From a bacterium (lineage in GTDB: Bacteria; ARS69): a stretch of 64,000 nucleotides of DNA. Below are positions 1-64,000 of the stretch, piece by piece. The notes beneath the pieces are model-generated. The model saw only the letters and a list, made by a program, of their open reading frames with translations, made no database searches and was not told the DNA's origin. The stretch is taken from positions 759,620 through 823,619 of the forward strand of contig JAWKKG010000002.1 of the NCBI GenBank assembly GCA_041393395.1, given 5' to 3'. The first letter of the stretch is position 1; each line of letters starts with the position of its first letter. Made by a program: the position numbers and the translations under genes.

Positions 1-1624
1 CGCTTCCGCGCGGTCGGCCCCGCTCGACGACGACGAGCGGCGGATCGTCCGGCAGGCCGATGCGGGTCTCCTCTGGTCGCGCCAGTTCTACCACTACGCG
101 GTAGAGACCTGGCTGGACGGGGATCCGGCCCAGCCGCCTCCGCCGGAGTCGCGACGTCACGGGCGCAATCACCCGTGGCGCCACGTCCACGCGCGCGACG
201 TCCTCTCGGTGCCGGACAAGTGGGAGTACCCGTGGTTCGCGGCCTGGGACCTCGCGTTCCACTGCGTGGCGCTCGCGCGCATCGACCCCGAGCACGCGAA
301 GGACCAGCTCCTGCGACTGTGTCGGGAGTGGTACATGAATCCGAGCGGCCAGCTCCCGGCGTACGAGTACGACTTCGGCGCCGTCAATCCGCCCGTCCAC
401 GCGTGGGCGGCGTGGCGTGTCTACCAGCTCACCGGAGAGCGCGGCGACCCGCCCGATCGCGCGTTCCTCGAGAGCGCCTTCCACAAGTGCATCATCAATT
501 TCACGTGGTGGGTGAATCGCGAGGATGTGGAGGGCGACAACCTGTTCACGGGCGGGTTCCTCGGACTAGACAACATCGGCTTGTTCGACCGGTCGCGTCC
601 GATCGCGGGCGGGGGGAAGCTCGAGCAGGCGGATGCCACCGCGTGGATGGCGTTCTACTCCTCGACCATGCTCGCGATCGCGCTGGAGCTCGCGCGCGAG
701 AACGACGCGTACGAGGGGATCGCGTCGAAGTTCTTCGAGCACTTCGTGCGGATCGCGCAAGCGATGAACGAGCTGGGCGGTGCCGGGCTCTGGGACGAGG
801 CCGACGGCTTCTACTACGACCATCTCCGCGTCCAGGGCGCATCGACGCCGCTGCGGGTTCGATCCATGGTGGGCCTCATCCCCCTGTTCGCCGCGGAGTC
901 GCTGGAGTCCGAGCACCTCGACCGGTTGCCGCTGTTCCGGCGACGCCTGGAATGGTTTCTCGCGAACGTGCCGGAAGTCGCGACCGGGATCGCCTGCCTG
1001 CACCCGAGCGAGAGCCGCGAGCACCGGCTGCTCTCGATCCCGACCCGCGAGCGGCTCGTGCGCGTGCTCGCCCGGGTTCTGGACGAACGCGAGTTCCTCT
1101 CGCCCTACGGCGTGCGCTCTCTGTCGAAGGCGTACGAAACTCCGTACTCGCTCGAGCTCGGAGGAGACCGACACGAGATCCACTACGCGTCGGGGAACTC
1201 CGACTCCCGGCTGTTCGGCGGAAACTCGAACTGGCGGGGGCCGGTGTGGTTTCCGCTCAACTACCTGCTGATCGAGGCCTTGAAGCGGCATCATCATTTC
1301 TACGGGGATTCGCTTCGGGTCGAGTGTCCGACCCGCTCGGGCCGGCAACGGACGCTGCTCGAGGTCGCGGAGGAACTGGAGCGCCGCCTGGCGAGCCTCT
1401 TCGAGCCGGACGCCTCGGGACGTCGTCCCTGCCACCGCGGAAGCCGGTTTCACTCCGAGACGGAACGCGACCGGTTGCTGTTCCACGAGTACTTCGACGG
1501 CGACGACGGCCGCGGATGCGGCGCGAGCCACCAGACGGGTTGGACGGCACTCGTGGCCAACGTACTCGAGCGCGTCGCGTTCGTCCGGGCCGGCGGGGCG
1601 GCGGCGGCGGACGGAGCCGGATGA
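1..1624 (+). CDS. Glycoside hydrolase, GH63-like (alpha/alpha)6-barrel (mannosyl-/glucosylglycerate hydrolase-like); 5' end truncated by window edge
   Basis: The reading frame is open from nt 2 (..RQFYHYAVETWLDGDP..DKWEYPWFAAWD..) and continuous with the 209..1624 ORF. Motif pattern typical of GH63/GDE_C-type glycosidases. Stop at 1624. Confidence 0.6.
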   Translation, partial: ASARSAPLDDDERRIVRQADAGLLWSRQFYHYAVETWLDGDPAQPPPPESRRHGRNHPWRHVHARDVLSVPDKWEYPWFAAWDLAFHCVALARIDPEHAKDQLLRLCREWYMNPSGQLPAYEYDFGAVNPPVHAWAAWRVYQLTGERGDPPDRAFLESAFHKCIINFTWWVNREDVEGDNLFTGGFLGLDNIGLFDRSRPIAGGGKLEQADATAWMAFYSSTMLAIALELARENDAYEGIASKFFEHFVRIAQAMNELGGAGLWDEADGFYYDHLRVQGASTPLRVRSMVGLIPLFAAESLESEHLDRLPLFRRRLEWFLANVPEVATGIACLHPSESREHRLLSIPTRERLVRVLARVLDEREFLSPYGVRSLSKAYETPYSLELGGDRHEIHYASGNSDSRLFGGNSNWRGPVWFPLNYLLIEALKRHHHFYGDSLRVECPTRSGRQRTLLEVAEELERRLASLFEPDASGRRPCHRGSRFHSETERDRLLFHEYFDGDDGRGCGASHQTGWTALVANVLERVAFVRAGGAAAADGAG

Positions 1625-1699
1625 CGAACGGGCCGGCTCCCGCGGGGGAACCGGCCCGTGTCCCGGCCTTCGGATCGCTTCGATGTGCCTCGATCCGGG

Positions 1700-3007
<1,308 letters not shown>

Positions 3008-3288
3008 CGGAAACTCCTTCTCCGGTCGCGCCGCGCATCTCGCAGCGGCCGCGCTCCGGTCGGGCCGGAACGGGTTCCGGCCGGGTGGGCGGGATCGGCC
3101 GGCGTGGCCGGGTGTCCCGCGGGAACGTCGCCCCGGACTGGGGCGCGTCGACGGGGGAAAATACGCACGGGGCGGGACATTGTTCCAATCGATCTTCTTG
3201 TCCATGCGCATAAGCAGAGCTTATGATGGGTCATCCGGGTCATCCGGACGACTCGGGTCACCCGGGCGACTCCGAAGGGGGGCGGCGC

Positions 3289-4209
3289 GTGGATGTCCGT
3301 TCGCTGAGGTACTTCGTGGCGGTCGCGGACCGCCGATCGTTCGCGGCGGCGGCGCGCGAGGTGGGGGTCAGCCAGCCCGCGGTCTCGCAGGCGATCGCCC
3401 AGCTCGAGGACGAGCTCGCCGCCCGGCTGTTCGACCGGGGGGGACGGCGGGTCTCCTTGACGCCGGAGGGGGAGAGCTTCCTCGAGTCCGCGCGTCGCGT
3501 GGTGCACGACTTCGACGATCTCCCGGCGCGCCTCGATCGTGCGCGCGGGCGAGTTCGCGGGCGCCTCGAGATCGGCACCACGGACGTGGCCAGCATCTAC
3601 GTGTTGCCCAAGGTCTATCGCGCCTACCGTCGGCGCTTCCCGGACGTCGAGATCTCCGTACGCGTCGAGGGAACGGAGTCGCTGCTTCGGCAGCTTGCCG
3701 ACCGGACGATCGAGCTCGCCGTCATCACGCTCGCGGCGGGCGATCGGGTCGCGGACGTGCCGGCGCCCTTCACGGCGGAGCCGCTGTTCCGCGAGCATCT
3801 GGACTTCCTGGTGTCGCGCACGCACCCGCTGGCGGATCGGACCCGGATCTCGCTGCCCGAGCTGGCGGAGCACGGGCTCATCACGTTCAAGGCGGAATCG
3901 ATCACCCGGCAGGCCGTGGACGCCCTGTTCCGCGAGCACGGCGAGGAGCCGCGAATCGCCATGGAGATGTCGAGTCCGGAGGCGATCAAGCGTCTCGTGG
4001 AGGTCGGCCTCGGCGTCGGCGTATTGCCGGCGCGCTCCGTGGCCGCGGAGATCCGATCGGGCGCGCTCGTCCCGCTCGCGGTCCGGGCGGGCAAGCTCAC
4101 CCGCGAGCTCGGTATCGCGCGGGATGCGCGACGGACTCCCTCGCCGGCCGCCGAGGCTTTTCTCGGCCTGCTCGCACGCATCCGGAATGTCGCGCCTCGT
4201 GTCGACTAG
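3289..4209 (+). CDS. LysR-family transcriptional regulator
   Basis: N-terminal HTH (LRYFVAVADRRSFAAAAREVGVSQPAVSQAIAQLE) plus LysR substrate-binding domain. GTG at 3289 preceded by GAAGGGGGG. Alternative ATG at 3223 would add a His/Pro/Gly-rich 22-aa extension. Divergent from ino1. Confidence 0.8.
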   Translation: MDVRSLRYFVAVADRRSFAAAAREVGVSQPAVSQAIAQLEDELAARLFDRGGRRVSLTPEGESFLESARRVVHDFDDLPARLDRARGRVRGRLEIGTTDVASIYVLPKVYRAYRRRFPDVEISVRVEGTESLLRQLADRTIELAVITLAAGDRVADVPAPFTAEPLFREHLDFLVSRTHPLADRTRISLPELAEHGLITFKAESITRQAVDALFREHGEEPRIAMEMSSPEAIKRLVEVGLGVGVLPARSVAAEIRSGALVPLAVRAGKLTRELGIARDARRTPSPAAEAFLGLLARIRNVAPRVD

Positions 4210-4278
4210 TCCTCCGACGATCGTGGACCGCCGGCGGAAATGGTGTCCGTCGCCCCGGGACGACGCTAGAATCGGGTC

Positions 4279-4752
4279 ATGTCCGAATCCACGCGGTCAC
4301 CCGCGGTCGCCTTCTGGGTGGCCCTCCCGCTCCTCGCCGCCTTGCTGCTCCTGCCGGCCGGCTGGCGGAATCTGCGTCCGCTCGCGATCGACGTCGAGTC
4401 CCCCGGGATTCCGGAGATCGAGGGACCGGAGGGCACTCTGCCCGTGCCGCCGCGCGAGTTCCGGTGGACCCCCGGCGGCGACGACGTCGAATGGTCCCAG
4501 GTCCTCCTGTACCGGGCCACGTTCGAGCGGCTCTGGGAGTCTCCGCCGCTCACGGAGCCCGTGTTCCCGGTCGACCCGCGTGAGGTCTTCCGGGGGATTC
4601 CGGCCGGGGAGGAGGTCTGGTGGAAGGTCCGCGAGATCGCGGACGGGCGCGCCCGTGCCGCGTCGCGCCTCGTGAGGTTCACCTTCGAGGTCGACGCGTT
4701 CGGACATGGCCCCGGAGAGGCCCCCACGTACGCCCGACCGCTGGTGGACTAG
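4279..4752 (+). CDS. hypothetical exported protein
   Basis: 157 aa with N-terminal signal-like segment (AVAFWVALPLLAALLLLPAG). No recognisable domain. Opposite-strand 4297..5295 ORF is Arg/Glu/Asp-rich junk. Confidence 0.4.
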   Translation: MSESTRSPAVAFWVALPLLAALLLLPAGWRNLRPLAIDVESPGIPEIEGPEGTLPVPPREFRWTPGGDDVEWSQVLLYRATFERLWESPPLTEPVFPVDPREVFRGIPAGEEVWWKVREIADGRARAASRLVRFTFEVDAFGHGPGEAPTYARPLVD

Positions 4753-4806
4753 GGTCGCGCTCGCGATCCTCCCGGGATCTGCCGATCCCTTCCGGGGAGG
4801 TCGCCT

Positions 4807-5355
4807 TTGGTTCCTTGGCTCTGGCTCGACGTGTTCGCTCTCGCCGTCGCGTCCACCGTGGCGGTCCTCGATCTGGACGTCCGGGTCGGCGACCGCGAGG
4901 CCGGTCGTGCGATCTACGGCGGGCTCGTGCTGCTCGGGCTGGTCGGCTCGTATCAGTACGCGGTGACGGAGGCGCAACTGCCGCTGCCGGGCTGGTTCGT
5001 GATCGCGTTCGCGGTGCTGTATCTGCCCTTCCTGCACACCGCGTTCATCGACCTTCGCACGACGGATCGCTTCGCACGGGAGGAGCTGCACGCGCTGCTC
5101 CTGAACCGGGACTTCCGCGCGCTCCAGCGAGGCTCCGGGCAGGATGTTCTGCGTGTGGGGAGACGTCGTCTCCGGATGCACTGGGAAGCTCACGACGAGG
5201 ACGACGGCATCACGATCGAGCTCGACGTCCACCCGAGCCTGTGGCCGGTGACCGTCTCGCGGCCGCACGTGGCCTTCGTGCGCGACCAGACCCATCTCGA
5301 GTACCTGCGTCGCGACATCCGACGCGAGCAGGCGGCGGATGACGCGTCTGTCTGA
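4807..5355 (+). CDS. hypothetical membrane protein
   Basis: TTG start preceded by GGGGAGG (6-nt spacer). Two or three hydrophobic helices (LWLDVFALAVASTVAVL, GGLVLLGLVGSY, WFVIAFAVLYLPFL). Confidence 0.4.
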   Translation: MVPWLWLDVFALAVASTVAVLDLDVRVGDREAGRAIYGGLVLLGLVGSYQYAVTEAQLPLPGWFVIAFAVLYLPFLHTAFIDLRTTDRFAREELHALLLNRDFRALQRGSGQDVLRVGRRRLRMHWEAHDEDDGITIELDVHPSLWPVTVSRPHVAFVRDQTHLEYLRRDIRREQAADDASV

Positions 5356-5364
5356 GCTCTCCGG

Positions 5365-5895
5365 TCAATCGAACGGACTGTTCCATTCGGCCCGCCCGTG
5401 ACGCACGGTCTCGAGTCCGGACAGCCGGGTCCGCAACGTGAAGTCGAGCTGCCAGCGGAGATCCCGGACCAGCTTCGAGAGGAGGGGCGGCTGCTTCTGG
5501 CTTCCCGCCCGCGTGAACGCGACGTGCACGTGGTCCGTGTGCGGTCCGTTCTTCTTGTTCTCGTAGCGCCGCGGTCCGCCCTTCTCCGCGCTCCAGATCT
5601 GCCGGTTCCAGATGACGTGATCCACGCCGAGTGGGGTGAGGTTCGAACCGAAGAGGCGGAGCAGGCCGTCGCCCAGCATCTTCTCGTACGGCTCGAACGC
5701 GCTCAGGTAGATGTCGGCCGCGCGACCCTCCGCGTGCGCGGACGGGCCACCGCTCCTGGTGGTGCGATCGACGAAGCCGCCGATGCCGGACCAGTGCGTG
5801 GAGTAGCCGAGCCGGGTGAGGAACGGGAACTGCTCCACCAGCGCCACGCGGAGCAAGAGGAGGATCGGTTGATCCTGTTTCCAGCGGACTCCCAT
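5365..5895 (-). CDS. LAS-fold zinc metallopeptidase (peptidase M15 / D-Ala-D-Ala carboxypeptidase-like)
   Basis: SxHxxGxAxD motif (SAHAEGRAADIY) and HxH motif (HTDHVHV), diagnostic of the VanY/M15 Hedgehog-DD-peptidase fold. Last gene of the minus-strand sigma/anti-sigma cluster. Confidence 0.6.
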   Translation of the reverse strand: MGVRWKQDQPILLLLRVALVEQFPFLTRLGYSTHWSGIGGFVDRTTRSGGPSAHAEGRAADIYLSAFEPYEKMLGDGLLRLFGSNLTPLGVDHVIWNRQIWSAEKGGPRRYENKKNGPHTDHVHVAFTRAGSQKQPPLLSKLVRDLRWQLDFTLRTRLSGLETVRHGRAEWNSPFD

Positions 5896-5985
5896 TGCGT
5901 CGCCGTCGGCCGGAGGGCGGGACGGGGCGCCGGCTCTCGCTACCCGCTCCCTTTCGTTCGGAAAGGGGCGGGGAGGTGCGACACG

Positions 5986-6579
5986 TCAGGGCACGACGCG
6001 GAACGTCGCGAGGCCCTTCTCGATCTCGAAACCGTGGGAGTCGACCGCACGGACCGTCCAGCTGCCGCCGACCAGCGAAGGAGGCAGCGCGTCCGGCGGG
6101 GGTACGATCGAGGTCGTCGTGGTGTGCCCGGTCCACAGGTCTCGTCCGGTCGCGTCGCGGATCACGATCTCGTAGGACACGGCGCCGGGAAACCCGGTCC
6201 ACGCGAAGCGCCCGAGCGTCGTCACGTCGCCGACGGGTTCCGTCACCTGGATCCCGCTCGATCCCCGCATCGTGGATTCCGCCGGCGCGGGCGAGTCGCG
6301 TCGCGCCATCGGGATCGCGACGAGCGCGATCGCCGCGGCGAGCGGCAGCGCGATCAGCCAGGGCGAGAGACGTCGGGTCGCGAGAGGCACGACCTTCGAG
6401 GGGGCGCCGCCGGTGACTTCCCGCGCCCGGCGGAACGCGTCGTCGAGCGCGCCCTCGGCGTAGAGTTCGTCCGCGAGCTCGTCGTCCGCGAGCAGACGTC
6501 GTTCGAAGTCGGCGCGCTCTTCCTCCGACAGCGTGCCGGCGAGGTACTCCAGCACCTGTACGCGATTCCGTTCGTTCAT
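5986..6579 (-). CDS. anti-sigma factor, single-pass membrane protein
   Basis: Internal Met MNERNRVQVLEYLAGTLSEEERADFERRLL.. (anti-sigma N-terminal helix) taken as start (ATG 6579). Overlaps the upstream sigma stop by 4 bp (ATGA). One TM (LIALPLAAAIALVAIPMA) followed by a ~110-aa extracytoplasmic domain. The upstream 113 aa of the track ORF are Arg-rich junk in the sigma gene's alternate frame. Confidence 0.7.
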   Translation of the reverse strand: MNERNRVQVLEYLAGTLSEEERADFERRLLADDELADELYAEGALDDAFRRAREVTGGAPSKVVPLATRRLSPWLIALPLAAAIALVAIPMARRDSPAPAESTMRGSSGIQVTEPVGDVTTLGRFAWTGFPGAVSYEIVIRDATGRDLWTGHTTTTSIVPPPDALPPSLVGGSWTVRAVDSHGFEIEKGLATFRVVP

Positions 6580-7079
6580 GCGAGCACTCCCCTCTCGCGC
6601 AGCAACTCGCGAAGCTTGCCGCGGCATCGATAGATGCGTCGGTACAGCACCGCCGGATCCAGTCCCTCGTCCTCGGCGATGCGGGCGGGGGCGTCGCCCC
6701 GCATCAGCCGCTGCAGGTAGTGGGCACATCCCGTGTCGCCGCCGCCGATCTTCTCGATGCTCTCGCGAAGCGCGCGTTCGACCTCGCGATCCTCGAGAGC
6801 TTCGAGAGGGGTCGGTGCGGCGTTCGGCAACGCCGCGTCCTCCGGGGACAGGTCGCGGGCGCGGACCTTCTGGCGCTGGTACCAGTTGCCGATCGTGTTG
6901 CGGAGGACCTGGAAGCACCAGGGGAGATCCGGTCGATCGCCACCCCGCTCGTGCACGATGCGCAGAGCATCCTGAGCCACGTCTTCCACCGCGTCCTCCG
7001 GGACCCGTCGCCTCGCGACCGCCACGAACCGCTGTCGCAGCTCGGTCAGCCAGGCCTCCCGTTCACGGGAGCTCGTCAT
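6576..7079 (-). CDS. ECF (group IV sigma-70) RNA polymerase sigma factor
   Basis: 167 aa with sigma-70 region 2 (..DVAQDALRIVHERGG..) and region 4 (..AEDEGLDPAVLYRRIYRCRGKLRELL). Start ATG 7079 is immediately preceded by a G8 tract. Confidence 0.85.
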   Translation of the reverse strand: MTSSREREAWLTELRQRFVAVARRRVPEDAVEDVAQDALRIVHERGGDRPDLPWCFQVLRNTIGNWYQRQKVRARDLSPEDAALPNAAPTPLEALEDREVERALRESIEKIGGGDTGCAHYLQRLMRGDAPARIAEDEGLDPAVLYRRIYRCRGKLRELLRERGVLA

Positions 7080-7106
7080 CCACCCCCCCCGTTTGCTGAG
7101 TTCGTC

Positions 7107-7130
7107 GGACCTCCCTCGGCCAGGAGGTCC
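7107..7130 (-). promoter_or_regulatory. perfect 8-bp stem / 8-nt loop hairpin between CHAT-protein stop and ECF sigma start
   Basis: ggacctcc-ctcggcca-ggaggtcc in the 64-bp gap 7080..7143. No U-tract follows, so it is not a classical terminator. Confidence 0.4.
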
Positions 7131-7143
7131 CCACGCGAAATCT

Positions 7144-9540
7144 CTACGAACGTCGCCAGCGGCTCAAGGCCAGAACCGCGAAGAGGAGCACGATGCCCCC
7201 GAAGGCCGGAAGAAGGTACCGTCGCGCGAGTCCGGGGGCGTCGCCGATCCCCTCGAGGGCCGCAACCGGGGTGTGTCCCAGCCCGGTCAGGACGAAGGCC
7301 GAGCAGTCCCGGGGCGAATACCCCTCCGCGGCCAGGGCCAGACGGGCCGTGCGCAGCGCGACGTCGCGCGGGGCGCCCGTCCGGAGCTCGTGGTAGAAGC
7401 GCTCCATGAAATGGGCGGCGGCCGCATCGTCGACGTCCCAGAGCGAGCTCACCACGCTCCGGGCGCCGGCCACCAGAAATGCCCGCGGGAGCCCCAGCGT
7501 GCCCTCTCCGAGCACGTTCCAGCCTCCGGCCGTCTCGCAGCCGCTCAGCGTGACGAGATCGACGGCCCGCGGCCGGGTCTCCACCGTCGCGGCGGTGACC
7601 AGCTCCGTGGAATCCGGCCCCGCGAGCGCGAGTCCCGACCGCTCGGGGCGGAGCGGCTCGAGGACCGCGTGCGTCGCGAAGTGGAGGACGGCGTGGGGGG
7701 CGGCGGCGAGGAACGCGGACGCGGTCGCCTCCGGGCCGACCAGGATCTCCGCGACCCCGGGCGCGATCGCGCGGGCTTCCTGACGGGCGTAGGGAAGCGG
7801 TCCGAGGTCCTCGCGCGTCGTCGCCTCCGGGGCGCCCCGGGCCGCGGTCTCCGGATCGGCGAACACGAGCACGCCGGTCGCGGGGGCGGGCCGCGCGGCG
7901 AGCACCGGCAGCAGCCAGCTCGCGGGCAGGTAGCTCACGGCGTAGCGCTCGCCCAGGGTTCCTCCGTCGCGCCCGGGCAACGGCATCGCCTCGAGCGGGA
8001 GGCCCGCCAGCGCGACCGACGGCACGAGGTAGAGTCGCTCGAGGTCCGCCGGCAGCGAGGCGACGACTCCCGAGAACAGGGCCTGGCCGATCGGAGCGAG
8101 CGCGGAACGGACGGCGTCCACGTCGCTCCCGGTGGCGAGCAGTTCCTGCACGCGCGCGAGCTCGGGACGGGACGGGACCTCCGCGTGGGCGGACACGATC
8201 GCATCGCCGGTGATCACGAACACGGCGGCCACGCCGTTCAGCGGTTCCGAGAACTCCACGAGCGCGGCCGGTCCGGCCGCCGCGATCGTCGCCTGCACCG
8301 AGGCGAGGTCCGGGGAACCGAGCTCCAGCTGGTCGCGCAACGTCGCCGACCGCCCGCGCTCGAGAGCGCCCCACGCGTCCACCACGCGTCCGTGCGCGAG
8401 TCGCACGGACGCGAGCGCCGCGTAGATCTCACCGGCCCGGTCGAACAGGGACGTCGCGGCGGCTTGCGCCTCGCCGCGACGCAAGGCTTCGAACTCGTCG
8501 ATCGAACGGACCAGCAGAGACTCCGCCCGCGCCACGTTGCCGGTCTCGATGAGCGCGCGCGCGTACATCGCCTCGTACAGCACCCGGTCGAGCGGCGAGA
8601 GCGAGGACAGGTCCAGCGAGTCGCCGATGCGCACGGCCTCGTCGGCGCGCCCGAGACCACACAGCATGAGCAGGCGATTGCCGCGGTTCGCGGCCAGGAA
8701 ACGTCCGGCGCCGTTCGCCGCCGCGGCCGAGTCCGCGCGGTCGAGAGTGCGCAGCCCTTCCTCGTAGCGGCCGGCGTCGTACTGGATGGTCGCGAGGCGA
8801 CCGAGCGGAACGGAGGGATCGCGACCCGCGCGCAGGTCCATCGCCACGGCGCTGTCGGCGCACGCGAGCGCCGCGTCGAAGCGGCCGAGGTTCCGGAGAA
8901 TGGAAGCGAGGCGATGGTTCGACGCGGAGATGCCGCGGTCGTTCCCGATCTCCCGATCGAGCACGAGCGCTTCCTCGGTGCGGCGTCGCGCTTCGAGCAG
9001 ATCGCCCGCGAGCGAGTAGGCGTTCGCGAGGTTGCCGAGAACCTGGGCTTCGCCGCGCCGATCCCCGCGCGCGCGCCGCGCCGCGAGGACGCGTTCCCAG
9101 CGCGGAATGGCCTCGCCGTACGCGTTTCGGACCGCGAACACGATCGCCGACGTGTTCAGCACCGATTCGATCGTGGTGGAGTCTTCCGAAGCGTCGGCGA
9201 ATCGTTCCGCCCGATCGAGTGCCTCGCGCGCGCGATCGAGCTCCCCGACGTGCAGATCGGACCAGCCCGCCGCTTGCAGGGCGCGCGCCGCGGGTCCGCT
9301 CTCGTCGGCGCCGCCGAGCGAGTCGGCCACGTCGCGCAGCTCGGCCGAGATCTCGGTCCGACGCATCGGGTCCGAGCGCTCCGCCTCGCCGAGCGCGTTC
9401 ACGATCGAAACGACGAGCGAGTCGGCCGGTGTGCTCGGCTCGGGGTAGTCGGCTGCCGCGGGGACGGCGAATGCGGCGGCGACGGCGAGGAACGCGCCGA
9501 GGGCCGCGCGGTGGTTCGGATACCGAGCGATCCGGCTCAC
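7144..9540 (-). CDS. exported TPR-repeat / CHAT-domain (caspase-like) protease with C-terminal membrane anchor
   Basis: GTG start at 9540 (GGAGA 4 nt upstream). Sec signal peptide (RIARYPNHRAALGAFLAVAAAFAVPAAA). Multiple TPR-like repeats (..EAQVLGNLANAYSLAGDLLEARRRTEEALVL..). CHAT His/Cys dyad contexts (PHAVLHFATHAV and VDLVTLSGCETAGG). C-terminal hydrophobic segment plus basic tail (LLPAFGGIVLLFAVLALSRWRRS). The first ~260 aa of the 1062-aa track ORF are Arg/Gly junk. Confidence 0.75.
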   Translation of the reverse strand: MSRIARYPNHRAALGAFLAVAAAFAVPAAADYPEPSTPADSLVVSIVNALGEAERSDPMRRTEISAELRDVADSLGGADESGPAARALQAAGWSDLHVGELDRAREALDRAERFADASEDSTTIESVLNTSAIVFAVRNAYGEAIPRWERVLAARRARGDRRGEAQVLGNLANAYSLAGDLLEARRRTEEALVLDREIGNDRGISASNHRLASILRNLGRFDAALACADSAVAMDLRAGRDPSVPLGRLATIQYDAGRYEEGLRTLDRADSAAAANGAGRFLAANRGNRLLMLCGLGRADEAVRIGDSLDLSSLSPLDRVLYEAMYARALIETGNVARAESLLVRSIDEFEALRRGEAQAAATSLFDRAGEIYAALASVRLAHGRVVDAWGALERGRSATLRDQLELGSPDLASVQATIAAAGPAALVEFSEPLNGVAAVFVITGDAIVSAHAEVPSRPELARVQELLATGSDVDAVRSALAPIGQALFSGVVASLPADLERLYLVPSVALAGLPLEAMPLPGRDGGTLGERYAVSYLPASWLLPVLAARPAPATGVLVFADPETAARGAPEATTREDLGPLPYARQEARAIAPGVAEILVGPEATASAFLAAAPHAVLHFATHAVLEPLRPERSGLALAGPDSTELVTAATVETRPRAVDLVTLSGCETAGGWNVLGEGTLGLPRAFLVAGARSVVSSLWDVDDAAAAHFMERFYHELRTGAPRDVALRTARLALAAEGYSPRDCSAFVLTGLGHTPVAALEGIGDAPGLARRYLLPAFGGIVLLFAVLALSRWRRS

Positions 9541-10301
9541 AGGTCTCCCGCGTTTCCGGAAGGCACGAAAGTCGAGGGCGGAAAGTCCTCCTCCGGCCGG
9601 ATGCGTTCGAACGTCACCTCGGCCGCGATCGAGTCGCCCACCCAGGTCGTGACGTGATACGGAAAGAGAATGCCTTCGACCTCCCGGAAGTCCGAAGCCT
9701 CCGAGACGAACTCCACGAGATCCTCGCCCTCGCCCATCTGGCCCCGCACGCCGACCACGAGCCCCGTGTCCGGATCCATCGCGTAGATGGTGCGCAGGCG
9801 ATCGTTCCAGTCGATCTGCACGCGGGGACGCCCCTGTTCGTCCGGCTCGAGCGCGACGACGTCGGCCGGGTCCGCACGCGCGAGCTCGAACGGTGCCACG
9901 ATCCGGTGGTACTGGAGCTTCATCGAATCGGACAGTTCCCGCTTCGACGCGTGCTGCTGACGTCGACCGCCGTTCCAGGCGAGCGCGCCGGCGAGGATGC
10001 GGACCTCCGTGCGGTCCGGGTAGCGGATCTCCGTGCGCAGTGAACCGTCGAGTGCGACCTCGAGGTCGATCTTGCCGTTCACGCCCTCGAGGTGGGAAGC
10101 GACCTGGCCGCGCATCGTCCAGCCGGAGGACGCCTTCAGCCGATCCGCACCCCCGTGGGCGGCCGTGGACCGGGCCACGAGCTCGGCGGCCGACACCGCC
10201 TCGGCGGCCGACGCCGGCAGGCCCGGGCCGAGGAGCCCGAGGCCGAGAGCGAGAATGATCGGGAGCCCCGCGGTGCGGGCCGCCTCCGGGATTCGGGTCA
10301 C
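9537..10301 (-). CDS. hypothetical exported protein (possibly LolA/RseB-like beta-barrel; unverified)
   Basis: GTG start at 10301 with GGAGG 6 nt upstream. Signal peptide (LPIILALGLGLLGPGLPASAAEA). Stop overlaps the CHAT gene start (GTGA), suggesting translational coupling. No confident domain call. Confidence 0.5.
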   Translation of the reverse strand: MTRIPEAARTAGLPIILALGLGLLGPGLPASAAEAVSAAELVARSTAAHGGADRLKASSGWTMRGQVASHLEGVNGKIDLEVALDGSLRTEIRYPDRTEVRILAGALAWNGGRRQQHASKRELSDSMKLQYHRIVAPFELARADPADVVALEPDEQGRPRVQIDWNDRLRTIYAMDPDTGLVVGVRGQMGEGEDLVEFVSEASDFREVEGILFPYHVTTWVGDSIAAEVTFERIRPEEDFPPSTFVPSGNAGDL

Positions 10302-10473
10302 GCGACACCTCCGTTTCCGAGTGTATCGCCAAAAACCCGCTCGCACACGCGAGGATCCGCTTGCGCCCGTTCGTCCCCTGCGGTGATCCTCGACCGGCCG
10401 ACGAGAAGCGCGCAAGGTCGCCCCCTCGGCGGTCGATGAATCAGCGACCCTCCCCCCAAAGGAGTGTGCTCGA

Positions 10474-11313
10474 ATGGCCGAGTTCCGCGGTTTCGGCGGA
10501 GCGGCCCTCGTCACCGGCGCGACCTCGGGGATCGGACTCGAGCTCGCACGGCTCCTCGCGGCCCGGGGCATGCATCTCATCCTCGTGGCCCGGTCCGCGG
10601 AGAACCTGCGCATCCTGGCGAACAAGCTCGCCCAGAGTCATCGTATTCGCGCGGTCTCGGTGCCGATGGACCTTTCCCGCCCGGATGCCGCCGCTCGCCT
10701 CGTGGAGGCGTTGCGCGGCATCGATCTCACGGTGGATCTGCTCGTGAACAACGCCGCGTTCGGGACCTACGGCCCGTTCGCGGATCAGGGTGCGGCGCGG
10801 GAGGCGGAGATGATCCGTCTCAACGTGTCGCTGCCCACGGAGCTCACCGCCCTGTTCCTGCCCGGCATGATCCGGCGCAAGCGGGGTGTGGTTCTGAACG
10901 TCGCGTCCACGGCCGGCTTCGCGCCGGTTCCTTGGATGGGAACGTACGCGGCCACGAAGGCGTACCTCATCTCGTGGACGCACTCGCTCGCCACGGAGCT
11001 GGCGGGGACGGGCGTGCAGGTCGCGGCGCTCTGTCCGGGCTCCACCGCGACGAACTTCCACGCCGTGTCCGGCGCCGCCGGGCGTCGGCCGCGCACGGGA
11101 CCCCAGCAGACGGCCTCGCAGGTCGCGGAGGAGTGCCTGCGCGGACTGGACCGGAAGCAACGGATCATCGTGACGGGAGGCGTGAATCGCCTGCACGCGC
11201 ACCTGTTCCGGGTGCTTCCGCCGTCGTGGGCGTCGCGGCTCGCGGACGTCTTCCAGCGTCCGGGGGCGGCGCGCGTCGGGGCGACCGGAGAGACCTCGGT
11301 CCGCGCGACCTAG
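10474..11313 (+). CDS. SDR-family short-chain dehydrogenase/reductase
   Basis: TGATSGIG Rossmann motif, NNAA motif and YAATK catalytic Tyr/Lys. AAAGGAG upstream of ATG. Confidence 0.85.
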   Translation: MAEFRGFGGAALVTGATSGIGLELARLLAARGMHLILVARSAENLRILANKLAQSHRIRAVSVPMDLSRPDAAARLVEALRGIDLTVDLLVNNAAFGTYGPFADQGAAREAEMIRLNVSLPTELTALFLPGMIRRKRGVVLNVASTAGFAPVPWMGTYAATKAYLISWTHSLATELAGTGVQVAALCPGSTATNFHAVSGAAGRRPRTGPQQTASQVAEECLRGLDRKQRIIVTGGVNRLHAHLFRVLPPSWASRLADVFQRPGAARVGATGETSVRAT

Positions 11314-11326
11314 GAGACGTCGCCCG

Positions 11327-12565
11327 TCAGATGCCGGAGACTTCTCCGGCTCCGGAGTCCGACTCCGGGATGCGGCCCGTCCCTTCGGGGGCGGGCCGCC
11401 ACGTTTCCGGCAACTCGACCACGCGGAGGACGCGCCGGAGCGGACCGAACGAGTACAGGAGCAGCACCTGCGAACGGTCCGGCTTGACCCAGTTGAAGTA
11501 CGTCGCGGTGCCCTGGACCTCGTCCCAGTCTCTCCGGTACTGCAGGTCGCGCGGGAGCGGATCGAGCTCGTCCCAGAACTCGTCGGTGCGATCCCAGCGA
11601 TCGCGGAGCCGCTCGCTCCAGCCCTCGGGGGCCGTGGGCAGCGGTACCGACTCGAATCGATCGAGACACAGGATCGATTGCTCGCCACCGGGTCCCGTGA
11701 TCAGCGCGAGCGATCCGTCGAGGACGGCGACGTACTCCGTCTCCTCGTGCACGGGGACCCACTCCTTCCGGTCCGGCGGCCGAGCGAACAAGGTCGGGCG
11801 ATCGCCGAACAGATCGGAGACGATCGGATCGTGCGACCCCCGTTGCGTCCAGGTCTGGTCGAGACGCTCGAGTGAATTCTCGAGAATCGTGGGGTGGGAG
11901 TCCTCCAGTCCGAGAGCGAGTCGACCGGCGGCCTCGTGGCGACGTTTCTCCTCGTCGGAGAGGCGACGCCCGAATTCGACGTAGTGACGCGCGAGCTCTC
12001 CCTCGAACATCGGAACGACGACGTCGCCATCCCAGCGACCGTGGTACGTGCCGTCGGCCTTCCACCGGAACATCTGGCCGTCGCGCACGCCGGTGAACGA
12101 GCGTCGCTTCGGGAACTCGGCGGTCACCACGTCGAAGATCCAGTGGTACGTGCCGGCGCTGCCGGTCAGCGGCGACAACCAGCCGCGCTCCTCCGTCTCG
12201 ATCAGCAGGTAGCGGCCCGTGTCGTCCCAGCCTCCGATCCGGGTCGCGCGCCCTTTCGGCGCCCGGACCGCGCGATTGTCGCCGGACAGCAGGTCCAGGA
12301 GGAACGCACAGCGCTCGGGTTTCCGGCGCAGGAACCCGCCCGGGACGAGATGCAGATACGCAAACTGCGAGCCGTCCGGCGAGAACGACTCCTCGGACAC
12401 GGGCAGGCCGCGCTGGAACAGCCGATCCGTCGCCTCCAGATCGCGGACGCGCGCGGCGGGCAGGACACGAGGCGGGGCCGGAGGCGGCAGCAGCATGGCG
12501 TCGACTCCGGCGGAGTCCGCCGCGCCGATTCCGAGCAGAAGGCCGAGGAGCGGAGCGAATACCAT
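11327..12565 (-). CDS. hypothetical secreted protein
   Basis: Start at internal ATG 12565 (MVFAPLLGLLLGIGAADSAG signal peptide). Upstream part of the 675-aa track ORF overlaps the methyltransferase gene in another frame and is low-complexity. 5-bp gap to the upstream gene. Confidence 0.5.
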   Translation of the reverse strand: MVFAPLLGLLLGIGAADSAGVDAMLLPPPAPPRVLPAARVRDLEATDRLFQRGLPVSEESFSPDGSQFAYLHLVPGGFLRRKPERCAFLLDLLSGDNRAVRAPKGRATRIGGWDDTGRYLLIETEERGWLSPLTGSAGTYHWIFDVVTAEFPKRRSFTGVRDGQMFRWKADGTYHGRWDGDVVVPMFEGELARHYVEFGRRLSDEEKRRHEAAGRLALGLEDSHPTILENSLERLDQTWTQRGSHDPIVSDLFGDRPTLFARPPDRKEWVPVHEETEYVAVLDGSLALITGPGGEQSILCLDRFESVPLPTAPEGWSERLRDRWDRTDEFWDELDPLPRDLQYRRDWDEVQGTATYFNWVKPDRSQVLLLYSFGPLRRVLRVVELPETWRPAPEGTGRIPESDSGAGEVSGI

Positions 12566-12569
12566 GGAA

Positions 12570-13124
12570 TCAGCGTACCGCTTCCGCGGCACTCGCGGAA
12601 GGCTGGATCGGGGGGCGGACCTCGAGATCGAACTCCAGGCATTCCGCCGGGAACAGGAACGCGAACATCTTCTCGTAGCGGGCGGGGAAGCGATTCGCGA
12701 GCCAGTCGAGGCCGAGCCAGCGGTACGGCTTCCAGAGCCGCAGTCGCACGCGCCGCACGGCGAACAGCGCGTCCGTGTAGTGGGGATAGCGCGAGTCCTC
12801 CGTGAAGTAGCCCATCGACTCGGTGGAGAAGAAGTGCCGGTGCGTGGGGTCCGTGTAGGCCTGGACGCTCGAGAAGTGCGGTACCCGGATGTGGATCGTC
12901 GCGCCCGGACGCGCCACGCGATGCAGCTCCTCCATGACGCCCACGATGTCGTCGAGGTGCTCGATGACGTCCTGGCAACGGACGTGATCGAACTCGGCGT
13001 CGGCGAACGGCCACGGTCGCCGATCGAGATCGTGCACGACGTCGGCCGCGGTGTTCGCGCTCCGGTCGATGCCGATCGCCCCCGGTAGCTTGTCCTGGCC
13101 GCAGCCCACGTCGAGGATCCGCAT
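12570..13124 (-). CDS. class I SAM-dependent methyltransferase
   Basis: ILDVGCGQDKL (SAM-binding motif I), ..DVIEHLDD.. and ..PGATIHIRVP.. motifs of Methyltransf_11/23-type enzymes. Confidence 0.75.
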   Translation of the reverse strand: MRILDVGCGQDKLPGAIGIDRSANTAADVVHDLDRRPWPFADAEFDHVRCQDVIEHLDDIVGVMEELHRVARPGATIHIRVPHFSSVQAYTDPTHRHFFSTESMGYFTEDSRYPHYTDALFAVRRVRLRLWKPYRWLGLDWLANRFPARYEKMFAFLFPAECLEFDLEVRPPIQPSASAAEAVR

Positions 13125-13133
13125 CGCCGGATA

Positions 13134-14618
13134 CTAGGCGCCCGCGCCCGGTCCGCCAACGTCGTCGGCGCCCGGGGTGTCGTTCTCCGGAGCGGCCGGC
13201 GGCCGGATCGCGTCGCGCAGCTCGCGGAAGTCGGACAGGCGCACGCCCCCCAGGATCCACAGCAGCGCCGGGTAGCCCACGGCGCCGGCGGCGAACGCCA
13301 CGGCGCGCCAGGTTCCGCCGACCATCGTCGGCGCGAACGCGACTGCGCCGGCAAGCACGGCCGGCCCGAGCGACGCGAGCGTCTGGCGGGTCAGCGGACG
13401 AGCGGCCCGAGGGCCGAACCCCGCGAGGATCCGGATCGCGTAGGCGATCAGCGTGGCGATCGCGGCACCGCGCGCTCCGAGGGGCGGGATCAGCACGAGG
13501 TTCAGCGCCACGTTCGCTCCGGCCGCACACGCGAGTAGCCCGAGGTTGAGGCGCTCTCGGCCCGTCGCGAGGAGGCGGGCCGTGATCACGATGTCCGCGT
13601 ACACCAGGACCTCGCTCAGTGCGAGCCAGGGGAGCACGTCGGCGCTCGCGCTCCAGTCGCGACCGAAGAGCATGCGCACGAGCGGCCCGGCGAACGCGAT
13701 CTGCACCGCGACCACCGGAACCACGACGGCCACCAGCACCCGCAGGCTCTCGCGGAACAGACGCTCGACCCGCGCTTCCTCGCCGCGCCGCTCCGCGAAC
13801 AGGGGGAACACGGAAGTCATCAGGAGAATCGCGAGCAGATTCGCGACCTCGACGACGCGGGTCGGCGCCGCGTACACGCCGACCTCGTGCGAGTCCCGGA
13901 GGTACTCGAGCATCAGAACGTCCACCCGGGCCAGGACGACGTTCACGATCAGCACCGCGACGAACGGCAGACTCGTCCGGGCGAGCGCTCCGAGGCGCGC
14001 GGGATCCGGCCGCAGCCGGATCGCGGCCCGCCGGTGACTCGCGATCGCGAGGAGTACGAGGAACGGGAGCGGCGAGAGCGACTGCGCGGCCACCGCGCCC
14101 TCCACCCCCAGGCGGCGGAGCGGGCCGGCCACGAGCCCGAGGTGGACCGCTTCGGCCAGCACCGCGAGCAGCGTGGGGATCCCCATGGCGAGGTCGATCC
14201 GGAACGGCACCTCGAGCGCGGACCGGAGCGAGGCGCGGCGGGCCGACGTCAGCAGCACGAGGCCGGCGAGCGCGGCCAGCGGGAACGTCGCCTCGGGGGT
14301 GAACACGCGGAACGCCCAGGCGGCAACCGGGATCGTGATCGCGGCGAGGAGGAACCGGAGGATCAGGGCGTCGCCGACCCGCTGCCCGGTGGACTCGCGA
14401 TCGCGCGCGGCCTCCCGCGCGGTGAGCGAGTCCAGCCCCGCGTCCGTGAAGACCTCGAAGAACGCGATCCAGGCGAACACGAGCGAGTAGCGCCCGAAGC
14501 CCGCCGGCCCCAGCGTGCGGGTGAGCACCGCGTAGGAGAACAGGACCAGCAGCTTGGAGCCGATCGTCCCCGAGAGGAGGACGGCGGAGTTCCGCAGAAC
14601 GGACGAGACGGCAGACAT
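13134..14618 (-). CDS. polysaccharide biosynthesis protein / Wzx-like MOP-family flippase
   Basis: ATG 14618 (MSAVSSVLRNSAVLLSGTIGSKLLVLFSYAVLTRTLGP..). About 494 aa with about 12 hydrophobic helices typical of oligosaccharide flippases. The remaining ~1200 aa of the 1703-aa track ORF lie antisense to metH and are spurious. Confidence 0.7.
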   Translation of the reverse strand: MSAVSSVLRNSAVLLSGTIGSKLLVLFSYAVLTRTLGPAGFGRYSLVFAWIAFFEVFTDAGLDSLTAREAARDRESTGQRVGDALILRFLLAAITIPVAAWAFRVFTPEATFPLAALAGLVLLTSARRASLRSALEVPFRIDLAMGIPTLLAVLAEAVHLGLVAGPLRRLGVEGAVAAQSLSPLPFLVLLAIASHRRAAIRLRPDPARLGALARTSLPFVAVLIVNVVLARVDVLMLEYLRDSHEVGVYAAPTRVVEVANLLAILLMTSVFPLFAERRGEEARVERLFRESLRVLVAVVVPVVAVQIAFAGPLVRMLFGRDWSASADVLPWLALSEVLVYADIVITARLLATGRERLNLGLLACAAGANVALNLVLIPPLGARGAAIATLIAYAIRILAGFGPRAARPLTRQTLASLGPAVLAGAVAFAPTMVGGTWRAVAFAAGAVGYPALLWILGGVRLSDFRELRDAIRPPAAPENDTPGADDVGGPGAGA

Positions 14619-14762
14619 GGGGGCGCACCGTAGCATCCGATCTCGTGCCCGGAAAGTCGGGAGCCGCGAGGGCGGGATGGAACGCCGGGAGACGGGACGC
14701 GGTCCCGCCGAACGAGTAGACTCCCCCGGAACTGCGCGGGTCTCGACGCCGGGGGCGAATCG

Positions 14763-17700
14763 ATGGAGAAAGACGTGGTGGTGCGGGGTCGCTTCCCCGC
14801 GGTGGACCTGCTCGGTCCCGCGCCGGCCCGCCGGAGCGAGGCCGAGATCCGGGACTTCCTGGCCGAGCGCGTCCTCGTGCTCGACGGCGCCACCGGGACC
14901 GGCCTGCAGGACCGGAACCTCACGGCCGAAGATTTCGGCGGCGACGCCCTGGACGGCTGCAACGAGAACCTCGTGCGAACCCGCCCGGACGTCGTCTCCG
15001 ACCTGCACGCGAGCTACTTCGACGCCGGCGCCGACATGGTGGAGACGAACACGTTCGGCGGCACGCCGATCGTCCTCGCCGAGTACGATCTCGCGCCGCT
15101 CGCGCGCGAGCTGAACCGCACCGCGGCCGAGATCGCGAAGCGGACCGCCGCCGTGTGGTCGACCGCGGATCGCCCGCGTTTCGTGGCCGGCTCCGTGGGG
15201 CCCACCACGAAGGCGATCAGCGTGACCGGGGGCATCACGTTTCCCGAACTCGTGGCGGCGTTCCGGGAGCAGATGATCGGTCTCGTCGAGGGCGGCGTGG
15301 ACACGTTGCTCATCGAGACGCAGCAGGACACGCGCAACGCGAAGGCCGCCCTCATTGCGGCGGAGGAGGCATTCGCCGCGTGCGGCGTTCGCGTGCCGGT
15401 GATGATGTCGTGCACGATCGAGCCCACGGGGACCATGCTCGGCGGGCAGGGGGTGGAGGCGTTCTGGACGAGCGTGTCGCACTTCCCGCTGCTCTCGGTG
15501 GGTCTCAACTGCGCGACCGGTCCCGCGTTCATGACCGATCATCTGAGGAGCCTGTCCGCGCTCGCTTCGTGCTTCACGTCGTGCGTGCCGAACGCGGGAC
15601 TTCCGAACGAGGACGGCGAGTACGACGAGACGCCGCGGTCCATGGCGGAGGTTCTCGCGCGGTTCGCGGAGCACGGGTGGTTGAACGTCGTGGGCGGCTG
15701 CTGCGGTACGCGACCGGATCACATCCGCGCGTTCGCCGAGATCGCGGGAACGTGGAAGCCGCGGGTGCCGAAGACGCGCCGCCGGAGCCTCGTGAGCGGA
15801 ATCGACTTCCTCGAGATCGACGAGGACGTGCGACCGGTGCAGGTCGGCGAGCGGACGAACGTCATCGGTTCGCGTCGCTTCAAGAAGCTGATCTGCGAGG
15901 AGCGCTTCGAGGAGGCGGCCGAGATTGCGCGTCGCCAGGTGCGCGGCGGAGCGCAGATCGTCGACGTCAACCTGCAGAACCCGGACCGCGACGAGCTGGC
16001 CGACGTACGTCGCTTCTTCGACGCGCTCGTGCGCATGGTCAAGGTCCCGATCATGATCGACTCCACGGACGCCGACTCGATCGAGCTCGCGCTCACGTAC
16101 TGCCAGGGCAAGGCGATCGTGAACTCGATCAATCTGGAAGACGGCGAGGAGCGATTCGAGCGCGTGTGTCCGCTCCTCCGGAAGTTCGGCGCCGCGGTCG
16201 TCGTCGGCACGATCGACGAGGACCCGGTGCAGGGAATGGGGGTCACGCGGGAGCGGAAGCTCGAGATCGCGCGGCGGAGCTACGCGCTGCTGACCGGCAA
16301 GTACGGACTCCGCCCGGAAGATCTGATCTGGGATCCGCTCGTATTCCCGGTCGGTACCGGTGATGCCCAGTACGTGGGGAGCGCCGAGGAGACGCTCGCC
16401 GCGATCCCGCTCCTCAGGTCCGAGTTCCCGGGCACGCGGACGATCCTCGGGGTGTCGAACGTCAGCTTCGGGTTGCCGCCGGCCGGACGCGAGGTGCTGA
16501 ACTCCGTGTACCTGTACCTGGCCACGAAGGCGGGACTCGATTACGCGATCGTCAACACGGAGAAGCTCGAGCGCTACAACCGCATTCCCGAGGACGAGGT
16601 GCGGCTGGCCGAGGATCTGCTGTTCGCCCGCGGCGACGATCCGGTCGGCGCGTTCGCGGCGCACTTCCGCGGTCGCGCGCACGCCCACGTCGCGGACGAT
16701 CGCGCGGACCTTCCGCTCGACGAGCGGCTCGCGCGCTACATCGTGGAAGGATCGAAGGACGGACTCGTGGAGGATCTCGAGCGCAAGCGGGCCGAGGGAA
16801 CCCCGCCGCTCGAGATCATCAACGGACCGCTGATGGGCGGGATGGCCGAGGTCGGACGCCTGTTCAACGACAATCAGCTCATCGTGGCCGAGGTGCTGCA
16901 GAGCGCCGAGGCGATGAAGGCCGCCGTGTCGCATCTCGAGCAGTACCTGGAGAAGAGCGAGACGACGGCCAAGGGCAAGATCCTGCTCGCCACCGTGAAG
17001 GGCGACGTCCACGACATCGGCAAGAACCTCGTGGAGATCGTGCTCTCGAACAACGGCTACGAGGTGGTCAATCTCGGGATCAAGATCCCGCCGGAGACGT
17101 TGATCGAGGCGTGCCGAGAGCACGAGCCGGACATCGTGGGACTCTCGGGACTTCTCGTGAAGAGCGCGCAGATGATGGTGGCCACGGCCGAGGATCTGTC
17201 CCGCGCCGGTGTGACGCCGCCGCTGCTCGTGGGCGGCGCCGCGCTCTCCAAGAACTTCACGCTCACCCGCATCGCGCCCGCGTACGACGGAGAGGTCTTC
17301 TACGCGAAGGACGCGATGGCCGGTCTTGCGCTGGCCGATCGCGTGCGCGGGGCGAAGGGCGGACTGGACGCGCTCGTGGCCGAGACGCGCGAGGAGCGTC
17401 GAGTGGCGGAGGCGCGGGCCGGCCGTGGTCCGCGAGAGGACTACGACCCCGGCGACGCGCGGAGTCCCGAGATCCCGCCGGTCGCGGAGGCGCCGCCCCC
17501 GCCCGACCTCGACCGGCACACCGAGATGCGCCCGGTGGCCGAGATCTGGTCCTGGATCAATCCGAATGCGCTCTACGGCCGGCACCTCGGCTTCCGCGGT
17601 CGCTTCGCGGAAGCGCTCGCCGCGGGCGATCCGAAGGCGCGGGAGCTCGAGGACGTCGTGGCGTCGCTGCGGCGAGAGGCGGAGTCGGGGCGACTGCGGG

Positions 17701-18317
17701 CGCGCGCGGTCTGGCGGTGGTTCCGCGCCGAGGCGCGAGGGAACACGATCCGGCTCTTCGCCCCGGACGGCGCGCCGCGGGACTTCGACTTCCGGCGTCA
17801 GCGTCGTCCGTCCGGCGTCTGTCTCTCGGACTGGGTTCGTGAGGCGGGGAGCGGCCCCGACTGGGTCGCGATGTTCGTGACGACGGCGGGCGAGGGAGTC
17901 CGCGCCTGGGCCGAGGAGCTGAAGCACGCGGGCGAGTACCTTCGCAGTCACGCGTTGCAGGCGCTCGCGCTCGAGACCGCCGAGGCGTACGCCGAGCTGT
18001 TGCACGCCGATCTTCGCGCGGCCTGGGGGTTTCCCGACCCCGCGGATCTCTCGATGGCCGAGCGCTTCCGGACCCGTTATCGCGGGCGCCGGGTTTCGTT
18101 CGGTTACCCGGCGTGTCCGGATCTCGAGCACCAGGCGCTCCTGTGGGAGTTGCTCCGTCCGGAGGAGATCGGGGTGGAGCTCACCGACGGGTTCATGATG
18201 GACCCCGAAGCTTCCGTTTCGGCGATGGTGTTCCACCACCCGCACGCGAGCTATTTCGCGATTCAGGACCGACCCGCCGGCGAGGGCGCCGGCGATCCGG
18301 CGGAGGAGAACCGATGA
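14763..18317 (+). CDS. metH: cobalamin-dependent methionine synthase
   Basis: 1184 aa. Homocysteine-binding, pterin-binding, B12-binding (..GDVHDIGKNLV..) and AdoMet-activation domains in canonical order. Confidence 0.95.
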   Translation: MEKDVVVRGRFPAVDLLGPAPARRSEAEIRDFLAERVLVLDGATGTGLQDRNLTAEDFGGDALDGCNENLVRTRPDVVSDLHASYFDAGADMVETNTFGGTPIVLAEYDLAPLARELNRTAAEIAKRTAAVWSTADRPRFVAGSVGPTTKAISVTGGITFPELVAAFREQMIGLVEGGVDTLLIETQQDTRNAKAALIAAEEAFAACGVRVPVMMSCTIEPTGTMLGGQGVEAFWTSVSHFPLLSVGLNCATGPAFMTDHLRSLSALASCFTSCVPNAGLPNEDGEYDETPRSMAEVLARFAEHGWLNVVGGCCGTRPDHIRAFAEIAGTWKPRVPKTRRRSLVSGIDFLEIDEDVRPVQVGERTNVIGSRRFKKLICEERFEEAAEIARRQVRGGAQIVDVNLQNPDRDELADVRRFFDALVRMVKVPIMIDSTDADSIELALTYCQGKAIVNSINLEDGEERFERVCPLLRKFGAAVVVGTIDEDPVQGMGVTRERKLEIARRSYALLTGKYGLRPEDLIWDPLVFPVGTGDAQYVGSAEETLAAIPLLRSEFPGTRTILGVSNVSFGLPPAGREVLNSVYLYLATKAGLDYAIVNTEKLERYNRIPEDEVRLAEDLLFARGDDPVGAFAAHFRGRAHAHVADDRADLPLDERLARYIVEGSKDGLVEDLERKRAEGTPPLEIINGPLMGGMAEVGRLFNDNQLIVAEVLQSAEAMKAAVSHLEQYLEKSETTAKGKILLATVKGDVHDIGKNLVEIVLSNNGYEVVNLGIKIPPETLIEACREHEPDIVGLSGLLVKSAQMMVATAEDLSRAGVTPPLLVGGAALSKNFTLTRIAPAYDGEVFYAKDAMAGLALADRVRGAKGGLDALVAETREERRVAEARAGRGPREDYDPGDARSPEIPPVAEAPPPPDLDRHTEMRPVAEIWSWINPNALYGRHLGFRGRFAEALAAGDPKARELEDVVASLRREAESGRLRARAVWRWFRAEARGNTIRLFAPDGAPRDFDFRRQRRPSGVCLSDWVREAGSGPDWVAMFVTTAGEGVRAWAEELKHAGEYLRSHALQALALETAEAYAELLHADLRAAWGFPDPADLSMAERFRTRYRGRRVSFGYPACPDLEHQALLWELLRPEEIGVELTDGFMMDPEASVSAMVFHHPHASYFAIQDRPAGEGAGDPAEENR

Positions 18318-19306
18318 GGGTACTTTCGGGGAATCAGCCCTCGGGGGCGTTGCACCTCGGGAACTGGTTCGGGGCGATTCGGCAGTTCCTGGCGCTGCAG
18401 GAGGAGCACACCTGCTTCTTCTTCATCGCGAGCTACCACGCCCTCACCACGCAACGGGATCCGGCGATCGTGCGGGAAAACATCCGCGACGTGGCGGCGA
18501 GCTACCTGGCGCTCGGCCTCGACCCGGCGCGGAGCGTGCTGTTCGATCAGTCCGACCTGCCCGAGCACCACGAGATCGCCTGGTTCCTCACGTGTCTCAC
18601 GCCGGTCGGCATGCTCCAGCGCGCGCACAGCTACAAGGACAAGGTCGCGCGCGGGCTCGACGCCTCGCACGGCCTGTTCGCGTATCCCGTGCTGATGGCC
18701 GCCGACATCCTCGCGTACGACGCGGATCTCGTCCCGGTGGGCAAGGACCAGAAGCAGCACGTGGAGATCGCGCGCGACCTCGCCACCCGCGTCAACAACG
18801 AGTGGGGCGATCTCCTGCGCTTGCCCGAGCCGTACACGCTCGACGAGTCCGCGGTGGTGCCCGGTATCGACGGCGAGAAGATGTCGAAGAGCTACGACAA
18901 CACGATCGGTCTGTTCCTGCCGCCGAAAGCGCTGAAGAAACGGGTCATGTCGATCGTGACCGACTCCACGCCCGTGGAGGATCCGAAGGACCCGGACAAG
19001 GACACCGTGTTCGCGCTGTATCGACTGTTCGCCTCTCCCGCGGAGACGGAGGAGATGGCGCGGCTCTACCGTGAAGGTGGCTACGGCTACGGGGACGCGA
19101 AGAAGGCGCTCCTCGAGAAGGTCGAGGCGCTCGTGGGGCCGGCCCGCGACAAGCGGGACGACTGGCTGGCCCGTCCGGATGATCTGGAAGACGTGCTCGC
19201 CGACGGCGCCCGCCGTGCCCGTGAGGTCGCCCGCCCCGTGCTGGAGCGACTTCGGACGGCTGTGGGCTTCCCGCCGCGCCCGCGGGGGGCGGCCGCCGGA
19301 CGCTAG
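18314..19306 (+). CDS. trpS: tryptophan--tRNA ligase
   Basis: Class I aaRS HIGH-type motif (ALHLGNWFGAI) and KMSKS (GEKMSKSYDN). Start ATG overlaps the metH stop (ATGA). Confidence 0.9.
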   Translation: MRVLSGNQPSGALHLGNWFGAIRQFLALQEEHTCFFFIASYHALTTQRDPAIVRENIRDVAASYLALGLDPARSVLFDQSDLPEHHEIAWFLTCLTPVGMLQRAHSYKDKVARGLDASHGLFAYPVLMAADILAYDADLVPVGKDQKQHVEIARDLATRVNNEWGDLLRLPEPYTLDESAVVPGIDGEKMSKSYDNTIGLFLPPKALKKRVMSIVTDSTPVEDPKDPDKDTVFALYRLFASPAETEEMARLYREGGYGYGDAKKALLEKVEALVGPARDKRDDWLARPDDLEDVLADGARRAREVARPVLERLRTAVGFPPRPRGAAAGR

Positions 19307-19367
19307 CATTCCTCGCGCGTGTCAAAGTAGCGGCGACCGGTTTCGCTTCCGCGTGGCGTCTGGTAGG

Positions 19368-21725
19368 ATGCTTGGAATCGATCGAGCACCTCTTCTCGCC
19401 GTCCTTCGAGGATCGATGCTGCCGATGTCCGGATCTCCGCGTGTGCCGGGCCGAACGAGTCGTTCCGTTCCGGAGCGTCTCCGAGCCGTCACCGCTCTCC
19501 TGTCTACTTCGCGTGTCGCTCCGGCGCCGATTCGCGTGGCCCTGCTCGGGGCGGCGCTGGCCGGTGCGGCGATCCCGTCCGTCGGTCGGGCGGCGTTCGT
19601 CGACGTCACCGCGACCGACACCGGGCCGGCACTGGTCGGCGTGACCTACGGCCTCGGCTGGCGGGATTTCGATCTCGACGGAGATCCCGATGCGTTCGTC
19701 TGCCGCCACTACCTGCGCCCGGTCGTGTTCCGGAACGGGGGCGACGGGACGATCGCGTACCCGTTCTTCCCGCAGTTGTTCGACTCGCCCGACGATCACC
19801 ACGGCGGACTCATCGCGGACTTCGATCAGGACGGGGACCCGGACATCTATCTCACCGGGGGCGCGGACGCCGGTGCGAGCACCGTGCCCAAGAAGATGTA
19901 CCGCAACGACGGCAACTTCCAGTTCCGGGACGTGGCGCCCGCGTGGGGGCTCGCCGATTCACTCGCTCGGGGCCGCGCCTCCTCGGCGATGGACGTCGAC
20001 GCCGACGGCGACGTGGACCTCTTCATCGCGAAGGCGTCGCGGGTCGCGTCGCCGAACTCGCTGTTCCTGAACGACGGGAACCAGAACTTCACCGACGTCG
20101 CGGCGGCGGCGGGCGTCGCCGACGATTTCGGGTGCGTCGGCGGCATCTGGGCCGACTACGATCGCGATGGCGATCCGGATCTCCTGATCGGGGGCGAGGA
20201 GGAGTTCACGTTCGAGACGCGCCTCTACCGCAACGACGGTTCGCTGACGTTCACGAACGTCACGTCGACCGCGCTGCCGGGGATCGGTCAGATCGCGGCG
20301 GCCGCGTTCGGCGACTACGACAACGACGGGGACCTCGATCTCGCGGCCGGCCTCGGCGATCGTGGCCTGTTCGACGGCATGCTGTGGAGCGCCGATTCGC
20401 TGTACTTCTTCTTCAACACGCAGCACGGCGACAACGGCCTCGACGGGATCGCCTTCACGCAGACGGGCGACAGCGCGACATACAACCTCGCGCTCGACGG
20501 CTTCTTCCAGCCGGACTCGATCTGGATCTCGGAGGCCGCCTTCCACCCGCAGTTCAGTCCGTTCACGCTCCCGTTCGAGATCTTCAACGCGCCTCCGTTC
20601 GATCCCGGCGTCTCGACCGGGTTCTACCTCTGGACGAGTCCGTCCCTGCAGACCTGGCAGATGCGATGCAGCGCGCCCCCGGAGGGTCAGACCAGCTTCG
20701 CCGGAGTGATCCGGACGAACGGCACGATCACGGCGGCGTCGCTGGTCGGGTCCGAACCGTTCACGCAGGGTCCGCGCGGAACGCGACTGTGGAGGAACGA
20801 CGGCGGCGTGTTCACGGACGTGACGATCGCCGCGGGCATCACCGACACGACGAACGTCCACCAGCTCGTCTGGGTCGATCTCGATCAGGACGGACGGCTG
20901 GATCTCTACGCGCTGAACAAGGGAGACACGGCGAACCTGAACCTCCCGGACGTCTTCTACCGGAATCTCGGGGGGGGAGTCTTCGTGGACGCGACCGCGG
21001 CCATGAATCTCGCGGGGCCGAGTCTCGGCCTCGGGGACGCCTGCGCGTTCGAAGACTACGATCTGGATCAGGATCTCGATCTGATGCTCACGTGCGGCAC
21101 CGGCCCGCGCTTCATCGCCGGCATGGACCGACTGCGGGTCTACCGGAACGACGGACCGACGGGAAACGCGTTGCGGGTCCGCCTGCAGGGCGTGTACTCG
21201 ACCCGCGACGGCTACGGCGCGTGGGTCACCTGCGTGTCCGGCGTCGCCGGCCGTCAGGTGCGCTATGTCACCGGCAACAACTGGCGCGGCCAGCAGGAGA
21301 TGCTCGACTCCTGGTTCGGTCTCGGGCCGGACGCCGTGGCCGACACGGTGCGTGTCGAGTGGCCTTCGGGGGCGATCAACGTGCTGACGGATGTCTCCGC
21401 CGGCGAGATCTCCGTCGTGGAGAATCACCCGCTGACCGAGGCGCCGGTCGTGACTCCCGCCCTGGGGTTCTCGATTCGCGGATTCCCGAACCCGGGCACG
21501 GAGGAGATCCGGTTCCGGGTGCGCGCGCGCGCCGAGCGACCGGCCGACGTCGCCATCTACGATCCCGCCGGGCGCCGCGTCCGGACCGGGACGCTCGCGC
21601 CCGGCGAGGACGAGTTCCCCTGGGACCTGCGTGACGGGAACGGACTGCGCGTGGGCTCCGGCGTGTACTTCGCGCGCGTTCGCGAGGACGGCCGCACCGC
21701 GAGCACGCGGGTCGTCGTTCGCTGA
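19368..21725 (+). CDS. FG-GAP repeat / ASPIC-UnbV (CRTAC1-like) secreted protein with T9SS/FlgD-Ig-like C-terminal domain
   Basis: Repeated DxDGDGDxD and YRNDG Ca-binding FG-GAP motifs. ASPIC/UnbV block (GYGAWVTCVSG..RYVTGNNWRGQQEMLDSWFGLG..VEWPSG). C-terminal ~85 aa beta-sandwich (..DVAIYDPAGRRVRTGTL..GVYFARV..). Start uncertain (ATG 19368, or downstream MLPM/MSG). Upstream part of the track ORF overlaps trpS. Confidence 0.7.
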   Translation: MLGIDRAPLLAVLRGSMLPMSGSPRVPGRTSRSVPERLRAVTALLSTSRVAPAPIRVALLGAALAGAAIPSVGRAAFVDVTATDTGPALVGVTYGLGWRDFDLDGDPDAFVCRHYLRPVVFRNGGDGTIAYPFFPQLFDSPDDHHGGLIADFDQDGDPDIYLTGGADAGASTVPKKMYRNDGNFQFRDVAPAWGLADSLARGRASSAMDVDADGDVDLFIAKASRVASPNSLFLNDGNQNFTDVAAAAGVADDFGCVGGIWADYDRDGDPDLLIGGEEEFTFETRLYRNDGSLTFTNVTSTALPGIGQIAAAAFGDYDNDGDLDLAAGLGDRGLFDGMLWSADSLYFFFNTQHGDNGLDGIAFTQTGDSATYNLALDGFFQPDSIWISEAAFHPQFSPFTLPFEIFNAPPFDPGVSTGFYLWTSPSLQTWQMRCSAPPEGQTSFAGVIRTNGTITAASLVGSEPFTQGPRGTRLWRNDGGVFTDVTIAAGITDTTNVHQLVWVDLDQDGRLDLYALNKGDTANLNLPDVFYRNLGGGVFVDATAAMNLAGPSLGLGDACAFEDYDLDQDLDLMLTCGTGPRFIAGMDRLRVYRNDGPTGNALRVRLQGVYSTRDGYGAWVTCVSGVAGRQVRYVTGNNWRGQQEMLDSWFGLGPDAVADTVRVEWPSGAINVLTDVSAGEISVVENHPLTEAPVVTPALGFSIRGFPNPGTEEIRFRVRARAERPADVAIYDPAGRRVRTGTLAPGEDEFPWDLRDGNGLRVGSGVYFARVREDGRTASTRVVVR

Positions 21726-21762
21726 CGAACGCCGCTCGTCTTCTCGGGCGTGAGACCGCCGA

Positions 21763-23349
21763 CTAGAACTCGTCCGCTCCGAGATCGAACTGGGTCGGCA
21801 CGCTCGGGCGTCGATCCCCGTCGATGTCCTCGAGGTCCGGACCGTAGCGCGCGTCGGCGAGATTGTAGTCGCCCGCATCCTTCGCCGGGTTCGGCTCGCC
21901 GCCCGCGAGCGGATGGACGAGGTGGTAGTCGCCCTGCGGCGCGTTCACCAGGAGCTGCAGCGCGGACTGCCCGGTCAGCAGCCGGTTCAGGATCACGGAC
22001 TCCGGGCCGCGGTTCGCCGAGGAGTTGATCCGCTGGTGGTTGTTGAGCTCGGACTCCGTCGAGGGGTTCCCGAGCTCCGTCGGGTTGCCCGAGAGATCGT
22101 AGTCGTCCGGATGGTTCCGGTACGGCGGGACGCCCACCGAGACCAGCAGGTTGCCCTCGAAGTACGAAGGATCCGCGTCCGGGTCCTCTTCGATCGCGGC
22201 GTAGCGCTGTCCGGAACCCTGCGTGAACAGGATGTTGCCGCCGATCGCGGGGGCGGCGCCGGAGAACATCCGCACGCAGGCGGCGGTGAGGCCGGTGCCC
22301 GCCTGCTGGATCTGCGCCGAGATCGTGTTCAGCCCGAGACGGACCGAACCCGTGGAGGCGACGCGCACGCCCGACGACACGCTGAACGCGCGACCGCCGT
22401 CGATGAAGCAGCTCGTGGCGAGCAGGGCCGAGGAATCGTCGACGCGGATGCCGGCGGTCTCCGTGTGGACGGTTCCTCCGGCGATCGGGCGCCCCCCCGA
22501 GATCCGACAACCGCGCAACGTCACGTCGGCCGTGCCCTGGATGCGGAGGCCGGTTCCGCTGACGCCGTCGCGTCCGTTCAGGTAGCAGCTCTCGAGGTGG
22601 GCGGGACTGTTCTCGATGATGCCCGCGACGTCGCCGCCGTTGCGCGCGTCGAACTCCACGAACGTGATCAAAGACGTTCCCTGGGCCGCGTTTCGGATCT
22701 GCAGCGGAGACTCGCCGGTGGGGCGGATCGTCGAGCGGAAGCGATCCGAATCCTCGAAGAACGTGGCCGGATCGAGTGCGCCCGCCACGCTGCGCGGCGC
22801 CCCGTCGATCACGAGCGGCTCGTCGTAGTCGCCACCGGCCAGGAAGATCGCGCCGCCGCCCTGCGTGCGCAGGAGCGCCTCCCCGAGGGACGCGATCGGA
22901 TGGTCCGGCCCGACGCCCGTGTCGGAGTCGTCGCCGGAGAGGGGATCGACGAACACGGCGGCCGGATAGGAGACCGTGACCGTGGCTGTAGCCTCCGACG
23001 TGCCCCATTCGTTGCTCGCGAGCAGCGTGTAGGTCACGTCGCGGTGGGGACGGATCGATACGGCGCCGTCCACGACGTCGTCCAGCTCCCCGATGGCCGG
23101 CACTTCCGGCTCGTCCCGCGTGATGGCGGCCACGTCCGCGCCGTCGATGCGCCAGCGGAGACGCGTGAAGTCGCCGTGCAGGAGGGCGGGGCTCTCGGCC
23201 AGGAAGATCTCGATGCGCGGGGGCTCCTGCGGCTCGGGATCCGGGCCGGTGCCGGGGTCGGAGTCGCCGCAGCCGGAGGTCAGGACGAGGGCGAGGAGGG
23301 TCGAGAGAAGAAGAGCCGGTCTCGTCGGTGGGAGCATGGGATTCGCCAC
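21763..23349 (-). CDS. probable lipoprotein with right-handed parallel beta-helix repeats
   Basis: Signal peptide ending ..LVLTSGCGDS. Repeated Gly/Thr/Ser-rich beta-helix rungs (..GTADVTLRGCRISGG..IRVDDSSALLATSCFIDGG..). No catalytic assignment possible. Confidence 0.6.
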   Translation of the reverse strand: MANPMLPPTRPALLLSTLLALVLTSGCGDSDPGTGPDPEPQEPPRIEIFLAESPALLHGDFTRLRWRIDGADVAAITRDEPEVPAIGELDDVVDGAVSIRPHRDVTYTLLASNEWGTSEATATVTVSYPAAVFVDPLSGDDSDTGVGPDHPIASLGEALLRTQGGGAIFLAGGDYDEPLVIDGAPRSVAGALDPATFFEDSDRFRSTIRPTGESPLQIRNAAQGTSLITFVEFDARNGGDVAGIIENSPAHLESCYLNGRDGVSGTGLRIQGTADVTLRGCRISGGRPIAGGTVHTETAGIRVDDSSALLATSCFIDGGRAFSVSSGVRVASTGSVRLGLNTISAQIQQAGTGLTAACVRMFSGAAPAIGGNILFTQGSGQRYAAIEEDPDADPSYFEGNLLVSVGVPPYRNHPDDYDLSGNPTELGNPSTESELNNHQRINSSANRGPESVILNRLLTGQSALQLLVNAPQGDYHLVHPLAGGEPNPAKDAGDYNLADARYGPDLEDIDGDRRPSVPTQFDLGADEF

Positions 23350-23614
23350 TCCGGGAACTCGGGAGGTTGGTCTCGACGTTCGCCCGGACGGCCCCTCCCG
23401 GCGGGGACGCGGGTGGCGGGACGGCGGGGCTGGGCGAATCGTCGCAAGGGATTGCTAATCGGGAATATACGATCCGAAAGCCGGAGTCGCCACCCGGAGC
23501 CGGGGATTCGCGTCCCGACGCTCCGGCTGCTAGAATGGGGGCGCCCCGTGTCCGGGCCGCCTCTGGGCGGCGTAACCGTCTCGACGCCTCCGTCACGCGC
23601 CTACGAGGAGAATC

Positions 23615-25930
23615 ATGGTCCTGCTCCGCAATCTTGCCCTCGCCGCCTCGTTCGCCCTCCTGTCGTTCGCCGGCGCTGCGGCCCTCACGTCGGACGAGGC
23701 CGCGGCCGAGCTGCGGGACCCGAACCTCGTGCTGCTCCGGAACGCGCGCATCGACGTGACGGCGCCCGCCCCGGCGGCGCCGGCCGATCTGGCGCTGTCG
23801 CCCGCGGAGCTGCGGGCGAACCGCCACTGGATCGTGCAGGTCTCGACCCCGGCGCCGGCCCAGATGCGGGGCACGCTCGCCGGGTACGGTGCGGAGATCC
23901 TCTCGTACGTTCCGAATCGCGCGTACGTCGTGCGTGCGGACGCCGGCGTCGCCGACGCGCTCCGGGCGGATCCCGGCGTGCGCTGGGTCGGCGCCTGGCG
24001 CCCCGACTACAAGCTCGAAGCGGGCATCGGCACCCGGACGTTCACGGATCCCGAGCGACCGAGCGCGCCCGGCGAGGTGCTGCTCGTGCTCTGCGCGTTC
24101 CCCGGCGAGGACCTCGCGTCACTCGCGCAGCGGGTCCGCGCCGCCGGCGCGGAGGTGCTGGAGACGCAGACCGCGCGGGAGCGTCTCATCGCGCGGGGTG
24201 CGCGCGGGATCGAGCGCGCGCTCGCGCGCATCGACGGCTTCTCCTGGATCGAGGAGGCGCCCGAGCTCACCCACCGGAACAACACCACCCGCTGGGTCGC
24301 GCAGTCGAACGTCGCGAACTACACGCCGATCTGGGACGCGGGTCTGCACGGCGAAGGACAGATCGTGGGACACATCGACGGCGCGATCCGCGAGTCGAGC
24401 TGCTACTTCGACGACACCGTCCCGCCGGGCCCCACGCACCGGAAGATCATCGCCTACCGCGGCACGGAGTCGAGCTCCTCGCACGGAACGCACACGGCCG
24501 GCACGGTGGCGGGTCTCAACCCCGGCACGCTGAACTTCGCCGGACACGCGTACGAGGCGAAGATCTCCCACACGCGTGACAACCTGATCACGGGCTTCGG
24601 GAACGGCACGTCCAATCTCTACACCTACCTCGAGTTCGCGAACGGGGACGACGCGCACGTCCACACGAACAGCTGGGGCGACGACGGCCGCACCACGTAC
24701 ACCACCTGGTGCGCGGACATCGACGCCTTCTCGCGCGACTACGAGGACGACCTCGTGCTGTTCGCGGTGACGAACCTCTCCACGCTGAAGACGCCGGAGA
24801 ACGCGAAGAACGTCCTCGCCGTGGGCGGCACGCTGCAGGCGCCGAACCAGGCGAGCCACTGCACCGGCGGGCAGGGACCGACGTCCGACGGGCGGCGCAA
24901 GCCCGAGATCTATCTGCCGGGCTGCAGCATTCTCAGCGCCTCGTCGTCGAGCGCCTGCGCGACCCAGTCGTCGAGCGGCACGTCGATGGCGTGTCCGGCT
25001 GTCGCGGGCAACGCGATCCTCGTGCGGCAGTACTACACCGAGGGCTTCTATCCGAGCGGCGCCGCGAACGCGACCGACGCGCTCGTGCCGAGCGGAGCGC
25101 TGCTGAAGGCCACGCTCCTGAACGGCACCGAGGACATGACGGGAGTCACCGGCTATCCCTCGAACCGCGAGGGCTGGGGACGGCTGAATCTCGATCAGGC
25201 GCTGTACCTGGCGGGCGACACGCGGACGAGCGTCATTCGCGACGTGCGCCACGCCGACGGGCTTTCGACCGGCGGCACCGACGAGTTCGAGATCACCGCC
25301 GACGCCGCGAGCTCCCTCGCGATCACGATGGTGTTCACGGATCAGCCGGCGCTCGTGGGCGCGGCGCTCGCGCCCGTCAACGATCTCGATCTCGAGGTCG
25401 AGGGCCCCGACGGTCTGTTCCTCGGGAACGTGTTCGCGGCCGGGTCGTCCACGACCGGCGGCTCGGCCGACAACCTGAACAACGTCGAGCGGGTGGTCCT
25501 GCCGGCCGGCGGGTTCACCAGCGGCACGTGGACGATCCGCGTGCGCGGCGCCGCGGTCCCGGACGGACCGCAGGGCTACGCGATCCACGTGGCCGGAGAG
25601 GTCACCGAGGCCGGCGGGCCGGTGGGCGTGGAGCTCGCGGCGGCCGACGCGAGCGAGTTCCGCCTCGGGCAGAACCGACCGAACCCCTTCGATGCGCAGA
25701 CCACGATCCGTTTCGCGGTGCCGCGAGCGAACGAGATCTCGCTCGAAGTGTTCGACATCACCGGGCGCCGCGTGCAGTCTCTCGTGCATACCGTGATGCA
25801 GCCCGGCGAGTACACCGTGACCTGGGACGGCCGGGATGCGCGGGGCGAGCCGGTCGCGGCCGGGATCTACTTCTATCGCCTGGTCGGTCCGACCGAGGAA
25901 GTGACCCGCAAGATGGTCGTCCTGCGCTAG
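23615..25930 (+). CDS. S8-family subtilisin-like serine peptidase with T9SS/FlgD-Ig-like C-terminal domain (paralog A)
   Basis: Signal peptide. Catalytic Asp (VGHIDGAI), His (SHGTHTAGT) and Ser (SGTSMACPAVAG). C-terminal ~85 aa (NPFDAQTTIRFAVPRANEISLEVFDITGRRV..GEYTVTWDGRD..GIYFYRL). Confidence 0.85.
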   Translation: MVLLRNLALAASFALLSFAGAAALTSDEAAAELRDPNLVLLRNARIDVTAPAPAAPADLALSPAELRANRHWIVQVSTPAPAQMRGTLAGYGAEILSYVPNRAYVVRADAGVADALRADPGVRWVGAWRPDYKLEAGIGTRTFTDPERPSAPGEVLLVLCAFPGEDLASLAQRVRAAGAEVLETQTARERLIARGARGIERALARIDGFSWIEEAPELTHRNNTTRWVAQSNVANYTPIWDAGLHGEGQIVGHIDGAIRESSCYFDDTVPPGPTHRKIIAYRGTESSSSHGTHTAGTVAGLNPGTLNFAGHAYEAKISHTRDNLITGFGNGTSNLYTYLEFANGDDAHVHTNSWGDDGRTTYTTWCADIDAFSRDYEDDLVLFAVTNLSTLKTPENAKNVLAVGGTLQAPNQASHCTGGQGPTSDGRRKPEIYLPGCSILSASSSSACATQSSSGTSMACPAVAGNAILVRQYYTEGFYPSGAANATDALVPSGALLKATLLNGTEDMTGVTGYPSNREGWGRLNLDQALYLAGDTRTSVIRDVRHADGLSTGGTDEFEITADAASSLAITMVFTDQPALVGAALAPVNDLDLEVEGPDGLFLGNVFAAGSSTTGGSADNLNNVERVVLPAGGFTSGTWTIRVRGAAVPDGPQGYAIHVAGEVTEAGGPVGVELAAADASEFRLGQNRPNPFDAQTTIRFAVPRANEISLEVFDITGRRVQSLVHTVMQPGEYTVTWDGRDARGEPVAAGIYFYRLVGPTEEVTRKMVVLR

Positions 25931-25994
25931 CCCGCGCCCGACGAACGGAAGACCGGAGCGGAGTCCGAGGAACAATCCGAGGAGCGGAAACGAA

Positions 25995-28316
25995 GTGTCC
26001 TCCATGAAGACTGTCTCGCTGGCGGGAGTCCTCCTCGCGGTGGCGGCCGCGTCGACGTACGCGCTCGATCTGGGCGATGGGCTGGTTCACCTGCGGGTGG
26101 AGACCTGGAACGGTCGGGCGGGTCCGTCGGGGCAGGCCCCCGCGGGCTGGCCGGCTTCGTCCTTCCGCGCGCCGGCCGCCGCGTCCACGATCCTGCCCTG
26201 GGTGGTGGTGACGGAAGGGCCTTCGGATCGGACGATCCGGGAGTCGATCGAGCGCGACGGACGGACGATCGAGGGCGCCCTGCCCTCGAATGCGTGGATC
26301 GTGCGCGGGACGGTCGCGGCGATGGACGCACTGACGGGAACGCCGGGTGTGGTGCGGGTGGAGTCGTACCGGGACTACTGGAAGGTGGATCCGGATCTGG
26401 ACCGAGAGGCGCCGGAGCAGGTGCTGCAGGTCGAGATCTATCGCGACGCCGACGCGGGGACCGCGGCGGCGGCGGTCGCGTCGCTCGGCGCGCGCGTGCT
26501 CGCGGTGCAGGATCGCTGGGGCGTGCATCGTGTCGTGGCGCGTGCCGCGGGCGACCTCGTGCCCGCGATCGCCGCGCTCCCGGACGTCGCGTGGATCGAA
26601 GCGCGCGGCACGCTGGTGCAGCGCAACGACGAAGCCCGCTGGGTCGTCCAGTCGAACGTCCCGAACGAGACGCCGCTCTTCGATCACGGGTTGTTCGGGG
26701 CGGGGCAGATCGGCGGCCACATCGACGGCTCTCTCGACACGACGAGCTGCTACTTCCGGGATCCGGATCATCCGATCGGTCCCACGCACCGCAAGCTCGT
26801 GGCATGGCGCTACGACTCCGGCACCACCGCGGACACGCACGGCACGCACACGGCCGGCACGCTGGCGGGGGAGAACGTCGATCCGCTCGCGCCCGAGAAC
26901 CGCGGTCAGGCGCCCAAGGCGCGAATCTCGCACACGGACTGGCGCGTGCTCGATGGCGACGAGTGGAACGGCCAGCCATCGAACGTGGTGGAGCTGTTCA
27001 CGCTGGCTCACGACGACGGCGCGCGCGTCCACACGAACAGCTGGGGCGATGATGCACGCACGTCGTACACGACCTGGTGCCGCGACATCGACGCCTTCTC
27101 GCGCGACCACGAGGAGGACCTCGTGGTGTTCGCGTCCACGAACCTGTCCACGCTCCGGTCGCCCGAGAATGCGAAGAACTGCCTCGCCGTCGGAGCCACC
27201 CAGCACTCGCCGAACCAGGACTTCAAGGCGTTCGGGGGCGCCGGTCCCACGATCGACGGGCGCCGCAAGCCGGAGGTGTTCGCGCCGGGTCAGAGCACGC
27301 GCTCGACCGGGGTCGGCGCCTGCGCCACTGCGTTGAGCAGCGGCACGAGCATGGCGAGTCCGGCGATCGCCGGCATGGGACTCCTGATTCGCGAGTACTT
27401 CGTGCGCGGCTTCTATCCGAACGGTCGACCGGTGGCCGCGAACGCCTACGTGCCCACGGGCGCGCTGGTGAAGGCGATCCTCGTGAACTCCACCGTGGAC
27501 ATGACCGGGATCGCGAACTATCCGAGCGACGCGGAGGGCTGGGGGCGCATCCTCGTGGACGACGCGCTGTACTTCCCGGGCGATACCCGTCGCCTCTGGC
27601 TGCGCGACGTGCGGCACGCGAACGGCCTGGAGACCGGCAACGTGCGTTCCTGGGAGGTGCACGTCGAGGGGAGTGACGAGCCGCTCGCCGTCACGCTCGC
27701 GTTCATGGATGTGCCGGCGGCCGTCGGTGCGTCGGTCGCCTCGGTCAACGATCTCGATCTCGAGGTGGAGGGTCCGGACGGCCTGTTCCGCGGCAACGTG
27801 TTCGATGCGGTCGCCGGACAGTCGATCACCGGCGGGGGGCGCGATCCCAAGAACAACGTCGAGCGGGTCGTGTTGCCGGCGCCGTCGCCCGGTACGTGGA
27901 CGGTGCGCGTGCGCGGCACCTCGGTCCCGCAGGGTCCGCAGGGCTTCGCCGTCGTGGTGAACGGAGATCTGCGCGCGCGGACCTTCGTCTCCGCCGAGGC
28001 GCCGGACGACGGCCCGCGCGGCGGCGAGGTCACGGTGGCGGAGTCGCGTCTCGACGCCTTCCGCCCGAATCCGTTCTCGCAGAACGCCGATCTCGTGTTC
28101 GCGGTGCCGAACCGCGTGCCCGTCTCGCTCGTGGTGTACGACGTGTCGGGGCGCCGCGTCCGCGAGCTCGTGGATCGCACGGTGGGCGCGGGCGAGTACC
28201 GCGTGGCGTGGGATGGCCGGGACGAGAGCGGTCGCGCCGTCGCGCCGGGAATGTACTTCGCCCGGCTGACCGGGCCCGGTTTCGAGCACACCGTCCGCGG
28301 AGTGCGTCTCCGTTGA
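25995..28316 (+). CDS. S8-family subtilisin-like serine peptidase with T9SS/FlgD-Ig-like C-terminal domain (paralog B)
   Basis: Same architecture as paralog A (GGHIDGSL / THGTHTAGT / SGTSMASPAIAG). C-terminal domain (NPFSQNADLVFAVPNRVPVSLVVYDVSGRRV..GEYRVAWDGRD..GMYFARL). Long stretches of near-identical nucleotide sequence with paralog A (e.g. around 24650-24810 vs 27040-27200). Confidence 0.85.
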   Translation: MSSMKTVSLAGVLLAVAAASTYALDLGDGLVHLRVETWNGRAGPSGQAPAGWPASSFRAPAAASTILPWVVVTEGPSDRTIRESIERDGRTIEGALPSNAWIVRGTVAAMDALTGTPGVVRVESYRDYWKVDPDLDREAPEQVLQVEIYRDADAGTAAAAVASLGARVLAVQDRWGVHRVVARAAGDLVPAIAALPDVAWIEARGTLVQRNDEARWVVQSNVPNETPLFDHGLFGAGQIGGHIDGSLDTTSCYFRDPDHPIGPTHRKLVAWRYDSGTTADTHGTHTAGTLAGENVDPLAPENRGQAPKARISHTDWRVLDGDEWNGQPSNVVELFTLAHDDGARVHTNSWGDDARTSYTTWCRDIDAFSRDHEEDLVVFASTNLSTLRSPENAKNCLAVGATQHSPNQDFKAFGGAGPTIDGRRKPEVFAPGQSTRSTGVGACATALSSGTSMASPAIAGMGLLIREYFVRGFYPNGRPVAANAYVPTGALVKAILVNSTVDMTGIANYPSDAEGWGRILVDDALYFPGDTRRLWLRDVRHANGLETGNVRSWEVHVEGSDEPLAVTLAFMDVPAAVGASVASVNDLDLEVEGPDGLFRGNVFDAVAGQSITGGGRDPKNNVERVVLPAPSPGTWTVRVRGTSVPQGPQGFAVVVNGDLRARTFVSAEAPDDGPRGGEVTVAESRLDAFRPNPFSQNADLVFAVPNRVPVSLVVYDVSGRRVRELVDRTVGAGEYRVAWDGRDESGRAVAPGMYFARLTGPGFEHTVRGVRLR

Positions 28317-29458
28317 GAACTTTCCGGCGGGCCGACTGGCTCGCGCTGGTGTTCGGGGTCGTCGTGGCGGTCGCGGCCGGCGAGGGCCTGCTCCGACTGT
28401 TCTGGCCGCAGCGATCCGACCTCACGCTCGGGATGTTCCGTGCGGACCCCTGGGCGGGGTACTCGCTGCGACCCGAGTACCGCAACGAAGTGCGACTGCC
28501 CGAGTACCGCACGCGGATCCACGTGGACGGCGACGGCTACCGCGTTCCCGACGACGCGCCGGACGTGGCGCCGGGCGCACCGACGTCGCGTCTGCTCGCG
28601 ATCGGCGACTCCTTCACGTTCGGGGTGGGCGTCGACGCGGAAGACGCGTTCCCCGCGCGCCTGGAGGCGGTTCTCGCCGAGTCCGGGAGCGCGGGCTGGC
28701 ACGTCCGCAACGGCGGGGTGGGCGGATACGGTCCGCTGCGTTCGGCGAAGCTCTTCGAGGGACGTCAGCTCGCCTGGCGTCCCGACGTCGTGGTCCACCT
28801 GCTGTACGTGGGGAACGATCTCCTCGATCCCCGCCCCGAGGACTGGCTCGAGAATCCCGTCGTCCGGGCCGGCCGACTCGTATCGCCGGGCCGCCACCCG
28901 CTCGTGCGCGCGCGGATGTTCCTTCGCACCCACTCTCACTTGTACGCGTTCGTGCGCCAGCACCTCTACCGCTGGTACACGTCCACGCCGTTCGCGCGCG
29001 CGGGTCGCGACCTCGAGCCCATGGGACTCGCGACGTGGCCGACGAGCGTCGTCGAGTCGAGCTGGCCGGCCGGTGTGGGGGCGATCTCCGAGATCCGGGA
29101 CCGGTGCCGGGAGGCGGGCGTCCGCTACGTCGTGGCGATCGCCCCCACGCGGTGGCAGGTCCTGGACGACGACTGGGATCGCTACCGCCGGGCGTGGCGT
29201 CGTCCCGAGGCCGAGTTCGATCGCGACCACGCGACCCGTGAAGTGAGCGCCGCGCTGGACTCGCTCGGCGTCCCGAGCATCGACCTGCTTCCGGCGTTCC
29301 GGGCCGCCGCGGCTCGCGGGGCTCGCCTGTACTACCGCTACGACGCGCACTGGACGGCGGACGGGCACGCTCTCGCCGCGGGAGAGATCGCCGAGGCGCT
29401 CGCCGAGTCCGGCTGGCTGGAGTCGGGTGGGGGCCGACGGGCTCTCGCGGAGCGGTAG
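28313..29458 (+). CDS. SGNH/GDSL-family hydrolase with N-terminal membrane anchor
   Basis: TTG 28313 preceded by GGAG. N-terminal anchor (WLALVFGVVVAVAAG). GDSL block I (LLAIGDSFTFGVG) and block V (YRYDAHWTADGH). Start overlaps the paralog-B stop. Confidence 0.65.
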   Translation: MRTFRRADWLALVFGVVVAVAAGEGLLRLFWPQRSDLTLGMFRADPWAGYSLRPEYRNEVRLPEYRTRIHVDGDGYRVPDDAPDVAPGAPTSRLLAIGDSFTFGVGVDAEDAFPARLEAVLAESGSAGWHVRNGGVGGYGPLRSAKLFEGRQLAWRPDVVVHLLYVGNDLLDPRPEDWLENPVVRAGRLVSPGRHPLVRARMFLRTHSHLYAFVRQHLYRWYTSTPFARAGRDLEPMGLATWPTSVVESSWPAGVGAISEIRDRCREAGVRYVVAIAPTRWQVLDDDWDRYRRAWRRPEAEFDRDHATREVSAALDSLGVPSIDLLPAFRAAAARGARLYYRYDAHWTADGHALAAGEIAEALAESGWLESGGGRRALAER

Positions 29459-29468
29459 TCGCCGCGCG

Positions 29469-30332
29469 CTACTCGACCGGGTAGGCCCAGGCCTCGCCAC
29501 CGCGCTCGCGGCTCGACGTGCGGAACGCGCGCTCCGTCTCGTCGAGGAGGTGGGCGCACCGCGCCGCCGCGAGGTTCGCGTTGCCGCTCCGCAGGAACAA
29601 TGCGAACGCCCAGCGGCGACCTTCCGCGATCTGCGTCACTCCGGCGACCCAGGCGCCGTCCCCCGCATTCGCCGCAAGGGCCCGAGCCCCGCGGTGCGGG
29701 CTTCCGAGCGCGCGCGCGACGCCGCGCGGCGACTTGACCGCGGTGCCGGCGCCGCCGAGCACCTCGGTGATGGTGCGCGGCTTGACGCGGAGTGACGCGC
29801 GGGCGAGCGCGCGCCACAACGCGGTGACCTGCTCGACGCGGGCTGCGGGCGGCGATTCGGTCGCGTCCGACCAGCCCCAGTTCACGGCCCGCTCGATGAT
29901 CGCACGCGTCGGGACGCGATCCTCCAGGTCGTGGAAGTACGAGTCGCACGACCAGCCGAGCGCCCCCACGAGCGTCACGTCGCGATGCTCCCCGCGCGCC
30001 CAGCACGTGGAGTCGCACGCGACCGAGGTCTCCGGATCCACCGCCCCGGTCTCGAGCGCCACGATCGCTTCCGCCACCCGGAACATCTCGCCGAGCGGGA
30101 GGGGTTCGTTCCGGGCCGCGTCCTCGTCGATTCCTCGGACGATCTCGCCGGACGCGACGTCCACCACGAGGAAGACCAGGGTTCCGGTGCTGCCCGGGAG
30201 ACGATCCTGGATCGAAGGCGGCGACGGGGGCGGCACCGGTGGGGATGTGGCCGACTCGGCCGCGACGCCCCTCGGGGCGACGGTGGCGAGCGCGAAAGCG
30301 CCGAACCCGAGGGCGAGAGGTCGGAAGCTCAT
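29469..30332 (-). CDS. secreted class D beta-lactamase / BlaR-sensor-fold protein with substituted catalytic motif (probable pseudoenzyme)
   Basis: Signal peptide. ..AARNEPLPLGEMFRVAEAIVALETGAV.. aligns with the OXA-type ..[22 protein letters not shown].. block, with S-T-F-K replaced by E-M-F-R. Later WSCDSYF aligns with VSAVPVF (SxV motif), and WVAGV with WVGWV. Confidence 0.55.
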   Translation of the reverse strand: MSFRPLALGFGAFALATVAPRGVAAESATSPPVPPPSPPSIQDRLPGSTGTLVFLVVDVASGEIVRGIDEDAARNEPLPLGEMFRVAEAIVALETGAVDPETSVACDSTCWARGEHRDVTLVGALGWSCDSYFHDLEDRVPTRAIIERAVNWGWSDATESPPAARVEQVTALWRALARASLRVKPRTITEVLGGAGTAVKSPRGVARALGSPHRGARALAANAGDGAWVAGVTQIAEGRRWAFALFLRSGNANLAAARCAHLLDETERAFRTSSRERGGEAWAYPVE

Positions 30333-30397
30333 GCGGACACTTTACACGAGGAAGCACCCCGGCCGAGAATGGCGGTTTGCCACCCGGAGGGAGAATC

Positions 30398-31150
30398 GTG
30401 GCCTGGGGTCCCTTGGTGCACGAGCCGGTGTCGTCGCTCCGGTTCGGCCGCGTCCTGTTCGTGGAGCTCGCGCCGCCGGCGGCGGATCGGCCCGGCCGCT
30501 ATCGCGACGTGCTGGGTCGCGATTCGCGCCCGGCGGAGCGTGCGCACTTCAGCGCGCCGGAGGCGGCGGCACGCGCCGTGTTGACGGAGCTCGAGCGCGG
30601 CGCAGCGGCGGACGCCGTGGTGTTCGGCGGCGCGGGTGATCCGCTGCGTCATCGTGGCCTCGGCTCGATCCTCCGCACGTTGCGGACTCGCGCCCACGTC
30701 GCCACCGTGGTGCTCACGGACGGTCGCCTGCTCGCCGATCGTGACGTGCGCCGCGAGGTCTCGGAGGCCGCGCTCGTCGTCGCCTGGTTGCCGTCCGTCG
30801 AGGATCCTGCCGCGGGCGCGTCGGCGGCGGAACGTCGCGATCGGTTCGAACGACACGTGGAGAATCTCGCGTCGCTCGCGCGCGAGCATCCGGTGCCGAT
30901 CGCGGTGGAACTGCCGGTCGTGCCCGGCGAGTCGGATTCGGCGACGTCGCGCGAAGCGTGGAGACGCGCGGTCGCGCGCATCCGTCCCGAGCGCATCCTC
31001 GTGATCCCCGGACTCGGAGCGAGTGCCGCGGAGAATCTCGCCGACGCGCTCGAGCGCGTCCGGGGCGACCTGCCACCGCGCGCGGGCGCGTTCCTCGATG
31101 ACGGAACCCTCGTGGACCGTCGCGACTTCGATCCCGCGGAGCGAACCTAG
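30398..31150 (+). CDS. hypothetical protein
   Basis: GTG 30398 with GGAG 4 nt upstream; 250 aa. No confident domain. Stop codon overlaps the stop of the convergent 31147..31893 gene. Confidence 0.4.
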   Translation: MAWGPLVHEPVSSLRFGRVLFVELAPPAADRPGRYRDVLGRDSRPAERAHFSAPEAAARAVLTELERGAAADAVVFGGAGDPLRHRGLGSILRTLRTRAHVATVVLTDGRLLADRDVRREVSEAALVVAWLPSVEDPAAGASAAERRDRFERHVENLASLAREHPVPIAVELPVVPGESDSATSREAWRRAVARIRPERILVIPGLGASAAENLADALERVRGDLPPRAGAFLDDGTLVDRRDFDPAERT

Positions 31151-31893
31151 CGCTCGGATCGACGTCGGCGTCGCGCGAACGGCAGCGGCGCCGGGGGTGC
31201 GACGGGAGGCGCGACGGGCGGACGAGGCGGCGCCGCGGGAGGCGCGGCCGGCTCCCCGAACGCGCGACGTCGCCAGACCCGGTCCGGCACCCCGTGATCG
31301 TCGCCTCGTCGCGGCGGGGCCGGCTCCTTGGCGGAAGGCGCGGAAGGTGGCGTGTCCGCGGAGAAACGTCGCAGGGAGTCTTGCCGATCCAGGACCTCGC
31401 GGGCGAGACTCGCGATCCGCGCATTGCGCGGGGCCGCAGCGGCGGCGGGAGCCGGGAGTGGAACCCGGCGCAGCCGGACGGCCGCCGCGGCCAGCCAGGC
31501 GGCCCCGAGTGCCGCGACCCACACGAGACGGTCTCCGAGTGGCGGCCGGGGTATCGCCGGACTCTCCAGTAGCCAGTCCAGCACGTGCGCGGCCAGGGTG
31601 CCGGCGGCGAGCGTCACGAGGAACTCGAGACCACGAACGCCGTTTCGCCAGCCGAACGCGGAGGCCGCGATCCAGCCCGCCGCCGTGAAGTCGAGGAGCG
31701 ACACGTCGCGTCCCGCGACGAGCACGTGCCAGAGGAGCCAGGTGGTGCTCAGCAGGAGGAACGTCACGCCGGCGACCGTGCTGCGCGGGGAGCTCGCGTC
31801 GCCGGAACCGGGATCCGCGGCGGTCGAGCCCGGGGCGCCGGAACGAGGGCGGACTTCGCGGGGGGAGCCTCTGTCGCGCTTCCGAGGGTGCAT
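31147..31893 (-). CDS. hypothetical membrane protein with proline-rich C-terminal tail
   Basis: Four hydrophobic helices (VAGVTFLLLSTTWLLW, AAGWIAASAFGW, LEFLVTLAAGTLAAHVL, LVWVAALGAAWLAAAAV) followed by a PPxAPP-rich tail. Upstream part of the 710-aa track ORF overlaps the leuA-like gene in another frame and is junk. Confidence 0.4.
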   Translation of the reverse strand: MHPRKRDRGSPREVRPRSGAPGSTAADPGSGDASSPRSTVAGVTFLLLSTTWLLWHVLVAGRDVSLLDFTAAGWIAASAFGWRNGVRGLEFLVTLAAGTLAAHVLDWLLESPAIPRPPLGDRLVWVAALGAAWLAAAAVRLRRVPLPAPAAAAAPRNARIASLAREVLDRQDSLRRFSADTPPSAPSAKEPAPPRRGDDHGVPDRVWRRRAFGEPAAPPAAPPRPPVAPPVAPPAPLPFARRRRRSER

Positions 31894-31970
31894 CGGGGGA
31901 GCATCCCGAATCCGGACCCCGCCCGTCAACCCCGAGCGCCGTCGGGTGCGGGGCGGCGCATTGCTCCCGG

Positions 31971-33212
31971 CTACACCTGGCCGTGGGCGCGGCGGTGTTC
32001 CTGGACGATCGACTCGATCTCGGACTCGGTGAGGACGGTCTCGGAGCGCTTCGCCACCGCGAGGATCCGATCGACGAGCTCGTCGTCCGGCGTGATGCCG
32101 CGGGCTTCCAGCGCGAAGACCACGTTGGACTTGCCGCTCATGAAGCCGATCTCGACTTTCTGGCCGAGTCCCACCATCGCGGCGGGCACGCCGGAGTACA
32201 CCGCGTCGGCGAGATCGCTCTCCCCCTTGCGTCGCGCCTTCAGGATCGCGGCGGCGTGGACGCCCGTCGAGGTACGGAACGCATCCTCGCCGAACACCGG
32301 ATAGCTGAAAGGAATCGGGACGCGCGTCGCCTCGGAGACCTTGCGCACGTAGTCGCCGAGTCGCGAGAGGTCGCGATCGATCAGACCCTCGAGGCGCAGG
32401 TTCACGAGCAGCAGGTCCATCTGCGCGTTGCCGCAGCGTTCGCCCACGCCCAGTGCGGTCGCGTGGATGCGATCGGCCCCGGTCGCGAGTGCCATCATGC
32501 AGTTCGGGAGCGCGAGTCCGCGATCGGAGTGACCGTGCCAGTCGATCTTCACGTCGGCGCCGCTTTTCTTCACCACGCGCATGATGTGCTTGAGCAGCGC
32601 GCGCACGCCGATCGGCGTCGCGTGCCCGACGGTGTCCGCAATCACGATGCGCTGCGCACCGGCCTCGATCGCCGTGGTGTACAGGCGTTCGAGTGTCTCG
32701 GGCTGGGCGCGGGTGGTGTCCTCGGTCACGTAGCAGACCGGGATCTCGTGCTTCACCGCGAAGCGGACGGCCTCGTCCGTCAGCCGGATCAGCCGATCGA
32801 GCTCCCAGCCTTCCGTGTACTGCCGGATCGCCGACGACCCGAGGAAGGTGCACGCCTCCACGGGGATCCCCGCGGCCTGCGCGATGTCGGCCACGGGTGC
32901 GAGATCCTGGATCACGGTGCGGCACGCGACGTTCGGGGCGATCGCGAGTTTCTTCTCCGCGATCTCGCGCGCGAGGCGTGTGATGTCGGAGACGGCACGC
33001 TCGCCGGCGCCGGGCAGGCCGAGGTCGGCGGCGTTGAGGCCGAGCTCCGCCATGAGATGCAGGATCTCGAGCTTCTCTTCGATCGAGGGATCCCGCACCG
33101 ACGGCGACTGCAAGCCGTCGCGCAGCGTCTCGTCGTTCAGGTGGAACTCGGGCTTCGCCCGGAACGTGAATCCGCCTTCGTGATTCCAGTCGTAGATCAG
33201 GTCCTCTCGCAC
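31971..33212 (-). CDS. 2-isopropylmalate synthase / homocitrate synthase family protein (DRE-TIM metallolyase)
   Basis: HMGL-like signature DETLRDGLQSP near the N-terminus and metal-binding HxH region (..DWHGHSDRGLAL..). 413 aa. Confidence 0.8.
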   Translation of the reverse strand: MREDLIYDWNHEGGFTFRAKPEFHLNDETLRDGLQSPSVRDPSIEEKLEILHLMAELGLNAADLGLPGAGERAVSDITRLAREIAEKKLAIAPNVACRTVIQDLAPVADIAQAAGIPVEACTFLGSSAIRQYTEGWELDRLIRLTDEAVRFAVKHEIPVCYVTEDTTRAQPETLERLYTTAIEAGAQRIVIADTVGHATPIGVRALLKHIMRVVKKSGADVKIDWHGHSDRGLALPNCMMALATGADRIHATALGVGERCGNAQMDLLLVNLRLEGLIDRDLSRLGDYVRKVSEATRVPIPFSYPVFGEDAFRTSTGVHAAAILKARRKGESDLADAVYSGVPAAMVGLGQKVEIGFMSGKSNVVFALEARGITPDDELVDRILAVAKRSETVLTESEIESIVQEHRRAHGQV

Positions 33213-33357
33213 GTCGACGCCTCCCCGAGCCGAGCAGAGGATACCCGGGTCCCGGCGGGGGGTCGAGGGAACGGGTCAACCCCCGGCGCCCGGGCGCCGA
33301 TTCGGAGGGACGGCCGGTCGACGGGGCGCGGCCGGTCGAGACCCCGGGGGGCCTTTC

Positions 33358-33930
33358 GTGGCACTCAGATCCCTGCAGGAACGGCCGGTGGCCGGTGGCG
33401 AGCGCTTTTCAGCCGTGATCGGCCCGGCCGCGATCGGCACCCGGATCACGCGCTGGTTGCTGGCCGGCTGCCTCGCCGCGACCCTGGCCGCGGTGCTCAG
33501 CGCGAACTGCGGCCTGCCGTTCGCCGGGCTCGTGGGCTTCGCGGCGGGCCTGCTCGTCGGCTCGGTGGCGATCGCCGCCCTCAGCGGCGGTGAGGAGCTC
33601 CTCGTCTGCGAGGGGCGAACGCTCGCTCACCGCCGGGCCGGGCCGCGGATCGTCGAGCGCTCCGTGCCGCTCTCCGAACTCCGGGACATCCGTCCGCACT
33701 CGGACGGCGTCGGAGGAGCCCGGCTGCGGCTCGTGACGAGCCGCGGAACGTGGTCCGTGGCTCCTCGGCTCCCCCGCCACGACGTGGAGGCGCTGGCCGC
33801 CGCCCTGCGTCGCCACGTGGACTTCGCGGACCCTTCGGCAAATGCCACGGTGCCGGCGGCGCGGGAGGGCGGCCGCCCGGCCCGTGTCACGCCTTCCGAG
33901 GCGCTTCGCTACCGCCACGCGCGTCGCTGA
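33358..33930 (+). CDS. hypothetical membrane protein
   Basis: GTG start. Two hydrophobic helices (WLLAGCLAATLAAVL, GLVGFAAGLLVGSVAIAAL) then a ~100-aa soluble domain. Confidence 0.35.
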   Translation: MALRSLQERPVAGGERFSAVIGPAAIGTRITRWLLAGCLAATLAAVLSANCGLPFAGLVGFAAGLLVGSVAIAALSGGEELLVCEGRTLAHRRAGPRIVERSVPLSELRDIRPHSDGVGGARLRLVTSRGTWSVAPRLPRHDVEALAAALRRHVDFADPSANATVPAAREGGRPARVTPSEALRYRHARR

Positions 33931-34034
33931 GCGCCAGGATCCGCAAGTCGGAGCGAAGGTCCCGCTTCCCGGTCTAAGGCGGGCCGCGCGCTTCGTCGAT
34001 CCCCAGAGGAGTCCTTTCCCCGGGGGAGCGTTCC

Positions 34035-35672
34035 TTGCGCCGGTTCCACGCTCTCGTCTCGATACTCGCCGGTGGCGCGCTCGCCGCCGCCGCGGCGGGG
34101 TGCTCCCGTCCGGCGGACTCGCGTGCGCTGCCGAAGGCGGTGACCGAACCCGTGTTCGGGGGCACGGTGAACGTGATGGTGGAGTCCCCGGGGACTCTCG
34201 ATCCTCGCGACGTCGACGACGTCTACGAGGCCGCGATCGTCAACCAGATCTACGACGGTTTGCTCGAGTTCGACACGAACCTCAATCCGGTTCCCGCCAT
34301 CGCGCGTGAGTGGACGATCTCGGACGGCGGTCGCCGGTTCCGGTTCCGACTGCGCGACGACGTGTCCTTCCACAACGGGCGACGGGTGGTCGCGTCGGAC
34401 GTCGTGTGGTCGTTCGAGCGCATCTTCGATCCGGATCGCGAGGATCCCGGTCTCGGCGGGGAGTTCCTCCGGCGCATCGAGGGTGCCGACGCCTACGCGC
34501 GCGGCAAGACCGTCCACATCGAGGGACTCGAGGCCGTGGACGACACCACACTCGTCATCCGGTTGGCCGAGCCCTACGGCGCGTTCCTGTCGTCGCTCGC
34601 GATGGATCAGACGAAGGTGGTGTGCCGCGAGGCGTTCGAGGCGGCGGGGGACGACTACGACTCCTGTCCCGTGGGGACCGGACCGTTCCGCTTCGATCAC
34701 GTCGCCGACCACGACGATCACCCGGTGATCGTGCTGCGTCGCAACGTCGACTACTTCCGGGGCGCGCCGTGGCTCGCCGAGGTCGCGTTTCACGTGCCGG
34801 CTCGCTACACGGACGATCGCGCCGCGGACGCGTTGCTCGACGGCACGCTCACGCTCGCCGTCGTCACGGGACCGCGGGAAGAGGCGTTCGAGAACCTCGA
34901 GGCGTTCCGGATCCTGCGTCGCCCCGAACTCTCCTGCGGATTCCTGGCGCTGAATCCGTCGCTCGCCCCGGTAGACGACGCACGCGTGCGGCGCGCGATC
35001 GCGCACGCCGTCGATCGTCGACGCTTCGTGGCGCTCGATCCGGCCAGCCGGCTCGATGCGTCCGGGATCCTGCCACCGGGGATGTTCGGACACTCCCCGG
35101 ACCCCAAGGCCCTGCGCCACGACCCCGACGTCGCCCGCAGCCTCCTCGCCGAGGCGGGATACCCCGGAGGCGAGGGACTCGTGCCGCTGCGGATCGTCCA
35201 GGTCAACCGCGGCGACGTGGGCGCGGAGGCGGATCGCATCCTGGCCGAGAATCTCGCGGAGATCGGGATCCGCGTGGAGTACGAGTACCTGGACTGGGGT
35301 GCGTTCTCCGATCGAATCGACGCCGGGACCGCGCCCGCGTACACCTTGAGCTGGATCGCCGACGTGCCGGATCCCGATTCGTTCCTGCGCTCGCTGTTCT
35401 CCACGGACGGCGCGTACAACCTCGTGGGCTACCACAACGCCACCGTCGACTCGCTCCTCGCAGTGGGGTCGGGGATGACCAGCTCGCCGGATCGCGCCCG
35501 CCTCTACCAGCGTGCGGAGCGGATCATCCTCAACGACGCGCCGATCGTGCCGCTGTACCACCTGGCGAACAACTTCGTCGTGCGGTCGAACGTGCGGGGA
35601 CTCACGATCACGCCGTTCGGGTTCGGAAACCTCACGTTCGAGAAGCTCTGGCTGGATCCGGTGACGTCGTGA
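34035..35672 (+). CDS. ABC transporter substrate-binding protein, family 5 (peptide/nickel/opine type); probable lipoprotein
   Basis: Signal peptide ending ..AAAAGCS. SBP_bac_5 hallmarks throughout (..NPVPAIAREWTISDGGRRFRFRLRDDVSFHNGRRVVASDVVWSFERI..). 545 aa. Confidence 0.85.
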   Translation: MRRFHALVSILAGGALAAAAAGCSRPADSRALPKAVTEPVFGGTVNVMVESPGTLDPRDVDDVYEAAIVNQIYDGLLEFDTNLNPVPAIAREWTISDGGRRFRFRLRDDVSFHNGRRVVASDVVWSFERIFDPDREDPGLGGEFLRRIEGADAYARGKTVHIEGLEAVDDTTLVIRLAEPYGAFLSSLAMDQTKVVCREAFEAAGDDYDSCPVGTGPFRFDHVADHDDHPVIVLRRNVDYFRGAPWLAEVAFHVPARYTDDRAADALLDGTLTLAVVTGPREEAFENLEAFRILRRPELSCGFLALNPSLAPVDDARVRRAIAHAVDRRRFVALDPASRLDASGILPPGMFGHSPDPKALRHDPDVARSLLAEAGYPGGEGLVPLRIVQVNRGDVGAEADRILAENLAEIGIRVEYEYLDWGAFSDRIDAGTAPAYTLSWIADVPDPDSFLRSLFSTDGAYNLVGYHNATVDSLLAVGSGMTSSPDRARLYQRAERIILNDAPIVPLYHLANNFVVRSNVRGLTITPFGFGNLTFEKLWLDPVTS

Positions 35673-35680
35673 GGATCTCC

Positions 35681-38026
35681 ATGCCGCGCGTTCCGCTTCC
35701 CAGGCTCCCGAGCACGATGCGGGCTCGGTACATGCTCGCGTTCGCGTCCACGATCACCGTGGCGATGGTCGCCACGATCCTGCTCGTGAACGAACGCATG
35801 GGCCGCTTGTTGCTGGATGCCACCCGGGACAAGAGCACGGCCATCGCGCAGTCGCTTGGCGCGACGACCGCGAACGCCCTCCTCAACTACGACTACGTCT
35901 CCCTGGCCCAGGCCGCCGACAACGCCGTGGACCAGAGCGGCATCGACTACGTCGTCATCCTCGACAAGGAGGGGCGCGTGGCGGCGCAGTCGGGGCGTGG
36001 CGTACTCGGCGGGGACGAGATCCCGGACCTGCCGTGGTCCGAGCTCTCGGAGCAGCAGTCCACCTGGACCCGGACGCTGTCCGTCGGGGGGGGAGACGGC
36101 ACGCGCCACATCCTCGACGTGGCGCACCCGGTGTACGTGGAGGGCAGCGACGTTCGCTGGGGCGTGGTCCGTCTCGGCCTCGATCTCGACCCGATGCGCC
36201 GGGCGATCCTGCGCGTGCGGCTCCTGCTCGCGGCGATCGGGGTCGTGGCCCTCGTGCTCGCGCTCGCGGCAGCCCGATTCGTCTCCGATCGAATCGGCCG
36301 CTCGCTCGGCGGACTCGTGGAGGGCACGCTGGAGATCGCGCGCGGCAACCTCGATCACCGGATCGCTCCGCGCTCGGACGACGAGATCGCGACCGTGGCC
36401 CGCCACTTCAATTACATGGCCGCGCAGGTGCGTCGCCAGCAGACGGAGCTCGCGATCGCGAAGAGCGAGCTCGAGGCGCTGAACGCCACGCTCGAGGAGA
36501 AGGTGCTGCGGCGGACGCGGGAGCTCGTGGCGTCGGAGGAGAAGTACCGCGTCCTCGTGGACCAGTCGCCCGATCCGATCCTGATCGTGCAGGGCGGTGC
36601 GGTGCGGTTCGTGAACCCCGCGTTCGAGCGTCTCGTGGGACACCGGGTTCCGAATCACGAGGACCTGCGGGCGGAGATCCTGTTCCCCGCGGACGAGCGG
36701 GGTCGCGCCACCGGATTCCTGGACGAGGTGTACCGCGAGGGAACGTCGACGGGAGGCGAGTTCCGCGTGGTGACGAAGGCGGGAGCCGAGCGGACATTCG
36801 AGATGCGGGGGATGCGCATCACGTACCTCGCGGCACCGGCCGTCGCGCTCGCGATGCACGACACGACGGAGCGCAAGGAGCTCCAGGAGAGTCTCGTCCG
36901 CCACGAGAAGCTCCGCGCGCTCGGCGAGCTGGCGAGCGGGGTGGCTCACGATTTCAACAACATCCTCGGAATCATCCTCGGTCGGTCGCAGCTCCTGCAG
37001 CGGCGCGCGACGGACAACGAGGTGCGCCGCGGCCTTCAGACGATCGAGCGCGCCGCGTTCGACGGCGGGGAGACGGTTCGTCGCATCCAGGACTTCGCCC
37101 GCGCGCGCACCGAGCGGAACTTCTCGGACGTGGACCTGAACACGCTGCTCACCGAGGTCGTGGAGATCACGCGCACGCGATGGCGGGATCAGGCCGAGGT
37201 CCGCAACGTCCGGATCGAGATGAAGCTCGCCCTGGGACGGCTGGCGAACGTGCTCGGGCATCCGTCCGAGCTCCGGGAGATCTTCACGAACCTGATCTTC
37301 AACGCCGTGGACGCGATGCCGGGGGGCGGCCGGATCGAGATCCGGAGCCGCACCGAGGACGGGCACGCCGTCGTGGAGGTCGCGGACAGCGGTTGCGGGA
37401 TTCCGGAGAGTACGCGCTCGCGGATCTTCGATCCGTTCTTCTCGACGAAGGGTGAGGACGGTCTCGGTCTCGGTCTCTCGGTCGTCTACGGGATCGTGCA
37501 GCGGCACGGCGGCGCGATCGAGGTCGACAGCACGCCCGGCGCCGGCACGACGGTGCGGGTGCGGGTTCCGAACGCGCCGGTCCGGGGTTCGGCCGAGCAG
37601 GAGGCGACGTCGGCGCCGGTGGACGGCGCGGGGCGTCGCATCCTCGCGATCGACGACGAGGAGGCGATCCTCGAGCTCGTGCAGGACATCCTGACGGAGC
37701 AGGGCTTCGAGGTCGTCACCGCGTCCGGGGGACAGGAAGCGATCGCGAAGTTCGAGCCGGGTCGCTACGACCTCGTCGTGAGCGATCTCGGACTGCGCGA
37801 CATGTCCGGCTGGGAGGTCGTGAACGCGATCCGCTCGCGCGATGCGGCGGTCGGCGTGCTCCTGCTCACGGGGTGGGGCGCGACGCTGTCCCCGGAGCGC
37901 GTGGAGGAGTACGGAATCGATGCCGTGATGAACAAGCCGTTCGAGATGGGCGCGCTGCTCCGGCGAGCCGGTGAGGTGCTGGAGCAGACGGAACGTCGGC
38001 GCGTGGCGGGCGAGCCTACGGGCTGA
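35681..38026 (+). CDS. hybrid sensor histidine kinase (TM sensor-HAMP-PAS-HisKA-HATPase-REC)
   Basis: ATG 35681 with GAGGA 5 nt upstream, 9 bp after the SBP stop. TM, periplasmic region, second TM, HAMP, PAS, H-box (LGELASGVAHDFNNIL), ATP lid (..DSGCGIP..GLGLGLSVV) and C-terminal receiver (RILAIDDEEAIL..DLVVSDLGLRDMSGWEV). N-terminal part of the 1238-aa track ORF overlaps the SBP gene out of frame. Confidence 0.9.
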   Translation: MPRVPLPRLPSTMRARYMLAFASTITVAMVATILLVNERMGRLLLDATRDKSTAIAQSLGATTANALLNYDYVSLAQAADNAVDQSGIDYVVILDKEGRVAAQSGRGVLGGDEIPDLPWSELSEQQSTWTRTLSVGGGDGTRHILDVAHPVYVEGSDVRWGVVRLGLDLDPMRRAILRVRLLLAAIGVVALVLALAAARFVSDRIGRSLGGLVEGTLEIARGNLDHRIAPRSDDEIATVARHFNYMAAQVRRQQTELAIAKSELEALNATLEEKVLRRTRELVASEEKYRVLVDQSPDPILIVQGGAVRFVNPAFERLVGHRVPNHEDLRAEILFPADERGRATGFLDEVYREGTSTGGEFRVVTKAGAERTFEMRGMRITYLAAPAVALAMHDTTERKELQESLVRHEKLRALGELASGVAHDFNNILGIILGRSQLLQRRATDNEVRRGLQTIERAAFDGGETVRRIQDFARARTERNFSDVDLNTLLTEVVEITRTRWRDQAEVRNVRIEMKLALGRLANVLGHPSELREIFTNLIFNAVDAMPGGGRIEIRSRTEDGHAVVEVADSGCGIPESTRSRIFDPFFSTKGEDGLGLGLSVVYGIVQRHGGAIEVDSTPGAGTTVRVRVPNAPVRGSAEQEATSAPVDGAGRRILAIDDEEAILELVQDILTEQGFEVVTASGGQEAIAKFEPGRYDLVVSDLGLRDMSGWEVVNAIRSRDAAVGVLLLTGWGATLSPERVEEYGIDAVMNKPFEMGALLRRAGEVLEQTERRRVAGEPTG

Positions 38027-39713
38027 CGGACTCCGCCAGCGCCCGTTCGAGCTCCGCCTGCACGCGGGCGGCGACGTCGTCCGCGGTCCTCCGCGCGGCC
38101 TCCACCGCCATCGTCGCGCGCGATCGAACGTCTTCCGCCCAGCTCGCGTCCGTCACTCCCGGCAGATTGATCAGCACGTTGTAGAACGCACCGTCGGCGC
38201 AGGCGCGCGCGGTGAGCGCCGCCACGCCGGCGTCCGAGAGCGAGTTCCGGTTGCCCTGCGCCGCCACGATCCCGGCGAGCTCGGCCGCGCGCGCGGCGCG
38301 CTGCAGCACACCGAGCGGGACCTCCGTCGCGTGCTTCGTCGCGTCGAGGATCGCCCGGTCGCGTTCCGCGGCTTCCTCGGGCGTCCCGCGCTTCTTCTTC
38401 ATCGCCGCGAACAGCTCGTTGAAGGCGTCGGTGTCGCGGTCGATGTCCGCGAGGAACGCGTCCTTGAGCGACTGCGCTTCGTAGCCGACGTCCTTCAGCC
38501 CCTCGGACACGTCTTCGTAACCCTTTCGCCCGACCGTGAGGTTCGTGACCATGGCCGTGAGCGCGGCCGAAAGCGAGCCGCAAAGCGAGGCGACGCTCCC
38601 GCCGCCCGGCGCGGGGCTGTCGGTGGAGAGCTCGTCGGTGAAGTTCGCGATCGTGCGATCCGCGAGGAGTCCCTCACGCCGCAGGCGGTACTCGATGATC
38701 TTCTCGGCGGGGTCGAAAGGGGCGAGGTCGTCCAGTCCGAGGCCCTTGACCGCGGCGTGAATGAGCTCGCGCTCGGGTACGCCCGCGGACAGACCGGCCT
38801 TCTTCAGCACGTGCACGCCGGCCCCGCGGATCGCCTCCAGCGGCACGAGCCCCACGATCTCGCTGCCGGTGACGCGCAGGCCGCGCGCCGTGGCGCCCTC
38901 GCAGATCGCGTCGAACACGTCGTGCATCGAGGTGACGTGATAGTTCGTCAGGTTGATCGAGACCTGCGCCGCTCCGTACTCGGGGATGTACCAGCCGACC
39001 GCCTTGCACTCGCGGAAGCGCCCCGGAGTCATCTCGAACTGGCCGTCCGCGCCTCGGATCGGCTTGCCCTCGGCGTCGCGCTTGCGGCGTCCGCGGTCGC
39101 GCACGTCGAGCGCGATGTCGTGCGCGAGGTCGCGGGAACGGACGTTCACGTTGACGTTGTACGCGATCAGGAACTCGCGGGCGCCGATCGCGGTGGCGCC
39201 GGTCTTCGGTCGGAATTCGTTCGGTCCGAAGTCGGGCTTCCATTCCGGCTTGCCGGCGCGCGCGGCCAGCCCCTCGTACTCGCCGGCCCGGACGTCCGCG
39301 AGGTTGCGGCGCTCGGGCCGGGAAGCCGCATGCTCGTAGAGGTACACGGGGATGCCGAGCTCCTCGCCCACGCGACGGCCGAGTCGGCGGGCAAGTTCCG
39401 CGCAGTCCTCCATGGTCACCCCGCTCACGGGCACGAACGGGCACACGTCGGTGGCGCCCATGCGCGGGTGGGCGCCGGAGTGCTGTCGCATGTCGAGGAC
39501 CTCGGCGGCCTTCGCGATCGCGCGGAACGCGGCCTCCACCACGTCGTCCGGCGCGCCCACGAACGTCACGACGGTGCGGTTCGTCTCGAAACCCGGATCG
39601 ACGTCGAGGAGAGTGACCCCCGGCGCGGCGCGCAGGACGTCGGTGATCTTCTCGATGCGGGCCGGATCGCGTCCCTCGCTGAAGTTCGGGACGCACTCGA
39701 CGATGCGCTGCAT
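38016..39713 (-). CDS. ftcD: bifunctional glutamate formimidoyltransferase / formimidoyltetrahydrofolate cyclodeaminase
   Basis: N-terminus MQRIVECVPNFSEGRD is typical of the formiminotransferase domain. 565 aa with a C-terminal cyclodeaminase domain. Convergently overlaps the kinase 3' end by 11 bp. Confidence 0.85.
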   Translation of the reverse strand: MQRIVECVPNFSEGRDPARIEKITDVLRAAPGVTLLDVDPGFETNRTVVTFVGAPDDVVEAAFRAIAKAAEVLDMRQHSGAHPRMGATDVCPFVPVSGVTMEDCAELARRLGRRVGEELGIPVYLYEHAASRPERRNLADVRAGEYEGLAARAGKPEWKPDFGPNEFRPKTGATAIGAREFLIAYNVNVNVRSRDLAHDIALDVRDRGRRKRDAEGKPIRGADGQFEMTPGRFRECKAVGWYIPEYGAAQVSINLTNYHVTSMHDVFDAICEGATARGLRVTGSEIVGLVPLEAIRGAGVHVLKKAGLSAGVPERELIHAAVKGLGLDDLAPFDPAEKIIEYRLRREGLLADRTIANFTDELSTDSPAPGGGSVASLCGSLSAALTAMVTNLTVGRKGYEDVSEGLKDVGYEAQSLKDAFLADIDRDTDAFNELFAAMKKKRGTPEEAAERDRAILDATKHATEVPLGVLQRAARAAELAGIVAAQGNRNSLSDAGVAALTARACADGAFYNVLINLPGVTDASWAEDVRSRATMAVEAARRTADDVAARVQAELERALAESVSP

Positions 39714-39737
39714 GCGACTCTCCTCCGCGCCCGCCGG

Positions 39738-40376
39738 CTAGCCGGTGGGCAGCTCTTCGAATTCTCCGCGGGCGACGCGCACGCAGATGTCGGAAACGAT
39801 GGCCTGCAGATCGGTGTAGTTCTCCGCGACCGAGCCGTTCGGGATGCGTTCGATCAGGGCCTCGGGCGCGTTGAACAGGATCGGGTGATGCGCGACGCGG
39901 AACATCCCCTCGTCGTTCCAGCCGTCGCCGACGGCGATGATCCGGAAGCCGATGTCCTTGAGCGCGGCGATGATCCGGTCCTTGCGCCCGCGAATGCGGA
40001 GCCGATATCCCTCGATTCGCCCGTCGTCATCGGTGCGGAAGGTGTTCGCGAAGAGGTTCCAGCCGCCCATCCGCTGCACCAGGCCCTCCGACAGCTCGTG
40101 GAACGTGTCGGAGGCGATCATCACCTGGGCCTTCGTGCGGTACCACGCGAGCAGCTCGGTGGCCCCGGGGAAGGGCATGACGTCGTCGGCGATCCGGCGC
40201 AGCTCCGGGAGCCGCAGATCGTGCTGCCGGAGCAGCTCGACCCGCCGCGCCATCAGGCGGCCGAAATCCGGCTCGTCGTGGGTGGTCAGGCCGAGCTCCT
40301 CGATCCCGGTCAGGCGCGCGATCTCCGTCCAGATCTCCGGGACCAGGACCCCTTCGAGATCCGTGATGATGACCAT
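39738..40376 (-). CDS. thrH: HAD-family hydrolase, ThrH-like (phosphoserine phosphatase / homoserine phosphotransferase-like)
   Basis: HAD motif I DLEGVLVPEIW at the N-terminus and motif III ..AVGDGWND... Overall length and pattern match my recollection of Pseudomonas ThrH. GGAGGA RBS before ATG 40376. Confidence 0.65.
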   Translation of the reverse strand: MVIITDLEGVLVPEIWTEIARLTGIEELGLTTHDEPDFGRLMARRVELLRQHDLRLPELRRIADDVMPFPGATELLAWYRTKAQVMIASDTFHELSEGLVQRMGGWNLFANTFRTDDDGRIEGYRLRIRGRKDRIIAALKDIGFRIIAVGDGWNDEGMFRVAHHPILFNAPEALIERIPNGSVAENYTDLQAIVSDICVRVARGEFEELPTG

Positions 40377-40589
40377 GCCTCGTCCTCCGGGGGCGGGGGG
40401 ATGGGGGGGAGGCGCGCCCGGGGTCCGGGGCCTCCCGATCGGAGCCCGGCATTCTAGCGCATTCGAGCCGTTTCGGGGGTTTGCAGGACTTCCCGGGGCA
40501 TCCGTGCTATGCTACGGCGCCGCAGCGCGAACCTCGCGCCGCGAAACCACCCGACGCGAATCCGGAACCGAAACGTAAGGAACCCGCAC

Positions 40590-42059
40590 ATGGACCGCAC
40601 GCCCGCTGACGACATGCCGAACCTCCCCGAGACGCCCGAGGCGACGAACGAGACCGTCGCGGAGGCGAGCTCCCCCGAGGAGGCCGTTTCCCCTGCCACG
40701 ACGGAAGACTCCGGCGTCGTCGACGCCGCGACGTCCGCTGCCGCGACCGCGGCGGTCGACGCCGCCGGCGTACCGAGCGACTCGCCGAAGCCCGGCGCCC
40801 GCCTCAAGGGGCGGATCGTCAAGATCGACGAACAGTCGGCGTTCGTGGACTTCGGGGGACGGGAGGAAGCGGTCCTCGATGTGCGGGAGATCAAGGATCC
40901 GGAGGGCAAGCTGACCCGCAAGGTCGGCGACGAGCTCCAGGTCACCGTGCGCTCCGCGCAGGACGGCGTGAAGGTCACGATCAAGAGTGGCAAGGGCACG
41001 CCGGCGAATCTCCCGCAGCTGCTGGAGGCCGCGAACACGGGAGTGCCCGTGGAAGGCAAGGTCACCGGCGTGAACAAGGGCGGCCTCGTCGTCAACGTGA
41101 TGGGCGTGCGCGCATTCTGTCCGTTCTCGCAGATCGACCGCCACTACGTGGAAGATCCCTCGGTGTTCCTGAACAAGAAGCTCGAGTTCCGCGTTTCCTC
41201 GGCGGATCCGAAGGGCCGCAACGTCGTGCTCTCGCGCCGCGTCATCCTCGAGGAGGAGGCGAAGTCCAAGGCGCAGGATCTGCGTCGTGATCTGCAGATC
41301 GGTTCGATCGTGAAGGGCGTCGTCGCGCGGATCCGTCCGTTCGGCGCGTTCGTCGATCTCGGCGGCGTGGACGGTCTGATCCATGTCTCGGAGATCTCGC
41401 ACGCGCGCGTGAAGGATCCTTCCGAGGTGCTCAAGGTCGGCCAGGAGGTCGAGGTCAAGGTGCGGAGCATCGAGGACCTCGGCGGACCCAAGGAGCGCGT
41501 GAGCCTGTCGCTCAAGGACCTCGCGGCGGATCCGTGGGATACGTTCGTCTCGGGGCTCGAGATCGGATCGCGGGTCACCGCGAAGGTCGCGCGCGTCACG
41601 GACTTCGGTGCGTTCATGGAGCTCACGCCCGGCATCGACGGTCTCGCGCACGTGTCGACGCTCGCGCCGGGACGCGTGAACCATCCGTCCGACGTCGTCG
41701 AGGTCGGGCAGGAGCACGAGGTCTGGATCGTGTCGGTGGACCGCGACAAGCACCGGATCTCGCTCTCCCTCATCGAGCCCGGAACGTCCACGTCGCAGGG
41801 CGGCGGCGGCCATCACGATGCGCCGGAGTTCGACCCCTCCGACTACTCGGACTTCGGAGGCGGACGGGACTTCGGCGGCGGCGGCGGTCGCGGCGGTCGG
41901 GGCGGCGGTCGGCATCGCAAGGGCGGCGGGCGTCGCGATTCGCGTCGCAATCCGGACCTGGACGAGTACCACGCGAAGTCACGTCGCCAGCAGGAGTCCG
42001 GCCCCACGGCCATGGCGCAGGCGCTGCGTCGCGCCGGGCTGGCCGAGGACGACGACTAG
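40590..42059 (+). CDS. S1 RNA-binding-domain protein (ribosomal protein S1-like, four S1 repeats) with acidic N-terminus and RGG-rich C-terminal tail
   Basis: AAGGAA RBS before ATG 40590. Four S1 repeats (..GKVTGVNKGGLVVNV.., ..GVVARIRPFGAFVDLGG..IHVSEIS.., ..VTAKVARVTDFGAFMEL..). C-terminal GGGRGGRGGGRHRKGGGRR tract. Confidence 0.8.
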   Translation: MDRTPADDMPNLPETPEATNETVAEASSPEEAVSPATTEDSGVVDAATSAAATAAVDAAGVPSDSPKPGARLKGRIVKIDEQSAFVDFGGREEAVLDVREIKDPEGKLTRKVGDELQVTVRSAQDGVKVTIKSGKGTPANLPQLLEAANTGVPVEGKVTGVNKGGLVVNVMGVRAFCPFSQIDRHYVEDPSVFLNKKLEFRVSSADPKGRNVVLSRRVILEEEAKSKAQDLRRDLQIGSIVKGVVARIRPFGAFVDLGGVDGLIHVSEISHARVKDPSEVLKVGQEVEVKVRSIEDLGGPKERVSLSLKDLAADPWDTFVSGLEIGSRVTAKVARVTDFGAFMELTPGIDGLAHVSTLAPGRVNHPSDVVEVGQEHEVWIVSVDRDKHRISLSLIEPGTSTSQGGGGHHDAPEFDPSDYSDFGGGRDFGGGGGRGGRGGGRHRKGGGRRDSRRNPDLDEYHAKSRRQQESGPTAMAQALRRAGLAEDDD

Positions 42060-42089
42060 GCCGCCGATCGGGCGGCTCGGAACGACGAC

Positions 42090-42116
42090 GGGGGCCCCTG
42101 TGGCCCCCGTCTTTTT
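42090..42116 (+). terminator. rho-independent terminator downstream of the S1-domain gene
   Basis: gggggcc-cctgt-ggccccc stem-loop followed by gtcttttt, 31 nt after the stop codon. Confidence 0.6.
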
Positions 42117-42196
42117 GCGGCGATGCTTTTCCGTATCTCCGCACTTCCGCACTTCCGCACCGCGCAGGCGAGCGGAGGCGAGTTCTCGATCGCGGC

Positions 42197-43054
42197 CTAT
42201 CTGTCGCCGGAGACTCGGACGAGGTCGGCGACCACGGCCCGGTGATCGCTCGCGCCGGGAGACGCGACCCACGAACCGAGCGATGCCCACTGCTCGTCGT
42301 GCAGGATGTGATCGATCTTCACCGCCCCGCGCAGGCCGATCGCGGAGAGGGGGAAGCTGGTTCCCCAGCCGTCGCGCCACGGATGCCAAGACTGCTCGAA
42401 ATCACGCGCGAGCGAGAACCCCTCCGGCGACCACGGCAGCGAGTTGAGGTCCCCGGCGAAGATCAGCGGCAGGGTCTCGGGGCCGAGGTGTTCGCGCAGC
42501 GCGTGGATCTGCTCGAGTCGGGTCTTCGTGTTCGAGAGCGGCCAGCCCCACGGGCGGGCGAGGTGCACGCACACGAACCGGATCGGACCCTCCGGCGTGT
42601 CGATGCGCGCGAGCAGCGCCACGCGCGGCCAGCGCCCGTCGCCGCGCGGAAGCTCGAAGGTCTCCGTCTCCGCGATCGGCCAGCGGGAGAGGATCGCGAT
42701 CCCGTGCTCGCCGCCGTGCTCGACCTCGAAGCTGCCCGCGAACGCCGACTCGAGGCCGAGCGCCGCGCCGATCTGCCCCGCCTGGTCCTGGCTGCGCGAG
42801 CGGGCGATCCCGCGTTCGACTTCCTGGAGCGCGACCAGGTCGGGCGAGAGGGCGCGCAGGTCCTCGGCGATCTCGTTCATGCCCCCGAGACCCGCGCGGA
42901 TGTTGTACGTCACGACCCGGAGCGCGGGCGGGGCGGGACGCGGGGGCACGGTATCCGGCGCGCGCGCCGAGACCGCCACCCCCACGGCAATCAGCAGGAC
43001 CACGAGGACCCACACCGACGCTCCGCGGACTCCGAATCGCCGGGGTCTCTTCAA
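42197..43054 (-). CDS. secreted endonuclease/exonuclease/phosphatase (EEP) family protein
   Basis: TTG 43054 (MKRPRRFGVRGASVWVLVVLLIAVGVAVSA signal). EEP motifs (..LRVVTYNIRAG.., ..LVALQEVE.., ..GDLNS.., ..SDHRAV..). Upstream 425 aa of the track ORF are Arg/Glu/Asp junk. Confidence 0.7.
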   Translation of the reverse strand: MKRPRRFGVRGASVWVLVVLLIAVGVAVSARAPDTVPPRPAPPALRVVTYNIRAGLGGMNEIAEDLRALSPDLVALQEVERGIARSRSQDQAGQIGAALGLESAFAGSFEVEHGGEHGIAILSRWPIAETETFELPRGDGRWPRVALLARIDTPEGPIRFVCVHLARPWGWPLSNTKTRLEQIHALREHLGPETLPLIFAGDLNSLPWSPEGFSLARDFEQSWHPWRDGWGTSFPLSAIGLRGAVKIDHILHDEQWASLGSWVASPGASDHRAVVADLVRVSGDR

Positions 43055-43065
43055 GCGGTGCGCTC

Positions 43066-43557
43066 CTACGACAGGGTCGAGTCGAGCAGGACGACCCGTT
43101 CCTCGCCGAATCGGCGCGCACGATCGAGGAGTCCGGTCGCGTTCGCGACCTCCTCGCGCTGCTCCGAGACGTACCACTGCAGGAACTCGAACGCCGAGTG
43201 GTCCTTCTCCGCCGTGGCGAGATCGACGAGCTCGTAGATCGCGCGCGTGACGTCCTGCTCGGCGGCGAGGAAGCTCTCGATCGCCGCCAGGGCCGACTCG
43301 TACGTGCTCTTCGGTTGCGGCTGGGCCGGGATCACGACGTGGCCACCGACCTCGCCGAGGTAGTGGACGATCTTGAGGGCGTGCTCGTTCTCCTCCTGGC
43401 CCTGCCGGAAGAAGAACTTCGCGAAGCCGGGAAGCCCCTGCTCCTCGAACCAGGCGGCGAGGGCGTAGTACTGGTACGACGCGCCGAACTCGCGGCCGAT
43501 CTGGGCGTTGAGCGCTTCGTTCATCTTGGAGCCGATCATCGCGCGGTCCTGCCGCAT
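43066..43557 (-). CDS. ferritin (non-heme, Ftn-type)
   Basis: ATG 43557 with GGAGGAG upstream. Ferroxidase-site pattern (..NAQIGREFGASYQYYALAAWF.. ..QEENEHALKIVHYL.. ..EKDHSAFEFLQWYVSEQREE..). Confidence 0.8.
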   Translation of the reverse strand: MRQDRAMIGSKMNEALNAQIGREFGASYQYYALAAWFEEQGLPGFAKFFFRQGQEENEHALKIVHYLGEVGGHVVIPAQPQPKSTYESALAAIESFLAAEQDVTRAIYELVDLATAEKDHSAFEFLQWYVSEQREEVANATGLLDRARRFGEERVVLLDSTLS

Positions 43558-43735
43558 GGGTTCTCCTCCGGTGCGGTGGGGGACGAAACGTACCATCGTA
43601 CCGGCGGACGCGGAGGGGGCAACCCCGTTCGCGCGGGGCGCCCGGGATCGCGGCCGGACGCCGGTCTGCGGCTTGACGGTCCCCGGCCCGTTCCGCACCA
43701 TGAAGGCCACGCTGGCGAATCCCGAGGGGAGCCGC

Positions 43736-44674
43736 ATGTCCGAATCCGTTTCCCACCCCTCCGGGGACGGGGCTCCCGCCCCGCCCGACGCCGCCGCGGG
43801 CCGCGCGCGGTGGGCGCCCTACGCGGAGCTCACGAAGCCGGGCCTCACGAGCCTCGTGCTGATCACGACCGGTCTCGGGTACCTGCTCGCCTCCCGCGGA
43901 CCCACGAACTGGTTCGGGCTCGTGTGCGCCGTGGCGGGCACCGCGCTCGTCGGCGGGGGGGCGAACGGCCTCAACCAGTGGTGGGAGCGTGAACGCGACG
44001 CCCGGATGCGTCGGACGAAGGATCGCCCGTTCCCTTCGCGTCGGATCTCGACGGCGGCCGGCGTGACGTTCTCGATCGCGATCTCGATCCTCGGCGTCGC
44101 GCTGCTCGCCGTCACCGCGAACGCGCTCACGGCGTGGCTCGCGTTCGCGTCCTGGGCGGTCTACCTGTTCCTTTACACGCCGCTCAAGCCCCGCACGACG
44201 CTGAACACGCTCGTGGGGGCGATCTCGGGAGCGATTCCGCCGATGCTGGGCTGGACGGCGGCGTCGGGCCGGGTCGAGGCCGGCGCGTGGGTCCTGTTCG
44301 CGATCCTGTTCGTCTGGCAGATCCCGCACTTCCTCGCGATCGCGTGGCTCTACCGCGCCGACTACGAGGCCGGCGGCTTCCGGATGCTGCCCGTGGTCGA
44401 TCCGGCCGGCCGGGCCACGTTCCGGGTCGCCGTCTTCTACTGCGTCGGCCTGCTCCCCGTGACCTGGTCCGCGAGCCTGGTGGGCATCAGCGGCTGGATC
44501 TACCTGCTCGGGTCGACGTTGCTCGGGGTCGGCATGCTGCGCTACGGCCTTCGCCTGTACCGCGAAGGCACGGCCGAGGCGGCCCGGAACCTCTTCCTGA
44601 CCTCGATCGCCTACCTGCCGGCCCTGTTCCTGGTGATGCTGCTGGATCCCACCCGGCTCCCGAGGTTCTCCTAG
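43736..44674 (+). CDS. ctaB: protoheme IX farnesyltransferase (heme O synthase)
   Basis: UbiA-family with nine or so TM helices and conserved ..NQWWERERDARMRRTKDRPFPSRRIS.. Asp-rich prenyltransferase motif. Alternative start at 43700. Confidence 0.9.
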   Translation: MSESVSHPSGDGAPAPPDAAAGRARWAPYAELTKPGLTSLVLITTGLGYLLASRGPTNWFGLVCAVAGTALVGGGANGLNQWWERERDARMRRTKDRPFPSRRISTAAGVTFSIAISILGVALLAVTANALTAWLAFASWAVYLFLYTPLKPRTTLNTLVGAISGAIPPMLGWTAASGRVEAGAWVLFAILFVWQIPHFLAIAWLYRADYEAGGFRMLPVVDPAGRATFRVAVFYCVGLLPVTWSASLVGISGWIYLLGSTLLGVGMLRYGLRLYREGTAEAARNLFLTSIAYLPALFLVMLLDPTRLPRFS

Positions 44675-44757
44675 CGCGATCCGGGCCCCGCTCAGCCGCT
44701 CCGCAACGCCGGCCGATACCCGGGAGGACGTCCCGATCCCGTTCCCGGGGGAGCCGC

Positions 44758-46164
44758 ATGCCCAAGGAGCCTTCCGGCCACCCGTCGTCGGGCCACACGT
44801 CGCCCGACCAACCGCCGGCCGCCGGCCCGCCGACGGGGGAGAGCCCCCTGGCGGGTCTCACGGCCCCCGACCGGAGAAAGACGCCGCGCCCCGACTCGCT
44901 CGAGCTGCGCCTCGATGCGGCCCTGCGCGAGCGTCGAAGCGACTCCCGGATTCTGATCGTGGACGACACCGCGACGAACCGGAAGCTCCTGCGCGCGATC
45001 CTGGCGAACGAAGGCTGCGAGATCCTCGAGGCGACCGACGGCGAGGAGGGGCTCCGCCTCGCGCGAGAGACCCAGCCCGACCTCGTTCTCCTCGACGTGG
45101 TCATGCCGAAGCGCGACGGATACGACGTCTGCGCGGAGCTCAAAGCGGATCGTGCCACGGCGGAGATCCCCGTACTGTTCCTCTCCGCCAAGACCGAGTC
45201 CGCGGACAAGATCCGCGGCCTCGAGCTCGGCGCCGTGGACTACGTGACCAAGCCGTTCCATCGCGGCGAGATTCTCGCGCGGGTGCGCACGCACCTCGAG
45301 AATCGACGTCTCGCCCGCGCCCTCCGCCAGCTGAACCGCGAACTCCTCCGGAATCAGCGACGCCTGGAAGAGGACCTGCGCGCGGCCGCGATGATCCAGT
45401 CGAGCCTGATTCCGTCGGAGTCGCTGAAGGACCGTTTCGACGAGCTGCGTCTCGAGTGGGCGTTTCGCCCGTGCCAGGCGATCGGTGGCGACGTCTTCCA
45501 CGTGCTGAGGCTCGACCCGGATCACGTGGGCATCTACATCGTGGACGTGGCCGGACACGGCGTGCCGTCCGCCATGGTGACGGTGTCCGTGTCGCAGTGC
45601 CTGAGCCCGGTGGGCACCGGCCTGCTGAAGGAGCGGATTCCGGACCCGCCGTACTACCGGCTGCCGGGGCCCGCGAAGGTGCTGGAGCGACTCGAGGCGG
45701 AGTTCCCGCTCGACCGATTCGACAAGTACTTCACGGCCGCGTATCTGCTGTTCGATCTGCAGACGGGCAAGCTCCGGTACTCGCGCGCGGCGCACCCGAG
45801 TCCGGTGCTCCTGCGAAAGGGCGGCGAGCTCGAGACGCTGGAGGAGGGGGGCTCGATCATCGGGCTCGGGATGGGCGTGCCGTTCCGCGAGGGAGCGACG
45901 CGGCTCGAGGTCGGCGATCGGCTGTTCCTGTTCACGGACGGCATCCACGAGCGCCTGAACCACGCCGGGGAACGCTACGGCGCACGTCGACTCGGGGAGA
46001 CGCTGTCCCGGTTCGCGTCGCACACGCTCGAGGAGACGTGCGCGGGCCTTCTCGCCGACGTCGAGGAGCATGCCGGTGGGCTCGCGGCCACCGATGACGT
46101 GACGGTGCTCGCGCTCGAGTACCGCGGCTCCACGATCGCCACTCGTCGCGCGCGCCGGAGCTGA
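44758..46164 (+). CDS. response regulator receiver fused to PP2C/SpoIIE-type serine phosphatase
   Basis: ATG 44758 with GGGGGAG upstream. REC (RILIVDDTATNRKLL..DLVLLDVVMPKRDGYDV..). PP2C core (..CQAIGGDVFHV..IVDVAGHGVPSAM..LFLFTDGIHE..). 84 bp downstream of ctaB. Confidence 0.8.
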   Translation: MPKEPSGHPSSGHTSPDQPPAAGPPTGESPLAGLTAPDRRKTPRPDSLELRLDAALRERRSDSRILIVDDTATNRKLLRAILANEGCEILEATDGEEGLRLARETQPDLVLLDVVMPKRDGYDVCAELKADRATAEIPVLFLSAKTESADKIRGLELGAVDYVTKPFHRGEILARVRTHLENRRLARALRQLNRELLRNQRRLEEDLRAAAMIQSSLIPSESLKDRFDELRLEWAFRPCQAIGGDVFHVLRLDPDHVGIYIVDVAGHGVPSAMVTVSVSQCLSPVGTGLLKERIPDPPYYRLPGPAKVLERLEAEFPLDRFDKYFTAAYLLFDLQTGKLRYSRAAHPSPVLLRKGGELETLEEGGSIIGLGMGVPFREGATRLEVGDRLFLFTDGIHERLNHAGERYGARRLGETLSRFASHTLEETCAGLLADVEEHAGGLAATDDVTVLALEYRGSTIATRRARRS

Positions 46165-46171
46165 TCCGGCT

Positions 46172-46840
<669 letters not shown>

Positions 46841-46865
46841 TCGGTCCCCGAGGGCGGCGCCCCCG

Positions 46866-47225
46866 CTAGGACGGGGACGCCTCGGTGGCGGCGGCCGGCA
46901 TGTCCGGGGCGTACCCCGGAATGAGCGTCGGCTGATACTGCTTCGTGTCCAGGAGCGCGAACGTGATGAAGAGGAACACGAACAGCAGGGCGGATACGAA
47001 CACGATCGCGTTGAACGGCTTGTCCCAGCGCAGGTGCATGAAGAAGAGCGCCACGAGCGTGGACTTGATCACCGCGATGCCGAGCGCCACCACGATGTTC
47101 AGGGGGCCGAGCTGGAAGTTCGTCACGGCCACCGTGGCCCACGTCAGGAAGATCAGGGCGCCCCAGGTCCCGAGGAGGATCCGGAGCGGCACGGCGTGTG
47201 CAGTATCGGCGTGGTTTCCGGCCAA
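46866..47225 (-). CDS. ctaF: cytochrome c oxidase subunit IV (prokaryotic CtaF-type)
   Basis: TTG 47225 preceded by GGAGA, 11 nt after the subunit III stop. 119 aa with three TM helices (..LGTWGALIFLTWATVAV.., ..LNIVVALGIAVIKSTLVALFFMHL.., ..AIVFVSALLFVFLFITFALL). Rest of the 404-aa track ORF is out-of-frame junk. Confidence 0.5.
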   Translation of the reverse strand: MAGNHADTAHAVPLRILLGTWGALIFLTWATVAVTNFQLGPLNIVVALGIAVIKSTLVALFFMHLRWDKPFNAIVFVSALLFVFLFITFALLDTKQYQPTLIPGYAPDMPAAATEASPS

Positions 47226-47236
47226 GGTCGGTCTCC

Positions 47237-48178
47237 TCAGTGAATCAGGTACAGCAGCGGGAACAGGAAGATCCAGATCAGGTCGACGATGTGCCAGTAC
47301 AGGCCGACGAGATCGACCGGCGTGAAGTAGTCCGGTCCGAACGTCCCGCGCAGCGAGAGCACGAGCAGCCAGGTGATCACGATCATGCCGGCCAGCACGT
47401 GGAATCCGTGCAGACCCGTCATCGCGAAGTAGATCCCGAAGAAGATCTGTGGGTTCGCGGGGACGGCCGCGGGGCCGTGGCCGTCCGTCGTCGGCTCCGG
47501 GCCCGGGCGGAACGTGCCGGGCGCTGCCGCGGCCCGACCGATCTTGGGGGCGTCCGCCGCGGACACGGGCGGGGTCGGCGTGACCTCCAGCGCGTGGGCT
47601 GCGGCTTCGTCTGCGGCCATCTCGTGCGCGACGGCGTCGCCTTCGGCGGGGGTCGCGTGGGCGTCGCCCGCCGCGGCGTGCGGGGCAGCCGCCTCGCCTG
47701 CCGCCGCCTCGTGTCCCGGGGCGGCATGGTCGCCCCCGTGGCCGTGATCCGTCTGCGCGACGTAGTGCGTGCCCGGCAGAAGTCCGTGCTCGAACTTCGC
47801 CTTGTACTCGACGTACTTGATTCCCATGAACCCGCCGGCGCACGCGAGCGTGAGCAGCAGCATGAGCACCAGGAGCGCCCGCTGCCCGAGCTGAGCGGCG
47901 CGCACCGCCCACGCCATGGTGAGGCTCGAGCAGATCAGCACGACCGTGTTGATCCCGCCGAGCTTCTTGTCCAGGAACTGGTGCGCGTACAGGAAGATGT
48001 CCGGGTGGTTGGCCCGGTAGATCGCGTAGGCGCAGAACAGCCCACCGAACATGAGCAGCTCGGTGCCGAGGAACAGCCACATGCCCAGCTTCCCGGATTC
48101 GAACTGCTGGACCGGGGTCTCGAAATGGTGGGCCAGGTGCGGCGGATGTTCCGCGTGCGCGGCCGAGTGAGCGGTCAT
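47237..48178 (-). CDS. ctaE: cytochrome c oxidase subunit III (with Ala/His-rich internal insertion)
   Basis: ..SGKLGMWLFLGTELLMFGGLFCAYAIY.. and C-terminal ..FFGIYFAMTGLHGFHVLAGM..VGLYWHIVDLIWIFLFPLLYL. ~90-aa low-complexity Ala/His/Pro-rich insertion between TM clusters. Confidence 0.85.
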   Translation of the reverse strand: MTAHSAAHAEHPPHLAHHFETPVQQFESGKLGMWLFLGTELLMFGGLFCAYAIYRANHPDIFLYAHQFLDKKLGGINTVVLICSSLTMAWAVRAAQLGQRALLVLMLLLTLACAGGFMGIKYVEYKAKFEHGLLPGTHYVAQTDHGHGGDHAAPGHEAAAGEAAAPHAAAGDAHATPAEGDAVAHEMAADEAAAHALEVTPTPPVSAADAPKIGRAAAAPGTFRPGPEPTTDGHGPAAVPANPQIFFGIYFAMTGLHGFHVLAGMIVITWLLVLSLRGTFGPDYFTPVDLVGLYWHIVDLIWIFLFPLLYLIH

Positions 48179-48208
48179 CGGATCGTTATCTCCCGGATTC
48201 CGTCGGGG

Positions 48209-49888
<1,680 letters not shown>

Positions 49889-49910
49889 CCGGGTTCTCCT
49901 CCCCGCTCGG

Positions 49911-50894
49911 CTACTTGAGGCTCTTGATGTAGGCGATGAGCGCGGCGAGTTCCTTCTCGTTCACGCGCCCCTGGAACGTCGGCATCACCGGATCGAAGCC
50001 GGCGACGACCTTGGCCTTCGGATTCAGGATCGATTCGCGGATGTAGTTCTCGTCCATCACGCCGGACGAGCCGTCGCTCCAGGCGCGACGGTTCCCGAAG
50101 GAGCCCTTGAACGTGGGGCCCACGCCTCCGGTCCCGTCGAGGCTGTGGCACTGGCGGCAGCCCTTGCGATCGTACAGGATCGCGCCGGCCTCCTCGGGGG
50201 CCATTTCGGAGATCCAGTCCGCCGCCTTCTTCATCCACTCGTCGAACTCGCCCTTCTCGTGGACGATGACCTTGCTCAGCATCTGGGAGTGGCTCGTCCC
50301 GCAGTATTCGGCGCAGAAGATCCGCGACTCGCCGGGATCGTCCGCCTGGAACCAGGCATCCGTGTAGCGCCCCGGGACGACGTCCATCTTCACGCGGAAC
50401 TCGGGAACGTAGAACGAGTGGAGCACGTCCATCGACGTCATCACGAGCCGGATCGGCTCGCCGGCGGGAACGTGGAGCTCCGAGTCCTCGTAGCCGTTCG
50501 GGTACTGGAACGCCCAGTTCCACTTCTGACCGATCACCCGGACCTCGTACGCGCCCTTGGGCGGCGTGCGCAGGTCCATGAAGCCGCGGAAGCCCATGAC
50601 GAAGATGCCGAGGACGAGGAGGAGGGGCACGCCGCTCCAAAGCAGCTCCAGGAACGTGCTGTGGTGTGCGCTGGGCTGGGACTGGGGCACCGGGCCCTTC
50701 CGGCGGTACTTGAGCAGGAACCAGACCGCCATCACCAGAATCAGGACGAAGAAGAACACGCTCAGCCAGTAGATGAAGTAGAACGTGGCGTCGGTGCTCT
50801 TCGCGAACGTCGATTTGGCGGCGGGCAACCAGAACGATCCACCCGCCGAGGCGAGCAGACCCTCGGGCGCCATCGCCTGAAGGATCCCGATCAC
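49911..50894 (-). CDS. ctaC: cytochrome c oxidase subunit II with fused C-terminal cytochrome c domain (caa3-type)
   Basis: GTG 50894 overlaps the SCO stop (GTGA) with GGGAG upstream; alternative ATG 50873. CuA site (..[13 protein letters not shown]..) and C-terminal heme motif CRQCH. The 521-aa track ORF's N-terminal part is out-of-frame overlap with the SCO gene. Confidence 0.9.
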
Positions 50895-51739
50895 GAATGC
50901 GCTCCCAGGGTTTCCCGGTGTCGTCGCCGAGCCGACCGACGCCACGCCGACGCCAGCCAGAGCCCGACCACGATCACGGTGAATGCGGCAAAGGCCCGCA
51001 TGAGGTTCATCGCGGCGGGCCCGTAACGGCCCTCCGTGTGGTCGTAGGCAAAACAGAACAGGATGATCTGATCCACGGGCGACCCGATCTTCCCGTCGGA
51101 CGCCTCCACGAGCGAGAGCCGCAGGGTCGCCGGATCGAACGCCACTCCGTACAGGTACCGGGAGAGACGCCCCTCCGGTGTCGCCAGGAACAGGGCGGCG
51201 GAGTGCGCGAACTCGCTGCGATCCTCCATCCACCGGTAGTTGAAGCCCAGCGCGGTGGCGAGCTTGTGCGTGTTCTCCTCGTCTCCCACGAGGAAGTGCC
51301 ACCCGTCTCTCGCCTCCGGACGGCCGAGCTCGCCGACGTAGCGCTCGCGCTTCGCCGTGGCGCCCTCGGGCGTGTCCCGCGGATCGAAGGAGACGGTCAC
51401 GATCTCGTACTCCTCCCCGGGGGTCCAGTCGAGGTCCCGGATCGCGGCGGTGAAGCCGTCCAGGAACACGTTGCACAGCATCGGGCAGTCGAAATAGACG
51501 AGATTCAGCACGACCGGCTTCCCCTGACCGAAATACTTGCCGAGCGAGACCTGCGCCCCGGACTCGTCACGGAACGTGAGGTCGAGCGGCACGGGCTCGT
51601 CGAGGTGCTCGGTGATACCGATGCCCTCGAGCGGTTCGGGCTGGTCCTCCAGCAACTGAGCGAACGCGGGGCCGCCCGTGAGGGCGGCCGCGGCGAGCGC
51701 CACGGCGGGCAGGAGGGGGAGACGGGTCGGTGCGATCAA
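50891..51739 (-). CDS. SCO1/SenC-family copper chaperone with C-terminal TM anchor
   Basis: Thioredoxin-fold with CxxxC copper site (..VYFDCPMLCNV..) and C-terminal hydrophobic segment (AFAAFTVIVVGLWLASAW). Confidence 0.85.
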   Translation of the reverse strand: MIAPTRLPLLPAVALAAAALTGGPAFAQLLEDQPEPLEGIGITEHLDEPVPLDLTFRDESGAQVSLGKYFGQGKPVVLNLVYFDCPMLCNVFLDGFTAAIRDLDWTPGEEYEIVTVSFDPRDTPEGATAKRERYVGELGRPEARDGWHFLVGDEENTHKLATALGFNYRWMEDRSEFAHSAALFLATPEGRLSRYLYGVAFDPATLRLSLVEASDGKIGSPVDQIILFCFAYDHTEGRYGPAAMNLMRAFAAFTVIVVGLWLASAWRRSARRRHRETLGAHS

Positions 51740-51749
51740 TCGGGTCCTC

Positions 51750-52079
51750 TCAGTGGTTCGCTTCCGCCAGATCCCGGGCAGTGAGCTCCATGGCGCGGTC
51801 GATCGGAATCGCCACGACCTGGGCGTCGCGATCGACCCAGCGGTACTCGCTGATCTGCTCGGTCTGGCTGGCCTTCAACTGCAACAGCGGCTCCGCGGGG
51901 CGATCGACGACCTTCACGACCTCCTCGCGCTCCTTCGCCCGGTCGAACAGGGCCTGCAGCGCGATGAGCGTGATCACGAAGATCGCCACGAAGATCAAGA
52001 TCACGTAGGCCGTCGGGCTCGCGCTCGGGTCGTCCTGCGGGGTCAACGATTTCGCGAGGTTCTGGTTCGCCACGGTCAA
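51750..52079 (-). CDS. small single-TM membrane protein (hypothetical; possibly an ACIII/oxidase accessory subunit)
   Basis: 109 aa, one TM (AYVILIFVAIFVITLIALQALF). Tightly packed between actF and sco (5-bp and 10-bp gaps). Confidence 0.4.
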   Translation of the reverse strand: MTVANQNLAKSLTPQDDPSASPTAYVILIFVAIFVITLIALQALFDRAKEREEVVKVVDRPAEPLLQLKASQTEQISEYRWVDRDAQVVAIPIDRAMELTARDLAEANH

Positions 52080-52083
52080 CCTC

Positions 52084-53316
52084 TCAGAAGTTCTCGAACG
52101 CCAGGGACTCGCCGAGACGCGGATCCCGCTTGGGAATCAGGGCGCAGCCGTTCATGCGGGTGAGGAACGCGCCCAGGAACAGGCCGCCGATCCCCACGAA
52201 CGCCGCGACGTCCACCGCGCTGAGGGGCACGACGCCCTCGCTCGCGTGCGGCATGACGATGTAATAGAGGTCCACCCAGTGCATGATCAGCATCCAGGAC
52301 GCGCCCACGGTGAGGGCGACCCCGGATCGCTTCGGGACCCGGGACATCAGCGCCAGGAACGGCACGATGAAATGACCGATCAGCAGGAACCAGCTCCAGT
52401 TCGTCCACTCGCCGGTCTGGCGGCGGAGGAACCACTGGGTCTCCTCGGGGATGTTCGCGTACCAGTACAGCATGTACTGCGAGAACGCGATGTAGGCCCA
52501 GAAGATCACGAACGCGAACACGAGCTTGCCCATGTCGTGGTAGTGCTCGACCGTGATCAGCCCCGTCACCCGTCCCGCCCGCTGCACGCCGCGTGAAACC
52601 AGCGGCAGGGTGGCGAAGAACGCGAGCGCGCTGCCCGCGAAGTAGTACACGCCCCACATCGTGCTGAACCACGTGGGCTCGAGGCTCATCATGAAGTCGA
52701 TCGCGGCGCCCGTGAGGGTGAACGCGAACACGTAGATGAGGGGGGCGGACCACTTCTGCATGCGCTGGGTGATGGCCGGGTCGCCGGACTCGTCCTGGCG
52801 GACCGAACTGCGGAAGAACCACGTGCCCATGAGGGTCCAGGCCGCGAAGTACACGACCACACGGATCAGGAAGAACGTCGGGTTCAGGTACCCCGACTTC
52901 CACTGCAGCAACGGCTCCTCCGCCACGACGGCGGGCTTCGTCCACTGGAAGAACGGATCGTTGCCCATCAGGACCGGAATCACGATCGGCAGGACCAGGA
53001 CCGCCATCAGGGGAGCGTTGGCCGCGAACGCCTCGGCGAACCGGCGGATGGTGACGCTCCAGCCGGCGCGAGTCAGGTGCTGGATCAGCACGAAGAACAG
53101 CGCCCCGAGCATGATGCTCAGGAAGTACATGTAGTTCTGCAGGTACGACAGCATCGCCCGCTGCCAGGTCTCCGCGCCGCCCCGGGCGCCCAGGAGACCG
53201 GTCACCACGAGCCCGGCGACGCCGAGACCGTAGGCCACGCGGCGGAGGTTCGATCCCGCGCCGTCGAGGGTCAGCCGTTCCCCGGAGAGATCCGGCACGT
53301 GATGGGTCGCGCTCAA
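52084..53316 (-). CDS. actF: alternative complex III subunit ActF (NrfD-like membrane protein)
   Basis: 410 aa polytopic NrfD/PsrC-like protein positioned after actE as in characterised ACIII operons. Confidence 0.8.
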   Translation of the reverse strand: MSATHHVPDLSGERLTLDGAGSNLRRVAYGLGVAGLVVTGLLGARGGAETWQRAMLSYLQNYMYFLSIMLGALFFVLIQHLTRAGWSVTIRRFAEAFAANAPLMAVLVLPIVIPVLMGNDPFFQWTKPAVVAEEPLLQWKSGYLNPTFFLIRVVVYFAAWTLMGTWFFRSSVRQDESGDPAITQRMQKWSAPLIYVFAFTLTGAAIDFMMSLEPTWFSTMWGVYYFAGSALAFFATLPLVSRGVQRAGRVTGLITVEHYHDMGKLVFAFVIFWAYIAFSQYMLYWYANIPEETQWFLRRQTGEWTNWSWFLLIGHFIVPFLALMSRVPKRSGVALTVGASWMLIMHWVDLYYIVMPHASEGVVPLSAVDVAAFVGIGGLFLGAFLTRMNGCALIPKRDPRLGESLAFENF

Positions 53317-53325
53317 GGTCCCCTC

Positions 53326-53997
53326 CTAGCGAAGACGGTCGGCGACATCCGCGGGAACGTCCTGCGGCGTCGCGTGCTGACTGCGCTCCAGCGCACGCAC
53401 GTAGCCCACGATCGCCCACCGGTCCTCGGTGGAGATCTGCGATCCGTAGGCGGGCATGTTCCGGATACCGTTCGTGATGGTGTTGAAGATGTGCCCGTCG
53501 GGTCGCGCGCGCACGACGTCGTCGTGCAGCGACGTGGGGGGCGTCCATTGCGCGTTGCCGAGATCCATGAGCGCGAGTCCGCGCTGGTGGACCATCCCGT
53601 CGCCGTACCCGGACGTGCCGTGGCAGACGGCGCAGTAGATGTTGAACTCGCGCTCGCCGCGCGAGAGCAGCATCTCCCAGCTGCCGAACGCGTCGCGGGC
53701 CGCGGCGGGAATGGTGGGCGTGAACTCGCCGTCGGCGCCGATGCCGCGGAAGAACAGGTCGTCGGCCCGGAGCTGTCCGCGCGCGACCGTGCCGCCCGGG
53801 GCCGGACGCATCGCGCGCCCGTCCGCGAACATCGCGTTCTCGGTCTGCGGGAGATACTTCGGCTGATAGTCCATGTCCGGGATCAGGTTGATCCGCGGCG
53901 TGCCCTGCCGGTCGGCGCGGGCGCGGTTGATCATCGCGGCGGGAATGAACGAGATGATCACCAGGGCGATGAACCCGGGAATGAGCCACTTCGGCAT
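53326..53997 (-). CDS. actE: alternative complex III subunit ActE (membrane-anchored monoheme cytochrome c)
   Basis: N-terminal TM and a single CxxCH (CAVCHG). Confidence 0.8.
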   Translation of the reverse strand: MPKWLIPGFIALVIISFIPAAMINRARADRQGTPRINLIPDMDYQPKYLPQTENAMFADGRAMRPAPGGTVARGQLRADDLFFRGIGADGEFTPTIPAAARDAFGSWEMLLSRGEREFNIYCAVCHGTSGYGDGMVHQRGLALMDLGNAQWTPPTSLHDDVVRARPDGHIFNTITNGIRNMPAYGSQISTEDRWAIVGYVRALERSQHATPQDVPADVADRLR

Positions 53998-54001
53998 TCC
54001 G

Positions 54002-54556
54002 TCAGACCTCCAAACGCTCGAGGTGGCTGCCGCCGAGGGACCGCAGGAACTCCGCGGTGCCGCGCTCGTCGAACAGGGGATCCTCCGCTTCGATGCTCAG
54101 GAAGAAGCGATCCTGGGTCGCACGGCGGAACCGGTCACTGGAGAACACGGGGTGGTTCCAGCGCGGGAAGCCGTTCAGCAGGATCATTCCGAAGAAAGCC
54201 CCGAACGCGCTGAGCAGGATCGTGAGCTCGAACGTGACCGGGATGTTCGCGGGGATGCTCCAGAAGGGCTTGCCCGAGATCAGGAACGGGTAGTTGTGCG
54301 CGTTCGTCCACCACTGCAGGAGGAGTCCCGTGGCGCAGCCGGTCATGCCGCCGCCGAGGACGACCCAGGGCACGAGCGTGGACTTCAGACCCATCGCGCG
54401 ATCCAGTCCGTGGACCGGGAACGGCGTGTGGGCATCCCAGCGCGTGTAGCCCGCGTCGCGAACCTGACGGGAGGCCTCGAGGATCTGCCCCGGGGTCTCG
54501 AACTCGAGCAGGTAGCCGGCCATCTTGCCTTCCATCGAACCGTTCCCGCCGCTCAT
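54002..54556 (-). CDS. actD: alternative complex III subunit ActD (DUF3341-type membrane protein)
   Basis: 184 aa with soluble N-domain then two TM helices (..[23 protein letters not shown].., ..[16 protein letters not shown]..). ATG overlaps the actC stop (ATGA). Upstream 445 aa of the track ORF are junk. Confidence 0.7.
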
Positions 54557-55997
54557 CGCACCGCCTCCGCGAGGACCCGATGCTCCCGTTCCGCGTGCGG
54601 GTCGTGCGAGTGGGCGTGGGCCTGAGGCATGATCGCCTTGATCTCGGCCATCGCCACCATCGGCAGCCAGCGGATGAAGAGCAGGAAGAGGGTGAAGAAC
54701 AGGCCGAAGCTGCCGACCAGCGTGAGGATGTCGACCCACGTGGGCCAGTACATGCCCCAGGCGGACGGCAGGAAGTCGGCCGCGAGCGACGTGACGGTGA
54801 TCACGAACCGCTCGAACCACATGCCCACGTTCACGAAGAACGCGATCACCAGCATGGCCGGGATCGACGTGCGGATCTTCTTGAACCAGTACAGCTGCGG
54901 GCTGATCACGTTGCAGGACACCATGATCCAGTAGGCCCACCAGTACGGCCCGAACGCCCGGTTCTGGAACGCGAACGACTCGTACGGATTGCCGCCGTAC
55001 CAGGCGATGAAGAACTCCATCGCGTAGGCGTAGCCGACCATGGAGCCGGTCGCGAGGATGATCTTGTTCATGTTCTCCAGGTGCCGCATCGTGATGATCT
55101 CCTGCAGGCCGTAGATGCTGCGCGCGATCACGGCCAGGAAGACCACCATGGCGAATCCGGAGAAGATGGCGCCCGCCACGAAGTAGGGCGGGAAGATCGT
55201 GGTGTGCCAGCCGGGCAGCTGCGCCACGGCGAAGTCGAAGGACACCACGGAGTGCACGGAGAGCACGAGCGGCGTGGCGAGGGCGGCGAGGATCAGGTAG
55301 GCCCGCTCGTAGCGCTGCCAGTGACGGTTGGAGCCCCGCCAGCCGAGGGCGAACACGCCGTAGGCCGTCTCCCGCAGCTTCGTCTTGGCCCGATCGCGCA
55401 GCGTGGCGATGTCCGGGATCAGCCCCATGTACCAGAACAGCAGCGACACCGTGAAGTACGTGCCGACCGCGAACACGTCCCACAGCAGCGGGCTGCGGAA
55501 GTTCGGCCACATCCAGAGCTGCTGGTCCGGGATGGGGAAGAGGAACCACACCATCCAGACCCGGCCGACGTGGATGCCGGGGAACACGAGCGCGCAGATG
55601 ACCGCGAAGATGGTCATGGCTTCCGCGAACCGGTTGATGCCCGTCCGCCAGTTCTGACGGAACAGGTAGAGGATCGCGGAGATCAGCGTGCCGGCGTGAC
55701 CGATACCGACCCAGAACACGAAGTTGACGATCGCGAAGCCCCAGCCGACCGGGTTGTTGACGCCCCAGACGCCGACGCCCGTGTAGAACAGGTAGCCGAT
55801 CATCGCGAGGAGCATCGTCATGACGGTGGCCGACAGGCCGAACAGCGCCCACCAGGCCTTGGGGGTCTTCGAGGTCTCGACGACGCGACACACCTTCTCG
55901 GTGACCGACGCGAAGTCGTTGTCCCCGAGAATGAGCGGAGGACGCGTCCGCACGTCTTCCGACGTGTCGGTCAGGGAGTTCGCCAGGCTCATCGTGG

Positions 55998-56001
<4 letters not shown>
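54553..56001 (-). CDS. actC: alternative complex III subunit ActC (NrfD-like quinol-interacting membrane subunit)
   Basis: 482 aa with about ten TM helices, NrfD/PsrC family pattern. ATG overlaps the actB stop (ATGA). Confidence 0.85.
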
Positions 56002-59122
<3,121 letters not shown>

Positions 59123-59135
<13 letters not shown>

Positions 59136-59803
59136 GTGGAACAGTCCTGCGGAGGGTTGATGTCGAAGGCGGCCGCGAGCTCGGCGCCGTAGGCTTTCGG
59201 ATCCTTCGGGGCGACCCAGGTCATGTTCGTGACCTCGGAGACCGGGCGCAGGTTCTTCTCCGGCGCGCGATGGCAATCGAGGCACCACGCCATGCTGAGT
59301 GGCGCGTTCTGGTAGACCGTCTCCATCTGGTCCACGCGACCGTGGCACGTGACGCAGCCGATGCCGCGGGTGACGTGCGCGCTGTGGTTGAAGTAGACGA
59401 AGTCCGGCAGATCGTGCACCCGCACCCACTCCACCGGCATGCCGGTCGAGTAGCTCTCCCGCACCGGGAGGAGCTTCTCGCTCTCCGGCCAGATCGCGGT
59501 GTGGCAGTTCATGCAGGTCTGGGTCGGCGGAATCGAGGCGAACGCGGAGCGCTCCACGGTGTTGTGGCAATAGCGGCAGTCCAGGCCGAGCTGACCCGCG
59601 TGCAGCGCGTGGCTGTAGGGTACGGGTTGCTCGGGCTGGTACCCGATGTCCATGGCCTGGGGACTGATTCCGTAATACAGGAGGAACACGACATACAGGG
59701 CGCCGAGGCCCGCGAGGACTCCGCCCACCTTTACCGTGATGTCGAGCCACGGCGGGAAGACGGCCTTGCGCTTCGCTCTGGAGATATCGTCGGACACGTT
59801 CAA
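59123..59803 (-). CDS. actA: alternative complex III subunit ActA (pentaheme cytochrome c)
   Basis: N-terminal TM plus five CxxCH motifs (CRYCH, CMNCH, CVTCH, CLDCH, CSTCH). 13-bp overlap with the actB start. Confidence 0.9.
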
Positions 59804-60007
59804 CTCGTTCCGAGGCCGCGGTACGACCCGTCGACGGCGGCGCCGATGCCGTTGCCGTCAGACTGAAAACGGGTTCGGACAAGGCCGGAAAGGGGAATGT
59901 CTCGTCGAGGTCCGCGGCAAGATAGCGGCTTGTGACGGAAGGAGCAAGCCCGTTTTCTGGTGTCGTCCGTCGTCTTTTGGCGGATCGCGGATCCGTCCGC
60001 CCCGGTC

Positions 60008-60799
60008 CTAGGCCGTCTTGCGGCGCTTGGAAGCCACCAGGACGGCCGCGGTCACCGCGAGAACCGCGAAACCGACCGTGACGGCGGCCGCGAGAGCCGG
60101 CGTCGGGCCGCCCGTCGCGTCGCGGCCGAGGCCGTGCCGGAGCATGGCCAGCCCGTAGGTCGTGGGGTTGATCGCCATCAGGATGCGGATCGGGGTCGCG
60201 GCCCCCGCGGCAGGGAAGAGCGCGCCCGAGAGCGCCCACATCGGCATCAGCAGCAGGTTCATCACCCCATGGAACGCCTGCACGGAGTCCACGCGCCAGG
60301 CGAACACGAAGCCGAGCGCGGTGATCCCCATCGAGAGCAGGATCAGCGCGGCGGCGGCCTCGAGGGCGCCCGCCAGCCCGGGCCCCCCGCCCGAGAAGGC
60401 CGAGCGCGTCGCGACTGCCACCCCCAGGAACAGCAGGGCCTGCAGGATCGCGAGGGTCGCCCCCCCGAGCACCTTGCCCATCACGATCGCGAGCCGGGAG
60501 ACCGGGGCCACCAGCACGCCCTGGAGAAAACCCTCGCGGCGGTCCTCGATGATGGAGATGTTCGCGAAGATCGCCGTGAACAGCACGATCAGCACGACCG
60601 TGCCGGGCAGGAAGTACTCGAAGGAACTCGACTCGGGGGAACCCGCGGGCCGGAACGAACCGCCGTACCCCGCACCGAACAGGAGCCAGAACAGGACCGG
60701 GGTCAGAAGGGACCCCGTGACCCGGCTCCGCTGGCGGACGAAGCGGACCATCTCGCGCTGCCAGAGGCTGAACGCCGGCAGCCAGGTCTGGTCACGCAT
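60008..60799 (-). CDS. ABC-2 type transporter permease
   Basis: 263 aa with six TM helices, ABC-2/NosY-like pattern. Start overlaps the ATPase gene stop by 8 bp. Confidence 0.75.
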   Translation of the reverse strand: MRDQTWLPAFSLWQREMVRFVRQRSRVTGSLLTPVLFWLLFGAGYGGSFRPAGSPESSSFEYFLPGTVVLIVLFTAIFANISIIEDRREGFLQGVLVAPVSRLAIVMGKVLGGATLAILQALLFLGVAVATRSAFSGGGPGLAGALEAAAALILLSMGITALGFVFAWRVDSVQAFHGVMNLLLMPMWALSGALFPAAGAATPIRILMAINPTTYGLAMLRHGLGRDATGGPTPALAAAVTVGFAVLAVTAAVLVASKRRKTA

Positions 60800-61724
60800 C
60801 GGAACCCTCCTCGAAGGCGCGGCCGGCGCGCCGGAAGAAGACGTCGGCCAGCCCGGGGCGGGCGACGGTCGCGGACAGGATCCGCTCGGGGAACGCGGCG
60901 AGGAGGGGAGTGAGCAGGGTCGCTCCGTCCTCGCGCTCCATCCGCACCTCGCCGTCGGCCACGAGGGCCTCCATCGCGAATCGCTCCCGGATCGCGGCCG
61001 CGAGGGCCTCCGGATCGTCGGAGGTCAGCTTGACGACCTCGCCGCCCACCTCGCGCACGAGAGCCGTCGGACTACCCAGCGCCACCAGGCGTCCGCGGTC
61101 CAGGATCGCGACTCGATCGCAGACCTCGGCTTCCTCGAACAGGTGGGTGGCGAGGAAGCAGGTCGTGCCCGATTCGTCGCGCGTTCGCTGGAGGAGGCGC
61201 AGCAGGTCGCGCCGCGCCGCCGGATCGAGGCCGGTGGAAGGCTCGTCCAGAAGCAGGAGGCGCGGGCGGTGGAGCACCGACTTGGCCACGTCGGCGCGAC
61301 GGGCGAGTCCGCCGGACAGTGTCTCCACATAATCACCGGCCCGGTCGGTTAGGCCGAATGCTTCAAGCATCACTTGAACTCGCTTCGCGAGATCCGGGCC
61401 ACGCAGTCCGTAGAGGTGGCCCTGGTGGATCAGGTTCTCGCGGACGGTCAGCTTGCGATCGAGACTCGGCGCCTGGAACGTCACGCCGAGCGCCTGCCGA
61501 ACGTCGGCGGGAGCGCGGCGGACGTCGTGTCCCGCGATCGTCGCCTCCCCGCGGGAGGCGTCCATCACCGTGGAGAGGATCCGGAACAGCGTGCTCTTGC
61601 CGCCTCCGTTCGGGCCGAGCAGCGCGACGATCTCCCCCGCGGCGAGCGTGAGCGACACGTCGTCCAGGGCCTTGCGGCTCCCGTAGTCGTGGCCGAGGCC
61701 GCGGGTCTCGAGGACGGCGTTCAA
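60792..61724 (-). CDS. ABC transporter ATP-binding protein
   Basis: TTG 61724 overlaps the ctaA stop (TTGA). Walker A GPNGGGKST, signature LSGGLARR, Walker B LLLLDEPSTGLD. N-terminal part of the 1024-aa track ORF is junk. Confidence 0.85.
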   Translation of the reverse strand: MNAVLETRGLGHDYGSRKALDDVSLTLAAGEIVALLGPNGGGKSTLFRILSTVMDASRGEATIAGHDVRRAPADVRQALGVTFQAPSLDRKLTVRENLIHQGHLYGLRGPDLAKRVQVMLEAFGLTDRAGDYVETLSGGLARRADVAKSVLHRPRLLLLDEPSTGLDPAARRDLLRLLQRTRDESGTTCFLATHLFEEAEVCDRVAILDRGRLVALGSPTALVREVGGEVVKLTSDDPEALAAAIRERFAMEALVADGEVRMEREDGATLLTPLLAAFPERILSATVARPGLADVFFRRAGRAFEEGSDA

Positions 61725-63037
61725 GAGGCGACCGGCTGACCGGACGGGGCGGGGCGCGCTGCCGTGGTCGAGAGGAGACGCCGGGTCCAGAGCCAGGCGA
61801 GCACGGCGTTCGCGAGGAGCAGGGCGCCCACCGTCTGGTGGGCGGTTGCCGCCGCCACCTCGAACGGCCCGGCCGGCTCGCCCGCGATCCGGAGGTTCAC
61901 GGCGAGGTACGCGATGCCGCCCAGGACGATCTGCGTCCACACGTGGCCCATCAGCGCGCCGCCCGTCTTCCGGAGGACGGGGATGTGGTCGAAGCTGCCG
62001 AGCAGCCGCACGGCCACGATCGTGGCGATCGCCGCCGCCAGTGTGCCGACCGTGATGTGGATCATGGCGCCGGCGCCCAGGTGACGCAGCCGCACGCCGA
62101 GCAGGAGCTGGCAGAGGAGGACGGTGACCAGGGTGGCCGTCAGCGCCCGGTCGGGCCCGCCACCCGGCACCCGCTCCGCGTCGCGCCAGGTGCGAGACAG
62201 CGCGGCCGCGAGCCCCACCATCCACGCGAAGAAGATCTGGCCCGTGGTCCCGTGGATCATGGCCAGGACCAGGCTGGGATTCGTCTCGTCCGGGGAGTCG
62301 CTCCACGTGAAGTGGCCGGTCACCCGCAGGCCACCGAGGATTCCCTGTCCGACGACGAGCAGGACTGCGAATGCCGCCGCGGCCTTGACGCCGGCCCCGC
62401 GCTCCTTGATCCACACGCGGAGTGCGAGCACGACGGTGGTGAGCCCCACGAGCGAACCGAACAGGCGGTGGGAGTGCTCCCAGTAGATCCCGCCGGTCAT
62501 CTTCGCGAGCGGGAACAGGAACATCTGGTAGCGGTAGGAATTCGGCCAGTCGACGACGGCGAGCCCGGCGTCGTGGCTGGTCACCAGCCCGCCGATCAGC
62601 AGCAGCATCAGGGTCGCGGCCGCCGCGACGCGCGCGAGCACCGACGTCGCCTCGCGCGGCCTCTCGGACGCTCCCGCGCGTCGACCGAGGAATCCGCCGA
62701 CTCCCGCCACGAGCGCCCCGAACGCGAGGGACGCGGGCAGCCAGATCGCGGCCGACGGAGCCACGCGGTTCGGCTGATCGCCCGAGATCAGGCTGCCGAG
62801 AATCAGCAGGTTCACGATCGACGCGACGAGCCCCGTCGCGGCCCCGACGCCGAAGCCGCCGCCGCTCGCCCGCGCGGCCGCCCGGCCGCCGAGTCCGAGC
62901 ACGGCGAGCATGCCGGCGAGAATCAGCGCGCCCGGCAGGAGACCGGCCGGCATTCGCGCGACGAAGCCGAGGGTCCACATGCCGAGGGCGGTGGCGAATC
63001 CGTAGACGAGGGCGGCCGAGCGGGGGGTCGGGGCCAT
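61721..63037 (-). CDS. ctaA: heme A synthase (COX15/CtaA family)
   Basis: ATG 63037 with GGAGGAA RBS. Polytopic, with ..DWPNSYRYQMF.. and ..YWEHSHRLFG.. His-containing motifs of COX15-type heme A synthases. Confidence 0.85.
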   Translation of the reverse strand: MAPTPRSAALVYGFATALGMWTLGFVARMPAGLLPGALILAGMLAVLGLGGRAAARASGGGFGVGAATGLVASIVNLLILGSLISGDQPNRVAPSAAIWLPASLAFGALVAGVGGFLGRRAGASERPREATSVLARVAAAATLMLLLIGGLVTSHDAGLAVVDWPNSYRYQMFLFPLAKMTGGIYWEHSHRLFGSLVGLTTVVLALRVWIKERGAGVKAAAAFAVLLVVGQGILGGLRVTGHFTWSDSPDETNPSLVLAMIHGTTGQIFFAWMVGLAAALSRTWRDAERVPGGGPDRALTATLVTVLLCQLLLGVRLRHLGAGAMIHITVGTLAAAIATIVAVRLLGSFDHIPVLRKTGGALMGHVWTQIVLGGIAYLAVNLRIAGEPAGPFEVAAATAHQTVGALLLANAVLAWLWTRRLLSTTAARPAPSGQPVAS

Positions 63038-63115
63038 GGCGGTTCCTCCGATCCCAATCCTTTACCAGCGGATGCCGTGTCGGACCAGTACGGAACGTCC
63101 GCGCGGGGCGCGCGT

Positions 63116-64000
63116 CTACGCGAAGAACGCCTGCTGCACGAGGTACTCCTGCTCCACCGCGTGCATGCTCTGGCTGCCGGCGGCCGGGCTGCCGGAAGGC
63201 GGGCGCCCGGCAAACGTGAGCCGGTAACCCTCGGGCAGACGCTCGTGGAGCTGCGAGAGCATGAACGTCCACGCGCCCATGTTCTGCGGCTCCTCCTGCA
63301 CCCACCGCACGTGCTTCGCCTTCGGGTAGCGACGCAGGATCTCGGCGAGATCGTCCGTGGCAAATGGGTACAGCTGTTCGAACCGGATGATCGCGCAGCC
63401 CGCGACCTGGTGACGATCGCGGAACTTCATGAGGTCGTAGGCGACCTTCCCGGAGCAGAACAGCAGCCGTTCGGCGTCCTTGTCGCGCACCAGATCGTCG
63501 AGGATGAGGTGGAACTTGCCGGTCGTGAAATCCGCCACCTTGCTCTTGGCCGAAGGTGCGCGCAGCAGGCTCTTGGGAGTCATCACGATCAACGGCTTCG
63601 GCGGCGTCTGGTGCACCTGGCGGCGCAGCAGATGGAAGAACTGCGCCGCGGTGGTCGGCATCGCGACGCGCATGTTCCGCTTGGCGCACAGCGTGAGGAA
63701 CCGCTCGAGTCGCGCGCTCGAATGCTCCGGCCCCTGTCCCTCGAAGCCATGGGGCAACAGCAGCGTGAGCCGGCAGGACTGCTTCCACTTCTCGAACGCG
63801 GAAGAGATGAACTGATCGATGATGATCTGCGCGCCGTTTCCGAAGTCGCCGAACTGCGCCTCCCACAGGACGAGGCTGTCCTCGGCGCTCACCGAGTACC
63901 CGTAATCGAAGCCCATCACCGCGAACTCGGAGAGCAGGCTGTCGAACGCCCGGAACTTGCCCTGACCGGGCCCGAAATGCTTCAGCGGCGTGAACTCGGC
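63116..64000 (-). CDS. sucA: 2-oxoglutarate dehydrogenase E1 component, C-terminal part (5' end beyond window)
   Basis: Frame stays open to the window edge (..FRAFDSLLSEFAVMGFDYGYSVS..). Conserved OGDH E1 C-terminal region (..GFEGQGPEHSSARLERFL..). Stop at 63116. Confidence 0.85.
   Translation of the reverse strand, partial: AEFTPLKHFGPGQGKFRAFDSLLSEFAVMGFDYGYSVSAEDSLVLWEAQFGDFGNGAQIIIDQFISSAFEKWKQSCRLTLLLPHGFEGQGPEHSSARLERFLTLCAKRNMRVAMPTTAAQFFHLLRRQVHQTPPKPLIVMTPKSLLRAPSAKSKVADFTTGKFHLILDDLVRDKDAERLLFCSGKVAYDLMKFRDRHQVAGCAIIRFEQLYPFATDDLAEILRRYPKAKHVRWVQEEPQNMGAWTFMLSQLHERLPEGYRLTFAGRPPSGSPAAGSQSMHAVEQEYLVQQAFFA

Follow-up and report, generated by a model that had tools for sequence, protein, structure and literature searches.

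Gene organization of the locus

The window analysed here, a 64-kb stretch of DNA, carries five co-oriented genes in which an ECF-type sigma factor and an anti-sigma factor lie beside a caspase-like TPR-CHAT protein. The question raised by this locus is which of these genes form one system, and whether the CHAT protein is the protease that sets the sigma factor free. The five minus-strand ORFs proposed in the initial annotation are all present (Table 1), with GC3 values of 0.83-0.89 that are of the coding type, and the identities given to them (TPR-CHAT, ECF sigma, anti-sigma, exported protein of LolA fold, LAS-type peptidase) hold. Two junctions are 4-bp overlaps, GTGA between the LolA-like and CHAT genes (9537-9540) and ATGA between the sigma and anti-sigma genes (6576-6579); gaps of 64 bp (7080-7143) and 90 bp (5896-5985) separate CHAT from sigma and anti-sigma from the LAS peptidase, respectively. 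Flanking the cluster are a divergent SDR gene (10474-11313, plus strand) and a convergent gene (4807-5355, plus strand).

The proposal of one five-gene transcription unit is not supported, in view of the synteny of the LolA-like and LAS genes and of candidates for separate promoters and terminators found between the genes, namely a promoter-like motif and hairpins. The real unit is a three-gene cassette of CHAT, sigma and anti-sigma.

Table 1. Features of the locus, with positions in the window
Feature	Position	Strand	Basis
Exported LolA-superfamily protein, 254 aa, outside module	9537..10301	-	AF2 and Foldseek, synteny
TPR-CHAT caspase-like protein, 798 aa, GTG start	7144..9540	-	Pfam, hydropathy, AF2, PDB fold match
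Signal peptide of CHAT protein (predicted)	about 9451-9540	-	hydropathy
TPR array of CHAT protein	about 8341-9429	-	Pfam TPR families
CHAT domain	about 7276-8283	-	Pfam CHAT
Catalytic His624 codon, CHAT domain (HFATHA)	7669..7671	-	His in 54/54 orthologues
Catalytic Cys668 codon, CHAT domain (LSGCETAGG)	7537..7539	-	Cys in 54/54 orthologues
C-terminal TM anchor of CHAT protein (predicted)	7156-7221	-	hydropathy
GC-rich hairpin, 9-bp stem GGACCTCCT/GGGAGGTCC, 14 nt past CHAT stop	7107..7130	-	RNA fold
Bipartite promoter-like motif GGGAGGT-N13-CAAAC, 11 nt 5' of sigma ATG	7091..7115	-	pattern search
Divergent ECF-type sigma factor, 167 aa	6576..7079	-	family profile against PDB ECF sigmas; TIGR02937 below cut-off
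Single-pass class-I anti-sigma factor, 197 aa	5986..6579	-	overlap with sigma, hydropathy, hhalign
Single TM segment of anti-sigma, W74-M91	6307-6360	-	hydropathy
Arg105 codon of anti-sigma (MRG; hydrophobic-Arg-Gly/Ser motif)	6265..6267	-	Arg in 27/27 subgroup anti-sigmas
Extracytoplasmic part of anti-sigma, residues 95-197, about 103 aa	5989-6297	-	hydropathy
Strong hairpin, about 12-bp stem CCGCCCCTTTC/GAAAGGGAGCGG, 15 nt past anti-sigma stop	5944..5971	-	RNA fold
LAS-type (M15/Extensin-like_C-related) zinc-peptidase-fold protein, 176 aa, outside module	5365..5895	-	homologue profiles

Conservation of the cassette

For the sigma family 80 genome loci were recovered, including 76 (L008-L083) in FCB-type MAGs. 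Of 76 genome loci, 53 have a CHAT gene no more than 1.5 kb from sigma. Among the 44 that are fully flanked, with at least 3.5 kb of sequence on either side of the sigma gene, CHAT is adjacent in 37 and not adjacent in the other seven. Three gene orders were found. CHAT may come first, followed by sigma and anti-sigma; it may come last, after sigma and anti-sigma, with 4-bp overlaps; or the arrangement is divergent. The three genes come and go jointly between conserved backbone genes, as seen when locus L004 is compared with L088-L090. Moreover, a sample of 80 TPR-CHAT loci picked irrespective of sigma gave 24 ECF-like sigma genes within 1.5 kb of the TPR-CHAT gene where 3.1 were expected, an enrichment of about 8-fold, and one is nearby in 10 of the 26 fully flanked loci. 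The linkage of CHAT to the ECF sigma/anti-sigma pair is conserved and not a matter of chance, and the neighbourhood conservation that the initial annotation proposed to check exists for these three genes and not for the LolA-like and LAS peptidase genes.

Pairwise identities of the sigma and CHAT proteins are correlated (r = 0.91 over 1128 pairs; r = 0.77 within the subgroup, a value reached by 0 of 2000 permutations); any two genes passed on together by vertical descent should show such correlated divergence.

Sigma and anti-sigma factors

The sigma protein has zero Pfam matches and is found by TIGR02937 with an E value of 4e-9, yet its 36.3 bits are below the cut-off of 42.9. Its family profile matches full-length ECF sigma factors of the PDB over sigma2 and sigma4 (SigL, E 2.4e-7). 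There are 101 homologues at E <= 1e-3, the first 100 with 40-99% identity and mostly without a Pfam match, and the family is confined to MAGs of Eisenbacteria, Krumholzibacteriota, Gemmatimonadota and Fibrobacteraceae.

The cytoplasmic domain of the anti-sigma factor (residues 1-55) has no zinc ligands, and the N-terminus shows homology to anti-sigma domains of the zf-HC2 type (95.7%, E 8.5e-9 in hhalign against relatives that bear zf-HC2). A gene of the same architecture is placed downstream of sigma in almost all loci with a callable downstream gene, and all anti-sigmas of the family have an extracytoplasmic domain of 100-170 aa. The type of this ectodomain varies with the CHAT subtype: where CHAT is of the 800-aa kind the ectodomain is FN3/Ig-like (weak match, E about 0.07), and where it is of the 1000-aa kind the ectodomain is helical and TPR-like.

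Arg105 lies 14 residues outside the TM segment, is invariant within an otherwise variable juxtamembrane linker and is among the 7 invariant columns of the anti-sigma alignment (A6). We speculate that its motif is a candidate cleavage or recognition site, with Arg105 perhaps at P1. The motif is also kept in five aligned CHAT-less loci (L006 = L011, L010, L013, L015, L023) and therefore may be structural or serve another protease.

The TPR-CHAT protein

Profile search of the CHAT protein confirmed the CHAT domain (Pfam, 9.6e-57, 193 bits against a cut-off of 24) and TPR families. Residues 11-32 form a signal-like segment that ends AAA/DY, and a hydrophobic helix (774-795) followed by RWRRS closes the protein. 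The signal peptide and C-terminal anchor described in the initial annotation are both predicted by hydropathy and by the AF2 model (pLDDT 89, pTM 0.86), and on the same basis TPR-CHAT is predicted to lie outside the cytoplasm, as part of a type-I membrane protein. Of 51 CHAT orthologues, 49 have the signal-like segment and only 16 the anchor. NCBI has a record of an identical protein of 798 aa.

The His/Cys dyad is present in all 54 sigma-linked orthologues that cover the column, despite identities of only ~20-25% between subgroups, which argues for retained catalysis; the Cys668 column is invariant in a 76-sequence CHAT alignment too. The best fold match in the whole PDB is DdvA (8rw5, 8rot_A), with E values of 1e-16 to 1e-17 and TM scores of 0.50-0.53; the match at E 1.8e-17 extends over about 765 aligned columns and outranks Csx29 and separase.

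The initial annotation knew of no described ECF regulated-proteolysis pathway that employs CHAT, but systems joining TPR-CHAT to an ECF sigma are already known in two cases. In DdvA/DdvS of Myxococcus xanthus a periplasmic TPR-CHAT is fused to the anti-sigma factor and a site-1 role was proposed for it (PMC11506125, PMC6061681). RseP degrades DdvA after removal of TPR-CHAT, and the site-1 role of CHAT is there a hypothesis, the dyad mutants having no phenotype and no signal being known (PMC11506125). In Craspase, the TPR-CHAT protein Csx29 cuts Csx30, which inhibits an ECF-like sigma (PMC10028731).

Promoter-like motif and hairpins

In the form GGGAGNT-N12-13-CAAAY the promoter-like motif has a single match in the 64 kb (expected 0.04), placed in the CHAT-sigma gap, and it is found directly 5' of sigma in about 20 related loci. 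Its conservation in this gap suggests that the sigma/anti-sigma pair probably has a separate promoter, and we regard the motif as probably the cognate, autoregulated one. In relatives a second copy lies 5' of nearby genes that encode secreted or T9SS-tail proteins, and no copy was found 5' of the CHAT or LolA-like gene in the window and its subgroup. Since the LolA-like stop overlaps the CHAT start, the LolA-like gene probably supplies the CHAT promoter here.

The first hairpin (7107..7130; -23 kcal/mol for the fold of 7080-7146) is without a T tract, runs with its 3' arm into the -35-like upstream element of the motif, and may act as an attenuator or terminator. The second (5944..5971), also without a T tract, lies in a region (5893-5988) folding at -43.7 kcal/mol and is a possible end of the sigma/anti-sigma transcript.

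Proposed mechanism and alternatives

The predicted extracytoplasmic position of TPR-CHAT together with the conserved linkage makes a regulatory or proteolytic role on the anti-sigma factor a reasonable hypothesis. From adjacency and analogy, the CHAT protein is most likely both the sensor and the site-1 protease that acts on the anti-sigma, and we give an even chance to the cassette being a split DdvA/DdvS-like switch in which CHAT senses a signal, cuts the anti-sigma and frees the sigma. The TPR-CHAT protein would be exported by its Sec signal peptide and, in this subgroup, held by the C-terminal anchor on the outer face of the inner membrane, so that the catalytic domain would be within about 20 residues of the membrane. 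The TPR array would detect an extracytoplasmic, probably proteinaceous, signal and this would switch on the His624/Cys668 dyad. The CHAT domain would then cleave the anti-sigma on the extracytoplasmic side, hydrophobic-Arg105-Gly being the candidate site, and the trimmed anti-sigma would become a substrate of an RseP-type site-2 protease. The freed sigma would drive its own promoter at 7091-7115 and, in relatives, also neighbouring genes for secreted or T9SS-sorted proteins.

A rather unlikely possibility is that the CHAT protein is an output: a protease of the periplasm or surface, or an effector of another kind, that belongs to the sigma's regulon and might process envelope proteins or secreted or T9SS cargo. 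The anti-sigma would then be inactivated by another route. Genes kept next to ECF sigmas are often among their targets (PMC7826278). In the sigma, anti-sigma, CHAT order (L027, L034-L036, L040) CHAT overlaps the anti-sigma stop by 4 bp and is downstream of the motif; this co-transcription with sigma fits an output role equally well, and the second motif copies 5' of genes for secreted proteins with T9SS sorting domains are in its favour. However, CHAT sits upstream of the motif in the window and its subgroup, with no copy 5' of it or of the LolA-like gene, and the solved structure nearest to it in fold is an anti-sigma's sensor domain. The union of anti-sigma domain and TPR-CHAT in one DdvA polypeptide also points to a regulatory relationship (PMC11506125).

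Alternatively, TPR-CHAT may be a non-proteolytic partner whose TPR array docks on the anti-sigma ectodomain and shields it from site-1/site-2 proteases until a signal triggers release, the dyad being used for self-processing or other substrates. RseB protects RseA in this manner, and RseP is blocked by the bulk of the DdvA domain. TPR arrays are modules that bind proteins, ectodomain type and CHAT subtype change together, and the demonstrated role of TPR-CHAT in DdvA is steric, as truncated DdvA is degraded by RseP and dyad mutants are like wild type. Nevertheless we think this improbable: the dyad is invariant (54/54) across deep divergence, and an ectodomain of ~100 aa would still require removal or unfolding before RseP-type access.

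The outer genes bear on whether the system is larger. The 254-aa protein has a signal-like N-terminus (AF2 pLDDT 88); of the LolA/RseB-like fold proposed for it, the LolA superfamily was recovered by Foldseek (3buu, E 1.8e-7; also LolA3/LolB) and RseB matched poorly (TM 0.24). In three relatives (L088-L090) its homologues adjoin the same SDR gene with neither CHAT nor sigma present, and the gene is found at 1 of more than 80 sigma-family loci (L004), so that by synteny it is part of the backbone and not of the module. The LAS protein carries H-x6-D...H-x2-H-x-H, with H54/D61 and H119/H122/H124 conserved. It has no Pfam match itself; its homologues match Extensin-like_C (12/50), Peptidase_M15_4 (5/50) and VanY (1/50), and its profile matches PDB 9flh at 1e-8. 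Hydropathy found no signal peptide, and tblastn found the gene in none of the related loci, being specific to this genome at this position; in L004 a backbone gene directly follows the anti-sigma. One operon and system of all five genes, with the LolA-like protein as RseB-like partner of CHAT and the LAS protein as component or output, would agree with the co-orientation, tight spacing, 4-bp LolA-like/CHAT overlap and genuine LolA-like fold (RseB is in the same superfamily), but is very unlikely and largely refuted by this synteny, with the poor RseB match, the LAS protein lacking a signal peptide and the motif and hairpins between genes also against it.

It is just as hard to believe that the cassette is an anti-phage defence sensor of DdvA/DdvS or type III-E Craspase type controlling a defence island: both characterised TPR-CHAT/ECF systems are defence-related (PMC11506125, PMC10028731) and the sigma has a weak NCBIfam match to the type III-E CRISPR sigma (E 5.9e-4), but its 19.8 bits are far under the cut-off of 100, the genes characterised within ~20 kb (MetH, Ino1, LysR, SDR, methyltransferase, secreted subtilases) are of housekeeping or secreted-protein type, and in relatives the second copies of the motif stand before genes for secreted or T9SS proteins and not before defence genes. 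The defence-like module of the initial annotation gained nothing significant from PADLOC on the five proteins (two matches, E 3e-4 and 6e-4; generic TPR model, BovA; 16-18 bits), and neither a CRISPR array nor cas context is present, the sole Rfam match being a chance-level CRISPR-DR12 (E 0.36) inside the CHAT gene.

Under the preferred split-switch reading the cassette would be a variant of DdvA: there anti-sigma and TPR-CHAT form one polypeptide, whereas here they are two separate proteins. As enzyme and substrate are separated, the idea that CHAT makes the first cut for sigma release becomes testable on separate proteins.

Organisation of the gene cluster

The window has a G+C content of ~70%, and the GC3 of the five minus-strand ORFs of the cluster lies between 0.83 and 0.89, as for real genes. 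The initial annotation was correct in what it observed of these genes (the ORFs and their domain identities). The interpretation placed on them, an operon without precedent that joins an ECF sigma factor and its anti-sigma factor to a CHAT protease, is partly supported: the five genes shrink to three and the claim of no precedent is lost. The cassette can now be placed in a conserved family with a close structural relative, and a probable promoter and a candidate cleavage motif have been recognised.

Coordinates of the genes and sequence elements discussed (positions in the window, or in the comparison locus where an L-number is given)
Feature	Position	Strand	Remark
LolA-like exported protein	9537-10301	-
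TPR-CHAT protein	7144-9540	-
Sigma factor	6576-7079	-
Anti-sigma factor	5986-6579	-
LAS (M15-like) peptidase-fold protein	5365-5895	-
LolA-like/CHAT junction	9537-9540	-	GTGA overlap
CHAT/sigma junction	7080-7143	-	64-bp gap
Sigma/anti-sigma junction	6576-6579	-	ATGA 4-bp overlap
Anti-sigma/LAS junction	5896-5985	-	90-bp gap
Short-chain dehydrogenase (SDR) gene, cluster border	10474-11313	+	divergent
Convergent gene, cluster border	4807-5355	+
Promoter-like motif	7091-7115	-	GGGAGGT-N13-CAAAC
GC hairpin, 9 bp	7107-7130	-	after CHAT stop; overlaps upstream (-35-like) motif element
Hairpin, 12 bp	5944-5971	-	after anti-sigma stop
Sigma Cys152	6624-6626	-
Sigma Cys118	6726-6728	-
Sigma Cys55	6915-6917	-	WCFQVLRN
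ORF, ~386 aa	11327-12487	-	between SDR and methyltransferase genes
Subtilase (Peptidase_S8), first of pair	23576-25930
Subtilase (Peptidase_S8), second of pair	25905-28316
FG-GAP/ASPIC protein	18960-21725
Second copies of the motif	L016:5679-5703, L017:9132-9156, L024:9125-9148, L028:9242-9267, L022:2922-2945, L026:2942-2965, L037:2905-2928
CAKTATGCA sites	L047:7872-7880, L050:7865-7873, L056:7873-7881, L060:7867-7875, L062:7881-7889, L065:7860-7868, L067:7886-7894, L079:7864-7872, and others	sigma strand
CHAT locus between two ECF sigma genes	L002:4050-11004
1072-aa anti-sigma	L033:8549-11767
Distant-subgroup anti-sigma (example)	L049:8542-9348

The ~386-aa ORF has coding-type composition, no Pfam match and a signal-like N-terminus (MVFAPLLGLLLGIGAADSAG). 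Elsewhere in the window, both members of an adjacent pair of subtilases carry FlgD-Ig domains, the first with a T9SS C-terminal sorting domain in addition, and a gene for an FG-GAP/ASPIC protein lies near them. This neighbourhood fits an FCB-superphylum organism using type IX secretion.

The TPR-CHAT protein

Profile searches recovered both domains assigned to this protein at the outset. The CHAT domain (PF12770) covers residues 485-753 with E 9.6e-57 and 193 bits against a curated cut-off of 24, and N-terminal to it lies a TPR superhelix, with matches to TPR_12, TPR_2 and TPR_MalT and with paired helices over residues 38-400 in the AF2 model. An identical 798-aa protein is on record at NCBI from a MAG contig, and the next-best homologue is 26% identical. 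The catalytic dyad His624/Cys668 is invariant in all 54 sigma-linked orthologues that cover the region; in 76 broader CHAT homologues the cysteine is also invariant and the histidine nearly so (at least 90%).

The protein is predicted to be periplasmic because residues 11-32 at the N-terminus are signal-like (AAA/DY) and a hydrophobic helix near the C-terminus (774-795) precedes the positive tail RWRRS. Among 51 full-length sigma-linked orthologues the signal-like N-terminus occurs in 49 and the C-terminal anchor in 16, mostly 780-870-aa proteins of the window's subgroup. Given this anchor, only ~20 residues separate the end of the CHAT domain (~755) from the membrane, which would bring the active site near the membrane surface.

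The AF2 model (pLDDT 89, pTM 0.86) has as its best match in the whole PDB the cryo-EM structure of DdvA from Myxococcus xanthus (8rw5, E 1.8e-17; 8rot_A, E 1.4e-16; TM 0.50-0.53 over ~765 aligned columns by Foldseek), followed by Csx29 of Craspase (E ~1e-13 to 1e-14) and then by separase. At the sequence level the PDB matches were all to TPR proteins (LGN, Pins, kinesin light chain), and DdvA and Csx29 were recovered by fold search only. An Rfam match to CRISPR-DR12 inside the CHAT coding region (7240-7266, minus strand; 22.6 bits against a gathering score of 37, E 0.36) is a single copy without an array and was taken as chance.

The sigma factor and its anti-sigma factor

The 167-aa sigma factor has no match in Pfam, and its score against TIGR02937 (36.3 bits) is below the cut-off of 42.9. 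As neither Pfam nor NCBIfam gave anything above cut-off, its identity rests on a profile of its family, positions 30-178 of which align with the ECF sigma factors SigL, SigH, CnrH and RpoE of the PDB (E 2.4e-7 to 1e-3). With sigma2 and sigma4 domains only, it is predicted to be a divergent ECF (group IV) member lying under the thresholds of the family models. Its homologues form ~100 clusters of 40-72% identity, nearly all of them missed by Pfam. A weak match to the NCBIfam model for the type III-E CRISPR sigma factor was not accepted as membership: it scores 19.8 bits where the cut-off is 100, and the locus lacks cas context.

In its sigma4 half the protein has two cysteines, Cys152 and Cys118 (C..YL and YRCR), that are invariant in all 42 aligned family members, and Cys55 is present in most of them. 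Conserved cysteines are unusual among ECF sigma factors, and these might form a redox or metal site, an idea made notable by the lack of zinc ligands in the partner anti-sigma factor of the same subgroup.

The anti-sigma factor is a single-pass protein (TM W74-M91). Weak zf-HC2 matches were obtained for 3 of the 18 anti-sigma factors of the window's subgroup, and when the alignment of this subgroup was compared by hhalign with that of relatives matching PF13490 (1.4e-8), the N-terminus and TM proved homologous to zf-HC2 anti-sigma factors (95.7%, E 8.5e-9). The H-x3-C-x2-C zinc ligands are absent from the window protein, which has R/D/L at these positions (RRLLADDELADEL), and its anti-sigma domain is a non-zinc class-I ASD. 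Fourteen residues past the TM a hydrophobic-Arg-Gly/Ser motif is present in 27 of 27 anti-sigma factors of the subgroup; its Arg105 is the one position that never varies in the stretch linking the TM to the folded ectodomain. The ectodomain of the window's subgroup gave only non-significant FN3-like matches (E ~0.07).

In a more distant subgroup (L041-L083) the anti-sigma gene lies directly downstream of the sigma gene and its product keeps H-x3-C-x2-C (Pfam zf-HC2, 1.4e-8); its ectodomain is helical, TPR-like and ~150 aa long, as against the small domain in the window's subgroup. The type of ectodomain therefore changes together with the CHAT subtype. In one Gemmatimonadales MAG (L033) the gene after sigma encodes 1072 aa, with the anti-sigma N-terminus and TM of the family and ~960 extracytoplasmic residues that match nothing in Pfam. 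As it contains neither CHAT nor any other Pfam domain, it was discarded as a Rosetta-stone fusion within the sigma family.

The promoter-like motif and the probable transcription units

In the window's subgroup a bipartite element, (C)GGGAGAT-N12-13-CAAAY, is sharply conserved directly 5' of sigma; the start codon often follows after exactly 7 nt, a leaderless geometry. The pattern GGGAGNT-N12-13-CAAAY has a single match in the 64-kb window (chance expectation 0.04), in the CHAT-sigma gap. Present 5' of sigma and of a few neighbours and rare elsewhere, the element looks like an ECF-cognate promoter, and we infer that the window copy is the sigma factor's own promoter. The usual ECF promoter is of the type GGAAC...CGT, from which this motif differs. 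Second copies in seven related loci precede neighbouring genes for secreted proteins (beta-propeller/PQQ-like, FG-GAP), and two of four such proteins tested carry T9SS C-terminal sorting domains, which hints at surface or secreted cargo as the sigma regulon. A PWM scan of the window for further copies returned only a low-scoring antisense site at ~18055 in metH, which was taken as chance, so no regulon member was identified in the window.

In the distant subgroup, where CHAT and sigma are divergent, the GGGAGAT motif is absent and ~14 loci have an element of their own, CAKTATGCA, ~50-70 nt 5' of the sigma start and always on the sigma strand.

The motif and the hairpins between the genes point to [LolA-like + CHAT], [sigma + anti-sigma] and [LAS peptidase] as the likeliest units, predicted from sequence features and with read-through possible. 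The same features, the motif in the CHAT-sigma gap and the hairpins after CHAT and after anti-sigma, speak with the synteny against the single five-gene operon that had been proposed. A sigma-70 promoter scan gave no sites, and a terminator scan gave one weak site (two overlapping calls) in the SDR/LolA-like intergenic region.

Conservation of a three-gene cassette

A genome scan with one genome per species yielded 76 sigma-family loci (L008-L083), the ORFs of which were searched with all five window proteins. The hosts are MAGs labelled Eisenbacteria/Eiseniibacteriota, Krumholzibacteriota, Gemmatimonadota or Fibrobacteraceae, or unclassified. In 53 of the 76 loci, and in 37 of the 44 (84%) that have 3.5 kb or more of sequence on each side, sigma has a CHAT gene no further than 1.5 kb away. 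Three gene orders were found. The first, CHAT>sigma>anti-sigma, is that of the window; in the second, sigma>anti-sigma>CHAT, the genes overlap by 4 bp; the third, divergent CHAT<>sigma, is that of the distant subgroup (sigma 30-38% identical). An anti-sigma-domain gene with one TM follows sigma in nearly all loci with a callable downstream gene, usually with an overlap of 4 or 8 bp.

The two outer genes behave differently. The LolA-like protein occurs in just one sigma-family locus, that of the closest relative (L004), and the LAS peptidase in none of those searched, so that the neighbourhood conservation expected of all five genes holds for CHAT, sigma and anti-sigma only. In three loci fetched by means of LolA-like homologues (L088-L090) the gene stands beside the same divergent SDR gene and is followed immediately by the backbone genes also seen in the window (18x-aa, 16x-aa, LysR), with no CHAT, sigma or anti-sigma gene at the locus; BLASTP bore out that the three loci are syntenic with the window and with L004. 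The backbone reads MetH, polysaccharide genes, SDR, LolA-like, cassette, two small genes, LysR, Ino1. CHAT, sigma and anti-sigma therefore make up a three-gene cassette, present or absent within a conserved housekeeping backbone, and the LAS peptidase gene is an extra gene specific to the window genome. It follows that a reading in which all five genes form one system is very improbable.

The LolA-like protein has a signal-like N-terminus and an AF2 model (pLDDT 88) with an open beta-barrel and helical lid, matching 3buu (Foldseek E 1.8e-7, TM 0.53-0.59) and also LolA3/LolB of Porphyromonas gingivalis and LolA. The LolA/RseB-like fold considered in the initial annotation is thus confirmed as to the LolA superfamily and fails as to RseB (TM 0.24); this poor match and the synteny of L088-L090 rule the protein out as an RseB-like partner.

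The zinc and catalytic motif of LAS peptidases is present in this protein as H54-x6-D61 and H119-x2-H122-x-H124, positions that vary little or not at all among 50 homologues. Pfam has no match for the window protein itself; among the 50 homologues 12 match Extensin-like_C, five Peptidase_M15_4 and one VanY, and the profile matched 9flh of the PDB at 1e-8 and Hedgehog-N weakly. No signal peptide was found in the window copy, and the ORF is not extendable upstream because the bounding stop is the stop codon of the anti-sigma gene. The LAS-type family is large (1196 representatives at E <= 1e-3) and frequently forms a domain of 400-1700-aa proteins; it has a PHROG tape-measure match (2.6e-5) and marginal Pfam coverage, and by sequence just one solved structure is related to it, 9flh ('LysM domain-containing protein').

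Sigma and CHAT diverge in step: their pairwise identities are strongly correlated, with r = 0.91 overall and r = 0.77 in the subgroup, the latter reached by none of 2000 permutations. This argues that the pair is inherited as a unit; such a correlation would also be expected from shared vertical descent. Between 4500 and 11500 no Rfam RNA family was detected, nor were there repeats at the flanks of the cassette of the kind that would suggest a mobile element.

Relationship to known systems

The initial claim that no ECF pathway with a CHAT protease had been described does not stand, as DdvA/DdvS and Csx29/Csx30 have both been reported; in the searchable literature the link between CHAT and ECF sigma factors appears in the DdvA and Craspase papers only.

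DdvA of M. xanthus is an anti-sigma factor with a periplasmic TPR-CHAT part of ~900 residues, and its partner is the ECF sigma factor DdvS (PMC11506125, PMC6061681). In the model proposed for it, a signal makes the CHAT domain cut the juxtamembrane linker autoproteolytically, and RseP then cleaves; only the RseP step and a steric role have been shown so far (PMC11506125). DdvA-like factors, reported only in Myxococcota and one Comamonas, are characterised by a zinc-binding anti-sigma domain, a TM helix and a TPR-CHAT part in a single chain, an active site without the three-helix motif, a dimeric arrow architecture and control of CBASS/CRISPR islands (PMC11506125).

The window system shares with DdvA/DdvS a predicted extracytoplasmic TPR-CHAT protein with intact His/Cys dyad, an ECF sigma factor and a class-I anti-sigma domain, and Foldseek places its CHAT protein in the separase/craspase-type TPR-CHAT fold of DdvA-like factors. 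As proposed for DdvA, CHAT would be the site-1 protease ahead of RseP. However, in DdvA the anti-sigma domain, TM and TPR-CHAT are fused and autoproteolysis is proposed to occur in trans within a dimer, whereas here a 197-aa anti-sigma factor with a small ectodomain is accompanied by a separate, predictedly exported 798-aa TPR-CHAT protein. The CHAT proteins of the window's subgroup have a C-terminal anchor of their own, the window anti-sigma factor lacks zinc ligands, and the sigma factor comes from a different, Pfam-invisible family than DdvS. The hosts are FCB-type MAGs rather than Myxococcota, and no CBASS/CRISPR regulon was seen here. Since the window CHAT protein has a predicted signal peptide but lacks an anti-sigma domain, the single polypeptide that characterises DdvA is missing and the window system is not a member of its family but only a split analogue. 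By shared fold, predicted compartment and ECF/anti-sigma partnership, the cassette is best described as a split DdvA-like module.

In type III-E Craspase, Csx29 (TPR-CHAT) cleaves Csx30, the inhibitor of an ECF-like sigma factor, the only experimentally shown TPR-CHAT control of an ECF-like sigma factor by inhibitor cleavage (PMC10028731). As there, a TPR-CHAT protein stands beside an ECF-like sigma factor and its inhibitor, and Csx29 is the second-best fold match. Craspase, however, works in the cytoplasm under RNA guidance as part of a CRISPR system, and its Csx30 is not an anti-sigma factor of the class-I membrane type, whereas the window CHAT is predicted to be exported and its anti-sigma factor spans the membrane. 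No cas gene, and none for Cas7-11/gRAMP or Csx30/Csx31, is among the characterised genes within ~20 kb, and no CRISPR array was found in the 7 kb scanned with Rfam. The window system belongs to neither the DdvA nor the Craspase family.

Within the ECF family as presented in the main text of its classification (PMC7826278), the sigma factor is typical in its sigma2 and sigma4 domains, its length (~170 aa), a co-transcribed anti-sigma factor and a probably autoregulated bipartite promoter. It departs from that description in being missed by Pfam Sigma70_r2/r4 and in its two invariant sigma4 cysteines; no ECF group with a CHAT neighbour is mentioned in this main text.

Proposed mechanism

Canonical regulated intramembrane proteolysis (RIP) of anti-sigma factors is exemplified by DegS and RseP acting on RseA, with RseB, in Escherichia coli and by PrsW and RasP acting on RsiW in Bacillus subtilis. 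The mechanism proposed here resembles it in a single-pass anti-sigma factor whose ectodomain removal would license site-2 cleavage, and in a dedicated extracytoplasmic protease as signal-gated first step. The cluster contains no DegS-like or RseP gene, and the LolA-fold neighbour is not an RseB orthologue and is not conserved with the cassette. To our knowledge the site-1 enzymes described are a PDZ serine protease (DegS), PrsW and signal peptidase, none of them a clan-CD caspase-like cysteine protease.

We propose that the CHAT protein is both sensor and site-1 protease for the anti-sigma factor; beyond linkage, topology and fold this is inference, and we regard the chances that it is right as even. 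The TPR array would sense a periplasmic signal and CHAT would become active and cut the anti-sigma linker in trans, a site-2 protease would then act on the cut anti-sigma factor, and the released sigma factor would autoregulate from its putative promoter in the CHAT-sigma gap. Separase cleaves after arginine, and clan CD more generally includes arginine- or lysine-specific enzymes; with an active site predicted near the membrane and an invariant Arg105, the hydrophobic-Arg105-Gly/Ser sequence is our candidate site. Against this proposal, seven well-flanked sigma loci have no adjacent CHAT gene, and the Arg motif is kept in all five of these seven that were aligned.

CHAT might instead be an output of the sigma factor and not an input. 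The arrangement in which CHAT is the last gene of the sigma operon fits this equally well, although on the whole we consider it unlikely. An improbable alternative, to about the same degree, is that CHAT acts as a non-catalytic shield; for DdvA, in addition to the steric role, dyad mutants were without phenotype (PMC11506125). A defence function is scarcely plausible: PADLOC gave no significant match (its two matches, to a generic TPR model and BovA, have E 3e-4 and 6e-4), the 7 kb scanned with Rfam have no cas/CRISPR context, and the characterised genes within ~20 kb are housekeeping or secreted-protein genes.

Generality and significance

The wider occurrence of the pairing was assessed in 80 TPR-CHAT metagenome loci picked by CHAT-core alignment alone, disregarding sigma and export signals. 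ECF-like genes were ~8-fold denser within 1.5 kb of CHAT than further off (24 observed, 3.1 expected; Poisson p ~5e-14) and present in 10 of the 26 fully flanked loci; these numbers are approximate because the search model, built iteratively from RpoE, SigW and the window sigma factor, is ad hoc. They suggest that the TPR-CHAT/ECF pairing is common.

One of three individually looked-up CHAT homologues, on an unrelated metagenome contig (L002), is flanked by two different, Pfam-recognisable ECF sigma genes. One of these is divergent and backed by a 133-aa gene and a PDZ-domain protein; the other lies downstream of CHAT and is followed by a 282-aa gene. This is an independent CHAT/ECF linkage, with a PDZ protease as a possible partner.

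The split TPR-CHAT/ECF cassette is a variant of a kind already known and itself partly understood. The sigma family is new, and the association with CHAT is kept in 84% of its fully flanked loci. We tentatively suggest, as something possible rather than probable, that split cassettes constitute a widespread class of regulated proteolysis in Eisenbacteria, Krumholzibacteriota, Gemmatimonadota, Fibrobacterota and well beyond, in which an exported clan CD protease would be the signal-gated site-1 enzyme and would cut a separate anti-sigma factor in trans at the juxtamembrane hydrophobic-Arg-Gly/Ser; this would be the ancestral or general form and DdvA a rare fused derivative. The extension beyond these four phyla is drawn from the ECF enrichment beside TPR-CHAT genes in soil metagenomes.

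In DdvA the putative enzyme and substrate are one polypeptide (PMC11506125). Here the putative protease and its putative substrate are separate proteins, so simple co-expression, mutation of the dyad and mapping of the cleavage site can put the proposal to the test; the split architecture thus makes the open question of a CHAT site-1 protease experimentally tractable, and the conserved promoter-like motif could serve both as a reporter and as a way into the regulon. If the proposal is true, a caspase-like enzyme class would be added to the short list of site-1 proteases of bacterial transmembrane signalling, and a function would be assigned to many of the exported TPR-CHAT proteins that abound, unexplained, in bacteria of soil and sediment.
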